Shown in pieces: positions 1 to 64,000 of a stretch of DNA of 64,000 nucleotides (position 1 is its first letter; each line of letters opens with the position of its first letter). A program made the translations under genes and the position numbers. The stretch spans positions 36,959 to 100,958 of the forward strand of contig JAADHV010000074.1 of NCBI GenBank assembly GCA_013151635.1, read 5' to 3'. The DNA comes from Deltaproteobacteria bacterium. Its GTDB lineage: Bacteria > Desulfobacterota > Desulfobacteria > Desulfobacterales > Desulfobacteraceae. A model generated the notes under the pieces. It had not been told where the DNA came from, did not search any database, and saw nothing but the letters and a program-made list of their open reading frames with translations.

Positions 1-362
1 GCCTTTGCCGCCATCAATGCCTGCAGGGCTGAAAATACCAGAGTCACGTTTGTTTTGATTCCTTCGTCAGAAAGGGTTTTTACAGCTTTTAACCCTTCAA
101 CCGTCATTGGGATTTTAACCGCAATATTATCAGCAATTTTTGCCAGATCACGGGCTTCTTTTACCATGCCGTCATATTCAAGGCTTATAACTTCAGCACT
201 TACAGGGCCTTTTACTATTTTACAAATATCAGCGATGATCTCTTTAAACTCACCGTCTTCTTTTGCAATCAAAGAAGGGTTGGTTGTTACACCGTCCACC
301 ATGCCCATATTATTGGCATCCTTGATCTGGTCAATATTTGCAGTGTCTATAAAAAATTTCAA
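1..362 (-). CDS. tal: Transaldolase / fructose-6-phosphate aldolase (short type 3B), 5' part only; runs off the left edge
   Basis: Minus-strand translation gives (L/M)[34 protein letters not shown]...[19 protein letters not shown], the typical short transaldolase N-terminus. TTG start at 362 is preceded by GGAGG. Confidence 0.85.
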
Positions 363-363
363 T

Positions 364-912
364 TTAATCCTCCTCGTCCAGAAGCAGGACCTTCTGGGCT
401 TCTTGTTTTTCTATTTTTTTTTGTAATTCATCTGATCTTAATTTTAAGACCGGATGAATTACATTAGCTCCTATATCACAAATAGGTATTAATACAAAAC
501 ACCTTTCGTGCATCCTTGGGTGTGGTATTTCAAGAACCGGGGTTTTAAGAACCAGATCATCATAATAAACAATATCAAGATCAATAATCCTTGGACCGAA
601 CCTGAAGTGTTTCCCTTCCTTATCCAGATCATTTTCCAAACCCTTTAAGGTATTTAAAAGTTCATCTGGTTTTAAAATGGTTGTTATTTTCAAAGCTGCA
701 TTTACGAACCAGTCCTGGTCTGTAAAATTCTGGGGCTCTGTTTTATAAAAGTGTGACACCTTAATCACATGGAGTCTTTCTTGACCGCGCAAAAGGGTGA
801 TAGCGTTTTCAAGGTTCTTTTTCTTGTTCCCGATATTGGAGCCGATACTTAAATAAGCAATATGCTGGTCTATTTTATTTATACTCAAATTGAACCGTCT
901 TTGAATACTCAC
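364..912 (-). CDS. folK: 2-amino-4-hydroxy-6-hydroxymethyldihydropteridine pyrophosphokinase
   Basis: [10 protein letters not shown] ... [12 protein letters not shown] ... [15 protein letters not shown] are HPPK signatures. The start is uncertain: GTG at 912 or TTG at 888. Confidence 0.85.
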
Positions 913-1309
913 TTTTCATATCATCATTACCTATGGCCCTTATCCTGAAATAATATTTAAACCCTTTTTCTATGGGAGTTGAGAATTTCATTGCAGGCAT
1001 GGAAACAAAACCTTTTTTCTTAAATTCAAAAGGACACCCTGTACAGCTTTCAAAAGTTTTTTTAGCCATAAATATCTCAAAACCTTCTGGTTTTACAAAA
1101 GCCGTCTCAGGATCAATCCTGTGGTCCCATGAAAGGCTGATTTCCTTATCACCGGAACTATATTTCAAGTCGAAAGGAGCCGCGATTCTCAAGCCTTTTA
1201 TTTCAGGGGGGGTTGGAGGGCCTTTTTTCCCGCAGCCCGAAAAAGAAAAAAGGATGATACCGCAAATCACCGATAATAAAAGGATCATGATTTTATTATT
1301 TCTCATCAT
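875..1309 (-). CDS. Lipoprotein with an LptM/YifL-like lipobox and a beta-rich C-terminal domain; function unknown
   Basis: Signal peptide plus lipobox FSGC followed by GKKGPPTPPE. The start overlaps the argH stop. Confidence 0.7.
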   Translation of the reverse strand: MMRNNKIMILLLSVICGIILFSFSGCGKKGPPTPPEIKGLRIAAPFDLKYSSGDKEISLSWDHRIDPETAFVKPEGFEIFMAKKTFESCTGCPFEFKKKGFVSMPAMKFSTPIEKGFKYYFRIRAIGNDDMKSEYSKTVQFEYK

Positions 1310-2700
1310 AAACCAAGCTCCCCGGCAGCTTTGGCTACTGCATTCTTAACATTATCAAAACTTGTTCCCCCGTAAGAGATCCGTCTTGAAATCATTTTAT
1401 CAATAGTAATAAACCCGTAGACATCCTCTTCAATAAGTTCACTTAAATCCTTGAACTCTTCAATACTAAGATCATTTAATTCTTTTTTCATGTTCAAGGC
1501 ACAGGCAACCGCCCTTCCTGCCACAGCGTGGGCATTCCTGAATGCCATGCCCTTTGAAACCAGGTAATCTGCAAGATCGGTTGCATTTAAAAATCCATGT
1601 TTGCAGGCATCATACATCCTGTCTTTATGGATCTTGATGTTTTCAAGCATCCTTGTATAAACACTGGTACAGATTTTCAATGTATCCACAGTATCAAATA
1701 AAGGTTCCTTGTCTTCCTGCATATCCTTATTATATGCAAGCGGTAAAGATTTCATAAGGGTCAGGATGGATACAAGGTTGCCTATCACTCTTCCTGCCTT
1801 GCCCCTTACAAGCTCTGCCACGTCAGGGTTCTTTTTCTGGGGCATGATGCTTGATCCTGTGGTAAAAGAATCTGAAATCGTAATAAAAGAAAATTCAGAA
1901 GTTGACCAGAGAATCAATTCTTCGGAAAGTCTTGAAAAATGTATCATGGCAATGGAGGCATGGGAGATAAACTCCATGACGAAATCCCTGTCAGACACTG
2001 AATCAATGCTGTTATCAGATACTTTTGCAAATGAGAGGACTTCTCTTGTAAATTCACGGTTAACAGGGTAGGTGGTCCCTGCAAGGGCCGCAGTTCCAAG
2101 AGGCATGACATCAATCCTTTTCAAACAGTCTTCAAACCTTTCAATGTCCCGTTTGAACATTTCATAATAGGCCATCAGGTGATGGGAAAAAAGCACAGGC
2201 TGTGCCCTTTGAAGATGGGTATATCCGGGCATTATAACATCAAGGTGGCTTTTTGCCATCCTTACAAGGGATTTTTGGAATCCGTACAAAAGCTCAATAA
2301 TGATTCTTGTCTCTTTTTTAAGATAAATCCTGACATCAAGAGCAACCTGATCATTACGGCTTCTGCCGGTGTGAAGTTTTCTTGCAACATCCCCGCTGAC
2401 CTTCCCAAGGGCGTCTTCAATATGCATATGAATGTCTTCAAGGCTTGCTGAAAAAAGGATTTCATTGTTCTCAATTTTCTTTTTTACTTTTAAAAGTCCC
2501 TTAATAAGGGTGTCTGCATCATCCCTTGTAATGATAGATTCTTTAGCCATCATTTTCAAGTGGGCAATGCTTCCTTCAATGTCACTTTCAAAAAGCCGTT
2601 TGTCAACATCTATGGATGCATTAAATTTTTCAACAAGTTCATCTGTATTCCGGGAAAATCTTCCCCCCCAGAGTTTTTTATTCCCAACTCTTTCATTCAT
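1306..2700 (-). CDS. argH: Argininosuccinate lyase
   Basis: 464 aa. WGGRFS N-terminus and the GSSIMPQKKNPD fumarate-lyase signature. Confidence 0.97.
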   Translation of the reverse strand: MNERVGNKKLWGGRFSRNTDELVEKFNASIDVDKRLFESDIEGSIAHLKMMAKESIITRDDADTLIKGLLKVKKKIENNEILFSASLEDIHMHIEDALGKVSGDVARKLHTGRSRNDQVALDVRIYLKKETRIIIELLYGFQKSLVRMAKSHLDVIMPGYTHLQRAQPVLFSHHLMAYYEMFKRDIERFEDCLKRIDVMPLGTAALAGTTYPVNREFTREVLSFAKVSDNSIDSVSDRDFVMEFISHASIAMIHFSRLSEELILWSTSEFSFITISDSFTTGSSIMPQKKNPDVAELVRGKAGRVIGNLVSILTLMKSLPLAYNKDMQEDKEPLFDTVDTLKICTSVYTRMLENIKIHKDRMYDACKHGFLNATDLADYLVSKGMAFRNAHAVAGRAVACALNMKKELNDLSIEEFKDLSELIEEDVYGFITIDKMISRRISYGGTSFDNVKNAVAKAAGELGL

Positions 2701-2755
2701 TGCCTGTTGAGTTCCTTTTTTGACAGTCTTTTAAAAACGATCACAGACTTATAAA

Positions 2756-3676
2756 CTATTTATCTGCCAATATCAAACTTTCCAGAATGGCCTTATGCAT
2801 GTGTCTTTTATTTTCTGCCTGATCCCAGAACACACTGTTTTTATTTTCAAAAACATCTTCTGAAATTTCTTCACCCCTGTGGGCAGGCAGGCAGTGCATT
2901 ACAAGGACATCATCCTTTGCCCCGGATAAAAGCTCTTGATTTACCTGGAACCCTTCAAAGGAAATAATCCGTTTGGACAATTCATCTTCATCTCCCATGC
3001 TGGCCCAGACATCCGTGTACACGACATCAGCATTTTTCACAGCCTCTTTAGGGTCGTTTGTCAATATAATATTGCTTTTTTCCTTTACCGATGCTGCCGC
3101 AATAATTTGAGAATCCACAGCATAATCATCCGGGCAGGCGACAATAAGATCAAGGCCAAGAACACTTGCTGCATTGATCCAGGAATTTACCACATTATTC
3201 CCGTCACCCACCCATGCTATTTTAATTCCTTTATACCTGTTCTTATGTTCAATAACGGTCATGATGTCACTCAATATCTGGCAGGGGTGAAAAGAATCTG
3301 TAAGTGCGTTTATCACGGGTATGGTGGAACTTTTAGCAAATTCTTCCACAAGAGAATGATCAAATGTTCTCATGGCAAGGCAGTCAATATATCTTGAAAG
3401 GACCCTTGCCGTGTCCCTGGCCGGTTCATTCCTTGAAATCTGGGTATCCTGTGTACTCATGTAAATAGGATGGCCGCCAAGCTGGATCATTGCAGTTTCA
3501 AATGCCACCCTTGTCCGGGTGGATTTTTTGTCAAAAATCAATCCTAAGGTCTTTCCCGGCAATAATTTATCAAAAATTCCCCTGGCATATCTTTCCTTTA
3601 GCTTAATTGCCCTTGCAAAAAGGTTTTCAAAATCATCTTTTTCAAGGTCCAGAAGAGATAACAAATCTTTTTTCAA
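2756..3676 (-). CDS. argF: Ornithine carbamoyltransferase
   Basis: STRTR carbamoyl-phosphate motif, HPCQ, and HCLPAHRGEE. Confidence 0.95.
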   Translation of the reverse strand: MKKDLLSLLDLEKDDFENLFARAIKLKERYARGIFDKLLPGKTLGLIFDKKSTRTRVAFETAMIQLGGHPIYMSTQDTQISRNEPARDTARVLSRYIDCLAMRTFDHSLVEEFAKSSTIPVINALTDSFHPCQILSDIMTVIEHKNRYKGIKIAWVGDGNNVVNSWINAASVLGLDLIVACPDDYAVDSQIIAAASVKEKSNIILTNDPKEAVKNADVVYTDVWASMGDEDELSKRIISFEGFQVNQELLSGAKDDVLVMHCLPAHRGEEISEDVFENKNSVFWDQAENKRHMHKAILESLILADK

Positions 3677-3694
3677 AATAATAAATCTCCTAAA

Positions 3695-4867
3695 TTACAA
3701 CAGGCTGTCCAGTTCAGATATGAGCCTGTCAATTTCATTTTCTTTAATGATCAAAGGTGGTGCAAATCTTAAAATTTTATCCTGAATTCCATTTATAATA
3801 AAGCCTTTTTTCAATAATTCTTCAACAAAAAAAGCTGCATCCTTATCAAGTTCCAGTCCGAGCAAAAGGCCTTTTCCCCTTACACCCACAACTCTTGAGT
3901 GTTTCTCTTTAAGTTCTTGAAGTTTGCCTTTAAAATACCGGCCCTTTTGACGCACTTCTTCCAGAAAGCTTTCTTCACCTATAATATTTACAACTTCCAG
4001 TGCCGCTGCCGTGGCAAGCGGTGTTCCTCCAAAGGTCGTGGCATGGCTGCCATAATCAAATCCTGTTGCAGCTCCATCTGTTGCGAGCATCGCACCAATG
4101 GGAAAACCGTTACCAAGTGCTTTTGCAAGGGTCATGATATCCGGTGTCACATCATAAAGTTCATGTGCAAAAAGAGTTCCGCACCTTCCCATTCCGCATT
4201 GAATCTCGTCAAAAATCAATAATATCCCTTTTTGATCACACAAATCCCTTACTGCCTTTAAATACCCGTCATCAGCCGGTATGATACCGCCTTCACCCTG
4301 GACAGGTTCTAACATCACAGCACAGGTTGTTTCATCAATTTCATCTTTTAATGCATCAATACTATTAAAAGGAACAAAGGAGAAACCTTCTAAGAGCGGG
4401 TAAAACCCTTGTTTGATCTTGTCCTGGCCGGTTGCACTCAAAGTGGCCATGGTCCGGCCGTGAAAGGATTGCTCCATGGTAATGATTTTATACCTTTGTT
4501 TCTCCCCGTTTTTTTGAAAATATCTCCTGGCAAGTTTTATGGCAGCTTCATTGGCTTCAGCGCCTGAATTTGCAAAAAACACCCTGTCAGCAAAACTTTT
4601 TTCACATAATTTTGAGGCAAGATCAGCCTGGGGCCTGGTATAAAAAAGGTTGGAGACGTGAACAAGGGTTGCGGCCTGCCTTGCAATAGCCTCAGTGATT
4701 TTCGGATGGCAATGCCCAAGGCTGCATACTGCAATCCCGGCTAAAAAATCCGTATATTTTTTTTTATCTTCATCAAAGAGAAAAACTCCTTCACCACGGA
4801 TAAATGCTTTGCCTTGTCTAAAATAGGTTTGAAATACAAAATCATTAGTTTTTTTTATCGCATCCAC
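3695..4867 (-). CDS. argD: Acetylornithine aminotransferase (class III PLP)
   Basis: 390 aa. FANSGAEANEAAIKLAR, LIFDEIQCGMGR and TLAKALGNG (PLP lysine), within the arg operon. Confidence 0.93.
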   Translation of the reverse strand: MDAIKKTNDFVFQTYFRQGKAFIRGEGVFLFDEDKKKYTDFLAGIAVCSLGHCHPKITEAIARQAATLVHVSNLFYTRPQADLASKLCEKSFADRVFFANSGAEANEAAIKLARRYFQKNGEKQRYKIITMEQSFHGRTMATLSATGQDKIKQGFYPLLEGFSFVPFNSIDALKDEIDETTCAVMLEPVQGEGGIIPADDGYLKAVRDLCDQKGILLIFDEIQCGMGRCGTLFAHELYDVTPDIMTLAKALGNGFPIGAMLATDGAATGFDYGSHATTFGGTPLATAAALEVVNIIGEESFLEEVRQKGRYFKGKLQELKEKHSRVVGVRGKGLLLGLELDKDAAFFVEELLKKGFIINGIQDKILRFAPPLIIKENEIDRLISELDSLL

Positions 4868-4891
4868 TTTTAAACCTCATTTAATTTAGGA

Positions 4892-5770
4892 TCAGTCCTC
4901 AAAAACCTGGGTGCCTATGCCGGAATCGGTAAATAATTCAAGCAACACGGCATGGGGCAGTTTCCCGTTGATAATATGTGACTTTTTCACACCACTTTTC
5001 AATGCTTTTAATGCACATTCCACCTTGGGTATCATCCCGCCCTTAATATGTCCTTTTTCAATCATATCCTTAATAGTAGCAGCATCCATTGAGGAGACAA
5101 GTTTTTTATCCTTACCAAGTACACCATCCACATCTGTTACAAGTATAAGGCGTTCTGCACCAAGCGCGGATGCTATCTTTGATGCAACCACATCAGCATT
5201 GATATTATAGGTTTCACCATTCTTACCGACACCGACAGGTGCAATAATTGGAATAAACCCCCTGTCTGTGAGGGTATGAATGATATCCGGATTAATAGTT
5301 TCCACATCCCCCACCATGCCGGGATCTATAATTTCAGGGGGTTTATTTTCATCCTCGCGAAAGTAAATGGTCAATTTTTCTGCTGTAATCAGCATGCCGT
5401 CTTTTCCTGTTAACCCGACAGCCTTTCCCCCCTGGCGGTTTATCCTTGCAACAATATCCTTGTTGACCTTGCCGCCTAAAACCATTTCAACCACGTCCAT
5501 TATTTCATTATCCGTATATCTCATGCCCCGAATAAACTTAGACGTAATTCCCATGGAATCCAGGACTTTATTGATCTGGGGCCCGCCCCCGTGAACAACA
5601 ACAGGATTTACGCCAATATATTTTAACAATGTGATATCATTGGCAAAGTCCTTTTTCAAACTTTCATCCTTCATGGCATGTCCACCGTATTTCACAACAA
5701 TGGTCTTGCCGGAAAACCTTTTTATATAAGGCAGTGCCTCGATAAGGATGTCAGCAACATTTGTTTTCAT
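4892..5770 (-). CDS. argB: Acetylglutamate kinase
   Basis: [16 protein letters not shown] and YNINAD motifs. The start overlaps the hslU stop by 4 nt. Confidence 0.95.
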
Positions 5771-7140
5771 AGGATATACCTTGCTAGATCTTCATTTCCC
5801 ACAATGTTCATTAACTGCTCTTCTACAAAAGGGGCATCAATAACTATCTTTTTTTCTTCAATATCAGGTGCTGCAAAAAGAAAATCTTCCAAAAGCTTTT
5901 CCATCAGGGTATGGAGCCTTCTTGCACCGATGTTCTCTGTTGTTGAATTGACATCCACTGCAATGGAGGCAATTTTTCCAACAGCATCTTTTGTAAACTC
6001 AATTTCTATCCCTTCTGTCCTTAAAAGGGCAATGTATTGAAGTATGAGCGCATTTTTAGGTTCAGTCAGGATTCTTGTAAATTCACTGGCCCCCAGTGAA
6101 TTTAGTTCCACCCTTATGGGAAACCTTCCCTGAAGTTCAGGTATCAGGTCAGATGGTTTTGATACATGGAAAGCACCCGAAGCTATAAATAATATGTGGT
6201 CCGTCTTTACTATTCCATATTTGGTCGGCACTGAGCTTCCTTCAACAATGGGCAGAAGATCCCTTTGGACTCCTTCTTTTGAAACTTCCGGGCCCTGGCT
6301 TTTTTCTTTGCCCGCAATTTTATCGATTTCATCAATAAAAATTATCCCTGACTGCTCAACCATGGTGACGGCATCTGTCTTTATCTGGTCCATGTCAACA
6401 AGGTGAGAGGCTTCTTCCTGGGTCACAAGTTTCATGGCCTCTTTAATCTTTACCTTGCGGCGTTTGGTGCTTTTGGGCATCAGGTTCCCCAGCATATCTT
6501 TAACATTGATCCCCATTTCCTCTATACCTGTGTTGGAAAAAATTTCAACAATGGGAGAGGATTTATCTGCCACCTCAAGATCCACCTGCCTTGAATCCAG
6601 TTTCCCGGACCGCAGCATTTTTCTTAATTTCTCCCTTGTGGATGTTTTGGTATGGTTTTGGTCATCCTTTTTAACTGTCTCAACAATATCTATTTCATTT
6701 GAAATGACGACGCCACCCTGTGAAGACGGGGGCAGCAAAACATCCAGGATTCTTTCTTCTGCCGTTCTGGCCGCTTTTTCCTGAACTGCATCCTGCTGTC
6801 TTGCCTTTAAACTATTTACGGTAAGCTCCACAATATCCCTTATCATGGATTCAACATCCCTTCCCACGTATCCAACCTCAGTAAACTTTGAAGCTTCCAC
6901 CTTATAAAACGGGGAATCGGTTAAATTGGCAAGTCTTCTTGCGATCTCTGTCTTTCCAACACCTGTAGGCCCGATCAGGATAATATTTTTCGGGGCAATC
7001 TCCTCTTGAAGGTCTTTATCAAGCTGCCGCCTTCTCCACCTGTTTCTGAGGGCAATGGCAACAGATTTTTTTGCATCATCCTGGCCAATAATATATTTGT
7101 CCAGCTCTTTTACAATCTGTCCTGGTTTTAAATCTTTCAT
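5767..7140 (-). CDS. hslU: ATP-dependent protease ATPase subunit HslU
   Basis: [49 protein letters not shown], and a C-terminus ending DLARYIL. Confidence 0.97.
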
Positions 7141-7156
7141 TTTCTTTGTTTTCTTT

Positions 7157-7699
7157 CTATTTAAATTCTTCCACAGTCGTATAATGATTTGTATAAATAC
7201 ACAAATCAGCCGCTATCTTCATTGCTTTTTCCACAATCTCTCTTGGACCCAAATCAGTATTTTCAAGCAGGGCAATTGCGGCAGACTGTGCAGCAGTGCT
7301 GCCGGAACCTATACTTATGACCCCATCATCAGGCTCTATCACATCCCCGTTGCCGGATAATAAATAAGTGTTTTCCCTGTCTGCTGCAATCATCATTGCT
7401 TCAAGTCGTCTTAAATACTTATCCGTTCTCCAGTCACGGGCAAGCTCCACAGATGCCCTGGTCAAACTGCCGTTGTACCTTTCCAGTTTTTTTTCAAGTT
7501 TTTCAGACAGTGTCAAAGCATCTGCCGTGGCACCTGCAAACCCTGTAATAATCTTATCGTTATAAATTCTTCTGACCTTCTTTGCCTTATGTTTTGTGAC
7601 GATACTTCCCAACGTCACCTGCCCGTCTCCTGCTACAACAACAGAACCTTTATGTCTTAAAGCAAGAATAGTTGTCCCGTGAAATGTCTCATAACTCAT
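7157..7699 (-). CDS. hslV: ATP-dependent protease subunit HslV
   Basis: [18 protein letters not shown] places the catalytic Thr after the propeptide. I chose ATG 7699, which is preceded by AAAGGTGA. The longer ORF starting at 7744 would overlap xerC. Confidence 0.93.
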
Positions 7700-7718
7700 T
7701 TTTTTATCACCTTTATTG

Positions 7719-8621
7719 TCAGCTTCTTGGGTGTGCCTTGTCATATACCTTCATTAGCCTGTCCATACTCACATGGGTATAGACCTGGGTTGTGGAGAGA
7801 CTTGCATGGCCAAGGATCTCCTGAATTCCCCTTAAGTTCGCACCCGAATCCAGCATGTGCGTTGCAAAGGAGTGACGCAGGGTATGGGGTGAAACCGGCA
7901 GGTTCAACCCGCATTCCATTACTATTTTATCAAGAATCCGCCGGATGGACCGGGAACTTAGTCTTGAAAAATTTTTATTCACAAAAACCGGTATAAAATT
8001 TTCTTTCAAGACAATCCTGTACTCTTTTACAGCATTCAGGGCTCTTTTGCCAACCGGCACAAATCTCTCTTTGGAACCTTTCCCTAAGACTCTAATCATT
8101 TGGCTTTTAAAGTCAATGTCATCAATGTTCAGACCTTCTATTTCCGATACCCGCATGCCTGTAGAGTAAAATGTTTCAAACATTGCAAGATTCCTTTTAT
8201 TAAACCAGGTATCTGCTTTTATGGAATCTAACAGATAAAACAGGTCATCAATCCCCAAAAATCCGGGTATGGTTTTTTCAAGCTTTGGAAAAGGCACCAT
8301 ATCTGCCGGATTGACCCTGATCTGTCCTGATTTGACAAGATAATCAAAAAATGCTTTAAGAGAAGATAATTTTCTTGCTACGGTCCTCTTGGTAATTTTG
8401 GATCTCACAAGAAGGGCAAGATAATTCCTTACGGAATTTTTATCAATTGTGTTTACCTGCTGCAAAAATTTTTTTTGACATTCAATATCATTAATATCTT
8501 CATTTTCATCCTTTAAAAAAAAACGGATAAAACTTGAGACATCAGATCGATATGCCCGGCTTGTATGGGGAGAATACCCTTTTTCCGCCAGAAGTGTATC
8601 AATAAAAGCATCAAGAACCAT
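7719..8621 (-). CDS. xerC: Tyrosine recombinase XerC (chromosome dimer resolution)
   Basis: 300 aa. Catalytic residues are in ...[12 protein letters not shown]...GH...Y. The xerC-hslV-hslU synteny is the classical arrangement. Confidence 0.88.
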
Positions 8622-9225
8622 TGTTCAATCCCGCATATTTTATTACCTTTTTCATATCTTCCCATACCTGGCGCTTGTATTCAGGCTGTTTTAAAAGCAG
8701 GGAAGGATGAAAGGTAGGCATAACTTTAATTCCGCAGAATTCATGAAATTTTCCTTGAATTTTTTCAAAAGGCTGCCTGATATTTAACAAGGATTGGCAG
8801 GCATCTGTTCCAAGGGTAATGATGACTTTAGGAGAGACTGATTTTATCTTCTTGCGGACAGACTCCGGGGCTGCCGCATTACAGATAAATACGGCATCCG
8901 GAGTCAGGTTCATGGCCATAAGAATCTTAGTGAGCAGCTTGCCGCTGTCTCCCTTAAAAAAACCTGTCTCACTGTCTAAAATAAAAACAGGGGCGTTTTC
9001 AGGCCCTTCATGCAAAAAAGCCTGCCTGGCATTAATTTTCCCCCCCCAGTTATTTATAATATCCTGAGATTTTTCTGAAATACCAGGAAAAATATTTCCT
9101 GTTTCTTTCTGGCATGCAAGATATTGTGAGAAGTCCCTGACAATCCGGATAAATTCATTTTTAATTGAACCCGGATCGTTTTGAACATTTGAACCCATTT
9201 TAGCGCTACCCCATTTTTTATACAC
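8611..9225 (-). CDS. Uracil-DNA glycosylase superfamily protein (family-4-like, atypical motif A)
   Basis: The C-terminal HPSLLLKQP motif and overall layout fit the UDG superfamily. Motif A reads HEGPENAPVFILDSE rather than GEGP...GExPG, and I see no CxxC Fe-S motif. Confidence 0.6.
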   Translation of the reverse strand: MYKKWGSAKMGSNVQNDPGSIKNEFIRIVRDFSQYLACQKETGNIFPGISEKSQDIINNWGGKINARQAFLHEGPENAPVFILDSETGFFKGDSGKLLTKILMAMNLTPDAVFICNAAAPESVRKKIKSVSPKVIITLGTDACQSLLNIRQPFEKIQGKFHEFCGIKVMPTFHPSLLLKQPEYKRQVWEDMKKVIKYAGLNNGS

Positions 9226-9230
9226 TTTCT

Positions 9231-9359
9231 ATAGTTCTCTTCAGAATAAAGATAATTACAATATTTTAACAAATGGGATGCAACAGGATTTTCCAGCCTT
9301 TGCCCATCTTCTTCAATAACTGACCAGTCCCGCAAATAAAACTTTTTTCCTTTCCGAAC
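9231..9359 (-). pseudogene. Remnant of the C-terminal part of a COG1373-type AAA+/DUF4143 ATPase
   Basis: Translation VRKGKKFYLRDWSVIEEDGQRLENPVASHLLKYCNYLYSEENY recalls, from memory, the DUF4143 signature (..Y.wDwS......g.rfENlVa.hLLK). It is bounded upstream by an in-frame TAG and has no N-terminal ATPase part. Confidence 0.35.
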
Positions 9360-9418
9360 CTATGCAATTTTTTGGACTGGTACGGCGGAATTATGTATAT
9401 TGTATATCTGTCTGACGT

Positions 9419-10621
9419 TTATTCAGCCCTTTTTTTAATGATCTGGTCCATCAGGGTATCGGCCACTTTGCTCTTGTCCATTAAAGGAATATCAAAGAAC
9501 GAACCGTCTTTGAAAAACAGTTTTACCTTGTTTGTATCTGCCTTGAACCCTGAATCAGAGGTCCCCACAAGGTTGGCTGCTATAATATCAAGGTTCTTTT
9601 TTTTCATTTTTAATAATGCATTTTTTTCAAGATCGTCTGTTTCTGCTGCAAATCCAACCAGGAACTGATCTTTTGTTTTCTTTTTGCCAATGAGCTTTAA
9701 GATATCAGTATTTTCAGTCATCAGAATGGAAAAATCTTTTGTACTATCTTTTTTCTTTATCTTATGTGTTTTTGGGTTGACAGGCTTATAATCAGCTACT
9801 GCCGCGACCTTGATAATAATATCTGCCGATTCAAGCCTGGCAAGCATTTGACTTGCCATCTCTTCGCAGGTCTCCACATCAATGCGCTCGACACCGGCTG
9901 GAGTTTTAAGGCCGACAGGGCCGGACACCAGCGTAACACAGCCCCCTCTTTTCTCTGCTGCCCCGGCAATGGCATACCCCATTTTACCGGATGAATGATT
10001 ACTGACAAACCGGACAGGATCAATAGCTTCCAAAGTTGGACCGGCTGAGATCAGAATTTTTTTGTTCCTTAAATCCTTTTTGGTTAACATTGCCTCAACC
10101 CTGTCAAAAATAAACCAGGGTTCAGGCAGCCTTCCTGCCCCTGTTGTTTTGCAGGCAAGAACACCCGAATCAGGATCAAGAATAAAAAATCCGTCCTTTT
10201 CAAGTATATCAATGTTTTCCTGCACCCTTATATTTTGATACATATAGGTATTCATGGAAGGGCAGATCATTACAGGACAGGTTACGGCAAGCAATGTGGT
10301 GGACAATGCATCATCTGCAATGCCATTGGCAAGCTTTGCAATGGTATTGGCAGTTGCAGGTGCGATAACGGCAGCATCCGCTCTTGCTGCAAGATCAATA
10401 TGCTTAACAGAAGATTTCGTATCAGAAAACAAATCCGACAGAACAGGGTTTTCAGATAAAACTTCAAAGGTTGTCTTACCGACAAATTTTAAAGCACTGC
10501 CCGTCATTATCACATTTACATTGGCACCGGTCTTTTTAAAAAACCTTAAAAGCTCAACCGCCTTGTACGCAGCGATCCCCCCTGTAACCCCAAGAAGAAT
10601 ATTTTTATTCTGCAGATGCAT
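9419..10621 (-). CDS. coaBC: Bifunctional phosphopantothenoylcysteine decarboxylase / phosphopantothenate-cysteine ligase
   Basis: 400 aa. Flavoprotein N-domain (GVTGGIAAYK) and CoaB domain (ISAGPTLEAIDPVRFVSNHSSGKMG). Confidence 0.95.
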   Translation of the reverse strand: MHLQNKNILLGVTGGIAAYKAVELLRFFKKTGANVNVIMTGSALKFVGKTTFEVLSENPVLSDLFSDTKSSVKHIDLAARADAAVIAPATANTIAKLANGIADDALSTTLLAVTCPVMICPSMNTYMYQNIRVQENIDILEKDGFFILDPDSGVLACKTTGAGRLPEPWFIFDRVEAMLTKKDLRNKKILISAGPTLEAIDPVRFVSNHSSGKMGYAIAGAAEKRGGCVTLVSGPVGLKTPAGVERIDVETCEEMASQMLARLESADIIIKVAAVADYKPVNPKTHKIKKKDSTKDFSILMTENTDILKLIGKKKTKDQFLVGFAAETDDLEKNALLKMKKKNLDIIAANLVGTSDSGFKADTNKVKLFFKDGSFFDIPLMDKSKVADTLMDQIIKKRAE

Positions 10622-11124
10622 TATTCTAAAAGGCTTGACCCGGAAAGCCCGGTTTCCCCTGCAACTGTCGGGGCCACTCCTACCTCAACATAGGTATAGA
10701 GCTGCTCATCGCGAATGGTAATCACAGCCGTCCTGGAAGTTTTCTGAAATACCATAATTGTTGTGCCGGGAGATTTGATCTGGCTTATGACATTCCAATT
10801 GTCTTTTTGCATATTATTACTGAAAAAATTAAACAGGGACCGCCTTTCCACTCTTCCTTTCAGGGTAATGATCCCTGAAGTAAATCCCGGCGTTGATATA
10901 ACAACAGTTCTGTCCTTTACAACTTTTAATTCCATGGGAATCAAAATATCTTCAAAATCATAATAAACAGCCGTGGTTTTCCTGGACTTTGACTGAATCC
11001 CGGATGTCTGACCTTGCTCAGGATTTTTTAAAAACGTATCACCAAGACACCCGGAAACAAAAAATGCCAGCAATACAATTGCCAATATATTCACCAAAGA
11101 TTTAATACTATATCCCTGTTTCAT
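10621..11124 (-). CDS. Lipoprotein of unknown function
   Basis: MKQGYSIKSLVNILAIVLLAFFVSGC carries a lipobox. ATG 11124 is preceded by AGGGGGAAAG. The stop abuts the coaBC start. Confidence 0.7.
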   Translation of the reverse strand: MKQGYSIKSLVNILAIVLLAFFVSGCLGDTFLKNPEQGQTSGIQSKSRKTTAVYYDFEDILIPMELKVVKDRTVVISTPGFTSGIITLKGRVERRSLFNFFSNNMQKDNWNVISQIKSPGTTIMVFQKTSRTAVITIRDEQLYTYVEVGVAPTVAGETGLSGSSLLE

Positions 11125-11323
11125 CTTTCCCCCTAAAAGCAAATGATTTCTATTTGTGTGAAGAATAATATCTTCTAAAACGATTTAGTTAAAATGTCAA
11201 TGGGGTGTAAAACGTATTTATTTTAATAAAATTCATATATTGAATATGTCTGAAATCGGAAGGGACGCCGGCATCTCTGCCACCACAGCCAGACAGTGAA
11301 TCGCTGAGAGCAATCGCAGATAT

Positions 11324-13054
11324 TCAGTACTTACTATATTTGGTTGACACATATTTTGCAGGTTTTGATGTTGGAAATTTTTTTTTCAGCAGCATTGTGT
11401 ACTTTTTTATATTATCCTCGTCGTTCAAACTATCAAATATTTGAATAAGCTTTAAAAGGTCTTCAGGGTTTGGGCTTTTCTCATATGCAAGATTGTAACA
11501 TTTGATCTCAAGGCTTGTATACTTACTTTCGGCAAGATGTTTAACTTTAATTATCCGCCTTAATATTCCTGCTGCCTTATAACAATTCTGCCTTTCAGGA
11601 TTGATTTCAATAGCTTCCCTGATTAAGTCATATGCCTTATTATAATTAAAATTATTTGTTTCCTCCCGTGCAAGTATTAAAAGAGAAAAGTCCCTCCATT
11701 CGCTGTCCTTTGAATGCTCCACAGCCCTTTTAAAATATGGCAGCCCTTTTTTGCCACCAAGGACAGATCCGTATTTATATAATACTTTGCCATTGGTCGG
11801 ATTTTTTTTTAAAGTATCTGCCCAAAGGCTTTTCCTGTCCCGCCAGATATTGACTCTCTGGATCGAAGCAAAACAAAAAAATATCAATATTAAAAAAGCA
11901 ATTGTTTTAATTACCCTCACCTTTTCCGGAAACCTTAAACAATTTTTATAAAATAAATCCCCGGAAAACAGGCATATTAATGGAACCGATAGATAAAGAT
12001 ATCTCTCTGCAAACCTTGTCCATGCGACATCGGCAAGCGCGACGGGCAAAGCTGGCAAAAAAGAGATACACATCAATAATATCCAGAATGGATAATAAAA
12101 CTTTTTTTTTATGACGAGCACAGTACAAACAAGCACGATAAAAACAAAAACTACTGAATATAAAGGTAAATTTATCTGGGATATTGCAAAGTTCAATGGG
12201 AAAGGATAAATAAGTTTTTTCAAATAAAATGCGATCGCGGCTGGTAAAGTAAAAAAACCTGAAATCATCTGTGAACTTAGAGAGACTCCTTCCTTAAGGT
12301 GCAGTCCCTGGACAGGAACAGGATTAATCTGCTCCTGGAACTGAACTAAACCAAAACCTGCAAATCTTAAATACAGATATGCGAATAGAGGAACAGCAAG
12401 GATGCCGGCCCATGACAGAGATCTAACGGCTGAATATTTAACTCCCTTGCCTGGATAATTAAAAGCAAATTCACATAAAATAATTATTAGAAATAAACAA
12501 ATGGCATTTTCTTTGGCAAGGAGTCCTGAAAGAAAAAATATAGACACAAATACTGATTTGAATTTTAATCCGGAAAGATAAAAGAAAAATGCGATCAAAG
12601 AAAAAAAGGCAGAAAGAATATCCGTCCTTCCTGATATCCAGGCAACCGATTCAATTGTTAACGGGTTTAATACAAAACCGATTGCCAGAAAAAAAGAAAC
12701 CATTCTAAACCGGGGTTTGCCTTTAAAAAACGCAAGCGCAATAAAATAAAAGACAAGGGCATTAAGCAGATGAAAAATAATATTTGTCAGATGATACCCG
12801 GAAAATTCATACATCCATATCTTGCTGTCAACAATAAACGAAAGCATCAATAACGGACGGTAATATATTCCTAAACCATGTGGCCGGAATAAGTCCTTAA
12901 CCGGATAATGGTTATCAGGATTATTCAAATTCAGGATCATTGTTGTATCATCAAGATCAATTACATTTGAATTTAAGGTCGGATAAAAAACGGTCAGTGA
13001 TATCCCGATAATCAAAAGAACGGCAATATATTGCTTTTCAAAAAGGCTAATCAA
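11324..13054 (-). CDS. GT-C-fold membrane glycosyltransferase (PMT_2/TMTC-like) with C-terminal TPR repeats
   Basis: About 11 predicted TM segments. An acidic first-loop motif (VIDLDDTTMILNLNN), then YYRPLLMLSF, HLTNIIFHLLNALV and ESVAWISGRTD. The C-terminal ~170 aa are TPR-like. TTG start. Confidence 0.7.
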   Translation of the reverse strand: MISLFEKQYIAVLLIIGISLTVFYPTLNSNVIDLDDTTMILNLNNPDNHYPVKDLFRPHGLGIYYRPLLMLSFIVDSKIWMYEFSGYHLTNIIFHLLNALVFYFIALAFFKGKPRFRMVSFFLAIGFVLNPLTIESVAWISGRTDILSAFFSLIAFFFYLSGLKFKSVFVSIFFLSGLLAKENAICLFLIIILCEFAFNYPGKGVKYSAVRSLSWAGILAVPLFAYLYLRFAGFGLVQFQEQINPVPVQGLHLKEGVSLSSQMISGFFTLPAAIAFYLKKLIYPFPLNFAISQINLPLYSVVFVFIVLVCTVLVIKKKFYYPFWILLMCISFLPALPVALADVAWTRFAERYLYLSVPLICLFSGDLFYKNCLRFPEKVRVIKTIAFLILIFFCFASIQRVNIWRDRKSLWADTLKKNPTNGKVLYKYGSVLGGKKGLPYFKRAVEHSKDSEWRDFSLLILAREETNNFNYNKAYDLIREAIEINPERQNCYKAAGILRRIIKVKHLAESKYTSLEIKCYNLAYEKSPNPEDLLKLIQIFDSLNDEDNIKKYTMLLKKKFPTSKPAKYVSTKYSKY

Positions 13055-13093
13055 ATAATAAAATCCGTTAAATAGTGAAGGGGCATTTACTTG

Positions 13094-13948
13094 TTATTTC
13101 TTTTTTCTTTTCATAACCATATCGCTTGTTGTATATACACGGCCATTTTGCATAATGATAAACTTACCACCATATGGATCATCAGGAATTTTATCAATCA
13201 AACCATTTTTGACAAGTTCTTTCAAAGAAACAGGATATATATCAAATAACTTATGGTATTCGGAAACCTTGTTTTCAAGGTTTTCAAGGATTTCAAGTGT
13301 AGTAATCCTTAATTGAAATTCCTTTTTTGCACGCTTATCTGTTGTTTCTTTAAGCATTTCTTCTAAAAAAATTATGCCATCTCTGTGCTGGAATGAATAA
13401 ACCGCAAGTCTTGCTGCAAGATTTGCAAAATAGTAACGGCTTCCAGGGAGCCTTGATGCCTTCATTAAATATTGACTGCCTTTTTTAAAATCCTTTAAAA
13501 AATAAAAATAATTAAACCCAATGTAATAGGGTGGACGATAATCATCCGTTCTGTATTTTCTCGCTTTTTCAAGTAGAGTATTGGCACCTTCAGGATCGTT
13601 ATTGAAAGCAAGGAACATTTGTGCAAAATAATATGCATCCCAGTAATAGGGATCAAGGTCTGTTATGGTATCAAGGGCGGAAAATATGTATTTTGGATAT
13701 TTTGAATTATTTTTTTTCATGTCTTCAACTCTCCCGCCAAGGAAAGTCATGAATTTAAAAAGCAGGAAGTCTGAACAAAGACCCTCAAATTCAAGAGAGA
13801 GAGGCTTTATAAATTGTGATGGAAGAGCGGAGTCGATGAAATTATATTTCAGAAACAACTCTCGTTCATGTTTTAAATTTGGGAAAGAGACATTTAAATA
13901 AAAAAAGAGGATTAAAAACAGGCTTATAATCTTTACAGCCTTTGCCAT
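13094..13948 (-). CDS. Exported TPR-like protein, function unknown
   Basis: N-terminal signal/anchor, Tyr-rich helical repeats, and a C-terminal DDPYGGKFIIMQNGRVY motif. Its start overlaps the permease stop (TAATG). Confidence 0.6.
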   Translation of the reverse strand: MAKAVKIISLFLILFFYLNVSFPNLKHERELFLKYNFIDSALPSQFIKPLSLEFEGLCSDFLLFKFMTFLGGRVEDMKKNNSKYPKYIFSALDTITDLDPYYWDAYYFAQMFLAFNNDPEGANTLLEKARKYRTDDYRPPYYIGFNYFYFLKDFKKGSQYLMKASRLPGSRYYFANLAARLAVYSFQHRDGIIFLEEMLKETTDKRAKKEFQLRITTLEILENLENKVSEYHKLFDIYPVSLKELVKNGLIDKIPDDPYGGKFIIMQNGRVYTTSDMVMKRKKK

Positions 13949-14760
13949 TAATTAATCTCCCGTTTATTAAAAATCAAAGAAGCAAGAAACAAAAGCAATA
14001 TTGTATAGACAACACTGTAACTTAAAAGAGCTGCAGTGTGACTAAAAGGCATCAGTTTACCATGACTTGCAAGGGTCTTAATGTCAAATGCTGAAAAATT
14101 TGGAAAAACATATTGGGCGATATCGACTATCCATTGATTCATTTCTGACATTTGTTTACCCAAAGTTTCTTTTTTAAAGAACTCCATAACCTCTTCAATG
14201 GTTTGACCGGTAATATAAGTTGCCAATGAGAAAAGAAGGGTTAAAAACGAACTGGATGAAATCGAACTGAAAAAGATCACGACACTGTTCAGTACTGCAA
14301 ACATGAGCATTTCATAAAGATATGCCTGAAAATAACAACTCCAGGAAAAATCTTTAAAATAGATATTTGCATATAGGGATTTAACAAAATACATTATGCC
14401 GGCACTGAAAACCAAGAGGAAAAAAAGCGCCACAAAAACAATCAGCATCAGCCCTAAGTATTTGCCCAGAATATACTGGGTCCTTGAAATGGGCTTTGAC
14501 AGAACACAATAAATTGTTCTCTTGTCAATATCCTTAGCCATTAAATTGATATTAACAAAAAATGTTAACAATAAACCGGCAAAAGCGATAGTGGATAGAT
14601 TCAAATCAACCAGAACCTTTCCTAGTTCATGTCCGAACAGGCCGGTAAACAGAATTGTGGCAAAAAGCATGATCAAGGCAATAATAAAAATACCCGCCAG
14701 GGCACGATCCCGTATGCCTTCCTTAAATGTGAGAACGGCCAGTGCAGTTATTTTATTCAT
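13948..14760 (-). CDS. ABC-2 type transporter permease
   Basis: Six hydrophobic segments with a NosY/ABC-2-like layout. ATG 14760 overlaps the ATPase stop. Confidence 0.8.
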   Translation of the reverse strand: MNKITALAVLTFKEGIRDRALAGIFIIALIMLFATILFTGLFGHELGKVLVDLNLSTIAFAGLLLTFFVNINLMAKDIDKRTIYCVLSKPISRTQYILGKYLGLMLIVFVALFFLLVFSAGIMYFVKSLYANIYFKDFSWSCYFQAYLYEMLMFAVLNSVVIFFSSISSSSFLTLLFSLATYITGQTIEEVMEFFKKETLGKQMSEMNQWIVDIAQYVFPNFSAFDIKTLASHGKLMPFSHTAALLSYSVVYTILLLFLASLIFNKREIN

Positions 14761-15529
14761 AGTCCGCTTCCCTTCCAATGGTATCTAAAAAAATCTTTTC
14801 AAGAATATTGGTTTCTATTCCATCTGCCTTTGCCATTTGAACATCCAACTTTGCCATGAGTTCTTTTCTGGAAAGGATCTTTTTTAAATACCCCTTATCC
14901 ATTATGGCCATGCGATCGCACAGCCGTTCAACATCATTGAGGATATGGGAACAAAAAAGGATGGTTTTCCCCTTGTTCTTCAAATCAAGAACCATGTCCA
15001 CAACCAGTTTCCTGCCTAAAGGATCCAGGCCGGACATGGGCTCATCAAATATTATAAGATCAGGATCGTGAACCAGTGCGAAACAGATCCCGGCCCTCTG
15101 CATCATACCCTTGGAATATGTTCTCAAGCGCCGTTTCCTGGCATGCTCAAGGTTCATGGTTTTTAAAAGTGTGTCAATGCGATGTTTAATATCCTGCTTT
15201 GCCATGCCGGAAGTGGTTGCGCTGAATACCATAAGATCTTCAGCTGATAAATGATCATAATAATAAGGATTTTCAGGGAGGTATCCAATTTGAAGCCTGG
15301 CTTCAGGATCAGAAGGGGATTTCTCACCTATAAAAATAGTTCCGGAATCATGCCTGATAAATCCCATAAGCATTTTCAGCAAAGTACTCTTTCCGGCCCC
15401 GTTAGGGCCAACAATCCCAAGAATTTCCCCTGTTTTTACCGAAAGGTTCAAATCTGCAACAGCGCGAACCTTTTTCCGGGTAAAGCTTGAAATAAATGTT
15501 TTATTCACCTTATTAAAGATAACTTCCAT
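14753..15529 (-). CDS. ABC transporter ATP-binding protein
   Basis: Walker A GPNGAGKST, signature YSKGMMQR, Walker B LIIFDEP. Confidence 0.92.
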   Translation of the reverse strand: MEVIFNKVNKTFISSFTRKKVRAVADLNLSVKTGEILGIVGPNGAGKSTLLKMLMGFIRHDSGTIFIGEKSPSDPEARLQIGYLPENPYYYDHLSAEDLMVFSATTSGMAKQDIKHRIDTLLKTMNLEHARKRRLRTYSKGMMQRAGICFALVHDPDLIIFDEPMSGLDPLGRKLVVDMVLDLKNKGKTILFCSHILNDVERLCDRMAIMDKGYLKKILSRKELMAKLDVQMAKADGIETNILEKIFLDTIGREADYE

Positions 15530-15557
15530 GATCACCCGTTTCTTTCCGGTTCAGAAT

Positions 15558-15600
15558 ATAATAAAATAGGATAAATTACTGACCGGCAGTAATTTATCCT
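15558..15600 (-). terminator. Rho-independent terminator/attenuator downstream of the pilin pair
   Basis: Perfect 14-bp stem (AGGATAAATTACTG / CAGTAATTTATCCT, 15568-15581 and 15587-15600) with a 5-nt loop, followed on the minus strand by ATTTTATTATAT. Confidence 0.75.
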
Positions 15601-15628
15601 AATGATTTATTAAAAAGCTATCAGAAAA

Positions 15629-16060
15629 TTATTGCGATGACCCACCTCTCAATAACCAGCCTGTGGCAGTTTTAAAAGCAACACCGGTAAGATAGCCATC
15701 AACAGTGCCTGTAGAAATTGCAGTACCGTTAGCGGCTCTCTGGTATACACCATTGTCATCTACATCCACAGGATCCATGGAGGCTCTTACGGCCACATAA
15801 ATGGCCACTGCTTTATCCGCTTTTCTACTGGCCGCACAGGCTGCCATGATCTGGCCGGCTGCGCCTGCATACCCACCTGCAGTGGCCGCACCGGAATAAT
15901 TAGCATAACTGTTGGCAGATATTGCAATGCCGCTGACACCAGGGCCCAGGCCGGTAGAATCATCCAGAGTGATGGAACCACTTGATGAACCTGATTGAGC
16001 CGCGTAAAGAGGCGATGCGATTAAGGCTATCAAACATATGGCATAAAAAATCTTTTTCAT
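15629..16060 (-). CDS. Secreted Gly/Ala/Ser-rich protein encoded directly after the short pilin; candidate PilA-C-like partner
   Basis: Sec signal MKKIFYAICLIALIASPLYA|AQ. AGGAG RBS. It lies 56 nt downstream of the pilin stop. No class III prepilin motif. Confidence 0.65.
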   Translation of the reverse strand: MKKIFYAICLIALIASPLYAAQSGSSSGSITLDDSTGLGPGVSGIAISANSYANYSGAATAGGYAGAAGQIMAACAASRKADKAVAIYVAVRASMDPVDVDDNGVYQRAANGTAISTGTVDGYLTGVAFKTATGWLLRGGSSQ

Positions 16061-16116
16061 TTTATAACTCCTATTATTAAGGTTTAAAAGTGTTTTTTTA
16101 AAATCATACTCTTAAA

Positions 16117-16335
16117 TTAAAACGGATAATGATCATATTCTGCATAATACCCGCCTGCCTCATTTTTGATGTTTCTGGCATCGCTGATAGCTTGAGTGTT
16201 AAATGCTCTTGCACGGTACTTGGTAAACTGTGGAATTGCAATCGCTGCCAGAATACCAATGATTGCAATAACGATCATCAGCTCGATCAGGGTGAAACCC
16301 TTCTGGTTCCTTCTTTTTTTTAGCCAATTAAACAT
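16117..16335 (-). CDS. pilA: Truncated type IVa pilin (PilA-N / e-pilin-like), 72-aa precursor and 59-aa mature
   Basis: Class III signal KKRRNQKG|[24 protein letters not shown] with Glu5. The protein ends after the N-terminal helix plus an aromatic-rich tail ([12 protein letters not shown]). Strong GGAGGTGA RBS. Confidence 0.9.
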
Positions 16336-16408
16336 TCGTCACCTCCATTGTTTATGTTATTTGTTTTTTTGATTTATCTTAAAAATCATCTTTGAAAATT
16401 CTTATTCT

Positions 16409-16423
16409 TCAAGAAGAGTGCCA
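16409..16423 (-). promoter_or_regulatory. Sigma-54 (-24/-12) type promoter upstream of pilA
   Basis: The minus strand reads TGGCAC-TCTTC-TTGA with correct GG/-12 spacing (TTGA instead of TTGC). It lies about 75-88 nt upstream of the ATG. Confidence 0.6.
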
Positions 16424-16684
16424 TTGTCTTTAAAAAAGAAAATATTTCTTAACTTACTGATTTTTAAATATATTTCTACTTAAAAATATTTAATTGAATT
16501 TCCATCGTATAAACCGGCTGTATTTTGTAACAATTTTTGATTTTTTTTTCCAAATTTTGTCAATGCAAACCCTTTTCAGTTCTTCTTGATGGACAGGAAA
16601 ACATTTGCCATATAAAAATCTTGAAAAACACTTTTCATTCGCTTTTATATAATGATAGAGTCAGGTGTTTTTTAAATTAAGATT

Positions 16685-17596
16685 ATGGTCATAATTTTTG
16701 AAAGTTTAGAAACCTGCATGAACCGCAATAAAAAAAGTGTTAAATCAGATTTAAAGCAATTGATTATTTTGCTGCGCCCTTACCAGTGGATTAAAAACCT
16801 TTTATTATTTGCACCCTTATTTTTTTCCGGCAATCTCATTAACCATTCAATTTATATTACCTGCACAGGGGTTTTTGTCTTCAGCCTGGTATCAGGTCTT
16901 GGATATATCTTGAATGACTGGATTGACAAGGATAATGACAGATTTCATCCAAACAAAAAACAACGTCCGTTTTGTACAGGCGATATAACCGGACAAAAAG
17001 CGCTTCTTTTTTCAGGAGCTGTTTTTCTTTTAATCATACTTTGTCTCGCATGGTTTGATTTGCCTGTTAAATTTATTTATTACCTTTGTGCGTATGCATT
17101 GCTCACGGCAAATTACAGCCTCTATTTAAAACAAATTGTCATAGTTGAAATATATATGGTTGCATTGGGATTTGTTTTACGTGTCCTGGCAGGAGGTGCG
17201 GTTTGCAATGTTAAAATTTCACACTGGTTATTTCTGACGGTATTTTTCATTGCCATGATGATTTCCATTGCAAAGCGGGTGAACGAACTAAAGGAGCTTG
17301 GCAGAAAAGAGGCTGTCATGCACAGGAAAAGCCAGGTTGGATATTCATTGAATTATTTAAACAATATGCTTTGGGCCTGCGGCAGCATCACCCTGGTTGT
17401 TTACTCCCTTTACGCTGTCGAGCACGGCGAACTGGTCATGTATTCCGTTATTCCGGCAGCTTATGGAATCTTTCGTTTTATTTATCTTACAGACCTTGGA
17501 AAAGGAAGTGATCCGATAAAAACACTTTTTTCAGACGGGCAGCTCTTACTGACAACATTGATTTTTTTATTATTTTTAGCTTTGGTAATCTATTAG
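16685..17596 (+). CDS. UbiA-family prenyltransferase, decaprenyl-phosphate 5-phosphoribosyltransferase (DPPR synthase)-like
   Basis: YQWIKNLLLFAPLFFSG plus the motif NDWIDKDNDRFHPNKKQRP (NDxxDxxxDRxHPxKxxRP), and about 8 TM segments. An alternative start is ATG 16718. Confidence 0.8.
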   Translation: MVIIFESLETCMNRNKKSVKSDLKQLIILLRPYQWIKNLLLFAPLFFSGNLINHSIYITCTGVFVFSLVSGLGYILNDWIDKDNDRFHPNKKQRPFCTGDITGQKALLFSGAVFLLIILCLAWFDLPVKFIYYLCAYALLTANYSLYLKQIVIVEIYMVALGFVLRVLAGGAVCNVKISHWLFLTVFFIAMMISIAKRVNELKELGRKEAVMHRKSQVGYSLNYLNNMLWACGSITLVVYSLYAVEHGELVMYSVIPAAYGIFRFIYLTDLGKGSDPIKTLFSDGQLLLTTLIFLLFLALVIY

Positions 17597-17672
17597 ATTA
17601 TATGAAACCTTTTGACATCTTAAATTGTTCAAATACATTTAAATTATATTTATTCATTGTTATTTAGAATTC

Positions 17673-18746
17673 ATGATGAACACCATTAAAGCCATAAAAC
17701 AAATTGATCGTATCACCGGTCCTGTTTTATTAAAATTATTTCCCAAAGCATTTAAAGCTGACCTTAAAGCCGGACCGTTAAAAAAAATCCTGGTTATAAG
17801 ACCAGGGGGAATGGGAGATGCCCTGTTACTGCTCCCGATTCTGAAAGAGATCGCCTCCTCATTTCATGTGACAATTGACATCCTATGTGAACCAAGAAAT
17901 AAAAGTGTGTTTAAAAGCGTTATATTTATCAACCGGATATTTTCATACAGGGATCTTAAATCCATGCTGTCTGTCTTTCAAAAAAAATATGATGCAGTTT
18001 TTGACACAGAGCAATCGCACTTTTTGTCCGCAATCATTACAAGGCTTTTGCGGGCAGATATCAAGATCGGCTTTAAAACAAACGGCCGTGAAAAAATGTA
18101 CAGTAAAAGTATAAATTACACCCATCAATGCTATGAAGCAAAGATGTTCTGGAAACTTTTTTCAAGTCTGTATTTGGTTAATAACAATTTTCATTTCAAC
18201 TTTCCTTATTTTAAACAGCATGACCATTATCAGAATCCAAATTTCAAAAGAAAACAAGCTGTCTGTCTTTTCCCGGGTGCAACAATTGATGAACGTTTGT
18301 GGCCTGAGGAAAGATGGGCAAAGGTAATTGACTGGCTTGCAGACCATGGGTGGCATTCCGTCCTTCTGGGCAGCAAAAAAGAAAAAGGACAATGCAAAAA
18401 GATTATTTCCATGTGCAAAACCAATAAAATTATTAACATGTGTTCCAGATTATCCATTCTCCAAACAAGCTGGTTTTTCAAAAGAGCTTCATTATTAATA
18501 ACAACTGATTCAGGAATGCTGCACCTTGGGGTATTGAGCGGATTGCCGACAATTTCTTTGTTTGGCTCCGGGATCAAAGCCAAATGGGCACCAACAGGCA
18601 AACAACATATCACCATATATAAAAACCTTGAATGCAGTCCCTGCACTAAATTTGGCACGACTCCGCCATGCCCTAACAATTACAGATGCATGGTGCAAAT
18701 CACCCCGGAAGAAGTGATTGCCGTTGCTCATGCACACTTATCTTAA
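17673..18746 (+). CDS. Glycosyltransferase family 9 (heptosyltransferase-like)
   Basis: ILVIRPGGMGDALLLLPILKEI, DSGMLHLG, and a C-terminal CSPC...C...CM motif. Confidence 0.85.
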   Translation: MMNTIKAIKQIDRITGPVLLKLFPKAFKADLKAGPLKKILVIRPGGMGDALLLLPILKEIASSFHVTIDILCEPRNKSVFKSVIFINRIFSYRDLKSMLSVFQKKYDAVFDTEQSHFLSAIITRLLRADIKIGFKTNGREKMYSKSINYTHQCYEAKMFWKLFSSLYLVNNNFHFNFPYFKQHDHYQNPNFKRKQAVCLFPGATIDERLWPEERWAKVIDWLADHGWHSVLLGSKKEKGQCKKIISMCKTNKIINMCSRLSILQTSWFFKRASLLITTDSGMLHLGVLSGLPTISLFGSGIKAKWAPTGKQHITIYKNLECSPCTKFGTTPPCPNNYRCMVQITPEEVIAVAHAHLS

Positions 18747-18836
18747 AAATCGATAATCAGGAAACAATCAATATACTGAATTATTATTATAAAGTGCACT
18801 GTTTTTGATTCAAAAGGATTAACCCGTCAGCATACT

Positions 18837-18866
18837 TGACAAAAACTAAATTTCTATTCTAAAGTA
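18837..18866 (+). promoter_or_regulatory. Possible sigma-70 promoter inside the glycan cluster
   Basis: TTGACA-N18-TAAAGT in the 309-nt gap before the GT4 gene. Motif match only. Confidence 0.25.
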
Positions 18867-19055
18867 TCACTATCAAAACTTCAAATAACTGCACGGGCAG
18901 ACTTGGTATTTCACCAGAGTTTGCCCACAACAAAACATGAAAGTCCTGATTTGGATTGCAAAGACTTCCATATAAACAAAGACTGGTGTTATATAATACG
19001 TTAACATGATCCACTCATTTTTATCCACTGACCCGACTAAGCTGCAGGGAGGCAT

Positions 19056-20264
19056 ATGGAGCCACTTGGTATTCTTATCAATTCTTCACCTATGATAGGG
19101 GAAAAGACGGGAATTGGATTTTATGTTTATAATCTATGCAGAGAACTGGAGCAGCATCCGGAAATAGAACTGACTTACTCCCATCGGTCACAAGAAGAGA
19201 GCTCCTTGTCGGGAATCGGTATAGAAGACTTAGATAACCTGCTTAAAAAAATCTCCAAGCCACTGAAAATAAAATTTGGCAACTACTATCCGGCCAGTGT
19301 TGCTGCCACCACTTATAATTTTTTTCTCTATCCGCTGGTTGCCTTGCATCGTCGCCGCATAAAAAAAGAAATCAAAAGCGGTAAATTGCAAATTTATCAT
19401 GAAACACGCCATTCAATTCTACCGGATTTCAAAAAACAGTTAGCCAAAATCCGGCTTGTTGCCGATATACATGACTTGTCCCCCATAACACACCCCCAAT
19501 GGCACCTTAAAGAGCATGTACGTGAAGTGAACCGATCTATCCCTCAATTGCTTGCCGCCGACCACATCATTACAAAGTCAAACTATGTTCGACAGGAAAT
19601 AATTGAACGCTTTAACGTAAATCCAGACAAGATAACTGCCATTCCCAATGCGGCGGGTGGTGCCTACCGACAGTTTTCCGGCACTGAACTTGAACAGGCC
19701 AAATCTCATGTTGCAACTTTCACTGACGGCCGTCCGTTTCTGTTATACGTGGGCACCATAGAACCCCGAAAAAATATTATCACCCTTATTGACGCTTTTT
19801 GCCATCTGAGTGAAACATATGACGGTGATCTGTTGTTGGCCGGCGGCTATGGGTGGCTTTACCAGGACATTCTGGATCATGCTGAACAAACAGGACTTCA
19901 CAATCGGATTCGTTTTCTTGGATATGCCAGGGATGAAACCATACATGCGCTTTTTAATCTCTGTGACCTTTTTGTCTATCCTTCTTGGTATGAAGGGTTT
20001 GGCATGCCAGCGCTTGAGGCCATGAGCTGCGGTGCAGTACCGGTGGTTTCCGATTGTTCATCGCTTCCCGAGGTGGTCCAGGATGGCGGCGCTTTTTTTG
20101 ATCCAAATTCATCAGATGATCTTGCATCAACCATTTTATCTTTGCTTAATGATCAACAACGTTTGATTGCCCTGAAAAAACGGGCTTCTGAAATCAGCAA
20201 ACAATATCAATGGCCGGACATCGCACAGCGTGTAATCAATATTTATAAAAAGGTATGCACATGA
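19056..20264 (+). CDS. Glycosyltransferase family 4 (GT-B, retaining)
   Basis: [9 protein letters not shown] N-domain. C-domain with [12 protein letters not shown] and [23 protein letters not shown]-type motif. Confidence 0.88.
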   Translation: [402 protein letters not shown]

Positions 20265-20430
20265 ATATGAGCCAAATTTTCAAAAAACTGGAATCTTTAT
20301 CTAACAAGGGTTCCTGTTTAATAAAACATGGCTTAAGTGTTCTTACTATCCACACTGTGCCGGCTGTGATTTAGACAATATTCAATTAAACCCTCTTAAA
20401 GGACAGCCTATATGGCTCATTAAAAAAAAT

Positions 20431-21549
20431 ATGCGACTTGGAATTGATGCAACATTTTTTGGCAGCAGCCAGCCCACAGGTCTTGGGATATACACCTGTA
20501 ATATGATAAATGCGTTGATCCGTATACATAAAAAAACTGAAATTTGGGCCTCCAGAGACTATGAATTTTCCATAGACCCTGCTCAATTGCACCTGGTGCT
20601 GCAAAGGCTGCCCGGTTTAGAACGTTATGCCTATTTACTCCGCCCTCTCTGGATGGAAACCATTTTTCCAAAACAACTGCGCGAATCTAAAATCGATATC
20701 CTTTACTCCCCTGTCCCCGGAGGGATGCGGCACTGCCCGGTTCCTCATCTTGTGACCGTACATGATCTTACCCCTATTGCCGTTCCTGGCGATTCCCCCG
20801 CTCCTGTTGTTTGGAACTTTCGATACAGGTTACCCAGAATTCTACAAAATGCTGCTGCCGTAATCGCTGTTTCACAACACACTAAAAACGACATATGCTC
20901 ATTTTACGGTATTGATGAGAATAAAATTCATGTTATTCACGGGGCGTATAGTCAGGCTCATTTCTTTCCTGAAATTGACCCTGAGAGCCTTGACCGGTTC
21001 GGTCTTGAAGGTTTGCCATATATTCTGGCCATCGGTTCGGCCAACCATAGAAAAAATTTTTCCCGGCTGTTAAAAGCTATTTCCAGAATAAAAAACAACA
21101 TCACACATCACTTGGTGATTGCAGGACCAAGGTCACCGGCAGAAAACAGAAAAATACAAAAAAAAGCCGGGCAATTGGGTATTTCCGATCGGTTGCACCT
21201 GCTTCCCTATCTGTCCAATAAAGAGCTGAGAGCTTTGTACAGCAGTGCAGATCTTTTTGTCTATCCTTCACTTTATGAAGGATTTGGCATTCCCGTTCTT
21301 GAAGCCATGGCTTGTGGCACTCCGGTATTAGCTGCAAATACAAGCTCAATTCCCGAGGTAGCCGGCAATGCTGCTCTTTTGATTGACCCAAACGATACCG
21401 AGTCAATAGCAAGCGGTATTATTCAAATCATAACTAATCATGATGTCATAAAATATTATACTCGTCTCGGGCTCAAACGGATCCAAAACTTCAGCTGGGA
21501 AAATTCAGCCAACCGGCTGATTAAACTGATAAGCACAATAAAAACATAA
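20431..21549 (+). CDS. Glycosyltransferase family 4 (GT-B)
   Basis: GLGIYTCN N-domain, and YPSLYEGFGIPVLEAMACGTPVLAANTSSIPEV. Confidence 0.88.
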   Translation: MRLGIDATFFGSSQPTGLGIYTCNMINALIRIHKKTEIWASRDYEFSIDPAQLHLVLQRLPGLERYAYLLRPLWMETIFPKQLRESKIDILYSPVPGGMRHCPVPHLVTVHDLTPIAVPGDSPAPVVWNFRYRLPRILQNAAAVIAVSQHTKNDICSFYGIDENKIHVIHGAYSQAHFFPEIDPESLDRFGLEGLPYILAIGSANHRKNFSRLLKAISRIKNNITHHLVIAGPRSPAENRKIQKKAGQLGISDRLHLLPYLSNKELRALYSSADLFVYPSLYEGFGIPVLEAMACGTPVLAANTSSIPEVAGNAALLIDPNDTESIASGIIQIITNHDVIKYYTRLGLKRIQNFSWENSANRLIKLISTIKT

Positions 21550-21606
21550 AATATTTATATGAGCTATAACGCACGCATAAATTGAGTTAATAAAAAATCT
21601 TTATAT

Positions 21607-22656
21607 TCAATGAGGCGATCTATGGTTTACCCATGCCATGTTAATGGCACTGAGGACATTGTCTGTTTTTATCCTGTCAAGGCTAGCAAAACACTCATCT
21701 TTTTCCCACTTATCAGATGTCTGAAACAAAGCCTGGTTGTCTCTTATCACATAAATATTATCATTTTTTGGTACCCATAGATCAAGCGAGGGGCCGTTGA
21801 GGATAAACATCTCTTTTCTCAAAGCATACCCGATATGCACAACTGCCGTGTTTACAGTGATAATTGTATCACATCTGTCTATTGTGTTGATAAGCTCATG
21901 AACGGAATTAGAATAAGAAAAACAGAACCTGTCTGTAACAGTTCTATTACAGTGTTTTATAATATAATCTTTGAATTTATTAAAGCCTTTATCTTTTCCA
22001 AATACAACGAACTTGATATCCGGATGCTCTGATAAAAGATTCCGGGCCAATACCAGCCATTTTGCAAAAGGCCATATGAAGCTCTTAATATGACCCCTTC
22101 GACTCCAGGGATGCAGGCCGATCAACCGTTTTTTATTCAAAACCTTATGCACTCTTACGGATCGACTCACCGGTAATTCCAGTTGATAATCATCTGTCGG
22201 GAATTCTATTTTAAGTAACTCAGCCAATTGGTTCAAATGCAAATCAAGTATGTAGTCGCCTTTGGGAGGAGTAATGATATCGGCATTTATTATATTAAAA
22301 TCAACAATATAATCTGCAAGATTCATTTTTTTTAAGAAACTATAGAATAAGAACCCCTGAATTGAACCAGGTGCCATCTGTAAACAGAAAATAGTATAAT
22401 TGTTTTTTTTATAGCCCCTTATTGTACGGACAAGACAGCATAACTCTTTAAAACTGAAAATTGAAAAAAATATTTTTTTAATATCAGCATCAGGCCACAG
22501 ATGAATATGAGGGTTGCTCTTATGGATAATGATACTCCCTGCATCAGGAAAATTCTTCTTTATCTTGGTGATCAGATCTCCCATCACTATGAAGTCCCCC
22601 AAACCTGAAGTCATTGTGTATAAAAATAACGGTGTTATTTTGATAGAAGGTTTCAT
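21607..22656 (-). CDS. Glycosyltransferase family 9-like protein
   Basis: GLGDFIVMGDLI, LHPWSRRG and TVNTAVVHIGYAL resemble GT9 motifs. The gene is very AT-rich (about 27% GC in a sampled 100 nt). Confidence 0.65.
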   Translation of the reverse strand: MKPSIKITPLFLYTMTSGLGDFIVMGDLITKIKKNFPDAGSIIIHKSNPHIHLWPDADIKKIFFSIFSFKELCCLVRTIRGYKKNNYTIFCLQMAPGSIQGFLFYSFLKKMNLADYIVDFNIINADIITPPKGDYILDLHLNQLAELLKIEFPTDDYQLELPVSRSVRVHKVLNKKRLIGLHPWSRRGHIKSFIWPFAKWLVLARNLLSEHPDIKFVVFGKDKGFNKFKDYIIKHCNRTVTDRFCFSYSNSVHELINTIDRCDTIITVNTAVVHIGYALRKEMFILNGPSLDLWVPKNDNIYVIRDNQALFQTSDKWEKDECFASLDRIKTDNVLSAINMAWVNHRSPH

Positions 22657-22722
22657 GGCAACCAGATCCCTAAAAGATAAATGCTTTGAATTCGATGGAT
22701 AAAGATCAAAACCTTTGCAGTT

Positions 22723-23421
22723 TCAGTCTTGTTTTTTTAAAAATATTATTTTATCAGTTAATTGCGACAATCTTTCCATGCTATGTGAGACTATTAAAAG
22801 TGTTTTGTTCTGTTCCAGTAAATCTTTTATGGAATTAAAAGATTTAATTTTAAATTCCTCGTCTCCAACTGCTAAAATTTCATCAATCAGGTAGATATCG
22901 GCATCAGAATGAATTGCGATTGAAAACCCGAGTCTGAGATTCATTCCTGAAGAATATTTTTTAACAGGTGTTGAAATAAAATCACTCAGTCCTGAATATT
23001 CAATAATTTGGTCTGTTTTTGATTTTATTTCACCAATCGTCATCCCCAGAATTGCGCCGTTCATATAAATATTTTCAAGGCCATTCAGATCGGGATGAAA
23101 TCCGGCCCCCAATTCTATCAAGGGTGCAATGCGGCCGGTTACCCCGACTTTCCCACGGGTTGGCGCAATAACATTGGCAACAAGTTTGAGCAAGGTGCTT
23201 TTCCCGGAGCCGTTGGGTCCGTACAGCCCTATGCTTTGACCCTTTTGAACTAAAAATGAAAGATTTTTTATTGCAAAGAACTGATTGTCTTTCAGAGGGC
23301 CTGGTTTATCCTTCCCTGAAAAAAAGGACATAATACCTTCACGCAGGGTTCCATGCTGGTTGTGACCCTTGGAAAAAACCTTGCTGACCTTGTCAAAACA
23401 TATGGCAGTATCAGATGACAT
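22723..23421 (-). CDS. Polysaccharide/O-antigen ABC exporter ATP-binding protein (Wzt/TagH-like, no C-terminal glycan-binding domain)
   Basis: GPNGSGKSTLLK, YSSGMNLRLGF and IYLIDEILAVGD. I chose ATG 23421 (MSSDTAICFDKVSKVF); the longer ORF starts at 23463. Confidence 0.88.
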   Translation of the reverse strand: MSSDTAICFDKVSKVFSKGHNQHGTLREGIMSFFSGKDKPGPLKDNQFFAIKNLSFLVQKGQSIGLYGPNGSGKSTLLKLVANVIAPTRGKVGVTGRIAPLIELGAGFHPDLNGLENIYMNGAILGMTIGEIKSKTDQIIEYSGLSDFISTPVKKYSSGMNLRLGFSIAIHSDADIYLIDEILAVGDEEFKIKSFNSIKDLLEQNKTLLIVSHSMERLSQLTDKIIFLKKQD

Positions 23422-24184
23422 CGGCAAAAGACCTTTCAAAATGTATAAAGAATTTATAGGCAATAATAAAAAAAGCTATTACAAAACCTGTTTCAACAGC
23501 AAACTGCCAGGGCACAATCCCTCTTTCTTCAATCAGGACTCTTCGAAAATTTTCAATAATATAAGTTAAGGGGTTTAAAAAAAGGAGGAATTTCATTTTT
23601 AAACTTACGGTATCAATAGAATAAAATACAGGAGATGCAAAGAACCACGCCTGCAGCAAGAAGCCTGATGCAAGCCTGACATCCCTGTAATAAACATTGA
23701 TTGTACCAAACAGCAGGCATATGGAAGCCGTAAATAAAAACAACAAGGCGCTCAAGGGAATTGCCCATAAGGAGTTTAATGTAAATGGTATCTTGTAGAA
23801 AAAAAGCATGCCTGTAAGCAGCACAATAGATATGAAAAAATCTGAGATAAAAACACTGATCCTGGAAAAAATAATTATTTCTCTTGGAAAATAAATTTTG
23901 GTAATCAAATCTCTATGATCTGTTAAAGAATTGATTGATGCGTTGACAGAGGCTGAAAAAAAAGTCCAGGGTACAAGTCCTGCAAAATAGAATAAAGCCC
24001 TTGGGCATCCGTTGGTAGTTATATTCAAAACCAACCCGAAGACAACAACAAACAGGATCATCATGCTTAAGGGCTGAATTAATGCCCATAACATCCCGAT
24101 AGCAGTCTGTTTATACCGGATCAGTAATTCACGCCACACAAAAACAAAAAATAAATCCCTGAAATTTGTCAGTCTTTTTAGCAT
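23411..24184 (-). CDS. Polysaccharide ABC-2 exporter permease (Wzm-like)
   Basis: 257 aa, 6 TM segments, and the ABC-2 N-terminus RELLIRYKQTAIGMLWALIQP. Confidence 0.88.
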   Translation of the reverse strand: MLKRLTNFRDLFFVFVWRELLIRYKQTAIGMLWALIQPLSMMILFVVVFGLVLNITTNGCPRALFYFAGLVPWTFFSASVNASINSLTDHRDLITKIYFPREIIIFSRISVFISDFFISIVLLTGMLFFYKIPFTLNSLWAIPLSALLFLFTASICLLFGTINVYYRDVRLASGFLLQAWFFASPVFYSIDTVSLKMKFLLFLNPLTYIIENFRRVLIEERGIVPWQFAVETGFVIAFFIIAYKFFIHFERSFADVI

Positions 24185-24276
24185 TTTTTTTGTCTGTCTC
24201 TAACAATTTTTGTCATTTTTAATCGAAGAACCATGCTGATACAATTGATAATGATATCCTTGAAATCTTTTCATTT

Positions 24277-24290
24277 GTTAATGCATTAAC
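24277..24290. promoter_or_regulatory. Perfect 14-bp palindrome, candidate enhancer (UAS) for a sigma-54 activator
   Basis: GTTAATGCATTAAC lies about 75-85 bp upstream of the -24 element at 24363. Confidence 0.35.
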
Positions 24291-24362
24291 ATATTTTATG
24301 CAGGCAGCGCAAATTGCAAGTTGAAATAAATATTGCCGTTTATTTATTCTATATCTTGCCTG

Positions 24363-24377
24363 TGGCACTTTTTTTGC
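24363..24377 (+). promoter_or_regulatory. Sigma-54 promoter of the minor-pilin operon
   Basis: Exact TGGCAC-TTTTT-TTGC match to the -24/-12 consensus, about 140 nt upstream of the first pilin-like gene. Confidence 0.75.
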
Positions 24378-24517
24378 TTTTATATCTAACGGTATAACGG
24401 TGATAATTTTAATTAACTTTTCAGTTCTCCGGATTAATGATATATTTTATCATTTTTAAGATTTCCTGACTTAAATCATCAGGTAAACTATTCAATCCTC
24501 AGGGCGAAACGAAAAAA

Positions 24518-25075
24518 ATGTTTAATAAAAACACAAAAAAGAAAATAAATCCAGGTTTCACGTTAATAGAGCTTATGATTGTAATTGCCATGATGGGTAT
24601 CCTGTCTGCCGTGGCAGTACCGAGATTTCAAGCATGGCTGCCGGTATACAGGTTAAAGTCTGCGGTCAGCGATCTTCAGTCAAATATGCAGAAAGCAAGA
24701 AGCCTGGCCATTAAAGAAAATTCTTCGATTCAGCTCAGATTTGACTATACGAATTCACCCGGATTTTATTATTTTGATACAACAAAGGATGGTGCATATA
24801 CGGCAGGTGAATTCAGAGTTGATCTTTCATCATATAACAGCGGTGTGGCTTTTGGTACAGGAAATGCCACGGCTAAATGGGATGGTACTGCTTTCAGCGT
24901 TCCACCAACCGCTGCAATCGGATTTGGAACAAGGGGAACTTCAAATACGGCAACGGTTTATCTCCAAAATGAAAATCAAAATGTATGCTATGCAATCACT
25001 ACCAGTATTGCAGGCACAGCCAGGATAAGACAATACAATGGAAGTCTTCCGTTTAATACAGGCAATTGGAATTAG
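24518..25075 (+). CDS. GspH/FimT-family minor (pseudo)pilin
   Basis: Prepilin motif NPG|[24 protein letters not shown], followed by the GspH-like AVSDLQSNMQKARSLAI. Confidence 0.82.
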   Translation: MFNKNTKKKINPGFTLIELMIVIAMMGILSAVAVPRFQAWLPVYRLKSAVSDLQSNMQKARSLAIKENSSIQLRFDYTNSPGFYYFDTTKDGAYTAGEFRVDLSSYNSGVAFGTGNATAKWDGTAFSVPPTAAIGFGTRGTSNTATVYLQNENQNVCYAITTSIAGTARIRQYNGSLPFNTGNWN

Positions 25076-25078
25076 GCC

Positions 25079-25969
25079 ATGATGCATATAACTTTAAATT
25101 CAAACAAATCCAAAGGTTTTACAATAATTGAACTCCTTATTGCCATCTCAATTTCAAGCATAGTAATGGTTGCCCTTTATCAGACATTCAACTCACAGCA
25201 GAAAAGCTATCTGATCCAGGAGGATGTTGCTACAATGCAGCAGGGATTGCGGGCATCAATGCTCCTTTTAGCCAATGATATCAGGATGGCGGGATATGAC
25301 AGCCAGTTAAGCGGAAATTTTGGGATTACGGATATCCGTCCGAGAGATATTTCCAATGTTGTGGATACCGGGCTGACAGGACACAGTTCCATTACTCTGA
25401 CAGGCGATTTCGGTAATGGCGCTTTCAGTGATAACGGTGTTCTTGATACTGACGAAACCATTCAGTACTCGTTATATGATTTAGCTCCTGCTGACGGAAA
25501 TACTGACCTGGCAAGAGACAGTGGCGGCGGGCGGCAGCTTTTAGCTGAAAATATTCTGGGTTTTGGCCTTGCATTTGCGTTTGACGATGATCTTGATGGT
25601 GAACTCGATACTTATACCGCAGTGAATCCCGGTGCAACAAAGCAAATTATCTGGGCCATTGATTCAAATGGAGACAATGCCCTTGACACCAATCTTGACA
25701 CCAATCTTGACGGGGTAATCGATGTTAATGACAGCCCGGGCGGGCCTGGAAGCAATGGAATCATTGTGGGCAGCGCACTTGCATCAAATGTTGCCATCAG
25801 TAATATAAGGGCTGTCAGAATCTGGGTACTTGCACAAACCGATAAACCGGAACCAAGCTTTAATAACACCAACACCTATATTATCGGGAAATATGTCATT
25901 ACACCAAACAATAGCAGAAGAATGAGACTTTTAAGTAAAACTATTAAATGCCGGAATCTGGGATTATGA
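25079..25969 (+). CDS. pilW: PilW-like minor pilin
   Basis: KSKG|FTIIELLIAISISSIVMVALYQTF, LRASMLLLANDIRMAGY and a C-terminal ...RRMRLLSKTIKCRNLG, all typical of PilW. Asp-rich inserts are present. Confidence 0.8.
   Translation: MMHITLNSNKSKGFTIIELLIAISISSIVMVALYQTFNSQQKSYLIQEDVATMQQGLRASMLLLANDIRMAGYDSQLSGNFGITDIRPRDISNVVDTGLTGHSSITLTGDFGNGAFSDNGVLDTDETIQYSLYDLAPADGNTDLARDSGGGRQLLAENILGFGLAFAFDDDLDGELDTYTAVNPGATKQIIWAIDSNGDNALDTNLDTNLDGVIDVNDSPGGPGSNGIIVGSALASNVAISNIRAVRIWVLAQTDKPEPSFNNTNTYIIGKYVITPNNSRRMRLLSKTIKCRNLGL
25682..25711 (+). repeat. 12-bp in-frame tandem repeat (2.5 copies) inside pilW
   Basis: CTTGACACCAAT x2 followed by CTTGAC, encoding LDTNLDTNLD. Confidence 0.9.
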
Positions 25970-26406
25970 AAACCTTTATATTAAAACCAAAAGCAAAGTA
26001 TCAAGATGGATTCGGTTTAATAGAAGTCCTTATTGCCATGGCTGTTTTATCAATTGGTTTATTAAGCATTGCAGCCCTGCAGACTTCGGCAATTCGCGGG
26101 AATGCAAAATCAAACAATTTGACTGAAAGAACGACAGCTGCATCCAATCATATTGAATATCTTTTAAATCTGCCCTTTACTGACCCTGATTTAACAGCCG
26201 GGGCTCATAACCCTGAAGGTGACGGCATTGATAATGATGGCGATGGTGTCACAGACGAAGCAGATGATGATGGTGAATCCGGATATACTGTCACCTGGAA
26301 TGTGACAGACAATACTTCAAATGAAAAAACCATTACCCTGACTCTTACCGGAACCGATTACGGCCTGACAAGAACCATAACCATGAACACTGTAAGGGTT
26401 AGATAA
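25966..26406 (+). CDS. pilV: PilV-like minor pilin
   Basis: QDG|FGLIEVLIAMAVLSIGLLSIAALQTSAIRGN. ATG 25966 overlaps the pilW stop (ATGA). Confidence 0.8.
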   Translation: MKTFILKPKAKYQDGFGLIEVLIAMAVLSIGLLSIAALQTSAIRGNAKSNNLTERTTAASNHIEYLLNLPFTDPDLTAGAHNPEGDGIDNDGDGVTDEADDDGESGYTVTWNVTDNTSNEKTITLTLTGTDYGLTRTITMNTVRVR

Positions 26407-26426
26407 TGTACCCGGGGGTTTAAGAT

Positions 26427-26912
26427 ATGACAGCTACAATGTTAAAAAACGAGGAAGGATTTGTTTTAATCGCTTCAATGCTTTTTTTAGTGGTTTTAAC
26501 AATTATCGGAATTGCCGCAACCAACACAACTACCATTGAAACCAATATTGCAGGTAATGAAAAAATTTATAAACAAAATTTCTACCTGGCAGAAGGGGCG
26601 GCTAGAGAAGCTGCTCAAAATGATCTCACATCTGCCTGGGTATGGGAAGCCAATAAAAATGACCTGCCTTTAGATAGTGGAGGGACATTTGATGTTAATA
26701 GTGTTTTCACACAAACTTCAGGGCTTGGTGCCAATACAAGCTTTGGTGTTGTCGATAATGATATCCCTTCCGGAGTTTTAGGTTCAGGCCATTCATTAAA
26801 GGTTGACGGAACCGGTGCCGGCGGCAGAATGAATTTTTTTGATCTTTATGGACAGTCAACCCAGAATAATAGTACGGTCAGAATCAAAATAGGATATACA
26901 AAACGTTTATGA
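26427..26912 (+). CDS. pilX: PilX-like minor pilin
   Basis: EEGFVLIASMLFLVVLTIIGIAATNTTTIETNIAGN is a PilX N-terminal domain pattern. The position between pilV and pilY1 also fits. Confidence 0.75.
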   Translation: MTATMLKNEEGFVLIASMLFLVVLTIIGIAATNTTTIETNIAGNEKIYKQNFYLAEGAAREAAQNDLTSAWVWEANKNDLPLDSGGTFDVNSVFTQTSGLGANTSFGVVDNDIPSGVLGSGHSLKVDGTGAGGRMNFFDLYGQSTQNNSTVRIKIGYTKRL

Positions 26913-26922
26913 GAGGTGTTAA

Positions 26923-29900
26923 ATGACTCAAAAAAAAAGTTTTATTAACTTTATTGCAAGATGGCGGTTTATCATACTCTCTTTATTTGTTGTCCTTTAT
27001 TCCACCCGGGGATTCTGCATCGCTATCAGTGATGATCCAATGGATACCAAAGTACAGGCAGCTCCTCCAAATATCATGTTCATCCTTGATAACTCTGGCA
27101 GCATGGACTGGGAATTCATGACACAGGAGTCCAATGGAGTGTTCTCAAATAATGAATATTTATTCCCTAACCCGGGCGACAACAACTATACATCAGGATC
27201 ATATGATGATGTCCTGTCAGATGCAGACCGGGGTTTATGGAAGAGCCAGTGGTCAGGATATAATAAAATTTTTTATAACCCCCTCTCCAAGTATACCCCC
27301 TGGCCAGCCACAACCACGTACTCAATGAATAACGCAGGTCTTAAGACTCCTTATTCAAACCCGATTCATACCAGCACTGGAGACCCGTCCATCACATTGA
27401 ATGGCACTTACAAGACAATAAGTGTGGCAACCCCGATCATAGTTGATAATCTGGACGGAGCCCCTGCTTTTACAACGCCTTCGGGCACATGGTCTGAATC
27501 AATGTTTGAAAATGAATGGCCATATCCCGGGGCAACGCACAGTTCTGTATATACAAGTACTATTGGGGGGCAGGCTGTTTTTACGCCTGACATCCCCACA
27601 ACAGGCAATTATGAGGTGTTCGCATGGTGGAATTGCTATACAAGCCGTGACAGCAACGCAAAAATAACCATTAACCATATTGGAGGTCCGACTACAATAT
27701 TCAAGAACCAGAAATCTTCTTCTGTAACAAAGAATGAATCAGGCGTTTGCGGGGAATGGATATCTTTAGGAATTTATAATTTTGATTCTGATGATACAGG
27801 TAATGTAACTATAGAACGCCATGCGGGCAGCACCGGTGGGACAACTGTTGCAGATGCGATAAAGTTTGTCTCCACTACCACTGCGGATACAGATATTACC
27901 ATTAAAAATGCCCATTATTACACGTGGTATGACAAAAACAGTGATGGTGCGGTTGACAATCTTGAAGTCTATCTTGTGACATGGGAAGATACTGATGCTG
28001 ATGGTATTCTTGACCACAGGCTCTATTACCAGGTAGACAGCCCGGATGATAATAAAGTGGAATCACTGGAGTTAACCCCTCTTGCTTACAACAAAGATGA
28101 TCAGGGGAGCGATGGAGTACCAAACGACATTCAGCCCAAAAATTATGATGAGGACGGGGTTAATTTTACTTATAAAACAGATACTGAAGACCTTCAAAAT
28201 TTTGCCAATTGGTACTCGTATTACAGGAGAAGAGAACTCGCAGCCAAGGCTGCTGTCTCAAAATCCATTACAGATTTAGATTGGGTTTATGCAGGGTTTT
28301 ATACTATTAACAGCGGAGTTCGACAGACTGTTTTGCCAATTAATGTGGAATCAAATTCCATTATCATTGATAATAAAGACAGCGGGTTTACTAAAAGCGG
28401 TTCCTGGAGTGAATCAAGTGCTCAGAACTATGGCCAGGAATATAAAGACAGCTCGCTTTATTCCTATACCGGTACGGCAAAATGGACTCCATACCTTTCT
28501 GCCGGCACTTACAATGTCTATGCCTGGTGGGGATATGCCGGCAGTCGAACAACCCAGGCACAGTATACAATTAATCATAGCGGCGGGACATCAACTGTTA
28601 CAAAAGATCATGATGTTCTGACCGATGCATTTAAATGGCAGCTTTTGGGTACTTATACATTTGATTCGGGATCTTCCGGATATGTAACCGTTCAGAATAT
28701 TGGCAGCAGCAGTAAAGTCGCCAGTGCAGATGCTATAAAATTTGAAAAAACATCCGGCGGTGTAACCGTTGATGAGACAGACACGCTTTTGGATTTATTG
28801 TACGGGATTAATTCCAATGGCGGCACACCATTGCGGGCGGCGCTGAGAGATGTAGGCCGGTATTATGACCAGGATGACGGATTGACCGGCAACCTTGGCA
28901 CGTCTCCTTTTAAGGATGAAGCAAGTGGAGGGGCCTGTCAGCAGACGTTTACGGTTTTGATGACAGATGGCTACTACAACGGCAGTGACCCGGGGATAGG
29001 GAATGAAGACGGGGATAACGGGGCTCCCTATGCCGACACGTATTCAGACACACTTGCTGACATGGCCATGAAATATTATGACACGGACCTTTCCGCCACT
29101 TTGCCTGACAATCTGCCCACAAATAATTATGATGATAAAAAAACCCAGCATATGGTCACATATTCAGTCTCTTTTGGTGTGACAGGAACCATTGACCCGA
29201 CTGATATGGATAATAATGGAATCACAGACAACCCCACATATGAAGATGATCCTTATTTTTTAAATCCGGCCACCCCCAAACCGACCTGGCCGAATCCGGA
29301 TAGCGGCGATGCACAGAAAATTGATGACCTCTGGCATTCGGCAGTAAACGGCAGGGGAGAATTTTTCAGCGCTGATGATCCCGAGGAACTTGTCTCTTCC
29401 TTAAATTCTGTTTTTGAAAACCTTGCATCCAGGATTGCATCCGGCGCTTCTGTTTCTGTAAACGGTGATGAGCTGAATACAGGATCTGTCATGTATCAGT
29501 CCACTTACACATCCGGGGTCTGGGAAGGAGATGTGACTGCATATCCTATTGATCCTGTCACAGGGGAAATTAAAACAGAAGCAAGTCAAATTCTCTGGCA
29601 TGCTTCTGAAAAGCTCCAGTCACAGGACTGGGATACAGGACGAAGGATTGTAACCTATAATGGATATGATTCTATCTTAAGCTTCAGATATGCTAACTTG
29701 ACTGATCTTCAGAAAACTTCCCTAAACAGTAATCCCGATGTGGTCGATTATTTAAGAGGCAAAGAGGTAACAGGCTTTAGATCACGACAGAAAAAACTTG
29801 GAGATATTGTTCATTCAGCCCCGCTTCTGGTCATAGGTGACAGCATGGATAATGACACGGATTCATTAGTGGATGAAGATGGAGAAGAATCGGGCGTTAT

Positions 29901-31446
29901 TTTCACAGGTGGCAACGACGGGATGCTTCACGCTTTTAATGCCAAGACAGGTGATGAAATATTTGCTTATATTCCCCATATTGTTTTTGATCATTTAATA
30001 GATCTGACAGCAGTTGATTATAGTCATAAATTTTTTGTTGACGCCACTCCTTTTTCACGGACAATCACAATTAATTCAAACAAGAAAGTTCTTTTAACAG
30101 CAGGGCTTAAAAAGGGTGGCAAGGGATATTTCTGCCTTGATATCACCAAAATATTATATCAGGACAGCACCACATTTTCTGAAGACGAACTGGCAACCCC
30201 TGCCCACAATGACGGGATAGATGTCCTCTGGGAATATCCTCAGTTGACAACCGCGGGTACGGTCTTTGCGAGTGATGATGATTTGGGATACAGTTTCAGC
30301 GATATCTTTATTGTTGAGTCTTATAAAGCCGATAATGCCCCTAACAACCACGACTGGGTAGCAATTTTCGGGAACGGGTATGATTCCGTCAATGGCGGTG
30401 CGATTCTTTATATACTTAATGCTTACACAGGGGAACTCATTAGAAAAATTGATACCGGGGTTGCAGGAAACAATGGCCTGTCAACACCTGCCCTCATTGA
30501 CATTAACAATGATGGGAAAGTAGATTATGCCTATGCCGGAGATCTTTTGGGCAATATGTGGAAATTTGACCTGACAGCCACAGATCCTGCAAACTGGAAA
30601 GTTGCCTACACTGAGTCAGACGGCACCACCCCTGCCCCGCTTTTTTCATCTCCGAACCAGCCTATTACATCTGCACCGGATGTAATGAACCATTGCGCTG
30701 AAGATTACGGTTATATGGTTCTTTTTGGTACGGGTAAGTTCCTTGCTGAAACAGATAGAACAAATATTGATCAGCAGACAATTTATGGTATCTGGGACAC
30801 TGGATTTCCTGTCGGGCAATGGGACGAGTCTGCCCACACTTTATCAAAAATGACCGGGGCCACTCTTCTTGAGCAGACACAGGTTGATTTTCAATACCTC
30901 TTTAACCATTATCTCAGGACATTAAGTGATAATACAGCAGACTGGGTCAAACTTGATGTCAGCGGCGGTGTTACCTCAGGCACCCATATCGGATGGTATT
31001 TTGATCTGCCCATGGACAAGAATAATGATTCCATTCTGGACGGTGAACGGGTAATTAAAGATGTAATGATTCGTGACGGCCATCTTGTTGTCATAACATT
31101 TACTCCCAGTGACTCACCCTGTACAGGTGGCGGCACATCCATGGTTCATGAAATAGATGCCTGTGACGGCAGCCGTCTTGATTCACCCCAGTTTGATATT
31201 AATATGGATGGTGTAATTGATAAAAATGATATGGTTTCGATAACAGACCCCAATGATTCCACAAAAACGATCCTGGTGCCTCCAACCGGAAAAGGATATG
31301 ACGGTCTTTTACATCCGCCCATTATTATTACCATGCCGAACAAACAGGTTGAAATGAAAATTTTCAGCAGTTCGGCAGGGACAACAGAAAGGCTTTTTGA
31401 AAAAGCCGACGGCGGTTTCTATTATTGGAGGGAAATTAAAAACTAA
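26923..31446 (+). CDS. pilY1: PilY1-like pilus tip adhesin (1507 aa) with a split vWA domain, two inserted ~130-aa modules and a C-terminal PilY1 beta-propeller
   Basis: MIDAS motif FILDNSGSM (aa 53-61), NFANWYSYYRRRELAAK, GGTPL (aa 633-637), LMTDGY, then GDIVHSAPLLV and the Ca-site-like DINNDGKVDYAYAGDLLGNMWKFDL (nt 30499-). Confidence 0.9.
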   Translation: MTQKKSFINFIARWRFIILSLFVVLYSTRGFCIAISDDPMDTKVQAAPPNIMFILDNSGSMDWEFMTQESNGVFSNNEYLFPNPGDNNYTSGSYDDVLSDADRGLWKSQWSGYNKIFYNPLSKYTPWPATTTYSMNNAGLKTPYSNPIHTSTGDPSITLNGTYKTISVATPIIVDNLDGAPAFTTPSGTWSESMFENEWPYPGATHSSVYTSTIGGQAVFTPDIPTTGNYEVFAWWNCYTSRDSNAKITINHIGGPTTIFKNQKSSSVTKNESGVCGEWISLGIYNFDSDDTGNVTIERHAGSTGGTTVADAIKFVSTTTADTDITIKNAHYYTWYDKNSDGAVDNLEVYLVTWEDTDADGILDHRLYYQVDSPDDNKVESLELTPLAYNKDDQGSDGVPNDIQPKNYDEDGVNFTYKTDTEDLQNFANWYSYYRRRELAAKAAVSKSITDLDWVYAGFYTINSGVRQTVLPINVESNSIIIDNKDSGFTKSGSWSESSAQNYGQEYKDSSLYSYTGTAKWTPYLSAGTYNVYAWWGYAGSRTTQAQYTINHSGGTSTVTKDHDVLTDAFKWQLLGTYTFDSGSSGYVTVQNIGSSSKVASADAIKFEKTSGGVTVDETDTLLDLLYGINSNGGTPLRAALRDVGRYYDQDDGLTGNLGTSPFKDEASGGACQQTFTVLMTDGYYNGSDPGIGNEDGDNGAPYADTYSDTLADMAMKYYDTDLSATLPDNLPTNNYDDKKTQHMVTYSVSFGVTGTIDPTDMDNNGITDNPTYEDDPYFLNPATPKPTWPNPDSGDAQKIDDLWHSAVNGRGEFFSADDPEELVSSLNSVFENLASRIASGASVSVNGDELNTGSVMYQSTYTSGVWEGDVTAYPIDPVTGEIKTEASQILWHASEKLQSQDWDTGRRIVTYNGYDSILSFRYANLTDLQKTSLNSNPDVVDYLRGKEVTGFRSRQKKLGDIVHSAPLLVIGDSMDNDTDSLVDEDGEESGVIFTGGNDGMLHAFNAKTGDEIFAYIPHIVFDHLIDLTAVDYSHKFFVDATPFSRTITINSNKKVLLTAGLKKGGKGYFCLDITKILYQDSTTFSEDELATPAHNDGIDVLWEYPQLTTAGTVFASDDDLGYSFSDIFIVESYKADNAPNNHDWVAIFGNGYDSVNGGAILYILNAYTGELIRKIDTGVAGNNGLSTPALIDINNDGKVDYAYAGDLLGNMWKFDLTATDPANWKVAYTESDGTTPAPLFSSPNQPITSAPDVMNHCAEDYGYMVLFGTGKFLAETDRTNIDQQTIYGIWDTGFPVGQWDESAHTLSKMTGATLLEQTQVDFQYLFNHYLRTLSDNTADWVKLDVSGGVTSGTHIGWYFDLPMDKNNDSILDGERVIKDVMIRDGHLVVITFTPSDSPCTGGGTSMVHEIDACDGSRLDSPQFDINMDGVIDKNDMVSITDPNDSTKTILVPPTGKGYDGLLHPPIIITMPNKQVEMKIFSSSAGTTERLFEKADGGFYYWREIKN

Positions 31447-31465
31447 GATTTTACCGGAGAAAAAT

Positions 31466-31798
31466 ATGAAAAAAATATCCAGATGTTTTTTGTTTGGAAC
31501 GGTCGCCCTGGCTTTTTTACTCTTAATTTTTACAGCAATGGCTGCTGCTGAAGAGCCAATACACAAAGGGTACCCTTTTGTCTTTGACCAGACAGGCAGG
31601 CTTGACAGGATTTCCAATAAAGATCTGGTTGTCGATGATGTTTTATACAAGCTTTCGTCATCAACGACTTACCATGCTCCTGATACAATTTTTACAAAAT
31701 TTACTTCATTTAAAAAAGGCGATTTTTTAGGTATTATTTTAAAAGGCAAAAATACCAGGGAAGTCCTTTCCGTATGGCTTATAAAAAAGGCGGATTAA
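31466..31798 (+). CDS. Small secreted protein of unknown function (110 aa), last gene of the minor-pilin operon
   Basis: GGAGA RBS plus ATG 31466. Signal peptide ending AMAAA|EEP. It starts 19 nt after the pilY1 stop. Confidence 0.6.
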   Translation: MKKISRCFLFGTVALAFLLLIFTAMAAAEEPIHKGYPFVFDQTGRLDRISNKDLVVDDVLYKLSSSTTYHAPDTIFTKFTSFKKGDFLGIILKGKNTREVLSVWLIKKAD

Positions 31799-31806
31799 TT
31801 GATCAG

Positions 31807-33204
31807 TCAACCTGAATAATCTGTTTTATCAAGGCGGTAGCGCATGGATCTTAAGCTTAAGTTCAAATAATCCGCCGCCTTGCTTTTATTGCCACCGGCA
31901 ATCTCCATGGCTTTTTTAAGATAGGCCCTCTCAATGGTTGACAGGACTTCATCAAGGTCAACACCCTGCTCAACGTCATCAAGGTCGAATCTCTGGCCCC
32001 TGATGCCTTCAATCCATCTTCTTTTCTTATGCATGGAAATAGTAAGGCTCTCGGGCAGTATAATATTGGTGGATGAAAGGGCCACGCTTCGTTCGATCAA
32101 GTTTTCAAGCTCTCTTACATTGCCGGGAAAACTATACTTATTTAAAAAATCAATGGCATAGGAAGAAAGCTTTACAATATCTTTTCCCATTTTCTCGGAA
32201 TACTTTTCAGCAAAATGCTTGGATAAAAGCTCTACATCGCCTTTCCTGTCCCTTAATGGCGGGACCTTGATAGGGATAACGTTTAGGCGGAAAAAAAGAT
32301 CTTCCCTGAAATTTCCTTCAATGACTTCCTGTTCAAGTTTTTTATTGGTGGCGGAAATAATCCTGACATCCACATTAATTTCTTTTGTCCCCCCCACGGG
32401 TTTAAAAGAAGTCTCCTGTACGGCCCGCAAAAGCTTGACCTGCAAAATAGGAGAAAGCTCACCTATCTCATCTAAAAAAATTGTCCCGTGATTGGCAGCT
32501 TCAAAAAGCCCTTTCTTGTCATTGACAGCTCCTGTAAAAGAGCCTTTGACATGACCGAAAAATTCACTTTCTATTAAACTATCCGGAATGCCACCGCAAT
32601 TTACAACCACAAAGGGATTTTTCATCCGGTCTGAATTTTCATGGATGGCTCTTGCAATCAATTCTTTTCCGGTTCCGCTTTCGCCGGTAATCAAAACATT
32701 GGTTTTTGTGGGACCAATCTGCTCCACCCTTTTATAAATGGCCAGCATCCCAGGGCTTCTTCCGATGATCCTGTTAAAATGGATACTGTCCCGCAGCTCT
32801 GATGAAGTTGTCTCTCTTTCCTGGTCAAGGGTTTTCAGTTCAAGAGCCCGTTGGATGGTCTGTTTTAATTCAATATTGTCAAAGGGTTTAGGTACAAAAT
32901 CATAGGCACCCTCGTTCATGGCCTCGACTGCTATTTCTGTTGTGGAATAAGCAGATATCATGACGACAATAGTATCATGATTCTGTTTTTTAGCCTCTTT
33001 TAAGACTTCCAGGCCTGTAATATCGCCCAGCCTGATATCAGACAGGATCAGATCATAATCATTTTTTTGAATCATCTTTACTGCAAGTTTACCGTTTTTG
33101 GCTTTTGACACCTTATATCCTTCTTTGGATAATAAAACATCAAGAAACTCACGCATGCTTGTTTCATCATCGACCACAAGAATACTATGTATTTGATTCA
33201 TCAT
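31807..33204 (-). CDS. Sigma-54-dependent response regulator (NtrC/PilR-type enhancer-binding protein)
   Basis: REC domain (LVVDDE...LILSDIRL), AAA+ domain with GESGTGKE and GSFTGA (a GAFTGA variant), and a Fis-type HTH (KSKAADYLNLSLRSMRYRL). Confidence 0.92.
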   Translation of the reverse strand: MMNQIHSILVVDDETSMREFLDVLLSKEGYKVSKAKNGKLAVKMIQKNDYDLILSDIRLGDITGLEVLKEAKKQNHDTIVVMISAYSTTEIAVEAMNEGAYDFVPKPFDNIELKQTIQRALELKTLDQERETTSSELRDSIHFNRIIGRSPGMLAIYKRVEQIGPTKTNVLITGESGTGKELIARAIHENSDRMKNPFVVVNCGGIPDSLIESEFFGHVKGSFTGAVNDKKGLFEAANHGTIFLDEIGELSPILQVKLLRAVQETSFKPVGGTKEINVDVRIISATNKKLEQEVIEGNFREDLFFRLNVIPIKVPPLRDRKGDVELLSKHFAEKYSEKMGKDIVKLSSYAIDFLNKYSFPGNVRELENLIERSVALSSTNIILPESLTISMHKKRRWIEGIRGQRFDLDDVEQGVDLDEVLSTIERAYLKKAMEIAGGNKSKAADYLNLSLRSMRYRLDKTDYSG

Positions 33205-33254
33205 TACAATCTCTTAAATTGTTATGGTTGGCCTCCCTGTTCCCGAAGGGTCTA

Positions 33255-34529
33255 TTACCGCGAATACACGACTTTCCCGTTTACCATTGTTAAAAACGTA
33301 TTGCCCCTGGCCTTAAACCCTCCAAAAGGTGTATTTATACTTTTTGATTTAAATGTTTCTGGATTTATTTCAAAACTTTCATCAAGGTCAATAATGGTTA
33401 AATCTGCAATATTTCCTGGATTAATATCATTTTTTATGCCGATAAGTTTTCCAGGGTTCTTTGCCATTTTATTTACAAGGTCCTGCATTGATAAAAAACC
33501 GTCCCGGACAAGTTTTAATGACAGGGGCAATGACGTTTCCAGCCCGACAATTCCAAAAGCCGCCCTGTCAAATTCCACGTCTTTTTCTATCTTGCTGTGG
33601 GGTGCATGATCAGATGCAATCAAATCAATTGTACCATCAATAAGCCCTTGTATTACAGCTTTTTTATCTTCCTTGGAACGTAGAGGCGGGTTCATTTTAA
33701 AATTTGTATTATAGTCTTTTGCATCTTCATCTGTCAGGGTGAAATAGTGAGGTGCTGTTTCACAGGTTATGTTTACGCCTCTTTTTTTTGCCTGGCGTAT
33801 GGCTTCCACTGATTCTTTTGTACTGATATGACAAAAATGAACCTGTGCCCCTGTAAGTTCTGAAAGCAGGATGTCCCGTACGACCATAATGGTCTCAGCT
33901 GCATTTGGAATGCCTTTTATTCCGAGAAGTGTAGCAGGAGGGCCTTCGTTCATGGAGCCTCCATCCGCAAGGCTCATGTCTTCAGCATGTACCAGGATCG
34001 GAATATTAAGGCCCTTGCAATATTCAAGTGCCCGCCGCATAAGGTTTGAATTTTCAAGTGGTTTCCCATCATCGGTACAAGCCACAATGCCGGCCTTTTT
34101 CATGTCATATATTTCAGCAAGGGTTCTCCCTGCTGAGCCTTGAGTTATGGCCCCTGCCGGATATACTCTTGAAAGTCCAAGCTCATTGGCCCGGTTGATA
34201 ATAAACTTTGTCACCTGGCTGTTATCGTTTACAGGATTTGTATTGGGCATAGAGCATATTGCAGTAAACCCACCTCTGGCTGCAGCTTTAAGCCCGGTTT
34301 CAATGGTCTCTTTATATTCGTGGCCGGGCTCTCTTAAATGAACATGGATATCAATCAAGCCTGGAACAACTATCATGCCTTTTGCATCAATGGTTTCAAC
34401 ATCTATTGAACTTTTATTATCTTCCGGATCAACAATGGCTTCAATTAAATGATTTTTAATGATTATATCTTTTTTATCATCAAAATTTCCAGGGTCTATA
34501 ACCCTTGCCCCTTTAATCCGAATCCGCAT
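33255..34529 (-). CDS. pyrC: Dihydroorotase
   Basis: GLIDIHVHLREPG and DHAPH motifs. ATG 34529 is preceded by GGAGGT. The longer ORF to 34577 is less likely. Confidence 0.93.
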   Translation of the reverse strand: MRIRIKGARVIDPGNFDDKKDIIIKNHLIEAIVDPEDNKSSIDVETIDAKGMIVVPGLIDIHVHLREPGHEYKETIETGLKAAARGGFTAICSMPNTNPVNDNSQVTKFIINRANELGLSRVYPAGAITQGSAGRTLAEIYDMKKAGIVACTDDGKPLENSNLMRRALEYCKGLNIPILVHAEDMSLADGGSMNEGPPATLLGIKGIPNAAETIMVVRDILLSELTGAQVHFCHISTKESVEAIRQAKKRGVNITCETAPHYFTLTDEDAKDYNTNFKMNPPLRSKEDKKAVIQGLIDGTIDLIASDHAPHSKIEKDVEFDRAAFGIVGLETSLPLSLKLVRDGFLSMQDLVNKMAKNPGKLIGIKNDINPGNIADLTIIDLDESFEINPETFKSKSINTPFGGFKARGNTFLTMVNGKVVYSR

Positions 34530-35451
34530 GCCTGCTACCTCCTGCAACAAGATAAAATAATGCCATCCGCAAAGCAACGCCGTTAGTGACCTGTTCTAAA
34601 ATAATTGAATTCTCAGAGTCTGCCACATCGTTTGATATTTCGACTCCCCTGTTCATGGGCCCTGGATGCATTATAACGACATCTTTTTTAGCAAGGCCAA
34701 GTCTTGCTTTGTTCAGCCCGAAAAGATCGGCATATTCCCTTTCCGTCGGGAAAAGTATGTTTCCCTGCCTTTCTTTCTGAATCCTGAGCATCATGATGAC
34801 ATCCGCCCCTTCGATACAGGTTTCAATACTGGGGGATATTCTGCATCCCAAATTTTCTATTCCCATGGGGATCATGGTTGGAGGCGCACAAATGGAAACA
34901 CTGGCCCCCATTTTAGAAAACCCTGTGATATCGGACCTTGCAACTCTTGAATGGGCAATATCACCAATAATAGAAATATTCAGTCCTTTAATTTTTCCTT
35001 TTTTTTCCCTGATGCTCATCATATCCAAAAGCGCCTGGGACGGGTGTGCGTGTATTCCGTCCCCTGCGTTGATCACAGAAGAACTGACACGCCTGGCAAT
35101 TAAATGAGGGGCTCCCGAAGATGAATGCCGCAAGACAATCACATCCGGGTTCATTGCTTCAAGATTCTTGGCTGTATCAATCAGGGTTTCTCCTTTAACA
35201 ATACTTGAAGAACTCTTTGAAAGAGAAATACTGTCTGCTGAAAGCCTTTTTGCTGCCGTGTCAAAGGAAAGCTTTGTCCTTGTAGAAGGCTCCTGAAAAA
35301 AAAGAACAATGGTTTTACCCCTTAATGTGGGAACTTTTTTTACAGGGCGTTCTGAAATTTCTTTCATTCCCTGGGCTGTATCAAGGATCAGCGAAATTTC
35401 ATGAGCTTCAAGAGATTTGATATCAAGGATATCTTTTTTTCCAAACCGCAT
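34513..35451 (-). CDS. pyrB: Aspartate carbamoyltransferase catalytic subunit
   Basis: EPSTRTKLSF, HPSQALLD and MHPGPMNRGVEI. Confidence 0.95.
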   Translation of the reverse strand: MRFGKKDILDIKSLEAHEISLILDTAQGMKEISERPVKKVPTLRGKTIVLFFQEPSTRTKLSFDTAAKRLSADSISLSKSSSSIVKGETLIDTAKNLEAMNPDVIVLRHSSSGAPHLIARRVSSSVINAGDGIHAHPSQALLDMMSIREKKGKIKGLNISIIGDIAHSRVARSDITGFSKMGASVSICAPPTMIPMGIENLGCRISPSIETCIEGADVIMMLRIQKERQGNILFPTEREYADLFGLNKARLGLAKKDVVIMHPGPMNRGVEISNDVADSENSIILEQVTNGVALRMALFYLVAGGSRHADSD

Positions 35452-35461
35452 TGTTGCTGCC

Positions 35462-36100
35462 TTATTTGATTAAGTGGCCAAGTCTGTTCCACCTGACTCC
35501 AAACTTGTTTTTATTCCATGACCAGTAAATAATAATCGCCTTTCCCCTGACCGCCGTAAGATCAACAAACCCCCAGAACCTTGAGTCATAACTATTGTCC
35601 CTGTTATCACCCATTACAAATATTTTATTTTCAGGGATAGTGATCTTTTGTAAATTATCCCTTCTTGCTTTATTAGGATCCGGGTAATATGGCGGATATA
35701 TTGTGCTGTCGCCATAAACGGCATATGGTTTGCCGTCAACCAGTTTGCCATTTACGTAGATTTTCTTTTCACGGATTTCCAAAGTATCGCCCCCTGTGGC
35801 AATAACCCTTTTGATAAAGTCCTTGGAAGGGTCTTCAGGGAACTTGAATACAACAATATCTCCCTTTTTGGGATTTTCCACCTGGATCAGGGTCTTTCCG
35901 TCGGTAAATGGAATTTTAACTCCATAAATAAATTTATTAACAAGAATCTGATCTCCGATTTGAAGGGTTTGAAGCATGGAACCGGAAGGTATCTTGAATG
36001 CCTGGATAATAAAAGTTCTAATAAACATAGCAATAATAATTGCTATTACAATGGCCTCGATATTTTCCCGCAAAGCACTCTTTTTTTTCTTTTCTGCCAT
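35462..36100 (-). CDS. lepB: Signal peptidase I
   Basis: IPSGSMLQTL (catalytic Ser), KRVIATGGD, and GDNRDNSYDSRFWG. Confidence 0.95.
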   Translation of the reverse strand: MAEKKKKSALRENIEAIVIAIIIAMFIRTFIIQAFKIPSGSMLQTLQIGDQILVNKFIYGVKIPFTDGKTLIQVENPKKGDIVVFKFPEDPSKDFIKRVIATGGDTLEIREKKIYVNGKLVDGKPYAVYGDSTIYPPYYPDPNKARRDNLQKITIPENKIFVMGDNRDNSYDSRFWGFVDLTAVRGKAIIIYWSWNKNKFGVRWNRLGHLIK

Positions 36101-36121
36101 TTTATATCCTTGTCGCTTAAT

Positions 36122-37285
36122 CTAAAAGAACATGTGCTGAGGTTGAGTTAAAAAGAACTTTGCCTTCAGTATTGATTTTTTTAAGATATCTGCTATTTTT
36201 CGTGCCTTTACCATGCTGGATAAAGGCACTGTTGGAATTTTTTTACCTTTGATCATGATCGAACCGCTTTTCAATTCTGCATAACTGACCTGGCCATAAG
36301 ATCTTGAAATACCCTCGGGATAATCATGCCCGTAATCAATAATCTGCGTGAACAGGTCTTTATCTGAAACAGATGTGAATTTTAAAATTTCCTCATTTAA
36401 AATTGGGATCGGAATACCAAAACCAACGGACAGCGAACATCCGTAGCCCCGGATACTTTGCCCGACAAGCCACTCGGGGGACATTTCCTTTAAATCACCG
36501 ATAACGGAAAGTGTCCCTGCCGGTGCAAGCGGCACACCGTTCAATCCCCTTTCCACATCTTTCTTGTGCTGGGTACCGGTCCAGGTCACATACCCTTGCG
36601 CCCCGCCTAAAAAAATCCTGGTACCCACACCAATGGTTTTTAAATACGGGTCATTGAGCAGGGGGCTTAGCTCACCTGAAGTTGAATAATTGGCATTCCC
36701 CACGTCTGATTTTAATGTACCCATATAGGTATATTTAATTTTATCGGATTTATTTATCGCACAATTATAATTTTGATATGCATTCCTTGGGTTGCACAGC
36801 ATGGCATTGGGCAGGTCTTTTAATGTAACAATCTTTTCAATTTCCCTGTTGGGATAACAGTCTGTGCCATAACTTGTGGCTCTTATATGAACTTGTTTTC
36901 CCGCAACCAGATCCTGGATCACATGACCGCCGCCATAATTAAATTCACCTGGATGGCGCTTGTTTAAAGGGTCATCTTCACATGTCTGGGTTGCACCAAG
37001 ATAACAATCCACCGCAGCTATGCCGGAATATGCCAGAACATTGTTAAACCAGGTCTTTGTTGTCCTGACAAGCGGTTTGGATTGGCCGATATTGATAAAC
37101 ACCCCGGAAGAACACATGGGTGCAAATGTTCCTGTAGTCACCACATCAATTTTTTTTGCAGCTTCAACAATGCCCTCTTTTTCTGCAATATCGACAATTT
37201 CTTCTGCTGTAACAACTACAGCTTCACCATCAGCAATTTTCTTATTTATCTGTTCTATTGTTTTATTAACTTTGAAACCACTCAT
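36122..37285 (-). CDS. COG1900/DUF39 homocysteine biosynthesis protein (L-aspartate-semialdehyde sulfurtransferase-like)
   Basis: KTIEQINKKIADGEAVVVTAEE...DVVTTGTFAPMCSSG is the characteristic DUF39 N-terminus. 387 aa with no CBS domains. Confidence 0.75.
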   Translation of the reverse strand: MSGFKVNKTIEQINKKIADGEAVVVTAEEIVDIAEKEGIVEAAKKIDVVTTGTFAPMCSSGVFINIGQSKPLVRTTKTWFNNVLAYSGIAAVDCYLGATQTCEDDPLNKRHPGEFNYGGGHVIQDLVAGKQVHIRATSYGTDCYPNREIEKIVTLKDLPNAMLCNPRNAYQNYNCAINKSDKIKYTYMGTLKSDVGNANYSTSGELSPLLNDPYLKTIGVGTRIFLGGAQGYVTWTGTQHKKDVERGLNGVPLAPAGTLSVIGDLKEMSPEWLVGQSIRGYGCSLSVGFGIPIPILNEEILKFTSVSDKDLFTQIIDYGHDYPEGISRSYGQVSYAELKSGSIMIKGKKIPTVPLSSMVKARKIADILKKSILKAKFFLTQPQHMFF

Positions 37286-37307
37286 AATAAACCTTTGATA
37301 TCAAAAA

Positions 37308-38687
37308 TTAAGGCATTTTCTTAACCAAATCAATTTTTGATGTAATATTATTTTTAATCCATGAATCATCCCACCATTCCACTGGATTTACAAAAACATT
37401 ATGAACAATCATTGAAAAATGCAGGTGATCCCCGCCTGCAAGGCCTGTCATGCCAGTTATGCCAATACCGTCACCTTTTTTTACAATGTCTCCTTTGTTG
37501 ACCAGGATCTGGTTTAAATGGGCATAAAGGCTGCAAAGACCGAATCCATGGTCAATTATCACTGTATTGCCAAATATGCCCTCAAATTGTGCAAAAATCA
37601 CCTTGCCCGAATTTGCAGCTTTCACAGAAGCATTTGATGTTGAAGCAAGATCAATTCCCATGTGAACTGCCCTGTCAATCTCTTTGCCTTTATATTTATA
37701 AATTCGCCTGTCGGCAAATCCTGATCTCCTTGCAGAACCTTTAAGCCTCATGAACCTGCCTTGCCAGTACATTTTATTTTCAGTAATTTCAGGAATGCTT
37801 AATACGGTTTCAACATTATCCTTTCTGAACTCGCTATTAATATATAAAAACTTTTCAAGCAGGGGATTTTCTGCATCCTTAAAAGAACCGTTTTTAGCGC
37901 CAATATCAAAATCAGGCATTTTCCGTTTTAAAAAGCGATCGGAAATATTTAAAATATCTGTTTTAAAATTTTTATCTCTTATATAGTGATGGAATCCTCT
38001 TTTTGTAATATTTCCTGCCATATCTTCAGCAATTACGGATATCTGGGTACCGGGGCCCTGCATGTCGCTTAAAGCGAAAAATGCCGCATAAATATCTTTA
38101 TTTTTAAAAAGGCCTGAATAGCCTGGAAAAAAGTTGTCCCCTACTTTGACACCGGTTTTTATATTTTTCTCAAAAAGTTTATAAATCACAAGGGCAGTGC
38201 CGCCCCGTTCGATATTATGCCGTTTGGTTAAAATACTGACCTTTGGTGGTTTGGAATCAATTATCACTTTTTTTTCAATATATGCAATATTGCCCTTGTT
38301 CCATCCTCTCCATGAATAATCAGATACCATTACCCTGATAATTGCGTCGCCGTCAGTCATCCCGTATTTCCAGAATTGAACGGGAATGATAAAAGAATCT
38401 TTCAGCTCCTTTGAGTCTGGAAATATTGCTAAAAAGCCCGGGGGGTTATATTTCTTTTCAAGCAGGATCTTTTCTTTTCCCTGTTGCATTATCGACACTA
38501 TAATTTTACGAAGGCCTGTTTTACGGTCTGATACATCAAGGGACATTTCATAGGATTTTTTTAAATATAAAGAAGGCAGTTTGACATCAACAACAGGTTT
38601 TTTGCCTTCAAACTTATAGACAAGCACCCATGCAACCGGAATTAAAACCGCAAAAATCAGAACTAAAAAGAAAATTCTTTTCATCAA
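37308..38687 (-). CDS. M23 (LytM-domain) metallopeptidase, membrane-anchored
   Basis: N-terminal TM segment. C-terminal HMGIDLA...GNTVIIDHGFGLCSLYAHL...GGDHLHFS. Confidence 0.9.
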   Translation of the reverse strand: MMKRIFFLVLIFAVLIPVAWVLVYKFEGKKPVVDVKLPSLYLKKSYEMSLDVSDRKTGLRKIIVSIMQQGKEKILLEKKYNPPGFLAIFPDSKELKDSFIIPVQFWKYGMTDGDAIIRVMVSDYSWRGWNKGNIAYIEKKVIIDSKPPKVSILTKRHNIERGGTALVIYKLFEKNIKTGVKVGDNFFPGYSGLFKNKDIYAAFFALSDMQGPGTQISVIAEDMAGNITKRGFHHYIRDKNFKTDILNISDRFLKRKMPDFDIGAKNGSFKDAENPLLEKFLYINSEFRKDNVETVLSIPEITENKMYWQGRFMRLKGSARRSGFADRRIYKYKGKEIDRAVHMGIDLASTSNASVKAANSGKVIFAQFEGIFGNTVIIDHGFGLCSLYAHLNQILVNKGDIVKKGDGIGITGMTGLAGGDHLHFSMIVHNVFVNPVEWWDDSWIKNNITSKIDLVKKMP

Positions 38688-38826
38688 TAATACCTATCTT
38701 TTCAGGATGTTAGTATATGCCATATCAAAATTACAGTAAAATAGCAGCTATGGTCGAACTTATCAAGCAATTTTCCATTCTTGACTTTTAGTATTCCAAA
38801 ATATAATTTGGCCTCAAAAACATTTA

Positions 38827-39654
38827 TTGCAGGATTCATTTATGGATAATTTTTTCTTTCATTTAATTAATAAGCCCACCCCGGTTTTTTTTCTTGTCGC
38901 AGGCCCCTGTGTCATAGAAAACCTGGAAACCACTTTTAAGATTGCAAGCCATTTAAAAAAGATTACAGGCCGGCTTGGTATTCCTTTTATTTTCAAGGCT
39001 TCCTTTGATAAAGCAAACAGGACATCTATTCACTCTTTCAGAGGACCCGGGTTTAATGACGGGTTAAACATTCTTAACACAATTAAGAATAAATTAAATA
39101 TCCGCATTATTTCGGACATTCATTTACCAGACCAGGCCCAAAAAGCTGCAAAAGTCCTGGATATTATTCAAATTCCTGCATTTTTATGCAGGCAAACCGA
39201 TTTAATTTTGAGTGCCTGCAATACCGGCAAACCCGTTAACATAAAAAAAGGCCAGTTTTTATCACCTTTGGAATGTAATAATATTCTTAACAAGGCAAAG
39301 GAAGCCGGCAACAAAAATATCTGCATTACCGAACGGGGATCTTCTTTTGGATATAATAACCTTGTTGTGGATTTCCGTTCCATACCCATAATTAAAGACC
39401 TGGGTGTTCCTGTTGTCTTTGATGCGACTCACAGTGTTCAACTCCCCGGGGGCGCAAAAAATTCTTCAGCAGGTGAAAGGCAGTTTATCCCGGTTTTGTC
39501 CCGGGCGGCAATTGCCGCAGGTGCTGACGGATTGTTTATTGAAACCCACCCTGAACCTGAAAAAGCCCTGTGCGACGGACCCAATTCTTTACCATTAAGC
39601 GATATGGAAAATCTTTTATCCACCCTTATGGCCATAAAAAAAGCTGTCGGATAA
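38827..39654 (+). CDS. kdsA: 3-deoxy-8-phosphooctulonate synthase
   Basis: AGPCVIEN and FKASFDKANRTSIHSFRGPG. The start may be ATG 38842 rather than TTG 38827. Confidence 0.93.
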   Translation: MQDSFMDNFFFHLINKPTPVFFLVAGPCVIENLETTFKIASHLKKITGRLGIPFIFKASFDKANRTSIHSFRGPGFNDGLNILNTIKNKLNIRIISDIHLPDQAQKAAKVLDIIQIPAFLCRQTDLILSACNTGKPVNIKKGQFLSPLECNNILNKAKEAGNKNICITERGSSFGYNNLVVDFRSIPIIKDLGVPVVFDATHSVQLPGGAKNSSAGERQFIPVLSRAAIAAGADGLFIETHPEPEKALCDGPNSLPLSDMENLLSTLMAIKKAVG

Positions 39655-39661
39655 CTTAATT

Positions 39662-40177
39662 ATGAAAGATAAACTTGCAAAAATCAAACTCTTGTTACTT
39701 GATGTGGACGGGGTGTTAACCGACGGAACCATTACATATTCTGACTCGGGAGAACAGATAAAAAGTTTTAATTCAAAAGACGGCCTTGGGTTAAGGCTTT
39801 TAATGGATGCAGGAATTCAAGTTGGTATCATAACCGGGCGTAAATCAAAAGCCCTGGAATACAGGTGTAAAAACCTTGGTATATTGTTATTGTTTGAAGG
39901 TATCAAGGACAAGTCACAGGTTCTTGAAAAAATTGTTTTAAAAACAGGGATTGCGCTGATGGATATTGCTTTTGCAGGAGACGACCTGATTGATCTTCCT
40001 GTCATGAAAAGGGTTGGGGTTTCTTTTTGTGTCTTAGATGCTTCCCTGGATGTAAAAAAGCATTGTGACATCATGATAAACCAGAACGGGGGACATGGTG
40101 CTGTAAGAGAAATATGCGAGAGTATTCTCAAAGCAAAAGGGCTATGGGACAAGATCCTTAATAAATACCTGTCATGA
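39662..40177 (+). CDS. kdsC: KDO 8-phosphate phosphatase
   Basis: HAD motifs LLLLDVDGVLTDG and AFAGDDLIDLPVM. Confidence 0.92.
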   Translation: MKDKLAKIKLLLLDVDGVLTDGTITYSDSGEQIKSFNSKDGLGLRLLMDAGIQVGIITGRKSKALEYRCKNLGILLLFEGIKDKSQVLEKIVLKTGIALMDIAFAGDDLIDLPVMKRVGVSFCVLDASLDVKKHCDIMINQNGGHGAVREICESILKAKGLWDKILNKYLS

Positions 40178-40752
40178 CGAAATCTTTAAAACCAAAACTG
40201 ACAGCTCCCTTGATAGGATTGCTGGTATTGATGATTATCATCATAAGCGGTTTCTTTTATTTTAACCGTTACCTGTCTGAATCTGTGACAATTAATGATG
40301 TTAAAATAGACACTAAAGCCGCTTTGAAGCTAAATATTATAAAGCAGGTTTCAAAAAAAAACGGGATAAAAGAATGGGAGTTGACCGCAGCTTCTGCAAC
40401 TCTCTTAAAAGGTGAAGACAAGGCTGTACTGATTAATGTCTCAATCATTTTTTTTACAAAAGACAATAAAAAAATTCGCCTGACATCTAAAAAAGGCATT
40501 TTAAATACAAAAACCCATGACATGGTATTTTCAGACAATGTGATTGTAAGGTATGAACTTTCCGTTCTGAGAACTGATAAGTTGCATTATAGAAAAAAAG
40601 AACATATAATATATTCCGAAACTCACGTGAAGCTTGAAAACCAGGATTCAGTCATTGATGCTGATTCAATGACAACAAGGCTGAATGATAATATGACAAT
40701 TTTAAAAGGGCATGTTAGAGGAAATTTCAGTGAAAACTTCGTTATTCAATAA
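40174..40752 (+). CDS. lptC: LPS export system protein LptC
   Basis: A single N-terminal TM segment plus an OstA-like fold, positioned between kdsC and lptA. Confidence 0.8.
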   Translation: MTKSLKPKLTAPLIGLLVLMIIIISGFFYFNRYLSESVTINDVKIDTKAALKLNIIKQVSKKNGIKEWELTAASATLLKGEDKAVLINVSIIFFTKDNKKIRLTSKKGILNTKTHDMVFSDNVIVRYELSVLRTDKLHYRKKEHIIYSETHVKLENQDSVIDADSMTTRLNDNMTILKGHVRGNFSENFVIQ

Positions 40753-41287
40753 AACAATAATATATTTTAAGCTTTTACTTGTCCTGATCGGTTCTGCTCT
40801 TGTTTTTGGAACCGGGACCGCCTGGTCTCAAACAGGAAATGACCAGGATAAAGCCCCACTCCATGTTGAATCAGATAAAATGATTGCACTGAAAGACACA
40901 TCAATGATCGAATTTATCGGAAATGCCAAAGCCACGAGACTTGACTCGATCGTGTTCGCAGATTCAATCAAAATTTACTTTGCCAATGGAAATAAAAGCA
41001 AAACCGGTAATGTTAACAGCAATATAAAAAAGATCGTTTCAACCGGAAACGTAAAATACACGGCCGGGAAACGAAAAGCCTTTGCTGATAAAGCGGTATA
41101 TACAACTGATGACGAGATATTGATTCTCACAGGCAGATCTCCGAAATTAATAACAGGTTCAAGTTTTATAACCGGAAAAAAAATTACTCTTTTCAGAAAA
41201 CAGGATAAGGTAATAGTGGAAAGCGATGGCACAAAAAGAGTCGAAGCTCTTTTTAATCCTGAAGATAATATCACTGAAAAACAATAA
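40712..41287 (+). CDS. lptA: LPS transport periplasmic protein LptA (OstA N-terminal domain)
   Basis: Signal peptide, then a repeated beta-jellyroll pattern (GNAKATRLDS...STGNVKYTAGKRKAFADKAVY). GTG 40730, preceded by GAGGAA, is an alternative start. Confidence 0.82.
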   Translation: MLEEISVKTSLFNKTIIYFKLLLVLIGSALVFGTGTAWSQTGNDQDKAPLHVESDKMIALKDTSMIEFIGNAKATRLDSIVFADSIKIYFANGNKSKTGNVNSNIKKIVSTGNVKYTAGKRKAFADKAVYTTDDEILILTGRSPKLITGSSFITGKKITLFRKQDKVIVESDGTKRVEALFNPEDNITEKQ

Positions 41288-42009
41288 TGACACAACTTTC
41301 ACTAAAAAACCTTGCTAAAATATATGATGGCAAAAAAGTTGCGGATAATGTCAACATTACAGTGAAGCAAGGGGAAGTAACCGGGCTTTTAGGACCGAAC
41401 GGTGCCGGAAAAACAACAACATTCTACATGACGGTGGGACTGATCAGACCCGACGGCGGGACGGTTCTTCTGGACAAAGAAGATATCACGGGAGACCCTA
41501 TGTATATCAGGGCCAGGAAAGGGATAGGATACCTTCCCCAGGAATCAAGCATTTTTAAAAAACTGACGGTGAAACAAAACATCACAGCCATACTTGAAGT
41601 CTTGCCCAAAAATAGCTTTAACATTGAACAAAAAGCAATTGATCTTATGAAAGAACTTGGAATAATCGATCTTGCCGGCCAGAAAGCCAATTCTCTCTCC
41701 GGTGGAGAAAGAAGACGGCTCGAGATTTCAAGAGTCCTTGCAACCGATCCCTTATTTATTCTTTTAGACGAGCCATTTGCAGGTATTGACCCTTTAGCCG
41801 TAATCGATATCCAGCAAATAATTTACCAGTTGACTAAAAAAGGAATCGGGGTTTTAATATCAGATCATAATGTCAGGGAGACCTTGGGGGTTTGTGAAAA
41901 TGCTTATATTATGAACCAGGGAAAAGTAATTGAATCAGGAAGCCCGGATAAAATCATTTCAAGCAAAATAGCAAAAAAAATCTATTTAGGAGAAAATTTC
42001 AAACTGTAA
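41287..42009 (+). CDS. lptB: LPS export ABC transporter ATP-binding protein LptB
   Basis: GPNGAGKTTTFYM, LSGGERRRLEI and ILLDEPFAGIDP. Confidence 0.95.
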   Translation: MTQLSLKNLAKIYDGKKVADNVNITVKQGEVTGLLGPNGAGKTTTFYMTVGLIRPDGGTVLLDKEDITGDPMYIRARKGIGYLPQESSIFKKLTVKQNITAILEVLPKNSFNIEQKAIDLMKELGIIDLAGQKANSLSGGERRRLEISRVLATDPLFILLDEPFAGIDPLAVIDIQQIIYQLTKKGIGVLISDHNVRETLGVCENAYIMNQGKVIESGSPDKIISSKIAKKIYLGENFKL

Positions 42010-42010
42010 T

Positions 42011-43453
42011 ATGGAACTTGGATTACAACAAAGTCTAATATTGACTCAGCAACTTGTCATGACGCCTCAGCTTCAGCAGGCAATCAAACTCCTGCAATTA
42101 TCCCGCATTGAGCTTGCAGAGATGATTCAACAGGAAATGGAACAAAACCCCGCACTGGAAGAAGCAGGGACAGAAGAGCTGTCTGATAAAAAAATTACTG
42201 CACAGGAAAGTGAAACAGGTTCCCCTGAAAAAGAAACCCCTGTAAAAGAAGTCACCATTGAAGAAAAAGTAAGGACAGACACGGACTGGGAAAATTATAT
42301 TAATGAATATAATTCAACAGGAAGGGTCTATATGGAATCAGAAAACATCCAGGCGCCCAATTTTGAAGCATTTACTTCAGACAAAAAGACCCTGGATGAC
42401 CATCTTCAGTGGCAGTTAATGCTATACGGCTTAAGCAGGGAAGAAGAAAAAACAGGCCATATCATTATCGGCAATCTGAACAGGGACGGTTATCTTTGCT
42501 CTGATATCGAAGAGATTGCTCAAAGTTCCGGCCAGGACATAGAACTTGTTGAACATGTTCTTTCAATACTGCAGACTTTTGATCCACCCGGTATCTGCGC
42601 AAGAAATCTTTGCGAGACCTTGCTTATCCAGGTTAAACAGCTCGGAATTGATAATCCTGTTATAGATGAAATCATAAAAAACCATTTAAAAAATCTTGAA
42701 AACAGGAATACAAAAAAAATTGCAAAAGCATTGAAAATATCATTGGATGACGTAAGAGCCGCAGTAAAAATCATCCAATGCCTTGAGCCCAAACCAGGCC
42801 GCAAGTTTTCAACGGATGAGCCTGCCTATATCACTCCGGACATTTATGTTTACAAACAGGAAGACGGTTTCAAAATTGTCATGAATGATGATGGCCTTCC
42901 TAAACTCAAAATAAACCGGTTTTACATGAATGCTATTGCCAATGGCCAAAAGATATCAAAAGATGCCAAAAATTACCTTAATGAAAAAATGCAGTCTGCT
43001 TCCTGGCTTATTAAAAGTATTCATCAACGCCAGAAAACAATTTACCTTGTCATGGAAAGTATTTTAAAATTCCAGAAAGAATTTTTTGAAAAGGGTATCG
43101 CATATCTAAGGCCGCTGATTCTAAAGGACATTGCCGAAGATATTGAAATGCATGAATCCACGATTAGCCGTGTAACAACCAATAAATATGCCTATACCCC
43201 CCAGGGACTTTTTGAATTGAAATACTTTTTTAACTCTTCAATCCAGCGAACCGGCGGTGAATCAATGGCATCAGCAAGTGTAAAGGAAAAAATAAGACTG
43301 TTGATAGGAAAAGAAGATCCTGTAAACCCGTTTAGTGATGAAAAAATAGCGAGTATCCTTCAGGATTCAAATATTCAGATTGCCAGAAGAACGGTGGCAA
43401 AATACAGGAAAGTATTAAACATACTTCCTTCTAATAAACGTAAACAGCTCTAG
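42011..43453 (+). CDS. rpoN: RNA polymerase sigma-54 factor
   Basis: N-terminal LQLSRIELAEMIQQEMEQNPALE, a Glu-rich region II, HESTISRVT and the RpoN box ARRTVAKYR. Confidence 0.97.
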   Translation: MELGLQQSLILTQQLVMTPQLQQAIKLLQLSRIELAEMIQQEMEQNPALEEAGTEELSDKKITAQESETGSPEKETPVKEVTIEEKVRTDTDWENYINEYNSTGRVYMESENIQAPNFEAFTSDKKTLDDHLQWQLMLYGLSREEEKTGHIIIGNLNRDGYLCSDIEEIAQSSGQDIELVEHVLSILQTFDPPGICARNLCETLLIQVKQLGIDNPVIDEIIKNHLKNLENRNTKKIAKALKISLDDVRAAVKIIQCLEPKPGRKFSTDEPAYITPDIYVYKQEDGFKIVMNDDGLPKLKINRFYMNAIANGQKISKDAKNYLNEKMQSASWLIKSIHQRQKTIYLVMESILKFQKEFFEKGIAYLRPLILKDIAEDIEMHESTISRVTTNKYAYTPQGLFELKYFFNSSIQRTGGESMASASVKEKIRLLIGKEDPVNPFSDEKIASILQDSNIQIARRTVAKYRKVLNILPSNKRKQL

Positions 43454-43463
43454 GGAGGTTTTT

Positions 43464-44006
43464 ATGCAAACAACTGTTACTTTTAAAAAAATTGACACCT
43501 CTAGCTCATTAAAATCTTACGTTCAAAAAAAGCTGGATAAATTTGATAAGATGCTGGACAGCCCGGCTGAAGCACATATCGTGCTGTCTGTTGAAAAAAT
43601 CAGACATATAGCAGAGATTACACTTACCTGTGACAGGTTGAGAATTCATGCAAAGGAGTATTCCGAGAGCATGTATTCATCCATTGATACACTGATGGAT
43701 AAAGTAAAATCCCAGATCAATAAGAACAAAGAAAAAATCAAACGCCATATGTCCGGGAATAAGCAGAGCATTAAAAACGAATCCAAACAATCAGGTTACC
43801 CGGAAGGGCTTTTAGATAATTCTGCGACAGAGCAGATAATCATTGAAACTATTGACAATAAACCCATGGATATTGAAGATGCTGCAATTGAATTAAATTC
43901 AGGCAGACAATCATTTTTTGTATTTAACAATGCCCGGACACAGCAGCTCAATGTCCTGTATAAACACAACAATGGTAAGCTGGGATTAATCCAGCCCAGA
44001 GGATAA
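43464..44006 (+). CDS. hpf: Ribosome hibernation promoting factor (long HPF)
   Basis: S30AE N-domain plus a C-terminal dimerisation domain (FFVFNNARTQQLNVLYKHNNGKLGLIQP). It lies downstream of rpoN. Confidence 0.92.
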   Translation: MQTTVTFKKIDTSSSLKSYVQKKLDKFDKMLDSPAEAHIVLSVEKIRHIAEITLTCDRLRIHAKEYSESMYSSIDTLMDKVKSQINKNKEKIKRHMSGNKQSIKNESKQSGYPEGLLDNSATEQIIIETIDNKPMDIEDAAIELNSGRQSFFVFNNARTQQLNVLYKHNNGKLGLIQPRG

Positions 44007-44014
44007 TTCATTAA

Positions 44015-44473
44015 ATGAAAATCAGCCAGGTTCTTAATAAAAATTCTATTATTGCCGACCTTAAAGCCCGCGATAAAAAGGGAGTTATTGATGAACTTGC
44101 AGATGCAGTGTCTAAAACGACAAAAGCATCTGCAAAAAAAATCGCCAGTGTTCTCATGGAACGAGAGCAGTTGGGCAGCACGGGTATTGGCGGAGGGATC
44201 GCCATCCCGCATGGAAAACTTGATTCCGTAGGACCGATTCTTGTTGGTTTCGCCCTTAGCAGGAAGGGTGTTGAATATGAATCACTTGACAATAAGCCGG
44301 TCCATATTTTTTTCCTGCTGCTGACTTCTGAAGATTCCACTGGCGGACATCTTAAGGTTTTAGCCCAGATTTCAAAACTTTTGAAAATAGACCGGTTTAA
44401 AAAAGGGTTATTAGCCGCAAAGTCCCATGATGAGATTTACGATATCATCATGGAGCAGGATGAAGACTTTTAG
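44015..44473 (+). CDS. ptsN: PTS IIA-like nitrogen regulatory protein PtsN
   Basis: ERE..GSTGIGGGIAIPHGK, including the phosphorylatable His. Confidence 0.9.
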   Translation: MKISQVLNKNSIIADLKARDKKGVIDELADAVSKTTKASAKKIASVLMEREQLGSTGIGGGIAIPHGKLDSVGPILVGFALSRKGVEYESLDNKPVHIFFLLLTSEDSTGGHLKVLAQISKLLKIDRFKKGLLAAKSHDEIYDIIMEQDEDF

Positions 44474-44479
44474 GTAAAA

Positions 44480-45355
44480 ATGCAGAAGCTATATATCATA
44501 ACCGGGCTTTCCGGATCAGGAAAAACAACTGCCATTCAAGCATTTGAAGATGCCTCCTTTTATTGCATTGATAATATGCCAATGGAGCTTCTGCCCAAAT
44601 TCCTGGAACTTACCTCAAAAGGAAACCCTGAAGCAAGAGGGCTTGCGGTTGTGATGGACATGAGAAGCAAAAACTTTATATCCAGTTATTTCCCGGGGAT
44701 AAGCTCTATTGAGGATTCAGGCATATCACCGCAGATTATATTTCTTGAGGCAGATGTTGACACATTGTTGAACAGGTATAGCCAGACCAGGCGCCAGCAC
44801 CCTGTCACAAACGAAAAAACCCTTTTGGACAGTATTAAACTGGAAAAAAAAATAATGCTGCCGGTAAAACAGACCGCCCGGCACATTATCAACACCACGA
44901 AATTAAATGTTCACCAGCTTAAATCCCGGATTCTTGACCTGGTTAATGACGGTGATAAATCCATCAGTCTTACAAAAATCAATATCATCTCATTTGGTTT
45001 TAAATACGGGATCCCAAATGATGCCGATCTTGTTATGGACATGAGGTTCTTAACCAATCCGTACTTTATACCGGAACTCAAAGACCAGGATGGTGAATCC
45101 GATGGGGTTAAGCAATTTGTATTATCAAATAAGGAGACCCGGGTTTTTCTTAAAAAATATTTAAATCTTCTTGATTTTTTAATTCCTTTATACAAAAGAG
45201 AAAATAAGGCATACTTGACTTTTGCAGTTGGTTGCACAGGCGGCAGGCACAGAAGCGTGGCCATTGCAAGAAGCATTTTCGAACACCTTAATCAAAAAGG
45301 GCTGAATCCCGGTCTGATCCACAGGGATATTGACAGGGATGCAAAACAAATATGA
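44480..45355 (+). CDS. rapZ: RNase adapter protein RapZ
   Basis: ITGLSGSGKTTA, FLEADVDTLLNRYSQTRRQHP, and CTGGRHRSVA. Confidence 0.93.
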   Translation: MQKLYIITGLSGSGKTTAIQAFEDASFYCIDNMPMELLPKFLELTSKGNPEARGLAVVMDMRSKNFISSYFPGISSIEDSGISPQIIFLEADVDTLLNRYSQTRRQHPVTNEKTLLDSIKLEKKIMLPVKQTARHIINTTKLNVHQLKSRILDLVNDGDKSISLTKINIISFGFKYGIPNDADLVMDMRFLTNPYFIPELKDQDGESDGVKQFVLSNKETRVFLKKYLNLLDFLIPLYKRENKAYLTFAVGCTGGRHRSVAIARSIFEHLNQKGLNPGLIHRDIDRDAKQI

Positions 45356-45765
45356 TAGGTATACTCGTAGTCACCCATGCAAACTTAGCAAGTGCGCTGA
45401 TTGAAACGGTTGAATTCATTTTAGGGAACCGCCCTGATAATCTTCTTCCCGTTTCGATTAATATTCAGGAAGACCCTGACAGTTTAAGAAAAAAAATCAA
45501 GAAAGGAATCTCAAAAGCCAGAACAGATAATGGTGTAATTATCTTAACGGATATGTTCGGCGGGACTCCTTCAAACATAAGTTACTCTTTTTTAGAAGAA
45601 GGCCGGGTGGAAGTGATTTCCGGCGTGAATCTTCCTATCCTTTTAAAAGCTGTTAATTCACGCTCCAAAATGGACATGGAGACATTAACAGCAAGCCTTG
45701 TCGAGCATGGGAAAAGGAGCATATCCCTTGCCAGCGATATTTTAAAAGGAACAAAAAGAGTATAA
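45352..45765 (+). CDS. PTS mannose/fructose-family EIIA component
   Basis: MIGILVVTHANLA (active-site His10) and ILTDMFGGTPSN. Confidence 0.88.
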   Translation: MIGILVVTHANLASALIETVEFILGNRPDNLLPVSINIQEDPDSLRKKIKKGISKARTDNGVIILTDMFGGTPSNISYSFLEEGRVEVISGVNLPILLKAVNSRSKMDMETLTASLVEHGKRSISLASDILKGTKRV

Positions 45766-45804
45766 AGTCTTTTATTATCCAATTATATTATAAGGAGGAC
45801 GAAA

Positions 45805-46812
45805 ATGACTATCAAATTAGGGATTAACGGGTTTGGCAGAATCGGCAGGATGGTCTTTCGTGCAGCATTAAACAACCCTGATGTAGAAGTAACTGCTGTT
45901 AATGACCTGACAGACACAAAAACCATAGCCCATCTTCTTGAATATGACTCTGTCCATGGAGTCCTTAACAACAAAGTGTCTGCAAACGAAGGTTCAATTA
46001 TTGTTGACGATCATACAATCAAGGTAACAGCCTTTAAAGACCCGGGGCAGATCCCCTGGAAGGATGCAGATGTGGATATTGTCTGTGAGTGTACCGGTTT
46101 TTTCAGGGACCATGACAGTGCGTCCAAACATTTTGACGGAGGCGCTAAAAAAGTTCTTATTTCGGCTCCTGCAAGTAATCCGGATATTACCATTGTTATG
46201 GGGGTTAACCATGATATGTATGACCCTTCTTGCCACAACATCATTTCCAATGCATCCTGTACAACCAACTGCCTTGCTCCTGTTGCAAAAGTCCTGCTTG
46301 ATAATTTCGGAATTATTGCAGGCATGATGACAACCATCCATGCCTACACAGGTGACCAGCGCATCCTTGATTTTCCCCATAAAGATCTGAGAAGAGCCAG
46401 GGCAGCAGGACTTTCAATGATTCCGACAACCACTGGTGCTGCAAAAGCCGTATCACTTGTGCTTCCTGAACTTGAAGGAAAACTCAACGGCTTATCCGTC
46501 CGCGTGCCGACCCCTAATGTCTCCATGGTGGATTTTGTGGTCACAACTCAAAAAAACGGCCTTGAAAAAGAAGATGTGAATAATGCTTTAGAGAAAGCAT
46601 CCAAGGAAAATCTTAAGGGTATATTAGGTTATTGCGATGTCCCCCTTGTTTCCATTGATTTCAACTCAAACCCGCTTTCTTCTATTGTTGATGCAGGGTG
46701 TACTGATGTAATTAACGGTAACATGGTAAAAATCTATTCATGGTACGATAATGAAACAGGATATTCCAGCAGAATGATAGATCTTGCTCTGATGGTTGGA
46801 AAATCCTTATAA
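45805..46812 (+). CDS. gap: Type I glyceraldehyde-3-phosphate dehydrogenase
   Basis: INGFGRIGR and SNASCTTNCLAP (catalytic Cys). GGAGG RBS. Confidence 0.97.
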   Translation: MTIKLGINGFGRIGRMVFRAALNNPDVEVTAVNDLTDTKTIAHLLEYDSVHGVLNNKVSANEGSIIVDDHTIKVTAFKDPGQIPWKDADVDIVCECTGFFRDHDSASKHFDGGAKKVLISAPASNPDITIVMGVNHDMYDPSCHNIISNASCTTNCLAPVAKVLLDNFGIIAGMMTTIHAYTGDQRILDFPHKDLRRARAAGLSMIPTTTGAAKAVSLVLPELEGKLNGLSVRVPTPNVSMVDFVVTTQKNGLEKEDVNNALEKASKENLKGILGYCDVPLVSIDFNSNPLSSIVDAGCTDVINGNMVKIYSWYDNETGYSSRMIDLALMVGKSL

Positions 46813-46830
46813 TCAATCCGGAGGCATAAA

Positions 46831-47589
46831 ATGAGCAGAATCCCTTTAATTGCCGGCAACTGGAAAATGTATAAAACAGGGCCGGAAGCAGTAGAAACAG
46901 CCATGGAACTTGCCGGACTTTGTTCGGATGTCCGGGATGTCGAAGTCATGATAGCGCCGACCTATCTGTCACTTCCCCTTGTTGCTGCATCTATTAAAGA
47001 CACTGATGTGAAATTAGGGGCACAGAATCTATATTTTGAAAAACAAGGCGCGTTCACTGGTGAAGTCAGTGCAGATATGATTAAGGCTGCAGGTGCGGAA
47101 TATGTCATCATAGGCCATTCGGAAAGAAGACAGTATTTTGGTGAGACTGATTCCCTGGTTTTTAAAAAAATCAAATCTGCAATAGAAGCCGGGTTAAAAC
47201 CTGTTTTATGTATTGGTGAGACCGGGAAACAAAAAGATGAAGAAAAAACCTTCACAGTACTTGACAAACAGGTGTCAGATGGGTTAAAAGGCTTTGGTCT
47301 TGATGAGCTTGACGATCTGGTTCTTGCCTATGAGCCTGTATGGGCCATTGGCACGGGAAAAACAGCCGATACCGGCCAGGTTAATGAGGTTCATCAGTAT
47401 TTGCGTTCCTTACTTGAAAAATTATTTTCAAAGGACTTTTCCCACCGGACAAGGATACTTTACGGTGGCTCGGTCAAACCTGAGAATGCAAAAGATTTAA
47501 TGGGTATTGAGGATGTGGACGGGGCTCTGGTTGGTGGAGCAAGCCTTGATGCAAATAAGTTTATTAACATTATAAAGTATAATAAATAA
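46831..47589 (+). CDS. tpiA: Triosephosphate isomerase
   Basis: IAGNWKM, IIGHSERR, AYEPVWAIGTG and YGGSV. Confidence 0.97.
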   Translation: MSRIPLIAGNWKMYKTGPEAVETAMELAGLCSDVRDVEVMIAPTYLSLPLVAASIKDTDVKLGAQNLYFEKQGAFTGEVSADMIKAAGAEYVIIGHSERRQYFGETDSLVFKKIKSAIEAGLKPVLCIGETGKQKDEEKTFTVLDKQVSDGLKGFGLDELDDLVLAYEPVWAIGTGKTADTGQVNEVHQYLRSLLEKLFSKDFSHRTRILYGGSVKPENAKDLMGIEDVDGALVGGASLDANKFINIIKYNK

Positions 47590-47594
47590 TTGAT

Positions 47595-47879
47595 ATGACA
47601 AATTTAATAGTCGCATTACATGTTTCGGTTTGCATCTTACTTATTCTGATTGTATTGCTCCAAAGCGGGAAAGGTGCGGAAATGGGCGTTTCTCTTGGTG
47701 GCGGTGCAGGCCAGACACTTTTTGGTGCAGGAGGCCCTGCAACCATATTGACAAAAATCACAACCGTGGTTGCCGTAATTTTCATGGCTACCTCACTGAC
47801 CCTGGCATATTTATCAGGCAATCAGTCAGAAACCTCGGTAATGAAGAATACTGTACCTATTGAGCAGACGACCAAGTAA
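47595..47879 (+). CDS. secG: Preprotein translocase subunit SecG
   Basis: 94 aa, two TM segments, and [11 protein letters not shown]...GAG... motifs. Confidence 0.9.
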
Positions 47880-47905
47880 CATATTAAAAAAAAAACAGAC
47901 AGAAT

Positions 47906-47990
47906 GCCGAAGTGGTGGAATAGGTAGACACGCACGCTTGAGGGGCGTGTGGGGCGACCCGTGGGAGTTCAAGTCTCCCCTTCGGCACCA
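47906..47990 (+). tRNA. tRNA-Leu (anticodon GAG), CCA encoded
   Basis: Acceptor stem GCCGAAG/CTTCGGC. Anticodon stem CACGC/GCGTG with loop TTGAGGG. Long variable arm. T-arm GGGAGTTCAAGTCTCCC. Confidence 0.93.
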
Positions 47991-48000
47991 TAAATAATAA

Positions 48001-48035
48001 AAGCCACGGGCAATAATTGTTCGTGGCTTTTTATT
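48001..48035 (+). terminator. Rho-independent terminator after tRNA-Leu
   Basis: Stem AAGCCACG / CGTGGCTT with a 13-nt loop, followed by TTTATT. Confidence 0.75.
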
Positions 48036-48061
48036 AATTTAATTAAATATTCAGGTGCGGG

Positions 48062-48256
48062 ATGGCAAAAGCTCACAGGAGAGATTGTTTCAAATGCACA
48101 TTCTTCTATGTAACATGGGATCCGCATCACCCTAATGGTTGCAGGGCCATGGGCTTTAAAACCAAGAGGCTGCCAAGTGTTGTCGTGTTTCAATCATCTG
48201 GCAAACCATGCAGGCTTTATAAAGAAAAAACACTTAAGAATCCTGATTCATCTTGA
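48062..48256 (+). CDS. Small Cys-containing protein (64 aa), function unknown
   Basis: CxxC...C...C pattern (CFKCTFFYVTWDPHHPNGCRAMGFK...GKPC). Coding looks plausible but the RBS is weak. Confidence 0.45.
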   Translation: MAKAHRRDCFKCTFFYVTWDPHHPNGCRAMGFKTKRLPSVVVFQSSGKPCRLYKEKTLKNPDSS

Positions 48257-48286
48257 ATTATTTCTAATCTTGTTTATATTTAGCCT

Positions 48287-50035
48287 ATGAAAAAAAAAAT
48301 AAATAACGAAATATCCCCTGATCCAAAAAAAATAGAGAAAGAACTTGGTGAATTTTTAAATAAAAAATTCGGCGGCAATGTAAAAATTATCACCCCGTCC
48401 GTGCTTCCCCAAAAGGAAACCGCCTTAGGCAAATCTGCTGTGGACGGTAAAAAAGCAATTATCAATTTTAATATAAAGCCTGAAGAACTTATTGCTTACC
48501 TTGATCAGTATGTTGTAAGACAAACAAAAGCAAAATCAGTTCTGTCAACCAAAATATGCACACACTTTAACCGGATCAGATATTCTAAGGCCACAGGCGC
48601 CGGGATGTCCAAAATCACGGGGAACATAAAATCCAATATTTTAATGCTTGGCCCGACCGGGATCGGTAAAACCTACCTGGTTAAGCTGATTGCAAAAAAA
48701 ATCGGGGTGCCGTTTGTAAAAGCAGATGCCACAAAATTTTCCGAAACAGGTTATGTTGGAGGAGATGTCGAGGATTTGATCCGGGATCTTGTCAAGGAAG
48801 CCAACGATGATATTGAACTTGCCCAGTGCGGTATTGTTTATGTTGATGAAATTGATAAAATTGCAGCAAGCCCCAATGTGATTGGTGCCCAGGTGTCAAG
48901 GACCGGCGTCCAGAGGGCTCTTTTAAAACCCATGGAGGAAACCGATGTTGACTTAAAAGTTCCCCATGACCCAGTGTCCATGATGCAGGAATTAGAAGCA
49001 TATCAAAGAACCGGGAAAAGAAGCAGTCGCCGCGTCAATACTTCTAATATACTTTTCATTGTCAGCGGTGCGTTTTCCGGACTTTCGGATGTTATAAGAA
49101 GACGGTTGACCAAACAAAACATCGGGTTTGGCTCAACACTTATCAAATCTCAAAAGGACAATGACTTATTACAACAAACCAAGACAGAAGACCTTGTAAA
49201 TTTCGGCTTTGAATCTGAATTCATCGGAAGAATCCCTGTTAAATGCATACTTGAACCCCTTAGTGAAGAAGATCTCTATTCTATCCTGAAAATGCCCAAT
49301 AACCCGGTTATTTTGAGCAAAAGGCTGGACTTTAACGCATATGGAATAAAAATTATTTTTACAGATGATGCACTGAAAATCCTTGCAAAAAGGGCCGGGA
49401 AAGAAAACACCGGTGCCAGGGGGCTCGTGAGTGCAGTAGAAGATGCCTTGCTTGATTTTGAAGAAAAACTTCCGTCACAAAATATTTCCCGATTTATTGT
49501 CAGCAAAGAAGTCCTGGAAGACCCCCAAACCCATCTTCGCGATCTTATATCCAAAAATGCCGAAGAAAAATGGAATAAGCTTTATGAAAAAGCCTTTCTT
49601 GAACATAAAGCTTATATTTCAAAATATATTAAAGATAACTGGAAGACATTTTCCATAAAACACGGACTGACTCTTTCAGAAATCCGGTGCAATATGGTGG
49701 CCCTCTATTTTTGCAATAATGTCATGGAAGTCGAAGATGCAGTAAAACAAATCAAAAAATTTCATGATACGATCAAAGAGATTGAGCTTGAAGTATCAAA
49801 GAGTTATGCTCTAAACATTGTTTTTGAAGAAGATGCCATTGATTTTCTGATTGAACAATTTATAAACCATAATGCAACCAGTGAAGAAATTTTATCAAAG
49901 ATCTATGACGGCTATTATGACGGATTTAATCTTATCCGGGAAAAAACAGGAAAAAACAGGTTTTTTCTATCTAAAAAAGCTTTAATAGACCATGAAACCT
50001 ACCTTAACGATCTTATCAGGAAAGAGATAACATGA
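48287..50035 (+). CDS. ClpX-family AAA+ unfoldase paralog lacking the N-terminal zinc-binding domain, with a ~165-aa C-terminal extension
   Basis: LDQYVVRQTKAK, Walker A GPTGIGKT, pore loop GYVG, Walker B VYVDEIDK, SRTGVQRALLK, an IGF-like loop (QNIGFGS), and sensor-2 GARGL. There is no C4 zinc finger. Confidence 0.85.
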   Translation: MKKKINNEISPDPKKIEKELGEFLNKKFGGNVKIITPSVLPQKETALGKSAVDGKKAIINFNIKPEELIAYLDQYVVRQTKAKSVLSTKICTHFNRIRYSKATGAGMSKITGNIKSNILMLGPTGIGKTYLVKLIAKKIGVPFVKADATKFSETGYVGGDVEDLIRDLVKEANDDIELAQCGIVYVDEIDKIAASPNVIGAQVSRTGVQRALLKPMEETDVDLKVPHDPVSMMQELEAYQRTGKRSSRRVNTSNILFIVSGAFSGLSDVIRRRLTKQNIGFGSTLIKSQKDNDLLQQTKTEDLVNFGFESEFIGRIPVKCILEPLSEEDLYSILKMPNNPVILSKRLDFNAYGIKIIFTDDALKILAKRAGKENTGARGLVSAVEDALLDFEEKLPSQNISRFIVSKEVLEDPQTHLRDLISKNAEEKWNKLYEKAFLEHKAYISKYIKDNWKTFSIKHGLTLSEIRCNMVALYFCNNVMEVEDAVKQIKKFHDTIKEIELEVSKSYALNIVFEEDAIDFLIEQFINHNATSEEILSKIYDGYYDGFNLIREKTGKNRFFLSKKALIDHETYLNDLIRKEIT

Positions 50036-51222
50036 TTGGAATTTCAAAGCTTTATTGTGCAACCGTAGAACCATCAGACGCATTAAGATACTCAAGGCAT
50101 TCAGGAAAGCTGCCCTCCCATCTTCTGCAATTTTCCAAAGATAAAAAACCGGTTGTTGTATGGAATATGACAAGACGGTGCAATCTTAAATGTGTTCACT
50201 GCTATGCCAGGTCAGAAGACATTTCCTATGACAATGAGCTTACCTATGAACAAAGCCTTGCCATGATGGATGACCTGGCTGATTTCGGCGTGCCTGTCCT
50301 CTTATTTTCAGGCGGGGAGCCCCTTGTACACCCAAGACTTGTCGAATATGCACAATATGCCGTCAGCAAAGGTATGCGGGCGGTTATTTCCACCAACGGG
50401 ACCTTGATTACAAAGGAAAAAGCCCGTACCTTAAAAGAAATCGGGCTTTCCTATGTGGGTATCAGCCTTGACGGTCTTAAAGAAACCCATGATAAATTCA
50501 GGGGGGTTAAAGGATCTTTCAAAAAGGCCATGGCAGCCATTAGAAACTGCCAGGAGGCCGGCATCAAAGTCGGGTTAAGGTTTACCATCAATAAAAGAAA
50601 CGTCAAAGATATCCCTGGTATTTTTGATCTTCTTGAAGAAAAAAATATCCCCAGGGCCTGCTTTTATCACCTGGTCTATTCAGGCAGGGGTTCTGAGATA
50701 GCCAAAGAAGACCTCTCCCATGAAGAAACAAGAAAAGTTCTTGATCTTATCATGGACAGGACAAAAGATCTCCATGACAGGAACCTTGCAAAAGAAGTCC
50801 TAACTGTTGATAACCATGCTGACGGCCCTTATGTATACCAGAGGCTTTTAAAGGAAGATCCCATGAGAGCTGCAGAAGTTCTCGAACTTCTTGAAATGAA
50901 TGAAGGAAATAATTCAGGCCGGGGCATAGGATGTATTTCCTGGGACGGTGAGGTACACCCGGACCAGTTCTGGCGTGAAAAGAGCCTGGGAAATATCAAA
51001 GATACGCCCTTCTCCAGGATATGGACCAATGTTGACAATGATTTTTTAATGAAACTCAAGGAAAAGAAAAAACATGTTAAAGGCAGGTGTGCCAAATGCA
51101 AGTGGCTTGATATCTGCGGCGGAAACTTTCGGGCTCGCGCGGAATCTGTTGCCAACGACCCTTGGGACAGTGATCCTGCCTGTTACCTGACAGACGAAGA
51201 GATCAAAAAGGAGGAGTCATAA
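50032..51222 (+). CDS. Radical SAM/SPASM enzyme of the siroheme-dependent heme pathway (NirJ-like; AhbC candidate, Fe-coproporphyrin III synthase)
   Basis: IGISKLYC...ALRYS N-terminus, CNLKCVHCYA (CxxxCxxC), and C-terminal CAKCKWLDICGGNFRAR. I cannot assign C versus D from sequence alone. Confidence 0.75.
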   Translation: MIGISKLYCATVEPSDALRYSRHSGKLPSHLLQFSKDKKPVVVWNMTRRCNLKCVHCYARSEDISYDNELTYEQSLAMMDDLADFGVPVLLFSGGEPLVHPRLVEYAQYAVSKGMRAVISTNGTLITKEKARTLKEIGLSYVGISLDGLKETHDKFRGVKGSFKKAMAAIRNCQEAGIKVGLRFTINKRNVKDIPGIFDLLEEKNIPRACFYHLVYSGRGSEIAKEDLSHEETRKVLDLIMDRTKDLHDRNLAKEVLTVDNHADGPYVYQRLLKEDPMRAAEVLELLEMNEGNNSGRGIGCISWDGEVHPDQFWREKSLGNIKDTPFSRIWTNVDNDFLMKLKEKKKHVKGRCAKCKWLDICGGNFRARAESVANDPWDSDPACYLTDEEIKKEES

Positions 51223-52196
51223 TGCTTTTTCCCGATTCCCGCGGACGAAGATTAAGAGCAAACAAGAATTTCAGAAGAATGATAAGGGAAACAAAGCTGT
51301 CCTGTGACGACCTTATACTTCCTTTATTTGCCATAGAGGGAAAAGCCAAAAAAAAACCCATTGAGTCCATGCCCGGCCATTTCCAGCTTTCCTGCGACCA
51401 TATTGTCACGGCCGCAGAAAAGGCATGCGATGCAGGTGTTCCTGCCATTATTTTATTTGGCATCCCCGATAAAAAAGATCCGCTGGCAACAAGGGCCTAT
51501 GCTTCTGACTCCATTGTTCAAAAAACTGTGCAGGAAGTTAAAGAAAAAGTCCCTGAAATTCTTGTCATAACTGATGTTTGTCTTTGCGGTTATATGGACC
51601 ACGGCCACTGCGGGGTTGTGGAAAACGGTACTATTGACAATGATGCCTCACTTGATCTTCTTGCAAAAACCGCTCTTTCACATGCAAAGGCCGGTGCGGA
51701 CATGGTGGCTCCGTCCGATATGATGGACGGCCGGGTGGGCGAGATACGCCAAACCCTTGATGAGGAAGGATTTTCTCACGTTCCCGTAATGTCATATGCT
51801 GTTAAATACAGCTCGGCGTTTTACGGTCCTTTCAGACAGGCAGCCGAATCTGCACCAAGGTTTGGTGACAGAAAAACCTACCAGATGGACCCTGCAAATT
51901 CCATTGAAGCCATAAGGGAAGCCTTCATGGATGTTGAGGAAGGTGCTGATATCATAATGGTAAAACCTGCCCTGTCCTATCTTGATATTATCTATCGGTT
52001 GAAACAGGAAATTGATCTTCCAATCGCAGCATACAATGTCAGCGGGGAATATTCCATAATGAAAGCCGGGGAAATGATGGGATGGGTAGATGCAAACAAA
52101 ATCATCATGGAAACCCTTTTGTCCATTAAAAGAGCCGGTGCGGATTTAATCTTAACATATTCCGCTGTTGATGTTGCAAGGGAGCTGAATAAATAA
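51222..52196 (+). CDS. hemB: Porphobilinogen synthase (Zn-type)
   Basis: RRLR...; Zn site DVCLCGYMDHGHCG; active-site region PSDMMDGRV and MVKPA. Confidence 0.96.
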   Translation: MLFPDSRGRRLRANKNFRRMIRETKLSCDDLILPLFAIEGKAKKKPIESMPGHFQLSCDHIVTAAEKACDAGVPAIILFGIPDKKDPLATRAYASDSIVQKTVQEVKEKVPEILVITDVCLCGYMDHGHCGVVENGTIDNDASLDLLAKTALSHAKAGADMVAPSDMMDGRVGEIRQTLDEEGFSHVPVMSYAVKYSSAFYGPFRQAAESAPRFGDRKTYQMDPANSIEAIREAFMDVEEGADIIMVKPALSYLDIIYRLKQEIDLPIAAYNVSGEYSIMKAGEMMGWVDANKIIMETLLSIKRAGADLILTYSAVDVARELNK

Positions 52197-53278
52197 TGAG
52201 CCATCCCCACGGACAGGACCATAACCCCCGGGCAAATACTATCCGTCTTGTTGCCTGGGAAACCACACGAAGGTGCAATCTTGCCTGCAAACACTGCAGG
52301 GCTGTGGCAGAAAACCATACTTATGATAATGAACTTGACACCCGGGCTTCTTTCAGACTGCTGGAACAGATCAAACAGGTTGGTGACCCCATTATTATCC
52401 TTACCGGAGGAGAACCGCTTTTAAGGGATGATATTTTTGATATCGCAGCGTTTGGAACCAGATTAGGGCTCCGCATGGTTATGGCACCAAACGGGACTTT
52501 AATAACCCGCAAGATTGCCCTGAAGATGAAAGAATCCGGTATCAGGAGAATCAGTGTCAGCCTTGACGGGTCAACTCCTGAAACCCATGATGCTTTCAGG
52601 GGGCTTGAAAATGCATTTGATAATTCCATCCGGGGTATAAAAATTGCGAAAAAAGCCGGCATTGACTTTCAAATCAACACCACAATAACCAAGACCAATC
52701 TTGATCAAATACCAAAAATTCTGGATCTTGCAGAAGAATTAGGGGCAGTTGCCCATCATATTTTCCTTCTTGTTCCAACAGGACGCGGAAAATATATTGT
52801 GGACAGTGAAATCAATGCTGAAGAATACGAAGAAACCCTGAACTGGTTCTATGATCAACGGGAAAAGACAGGCCTTCAGCTTAAAGCTACCTGTGCACCC
52901 CACTATTACAGGATATTGAGGCAGCGCGCCAGGAAAGACGGGAAAAAAGTGACATTTGAAACCCATGGACTGGATGCTGTTACAAGGGGATGTCTTGCCG
53001 GAACAGGCTTTTGTTTTATTTCCCATGTGGGCAGAGTTCAAACCTGTGGTTTTCTGGATGTTAAATGCGGTGACATTACCCGCCAGACCTTTAAAGAAGT
53101 CTGGGAAAATTCCGAGGTTTTTAACAAGCTTAGAGACTTTAATAATCTTGAAAGCAAATGCGGGGCTTGTGAGTATAAAAGGGTTTGCGGCGGGTGCCGT
53201 GCCCGTGCCTATGAAGCAACCGGAAATTTTCTTGCACAAGAACCGCTTTGTTCTTACCAGCCCAAAACCTTTCAATAA
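52196..53278 (+). CDS. Radical SAM/SPASM enzyme (NirJ-like; AhbD candidate, heme b synthase)
   Basis: RLVAWETTRRCNLACKHCRA and C-terminal CGACEYKRVCGGCRARAY. The rSAM-hemB-rSAM arrangement matches what I recall for Desulfovibrio ahbC/hemB/ahbD. Confidence 0.75.
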   Translation: MSHPHGQDHNPRANTIRLVAWETTRRCNLACKHCRAVAENHTYDNELDTRASFRLLEQIKQVGDPIIILTGGEPLLRDDIFDIAAFGTRLGLRMVMAPNGTLITRKIALKMKESGIRRISVSLDGSTPETHDAFRGLENAFDNSIRGIKIAKKAGIDFQINTTITKTNLDQIPKILDLAEELGAVAHHIFLLVPTGRGKYIVDSEINAEEYEETLNWFYDQREKTGLQLKATCAPHYYRILRQRARKDGKKVTFETHGLDAVTRGCLAGTGFCFISHVGRVQTCGFLDVKCGDITRQTFKEVWENSEVFNKLRDFNNLESKCGACEYKRVCGGCRARAYEATGNFLAQEPLCSYQPKTFQ

Positions 53279-53302
53279 AAAATTTTCTCTATAAAATTAA
53301 AA

Positions 53303-53340
53303 AGAGGCGGGAAACTAAAAAATTTCCAGCCTCTTTTGCT
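53303..53340. terminator. Bidirectional rho-independent terminator between convergent genes
   Basis: AGAGGCGGGAAA / TTTCCAGCCTCT stem (one bulge, 8-nt loop), flanked by an A-run on the left and a T-run on the right. Confidence 0.75.
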
Positions 53341-53354
53341 TTTAAACAAACAGG

Positions 53355-53543
53355 TTATATTCTGGCAAGCCTTCTTGTCAGGCCTGCGGCAATTAGCAAT
53401 CCTGAACCGAGAACAAAAAGGGCCATGGGTTCTGATAAAGGATTTTGGGCAAAAAAAGCACCGATTTTATCTGCATGGGCAAATACAGGGTAGAAAAAAA
53501 TAATTGGTATAAAAACTGCAAAAAGCACTATGTATCTTTTCAT
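53355..53543 (-). CDS. Mini-protein: signal peptide + ~13-aa segment + PEP-CTERM-like sorting domain
   Basis: MKRYIVLFAVFIPIIFFYPVFAHA|DKIGAFFAQNPL-SEP-MALFVLGSGLLIAAGL-TRRLARI. Strong AAGGAGGG RBS. Confidence 0.6.
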   Translation of the reverse strand: MKRYIVLFAVFIPIIFFYPVFAHADKIGAFFAQNPLSEPMALFVLGSGLLIAAGLTRRLARI

Positions 53544-53614
53544 GTAACCCTCCTTAAAAAGGGATTTATAATCTTTTATTCAAAACAATCTTGATTCGTT
53601 TAAAAATAGTTATA

Positions 53615-53629
53615 GCAAAGAACATACCA
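53615..53629 (-). promoter_or_regulatory. Candidate sigma-54 promoter for the PEP-CTERM mini-ORF
   Basis: The minus strand reads TGGTAT-GTTCT-TTGC. GG and TTGC have correct spacing, but the -24 half is degenerate. Confidence 0.4.
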
Positions 53630-53801
53630 GGACGTAGCAGTAAAATATTTTTTTAACTAAATCTCCTTTATTCAAAGGGCTTTAATTAAAAACGCTTATC
53701 TTTATGACATGTGACGATTTATGAATTAAGGAAAATAAGTGACAAAAATATGTACTTTTATTCACAATTATTGTAAAAATAAAAATTAATTAGCTCTCAT
53801 T

Positions 53802-55886
53802 TTAAATTGAATTCAGTGTTAACGTAATAGGTCTGTCTTCTTCTGTATTTCCTGTGAACCTTACCGGTCCAGGACGGCGGTACCGATCCTTTTTGGATTC
53901 TGCGGCAAGCCATTCGTTTCTCAATGCCTTAAAGATCCTGAAGGCATTAGAATTCAAATCCACAAGGCTTTTTTCAATCACAAGAGTGAGTTTTCCTTTT
54001 CTTTCCTCAAGGCGCATCAGTTTTGCTATGGGAATGCCAATGGGTTCCCATTTATCAAACTTTTTTTCAAGGTTCTTTATGGCTGCCATTTGCCCGGTTG
54101 CACCATTTGCAATAAGGTGAAACACCGTCATTCCGAGGTTGTAGGTATAATTACAATCGAAATGGGTGGGATCAGATCCCCTCCCGTCATAACCGTAAAA
54201 ATGAGTTTGTGTTTTAAATTCAGGATCTGATTTTTTAAATATCAGGGCAATGGGCTCAGGCACCTTATCGTCCGGGCTGATTAAGTTGCTGTTGATCAAT
54301 GCCTGTTTCAGTGTTTTAAGAGAAATTATGGATTCTTTGATGATAAGGTATTTATCATCAGGATTTTTAAATATTGTTTTTGCTAATTTACCCGGAATAA
54401 ATCCGGTGTTTTCCATAATTGAATTGTAATCGGATCTTTTAATACCGATTTTATACTTGCCCTGTTCTTTTAGTATGCCAAGGTATTCTTTTACCATATC
54501 CATGATAATTTTTTCTGTTTTTACCTGGGAAAACTGGAAATTGCCATGGGTATCCCTTTCCAGCAGCAGGCCTTCCTGAAAAAAAGACGGCAGCTGGTTA
54601 AACAAATCATCATCCCTTAAATTCCAGATAGGAAATTTGTCCTTATCTCCAAGGCCCCGGGCCAGTCGTTTCAAGTATTCAAGTTTGTTATTCAGGACAG
54701 GGAACGAGGTATGAAAATCATTGTCATGAATATGGTTATACTCGGAAATAATTTTACTCAGTTTGATGATGAATACCTGAATTTCATTGACAAACTCAAG
54801 AATACCTTCCGGAATTATGATTACGCCAAAATTCTTCCCCTTTGAAGCTCGTTTCACTATTGTATCACATATTAACCTTGACAAATGGCGAAGGGTCATG
54901 CCGTACGCTGTATAATCAATGGTTCCGTTTTCCCGGGCTCTTTCAATTCTCTGGTGATCCGTATAGTCTGCTAGTTCTTCTCCAATCAGGGAAAGGTTGG
55001 CATGGGTCTGGAAAGCACATTCCAATGCCAAATGGCTTGCAACCCTTCCCATAACTTTGCATATGTGCCAGTATTTTACGTTCGAGCTTGCATCTGTTGT
55101 AAGGTTACTGATACTCTGTGAAAAAGCCCTTGCAGCAGTATGATATCCAAATGATATGGCACAAAGAGTTTCCTTATTATCTGTTTTCACCTGTATATCA
55201 CCGTCAATTGTTTTAGGGACACCTATGACCTTGATACCTGTGCTTTTAAAATGCTGGGCAAGAAAGGCGGCATTGGTATTTGAATCATCACCTCCTATCA
55301 CCACAAGGGCATCCAGTTCCAGCTCCATACAGGTTTTTAATGATAATTCCATTTTATTTTTTGAATCTATTTTGGTTCTCCCGGTCCTGATCATGGAAAA
55401 CCCACCCATATTCCGGTATGCATCCACAAGGCTTTTTGTAATCTCGACATATTTTGATTTAAGTAAACCCTCAGGCCCTAAAAGGAATCCAAACATTTTG
55501 GACTCAGGATTATACTTTTTAAGCTCATCATAAAGGCCTGCGATCACATTATGGCCGCCTGGCGCAGGGCCCCCTGAAAAAACCACACCGATATTCCTCT
55601 GCATAGAAAATGCCCTTTGGGCGCTTCTGGACTTACCATCTCCCGGTACAAGCCTTTGAACAAAATTATTTATAATACCGGGAAGCAATTTTTGTGCTTC
55701 CTTGTCACTTGTAAATTTATGTTCAGGCAAATTTTCAAGGTTTGTATACCTTGATGAAAAAATCTTAATTTTCTTGGGGGAAAATGATCGTCTTTCAATG
55801 GTTTCAGTGTTTACATCCGAGGTTACATGCCCTGTTTTCGCGTGATTCAATAAGAATTCAAGTGATCTGTAAGTCTTTATTTCCAT
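53802..55886 (-). CDS. pfp: Pyrophosphate-dependent 6-phosphofructokinase (long form, 694 aa)
   Basis: GVVFSGGPAPGGHNV, GGDDSNT (Asp rather than Gly, which implies a PPi donor), and PKTIDGD (Lys). Confidence 0.88.
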   Translation of the reverse strand: MEIKTYRSLEFLLNHAKTGHVTSDVNTETIERRSFSPKKIKIFSSRYTNLENLPEHKFTSDKEAQKLLPGIINNFVQRLVPGDGKSRSAQRAFSMQRNIGVVFSGGPAPGGHNVIAGLYDELKKYNPESKMFGFLLGPEGLLKSKYVEITKSLVDAYRNMGGFSMIRTGRTKIDSKNKMELSLKTCMELELDALVVIGGDDSNTNAAFLAQHFKSTGIKVIGVPKTIDGDIQVKTDNKETLCAISFGYHTAARAFSQSISNLTTDASSNVKYWHICKVMGRVASHLALECAFQTHANLSLIGEELADYTDHQRIERARENGTIDYTAYGMTLRHLSRLICDTIVKRASKGKNFGVIIIPEGILEFVNEIQVFIIKLSKIISEYNHIHDNDFHTSFPVLNNKLEYLKRLARGLGDKDKFPIWNLRDDDLFNQLPSFFQEGLLLERDTHGNFQFSQVKTEKIIMDMVKEYLGILKEQGKYKIGIKRSDYNSIMENTGFIPGKLAKTIFKNPDDKYLIIKESIISLKTLKQALINSNLISPDDKVPEPIALIFKKSDPEFKTQTHFYGYDGRGSDPTHFDCNYTYNLGMTVFHLIANGATGQMAAIKNLEKKFDKWEPIGIPIAKLMRLEERKGKLTLVIEKSLVDLNSNAFRIFKALRNEWLAAESKKDRYRRPGPVRFTGNTEEDRPITLTLNSI

Positions 55887-55910
55887 ATCTGCTCCTGTTA
55901 TCTGTTCAAA

Positions 55911-57347
55911 TCAATTGACCTGGACCCTGTTCCTTCCCCTTTCTTTGGCCTGGTAAACTGCAATATCAGCGCGTTCAAAAATCTGTTGATGATTTTCATC
56001 ACCTTCCCTGGATTGTGAGATACCAATACTGACGGTCACCTTAACTTTGTCTTTCTTATAAATAAATTCTATTTTTTCAATTGTCTGCCTGATTTTTTCT
56101 GCCGCCTCTTTTGCTCCTTTAATGTCAGTCTCCGGCATAATCACCGTGAACTCCTCTCCACCATATCGTGCAAGCATATCATTTTTTCTCACCAAAGGAA
56201 TGCTCCGCTTAATAATTTCTTTAAGACATCTGTCACCAATGGAGTGGCCATAATTGTCGTTTATCAACTTAAATTTATCAGCATCAATTAAGAGCAGTGA
56301 AAACTTTGTGCCATACCTTAAGAACCTTGCCATTTCATCTTCAATCCTTTTGTCATAGGCCCGCCTGTTATAAGCACCTGTTAACTGGTCCTGGTTCAAT
56401 TTTTTTTCAAGCTCTTCTGAATACTTTGTTGCATCATCAAGTTCCTGTTTCAATTTTACAAAACCGGATTTAAATGCGTGCCTGTTTTTTTTGGCAATTT
56501 CCTTGATGGCCCTGTCTTTTGCCTGCTTTGTCTCAAGGGCATTCTCAATGGAGGCCAGCCTTTTTGATACCTGGATTTTCAACTCGTCAAGGCTTGATGC
56601 CACATCTGACGTTTGTTTGAGTCCCTTCATTTCAAAAGTCAAGACCGATTCAAATCCGTCATTGGATTGAAACATGGAATCTGTCTGCTGATAGGTTGTC
56701 GCAAGTTTGGATTCTATATCAAGTATTTTACCGACAACTTCCCTGACAAAGGCACTGATCTTTTCCCTGTCCTGGCTTGTATCGGAAATATAAACAAAAA
56801 CAAGGCTGAATACGCTTTCCCTGATATCACTGATATCACTTGTATCTTCCGCAGCTTTTATCCTGGCTGTAAGATTATCAAGTTTAGCAGCATATTTTTT
56901 GTCCAGGTTGGACCTAAGATTATTCACCACATCATGGTAACTTTGCTTATACTCATCTATAAAAGATTCCGAACCACCTTTTATCAAAGAAGAAAAAAGT
57001 CCCTTTTTCTTCCGACATGATACAGGGCCGATATCCTCTTTTATCATGGCGGTTTTTAATTTCTCAAAAATATATTCTATCTTGCCTTCGGATTCCCCTT
57101 TTTTCAGCGCCACGCTCAGGTTTTTGCAACCTTTTGCAAATGAATTATCACCCGTTGCAACAGAGTCGATAATCACAGGGATATATTTTCGATACAATCT
57201 ATTCATTTTTTCAAATCGCTCTTCAACCCCATCAAGCTCTTTTAACAAAACATCTTTCTGAGACAGAAGTTTTTTTACCTGATCCTGCAATGTCATTAAT
57301 TTTTCTTCCCGGACAGAACTCATAGAAAATATATCCTTTTTTGCCAT
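55911..57347 (-). CDS. Diguanylate cyclase (GGDEF) with a long N-terminal coiled-coil region
   Basis: DQLTGAYNRR and RYGGEEF (active GGEEF). The I-site RKND lies 5 residues upstream. Confidence 0.9.
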   Translation of the reverse strand: MAKKDIFSMSSVREEKLMTLQDQVKKLLSQKDVLLKELDGVEERFEKMNRLYRKYIPVIIDSVATGDNSFAKGCKNLSVALKKGESEGKIEYIFEKLKTAMIKEDIGPVSCRKKKGLFSSLIKGGSESFIDEYKQSYHDVVNNLRSNLDKKYAAKLDNLTARIKAAEDTSDISDIRESVFSLVFVYISDTSQDREKISAFVREVVGKILDIESKLATTYQQTDSMFQSNDGFESVLTFEMKGLKQTSDVASSLDELKIQVSKRLASIENALETKQAKDRAIKEIAKKNRHAFKSGFVKLKQELDDATKYSEELEKKLNQDQLTGAYNRRAYDKRIEDEMARFLRYGTKFSLLLIDADKFKLINDNYGHSIGDRCLKEIIKRSIPLVRKNDMLARYGGEEFTVIMPETDIKGAKEAAEKIRQTIEKIEFIYKKDKVKVTVSIGISQSREGDENHQQIFERADIAVYQAKERGRNRVQVN

Positions 57348-57409
57348 TAATCCAATGATTCTTATTTTTAACTATAGACAACCGGAAAGTAAAGTCTCAT
57401 TGTTAATTT

Positions 57410-58375
57410 TTAAGAAGAAAGGCTATTGTTCATTTTTGCACTTAAATATCCGTCAATCATTAAATGAACAATATGATGAATGACACAGACAAGCAAAGCT
57501 ATTCCAAATTCATTAAAATAGGCTGTCTGAATCATGACGGACAATGGCAAGGTCTTTTGCGATCCCATAAAAATCACACTTTCATACCGGCCTTTTCCCA
57601 CACCAAAAACTTTAACAAGCAAAAAGGAAACCCCCAAGAGCATTAAATGGAAAACAGACACAAGACCTATAATATGAAAAAAAGCCGTGCCATTTTCCAA
57701 AAGGGCCTGCTTTGCCCCGGCAAGGGAGATAAAAACTATACCGAGAATCAGCCACTGATTGACTGTCTGCAACTTGAGTTTTCCCAAAAAACCAGCATTA
57801 CAAATCCTGGCCTTTAAACCCATCCCGACAAGAAGAGGCAAGACAACAAGGAGACTCAGCTTAATCATGATTCTGGTCTTATCTATAACAAGCTCATTTT
57901 CAAGTCCCGGCAATGAAACAAGCATTGAAAGGACAACAGGAATCGTGAAGATACTGATAAAATTCGATAATATTGTTACAAAAAGTGCGTGGGCCATATT
58001 ACCGCCTGCTTCTTTTGTCATTACAACACCGGAAGACAGGGTTGTTGGCATTGCCGCAACGATGAAAAGCCCTATGGCCACCCCTCTTTCAAGCCGGAAA
58101 AGGCAGAGAAGACCTGCTGCAACCGGTGCTGCGATAATAATAACACCCAATGCCAGAAGCGTTGATTTAATATCTATAATCCCCGCTCTTATCTGATCGC
58201 TTTCTATTAAAAGGCCTGAAATAACAAAAATTAAAAATATCATGACTTCAGGGCCATGATTGTTTTTTAAAATAATCCCGAATTCAGCAAGAGTGTCCGA
58301 CCGGTCAAAAATGACCGCCATGGATATAAGGACAAGACCAAGCAGGAACCATTGTCTTTTAATTTTTCCGATCAT
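57410..58375 (-). CDS. Bile acid:Na+ symporter (BASS/SBF-like) family transporter
   Basis: About 9-10 TM segments and a YfeH/SBF-like pattern (AAMPTTLSSGVVMT). ATG 58375 is preferred over TTG 58402. Confidence 0.72.
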   Translation of the reverse strand: MIGKIKRQWFLLGLVLISMAVIFDRSDTLAEFGIILKNNHGPEVMIFLIFVISGLLIESDQIRAGIIDIKSTLLALGVIIIAAPVAAGLLCLFRLERGVAIGLFIVAAMPTTLSSGVVMTKEAGGNMAHALFVTILSNFISIFTIPVVLSMLVSLPGLENELVIDKTRIMIKLSLLVVLPLLVGMGLKARICNAGFLGKLKLQTVNQWLILGIVFISLAGAKQALLENGTAFFHIIGLVSVFHLMLLGVSFLLVKVFGVGKGRYESVIFMGSQKTLPLSVMIQTAYFNEFGIALLVCVIHHIVHLMIDGYLSAKMNNSLSS

Positions 58376-58533
58376 AAAATATTTCTCTTCAATTAAAATC
58401 AATAGGGATATCTATGACACATTAAAGGTTGCGTCAATATTTCATTCAAATTTTCATTTACAATCCTTGATTCTGATTCCCAAAAAATGTAAAAGGTCAT
58501 ACAAACTAAATAAATTTTAAGGAGTTGTCTAAA

Positions 58534-59493
58534 TTGGGGTTTAATTTATTTAAAAAAAAGAAAACAGAACAAAAAGAACAGGAAAACGGAATCTTTTCGC
58601 GCCTGAAAAATGGATTGTCAAAAACAAGGCAGGTTCTGACCACTGATATTAATGAACTTTTTGTTTCCACCAAGGCCATTGATGAAGATCTTTTTGAAGA
58701 ATTGGAAGAATTGTTGATCACATCGGATCTTGGAATTGATATCGCCATGGGGATGATGGAAAAAATAAAGAAAAAAGCCAGAAAACTTTCCAATGCAGAT
58801 GAACTGAAAATGGTCTTAAAAGAAGAATTAACAGCACTTTTCCCGGAAGGTCCCGACCCTGCAAATAAAGTGGCGGTCACAAAACCCCATGTCATCATGG
58901 TTGTCGGTGTCAATGGAACCGGTAAAACCACGACTCTGGGAAAGCTTGCCATGAAGTTCACATCCCAGGGGAAAAAAGTACTCATTGCAGCAGCCGACAC
59001 ATTCAGGGCCGCAGCCATTGAACAGGTCGAAATCTGGGCAGACCGGTCCAATGCTTCTATTGTAAAGCATAAAGAAGGGGCAGACCCTGCTGCCGTTGCC
59101 TATGACTGTGTTGAAGCATCACTTGCAAGAGGGGTTGACATAGTTTTAATCGATACGGCCGGCAGGCTTCATACACAAAAAAACCTGATGGAAGAACTAA
59201 AAAAAATCAAGCGCTCCATTAATAAAAAAATGCCCGGCGCTCCCCATGATATCCTAATGGTTTTAGATGCAACAACAGGACAAAATGCAATTTCCCAGGC
59301 CAACCTGTTTAATGAAGCTGTCAATATCACCCAGATTGCGCTGACAAAACTTGACGGGACAGCCAAAGGCGGTATTGTAGCCGCCATTGCAAGCACAATG
59401 AAACTGCCGATAAAATATATCGGTGTGGGTGAACAAATCGAAGATCTTCAGGATTTTGATTCAAAACTCTTTATTAATGCATTATTTGACTGA
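58534..59493 (+). CDS. ftsY: Signal recognition particle receptor FtsY
   Basis: GVNGTGKTTTLGKLA, DTAGRLH, TKLDGTAKGG. TTG 58534 lies 9 nt after AAGGAG. The in-frame TTG 58525 abuts the RBS. Confidence 0.94.
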   Translation: MGFNLFKKKKTEQKEQENGIFSRLKNGLSKTRQVLTTDINELFVSTKAIDEDLFEELEELLITSDLGIDIAMGMMEKIKKKARKLSNADELKMVLKEELTALFPEGPDPANKVAVTKPHVIMVVGVNGTGKTTTLGKLAMKFTSQGKKVLIAAADTFRAAAIEQVEIWADRSNASIVKHKEGADPAAVAYDCVEASLARGVDIVLIDTAGRLHTQKNLMEELKKIKRSINKKMPGAPHDILMVLDATTGQNAISQANLFNEAVNITQIALTKLDGTAKGGIVAAIASTMKLPIKYIGVGEQIEDLQDFDSKLFINALFD

Positions 59494-59517
59494 ATTAATA
59501 CAGGGGATAAGCCTTTG

Positions 59518-59666
59518 ATGACTATACGAAAATATGATGCCATGGATGAAAAAGGAATCATTTCTCTAAAGCCAATGATCGGGTCATAAACTTTTATAAA
59601 ACTATCGGTTATGATGATGATCCTGTGATGGTGTTAAGCAAACGCATAGAAATGGACATGGCTTAA
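59518..59666 (+). pseudogene. Probable remnant of a GNAT acetyltransferase (N- and C-terminal pieces, frameshifted, core deleted)
   Basis: MTIRKYDAMDEKGIISLKPMIGS* is followed, in another frame, by NFYKTIGYDDDPVMVLSKRIEMDMA*. Both resemble GNAT termini. The evidence is weak and motif-level only. Confidence 0.3.
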
Positions 59667-59777
59667 TAATTTAAAATTGTATTTTCAGTTAAATTAAGAT
59701 TTCCATCTGGTGGTTTCTCCTTTCCGGTGTTAAAATAATTTATCAATATAATCAACCAAATGGGTAAAGGAGAAATC

Positions 59778-60194
59778 ATGAAACTTTCAAGAAAAGAAAT
59801 AAAAAGCCTGTTCAATGGATGGAACCTTGCCTGGGACAAACATGACCTTAATAAGGTTATGACATTTTTCCATGATGATATTTTTTTTGAAAACTGGACC
59901 GGTGCATATGTAAAAGGGAAAAAAGCGCTTAGGAAAGCCTGGGAGCCATGGTTTGACAATCACGGCAACTTCAGGTTTTTTGAAGAGGAAATATTTATTG
60001 ATGAGCTTCATCAAAAAGTTCTTTATCGATGGGTTCTTGAATGGCCGTCTGCTGAGCCTGGTTTTGAAGACAGGACTGAAATCAGAAAAGGGGTTGATGT
60101 CATTCATTTTAAGGATGGAAAAATTATCAATAAACTGACATATTCAAAAACAACGATTGAAATTGATAACAAGAAACTATCCCTGCACTTATAA
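59778..60194 (+). CDS. SnoaL-like / NTF2-fold protein
   Basis: FNGWNLAWDKHDLNKVMTFFHDDIFFEN...GKKALRKAWEPWF is typical of SnoaL_2/DUF4440-like domains. AAGGAG RBS before ATG 59778. Confidence 0.72.
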   Translation: MKLSRKEIKSLFNGWNLAWDKHDLNKVMTFFHDDIFFENWTGAYVKGKKALRKAWEPWFDNHGNFRFFEEEIFIDELHQKVLYRWVLEWPSAEPGFEDRTEIRKGVDVIHFKDGKIINKLTYSKTTIEIDNKKLSLHL

Positions 60195-60217
60195 AGCAGG
60201 CATGGCACAAAAAATGT

Positions 60218-60742
60218 TTATTTGCATTGTTTTTGAATAAAAATGGAAAACAGATTATCAAGAATGCTTTTCATGCGCAGAAAAAAGACAAGCAGGCTCA
60301 GCTTGAAAAAAAGATAATTTACCTTTTTAATAGATTTTTTCAAAAATTTGTCATCCCCGCAGAAGGTAATAATACAGATTTGCGCTTTAACACCGGAAGG
60401 GAACATGCATGGACCGTCCTTATCCTTAAGAAAGGGACAATCAGCATAAAATAAAAACAGGTGAGACTCAAGCCGTTTTTCCATATCGTCCTGAAGATGG
60501 GGCAAAAGACTTAAAATAAAAATAAAATCCCACTGACTGAAAATAGAATCTATATCAAGATTTTTACAGCACATCCCTTTACAGATCTGTATGCATTTTA
60601 ACATATTTTTTTCAGCCGCCTGAAGCAATTCACCCTGGGCAGTTTTAATTTTACAGCAAAGGGCTTTTACAACAGCTCTATCATCCCGGCTGAACTGATG
60701 TGAAATTTTTTTTGCTTTTTTAAATATGTACCTGGTAGTCAT
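60218..60742 (-). CDS. Cys-rich protein, YkgJ/UPF0153-like (putative Zn/Fe-S binding)
   Basis: CIQICKGMCC and DCPFLKDKDGPCMFP...C..TFC resemble the CxxCxxCC family. This is a low-confidence assignment. Confidence 0.45.
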   Translation of the reverse strand: MTTRYIFKKAKKISHQFSRDDRAVVKALCCKIKTAQGELLQAAEKNMLKCIQICKGMCCKNLDIDSIFSQWDFIFILSLLPHLQDDMEKRLESHLFLFYADCPFLKDKDGPCMFPSGVKAQICIITFCGDDKFLKKSIKKVNYLFFKLSLLVFFLRMKSILDNLFSIFIQKQCK

Positions 60743-60755
60743 TTCCCCAAGTGAA

Positions 60756-61529
60756 CTATTTAATATTGCTGTCTGACAAAAGATGCAAAATATTTTGAGA
60801 CAAAATCGCTTTTTCTATATTTAAGCCAAGGCCAAGGGCCTTTATTTTCTGCAATTCATATCCAGGATCCCCAAAGGGAAAATCCGATCCGAACATAATA
60901 CGGTCATGCCCGTAATTTTGGATGTAATCGGATATTTCACGGGGCGATGCAAGGGCTGTATCTGCATATACAAAGGGATTTTCCCATAAACCGTTGTCGG
61001 CAATGGCACGATACCCCCCGTTAAGGCCACCAAGATGAGGTATGATCACCCTTACACCCCTGGCATATTTGTGAATGAATTTAATGGTATTTCCAAGTTC
61101 CTCTTCAAGAACCACCGGCATATTCCGTTTTTTAATTTCTTTAATGGCTTTTCTGCACCTGTCTGAATCATAATGATACACCGGTTCAAGTGAGTGTCTG
61201 TGCCATTTTATACCTTTATGTTTTCCAGTTAACTGGCTGACGGCAAAATCATTCCAGATGAAAAAATAAGGAATTACTTCAAGATAAGGATTTTTAATAT
61301 TCAGAAGATATTCATTTGCCTTTTTTCTTTTTAGGCGCCACTGGTCTGTGTCCCTGAAATTAAAATCATAGCGGTTATAAATTTCCATCACCGGGGGAAA
61401 GGCAGCAACAACACTAATATCCGTATTTTGAACAAATGAAAAATAAGATTCAAAGGATTGATCAAATGACTTATCCTGTATACCGCAATGGGCATGGCTG
61501 TCAATAATTGGTGTCTTTAGACTTTTCAT
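60756..61529 (-). CDS. Metal-dependent amidohydrolase (TIM-barrel, Amidohydro_2-like)
   Basis: IIDSHAHCG at the N-terminus, IPHLGG, and a C-terminal FGSDFPFGDP. Confidence 0.78.
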   Translation of the reverse strand: MKSLKTPIIDSHAHCGIQDKSFDQSFESYFSFVQNTDISVVAAFPPVMEIYNRYDFNFRDTDQWRLKRKKANEYLLNIKNPYLEVIPYFFIWNDFAVSQLTGKHKGIKWHRHSLEPVYHYDSDRCRKAIKEIKKRNMPVVLEEELGNTIKFIHKYARGVRVIIPHLGGLNGGYRAIADNGLWENPFVYADTALASPREISDYIQNYGHDRIMFGSDFPFGDPGYELQKIKALGLGLNIEKAILSQNILHLLSDSNIK

Positions 61530-61669
61530 ATGAATCCCGCAGTAAAATAATGTTAAATATTACAGGTTTCAGTACGTTACCTCTAAATTAACTACCGAGT
61601 ATAATACTTTTTAAAAAAATGCAAATAAATAAAAAATTTCCATGGGCCTCATCAACAGCGTTCAGTTTA

Positions 61670-64000
<2,331 letters not shown>

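Follow-up and report, generated by a model that had tools for sequence, protein, structure and literature searches.

The split type IV pilin of Geobacter, made up of PilA-N and PilA-C, has been central to a long dispute over whether it builds conductive nanowires or a secretion pseudopilus. The genes of Geobacter sulfurreducens (GSU1496 and GSU1497; PDB 6VK9, 2M7G and 7TGG, with closely related chains in 9EGP) encode the nearest known system to the one described here, whose host is a Desulfobacula-like sulfate reducer rather than Geobacter. Short pilins as such have been seen well beyond that genus: Shu et al. (2016) reported truncated pilins in many sulfate reducers and assigned Desulfobacula toluolica Tol2 and Desulfobacter postgatei 2ac9 to a cluster of pilins that includes truncated forms (PMC5174107), which contradicts the view of an earlier note on this DNA that truncated e-pilin-type genes are largely restricted to the Desulfuromonadales/Geobacterales. 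Truncated pilins from D. phenolica, D. toluolica Tol2 and D. postgatei 2ac9 have been listed among predicted e-pilins (Holmes 2016, cited through bioRxiv 10.1101/668343; Shu 2016, PMC5174107). The pilins of D. phenolica, D. toluolica Tol2 and D. postgatei 2ac9 belong to the same family as ours, and the short Desulfobacula pilin is already annotated and published for the genus. The earlier truncated-pilin papers (Shu 2016; bioRxiv 10.1101/668343) treated the pilin alone, without a partner, and a PSI-BLAST search by Shu et al. placed GSU1497-like proteins only in Geobacter (PMC5174107). What appears to be undescribed is only the family of the partner, with its fused forms: in the literature that we searched, neither the gene for the Desulfobacula partner nor the fused proteins related to it are described.

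Two further groups of pilins invite comparison. Full-length type IVa pilins (M. xanthus PilA 8TJ2, Neisseria PilE, P. aeruginosa PAK) have in common with the pilin studied here the class III signal and the alpha1 helix, and their systems also include minor pilins and PilY1, but they carry in cis the head that is here assigned to a separate Sec-exported protein. Tad/Flp pilins (type IVc) likewise have a short helix-only major subunit, but Phe1 and Pro22 are absent from them, their leaders are long and they need no second chain (PMC10710030), whereas our pilin has all the type IVa hallmarks.

Within the window (the whole 64-kb stretch of DNA that was analysed), we think that in the locus of Table 1 the major subunit of a type IVa pilus is probably divided between two polypeptides, a helix and a separately secreted head. 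The pair is the positional orthologue of Geobacter pilA-N/pilA-C, and the reading as a Geobacter-style split pilin is supported. Like PilA-N, the first protein is a type IVa pilin of ~60 aa that consists of the helix alone; the two agree in leader type, in Phe1, Glu5 and Pro22 and in having aromatics at positions 1, 24, 27, 32, 50/51 and 57. Like PilA-C, the second is encoded directly downstream on the same strand and has a Sec-type signal, a Gly/Ser/Thr/Ala-rich all-beta mature part and a terminal GW motif. The loci also have in common a sigma-54-type promoter, a PilR orthologue and five flanking genes. They differ in that pilT, pilC, pilS and pilR are not upstream here, where UbiA lies divergently instead and the ABC ATPase comes first in the block that follows, and in that phmmer and a four-sequence HMMER profile leave the partner family unconnected to PilA-C unless an intermediate is used.

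Table 1. Features of the pilin/partner locus and of related genes elsewhere in the window.
Feature	Position	Strand	Details
Truncated type IVa prepilin (PilA-N type)	16117..16335	-	72 aa: 13-aa leader and 59-aa helix-only mature pilin
Pilin Shine-Dalgarno GGAGGTG	16340..16346	-	Direct reading; kept in L001 and L005
Sigma-54-type -24/-12 element TGGCAC-N5-TTGA (TGGCACTCTTCTTGA)	16409..16423	-	~74 nt upstream of pilin ATG
Pilin-partner spacer	16061..16116	-	56 nt; AGGAG 16068-16072, 7 nt before partner ATG
Partner (PilA-C-like head-domain protein)	15629..16060	-	143 aa; signal peptide 16001-16060
Intrinsic terminator	15555..15601	-	15-bp perfect stem, 5-nt loop, U-rich tail
ABC ATPase	14753-15535	-	Downstream block 11324..15535
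ABC-2 permease	13948-14778	-	Downstream block 11324..15535
284-aa protein	13094-13948	-	Downstream block 11324..15535
576-aa polytopic membrane protein	11324-13054	-	Weak TPR-like C-terminal match
Divergent UbiA-family prenyltransferase and GT9 glycosyltransferase	16685..18746	+	UbiA/GT9 pair also upstream in L001, L005
Minor-pilin operon	24363..31446	+	Sigma-54-type motif 24363-24377, FimU/GspH-like, PilW, 152-aa prepilin, PilX, PilY1 (1507 aa)
PilR-type sigma-54 enhancer-binding response regulator	31807..33204	-	From domains; ~15 kb from pilin
rpoN (sigma-54)	42011..43453	+	In lptC-lptA-lptB-rpoN-hpf-rapZ cluster

The prepilin reads KG|FTLIEL at its cleavage site, giving a mature pilin with Phe1, Glu5 and Pro22, and it matches Pfam N_methyl (PF07963; 48.1 bits, E 6.5e-13, cut-off 21.2) and TIGR02532 (42 bits, cut-off 16.3), which bears out the class III prepilin signal with Glu5 that had been read from the sequence before. 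The chain has no globular head or D-region, its ORF ending 59 residues into the mature protein, and Phe or Tyr occupies positions 1, 24, 27, 32, 50, 51, 54, 57 and 59 (9/59, 15.3%), in exact agreement with the headless helix and nine aromatics of the earlier note; His56 comes in addition to these nine.

Among PDB chains, the top matches of the pilin are Geobacter 'Geopilin domain 1' entries, led by 9egp_A (84.5 bits, 2.7e-23), 7tgg_A (77.5 bits, 4.1e-21) and 2m7g (63.5 bits; 1.1e-16 for 2m7g/6vk9), and full-length type IVa pilins such as M. xanthus PilA and Neisseria PilE rank next over the whole mature pilin (~1e-10 to 1e-11). A GspG chain scores far lower (26.6 bits, 5.7e-05). The proposed resemblance to Geobacter PilA-N is thereby upheld, and grouping with type II secretion pseudopilins, named beforehand as a refuting outcome, was not seen: the family model of the major pseudopilin GspG (TIGR01710) scores the pilin at 42.4 bits, under its cut-off of 88.85, and a Pfam scan of the window ORFs found no gsp genes near the locus. 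The mature pilin is identical to Geobacter-type pilins at 33–36 of 59 positions, to that of D. phenolica (WP_092237916.1, in the same 90% cluster) at 55 of 59, and is 83% identical to that of D. toluolica, whose strain Tol2 encodes a 71-aa homologue (P0010). Because the FTLIEL and LAAIAIPQ patterns are near-universal, a contig scan with the pilin was swamped by generic type IV pilins; among the matches listed there was no Desulfobacula or G. sulfurreducens locus, and locus L016 alone was useful. One candidate locus from a Desulfobacterales MAG (L017) was rejected, as it holds an unrelated full-length pilin.

The partner consists of a ~20-aa Sec signal peptide, judged by eye, and a ~123-aa Gly/Ala/Ser-rich mature domain that is predicted to be all-beta. 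Its N-terminus is of the Sec type (MKKIFYAICLIALIASPLYA|AQ), with MKK, a hydrophobic stretch and then LYA|AQ. Neither a prepilin motif nor any match to Pfam or NCBIfam was detected in this protein, and the spacer before it contains no terminator-like site, so that the separate Sec-secreted ORF claimed earlier, 56 nt downstream of the pilin and without a prepilin motif, holds as described. An AlphaFold2 model of the partner is an all-beta domain with pLDDT 85, for which Foldseek returned no PDB match with E < 1. CFA/I fimbrial subunit repeats, ricin B and beta-lactamase were set aside as relatives, being chance-level PDB matches of phmmer and the four-sequence profile. When 1.84 billion representatives were searched in full with a HMMER profile, 31 relatives of the partner were recovered.

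The position of this protein ties it to the pilin. All seven of the other distinct sites that we read have a partner homologue as a separate gene immediately after a 69–75-aa N_methyl prepilin and before an ABC ATPase, an ABC-2 permease and a gene for ~280–290 aa; these sites include D. phenolica, two further Desulfobacula-type loci, the locus of the P0155 cluster and L107, and one contains a protein whose name comes from a Desulfobulbaceae MAG. The downstream block also follows the pair in L001–L006 and L104–L107. Because there are more than 100 pilin homologue clusters of 68–78 aa and the pair recurs at every related locus read, the pilin/partner feature is not a chance arrangement. In L107 the minor-pilin/PilY1 operon directly adjoins the pair, as does a PilY1 homologue in L106.

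The same neighbours reach into Geobacter. Our reference there, L087, is a G. sulfurreducens-type locus that runs pilT-pilC-pilS-pilR-pilA-N-pilA-C, and all four genes of the downstream block have homologues downstream of its pilA-C. BLASTP against this locus gave E values of 1e-64 for the ABC ATPase, 5e-18 for the permease, 3e-44 for the 284/285-aa protein, 2e-43 for the 576/582-aa protein and 2e-55 for UbiA, whose best match is a decaprenyl-phosphate phosphoribosyltransferase. With five flanking genes in common, the Desulfobacula-type and Geobacter loci are orthologous. Unlike in Geobacter, pilS and pilR do not adjoin the pilin on its upstream side, since UbiA and GT9 lie there. Among the Pfam matches of 58 large ORFs in the window, all but about nine of its non-overlapping ORFs, there was no PilB, PilT, PilC, PilD or PilMNOPQ. 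The earlier note had named as a refuting outcome a downstream ORF with neither homology to the pilin nor a predicted interface with it; invariant adjacency, the Geobacter synteny and fused homologues link the ORF to the pilin.

Two of the 31 relatives of the partner, both metagenomic proteins, join the two parts in one chain. P0144 (193 aa) and P0146 (166 aa) begin with prepilin helices identical to that of our pilin at 48 and 40 of 59 positions, respectively, and run on into a partner-type domain (E 3.6e-15 and 2.2e-12) with no signal peptide between; the P0146 locus has a context that differs from the ABC block. From these fused relatives, we infer that in the split system the head would be supplied in trans. 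An AlphaFold2 model of a fused relative shows a 52-residue helix and a beta domain (pLDDT 81), but the linker between helix and head has pLDDT 53–56 and pTM is 0.53, confidence so low that the docking geometry is not predicted. A Foldseek search of this model against the PDB found nothing significant and missed every pilin, so that the Foldseek results for both models are uninformative rather than negative.

Common descent of the partner and PilA-C was examined both directly and through an intermediate. Against PDB chains, among them 9egp_B (Geopilin domain 2), neither phmmer nor a profile linked the partner to GSU1497-type proteins. An hhalign comparison of the mature regions gave a score of 19.1 (P 0.011) over 84 collinear columns, reached by 1 of 150 column shuffles; the full-length alignment was discarded, as it covered the signal peptides only. 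The bridge is the P0155 cluster, which takes the partner's place in its locus. Its mature part reaches 25.0 bits with the partner HMM and 26.3 bits with the PilA-C HMM, whereas 2,000 composition-matched shuffles peak at 12.8 and 10.3 bits, respectively. Because this intermediate matches both families, the partner is likely to be a remote homologue of Geobacter PilA-C.

It is unlikely, in our judgement, that the Desulfobacterales pair instead arose by its own fission of a P0144-like full-length pilin, apart from the Geobacter pair, which would make the partner an analogue of PilA-C. Direct similarity between partner and PilA-C is indeed marginal, and both subfamilies include fused proteins of their own: those of the partner type are P0144 and P0146, and that of the PilA-C type is the full-length Geobacteraceae pilin of L016, whose head scores 15 bits to the PilA-C HMM and 2 bits to the partner HMM (in the PDB its C-terminal domain finds only weak matches to OAA lectins). 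Against an independent origin stand the P0155 bridge, with both scores well above its shuffles, and the orthology of the loci through their five flanking genes. Type IV pilin heads also diverge fast: even within Geobacter, the PilA-C of L087 matches 9egp_B with an E value of only 7.5e-05.

A second alternative leaves the partner outside the filament. The 59-aa pilin would polymerise alone as a thin conductive e-pilus, and the partner would serve as a periplasmic chaperone or stabiliser, as in the 'Spc' view of GSU1497. Published in silico criteria for e-pilins set a minimum of 9.8% aromatics, allow no gap longer than 22 aa and call for aromatics at positions 1, 24, 27, 50/51 and 32/57 (bioRxiv 10.1101/668343); the longest aromatic-free gap of our pilin is 17 aa (33–49) and all of the positions are filled, as this alternative would have it, although such criteria concern sequence only and say nothing about conductivity. 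PilA-only filaments in Geobacter are still debated (PMC9207759), and adjacency and fusion would equally fit a binding partner that is released before assembly. The solved Geobacter filament, however, has both chains (PDB 6vk9 and 9egp, Geopilin domains 1 and 2; PMC10710030), and P0144 and P0146 carry the partner domain in cis like an ordinary pilin head. The fused, full-length P0144 has the GGYYxEWDxYP tail of our pilin, and a full-length Geobacteraceae pilin has a similar one; this conservation of the aromatic tail argues for an interface. Desulfobacula is a sulfate reducer and is not known to carry out extracellular electron transfer. Taken with these points, an e-pilus with a chaperone seems to us quite improbable.

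Because the Tyr-rich tail occurs in fused full-length relatives, it is weak evidence in the e-pili debate, and the suggestion that its Tyr density would bear on the choice between e-pili and a pseudopilus was not supported. It seems more likely that the tail contacts the head domain than that it conducts.

A periplasmic pseudopilus for secretion was reportedly proposed for Geobacter by Gu et al. in 2021. That the split pilin forms a short non-surface pseudopilus driving export, its cargo perhaps coupled to the ABC exporter and glycosyltransferase block, is in our view very unlikely, because a complete set of minor pilins with PilY1, a protein typical of type IVa pili on the cell surface, lies in the window or directly adjoins the pair in relatives, because the pilin is far from GspG and because no secretion substrate is evident, even though loci of the Geobacter, Desulfobacula and Desulfobulbaceae types all keep the split pilin beside the ABC ATPase, ABC-2 permease, 576-aa protein, UbiA and glycosyltransferase. 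In Geobacter, the ABC ATPase gene close to pilA, xapD (GSU1501), is required for growth on electrodes and described as a sugar ABC transporter (PMC5585712), a further point in favour of export. The pseudopilus differs from the two-polypeptide pilus that we prefer only in the filament's site of action, not in the identity of the genes.

The signals around the pair suggest how such a two-polypeptide pilus could be expressed. The window holds two matches to the sigma-54-type motif where 0.34 are expected, and the second precedes the minor-pilin operon. When the upstream spacers of D. phenolica L001 and Desulfobacula L005 are aligned with ours, TGGCA-N6-TTG stays in place while the rest of the spacer diverges. 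The promoter proposed earlier thus stands as a motif, one of these two, with the qualification that its -12 element is TTGA and not the consensus TTGC. The PilR-type regulator of the window and the PilR encoded in the Geobacter-type locus share 48% identity across 457 aa (BLASTP, E 1e-150). At the far end of the pair, the terminator hairpin (15567-15601, followed by UUUUAUUAUA) has a free energy of -19.3 kcal/mol (z = -4.5; 0 of 200 shuffles fold as well), so the terminator claimed there is confirmed, with a stem of 15 bp rather than 14.

We envision that the pair would be transcribed together from the sigma-54 promoter, presumably activated by PilR, and that most transcription would stop at the hairpin before the ABC-transporter genes. 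The 72-aa prepilin would enter the inner membrane, where prepilin peptidase would cleave it and N-methylate it after Gly-1, leaving a 59-aa pilin that supplies the alpha1 helix only. The globular head would come from the next gene as a separate protein, exported by Sec and freed of its ~20-aa signal peptide, and would then dock, within the periplasm, on the last third of the helix, which is amphipathic and rich in Tyr. The type IVa machinery could polymerise the resulting heterodimer together with the minor pilins and PilY1, whose genes lie 8 kb away.

More broadly, and tentatively, two-gene major pilins could be a widespread and old architecture of the Desulfobacterota, found in the Desulfobacula/Desulfobacter, Desulfobulbaceae-type and Geobacter groups, rather than a Geobacter peculiarity tied to extracellular electron transfer, with a fast-diverging head, repeated fission or fusion and a linked ABC-exporter module. 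That fission or fusion happened more than once would follow from both head subfamilies having fused as well as split members. The module of ABC exporter, polytopic membrane protein with a TPR-like tail and UbiA resembling decaprenyl-phosphate phosphoribosyltransferase could glycosylate the Ser/Thr-rich head or export something onto it.

The gain is incremental, since the short pilin is already in the literature. The natural fused forms can nevertheless be used for modelling the helix–head interface, and the two-gene design with the same neighbours in Desulfobacula- and Desulfobulbaceae-type loci offers comparative material for the dispute between nanowire and pseudopilus. The comparison points to both the split and the aromatic tail being structural traits common to this lineage of pilins and not adaptations to conduction. 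If the two-gene pilin does operate in sulfate reducers without extracellular electron transfer, the primary role of the split pilin would be neither conduction nor the secretion of cytochrome nanowires.

The 72-aa pilin and the 143-aa secreted partner encoded beside it are best modelled as the two chains of one major type IVa pilin. The helix chain would be processed by prepilin peptidase and the head, that is, the partner, exported via Sec; the head would then dock on the helix through its amphipathic, aromatic C-terminal third, and the two would be polymerised together, probably from a co-transcribed and PilR-dependent gene pair. Such an arrangement would match the solved Geobacter filament, in which PilA-N forms the core and PilA-C the outer surface (PMC10710030, PMC10191384).

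The pilin (GenBank NOX33899.1) matches N_methyl in Pfam (48 bits, E 6.5e-13) and also TIGR02532. It has a 13-aa leader, Phe1, Glu5 and Pro22, and its mature part stops at residue 59, with Phe or Tyr at positions 1, 24, 27, 32, 50, 51, 54, 57 and 59, exactly as listed in the earlier note. Its best 120 homologue clusters all measure 68–78 aa, and those with a named source are from Desulfobacula toluolica, Desulfobacula sp. and uncultured Desulfobacter. The window pilin falls in the same 90%-identity cluster as WP_092237916.1 from D. phenolica, with 55 of 59 mature residues in common. One related metagenomic locus (L003; also L004) carries a second truncated pilin of 69 aa after the ABC block, with ten aromatics in a 59-aa mature part, 35/59 identity to the window pilin and no adjoining partner gene of its own.

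The partner gene begins 56 nt downstream, as claimed, and is preceded by AGGAG. The N-terminus of its product is Sec-type (MKKIFYAICLIALIASPLYA/AQ) and the remainder rich in Gly, Ala and Ser, with no prepilin motif, Pfam match or NCBIfam match. Hypothetical protein GXP56_09200 from a 'Deltaproteobacteria bacterium' MAG has an identical sequence, and one from Desulfobacula phenolica shares 81% identity. The motif TGGCAC-N5-TTG[AC] occurs twice in the window (0.34 expected), once before the pilin gene and once before the minor-pilin operon, and alignment with the loci of D. phenolica and one other Desulfobacula shows its core TGGCA-N6-TTG in the same place, amid spacer DNA that has otherwise diverged. 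Downstream of the pair, a perfect stem followed by a U-rich tract folds at -19.3 kcal/mol (z = -4.5; 0/200 shuffles as stable). The sigma-54-type motif and the terminator said to frame the pair are both present. This confirms the observation apart from two details: the stem has 15 rather than 14 bp, and the -12 element reads TTGA instead of TTGC.

Three independent lines, adjacency, fusion and Geobacter synteny, tie the downstream ORF to the pilin. A word-based search returned four partner relatives and a full HMMER profile search of 1.84 billion representatives 31, nearly all 112–166 aa long. At seven of the seven other distinct sites read (including D. phenolica, a further two loci of Desulfobacula type, the P0155 locus, metagenomic contig L107 and the locus of P0149, whose name comes from a Desulfobulbaceae MAG), the partner homologue lies directly downstream of a 69–75-aa N_methyl protein, with an ABC ATPase, an ABC-2 permease and a ~280–290-aa protein encoded after it. 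On L107 a FimU-PilW-PilV-PilX-PilY1 operon divergently adjoins the pair, and at locus L106 a PilY1 homologue lies immediately upstream.

In P0144 (193 aa) and P0146 (166 aa), both among the 31 relatives, one polypeptide comprises a prepilin helix and, running straight on from it without a signal peptide in between, a partner-type domain (E 3.6e-15 and 2.2e-12); the helices share 48/59 and 40/59 residues, respectively, with the window pilin. Both are ordinary-looking full-length pilins with the partner domain as head. P0144 sits on a 1.7-kb contig; we argue against an assembly artefact because no signal-peptide remnant is left and a second, different fused sequence exists. The gene context of P0146 differs, lacking the ABC block. 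AlphaFold2 confidently predicts an all-beta partner, made up of seven strands and a short helix at the C-terminus (32-sequence alignment; pLDDT 85, pTM 0.73), and for P0144 a helix of 52 residues joined to a beta domain of five strands (pLDDT 81 overall, pTM 0.53, linker low-confidence). Foldseek against the PDB gave nothing significant for either model, a test without power in that no pilin was recovered even for the fused protein.

The Geobacter sulfurreducens-type locus L087 reads pilT-pilC-pilS-pilR-pilA-N (73 aa)-117-aa protein-267-285-ABC ATPase-582-UbiA-GT2, and its 117-aa protein matches PDB 9egp_B, 'Geopilin domain 2'. By BLASTP, window and L087 share the ABC ATPase (1e-64), permease (5e-18), 284- versus 285-aa protein (3e-44), 576- versus 582-aa protein (2e-43), UbiA (2e-55), pilin (7e-19) and PilR (1e-150, 48% identity), the partner and PilA-C being the sole compared pair without a match. 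These shared flanking genes mark the partner as the positional orthologue of PilA-C. In a Geobacteraceae MAG (L016), the place of pilA after pilS-pilR is taken by the gene for a full-length pilin of ~204 aa, with the same ABC block behind it; the C-terminal domain of this pilin scores 15 bits against the PilA-C HMM.

Whether the heads are themselves related bears on independent fission as a rival origin of the split. Given P0144/P0146 and the L016 pilin, both head subfamilies have fused and split members, as separate fissions would allow. Direct comparison gives weak evidence of a relationship: phmmer and profile searches of the partner against PDB chains found no match, and a first hhalign run against PilA-C aligned the signal peptides alone. 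A profile-profile comparison of mature regions drew on a collection of 15 PilA-C sequences, ten of them from a metagenome scan, four from Geobacteraceae loci and one the 9egp_B fragment (eleven complete, near-duplicate L102 dropped). It gave a score of 19.1 (P 0.011) along 84 collinear columns, pairing DDNxVYQ with DSTsIYq and C-terminal GW with GW; only 1 of 150 column shuffles reached that score. The P0155 cluster, which occupies the partner's position in its locus, strengthens the case as a bridging family: its mature region reaches 25.0 bits with the HMM of the partner and 26.3 bits with that of PilA-C (maxima of 2000 composition-matched shuffles, 12.8 and 10.3 bits). Pilin heads diverge fast, as illustrated by the L087 protein, which matches 9egp_B at only 7.5e-05. 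Remote homology of partner and PilA-C is likely, though not proven.

Two further rivals are an e-pilus built of pilin alone, for which the partner would serve as chaperone, and a periplasmic pseudopilus. Because the Tyr-rich tail is kept in cis-fused P0144 (GGYYSEWDEYP) and is similar in the full-length L016 pilin (LYAEWQHYG), we read it as a probable head-contact surface and not as an adaptation to a head-less wire. The pilin's three best hits among solved structures are chains of Geobacter 'Geopilin domain 1' (9egp_A, 2.7e-23; 7tgg_A, 4.1e-21; 2m7g/6vk9, 1.1e-16). Full-length type IVa pilins follow at ~1e-10 to 1e-11, from Myxococcus, Neisseria and Pseudomonas, whereas a GspG chain reaches only 5.7e-05. 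The pilin also scores well under the GspG family cut-off, so the outcome that the earlier note named as refuting, grouping with T2SS pseudopilins, did not occur.

Features of the window and of related loci (window coordinates unless a locus is named)
Feature	Position	Strand	Basis
Window pilin ORF, 72 aa	16117-16335	-	ORF reading
Partner ORF, 143 aa	15629-16060	-	ORF reading
Sigma-54-type motif TGGCACTCTTCTTGA, upstream of pilin gene	16409-16423		
Minor-pilin operon: FimU/GspH-like, PilW, 152-aa prepilin, PilX, PilY1 (1507 aa)	24518-31446; from 24363 with sigma-54-type motif	+	Pfam scan, motif search
PilR orthologue (response regulator)	31807-33204	-	
rpoN	42011-43453		
576-aa protein	11324-13054	-	
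UbiA	16685-17596	+	
HslU-like AAA ATPase, HslV-like proteasome-type subunit, XerC/D-type tyrosine recombinase	5767-8621	-	
AAA+ ATPase (ClpB/ClpX-like domains), two radical-SAM/SPASM proteins, hemB (ALAD)	48287-53278	+	
P0144 fused pilin	L086 1021-1602		
P0146 fused pilin	L091 1860-2360		
Same flanking block, Geobacter-type locus	L087 9264-11848		
Full-length pilin, Geobacteraceae MAG	L016 5998-6612		
Second truncated pilin	L003 9228-9437; L004 8565-8774		

Elsewhere in the window, PilY1 has an unusual addition, two Golvesin_C domains (E 9.6e-43) before its beta-propeller, and the PilR gene, without an adjacent PilS, is flanked by the pilY1 end and pyrC/pyrB. Pfam found no PilB, PilT, PilC, PilD or PilMNOPQ in 58 large window ORFs, about nine further non-overlapping ORFs lying outside the scan. 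The HslU/HslV-like and recombinase genes look like ordinary housekeeping, and the row ending in hemB is possibly a cluster for alternative haem biosynthesis of the kind found in other sulfate reducers. In the flanking block, the 576-aa protein is polytopic by eye over its N-terminal two-thirds and weakly TPR-like at its C-terminus (type_IV_pilW, 15 bits, E 0.012), and the best NCBIfam match of UbiA is decaprenyl-phosphate phosphoribosyltransferase (177 bits, under cut-off). Together they resemble TfpW (GT-C with TPR) and the D-arabinofuranose-donor pathway, by which group IV pilins of Pseudomonas aeruginosa are glycosylated; the block may thus have a role in modifying the Ser/Thr-rich head protein. 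The ABC ATPase beside Geobacter pilA is xapD (PMC5585712).

The premise that truncated pilins hardly occur outside Desulfuromonadales is contradicted by Shu et al. 2016 (PMC5174107), who report them in many sulfate reducers and assign those of D. toluolica Tol2 and Desulfobacter postgatei 2ac9 to a pilin cluster containing truncated forms. Bray et al. (bioRxiv 10.1101/668343) cite Holmes et al. on this point, and the figure given, equal to 10/59 with His56 counted, fits a protein nearly identical to the window pilin. Shu et al. (PMC5174107) recovered GSU1497-like proteins in Geobacter only, and in the searchable literature we found neither recognition of the Desulfobacula downstream gene as a PilA-C counterpart, nor the fused relatives, nor the flanking block common to Desulfobacula-type and Geobacter loci. 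The window pair is not a surprise; it adds some useful comparative detail to a known two-gene pilin type.
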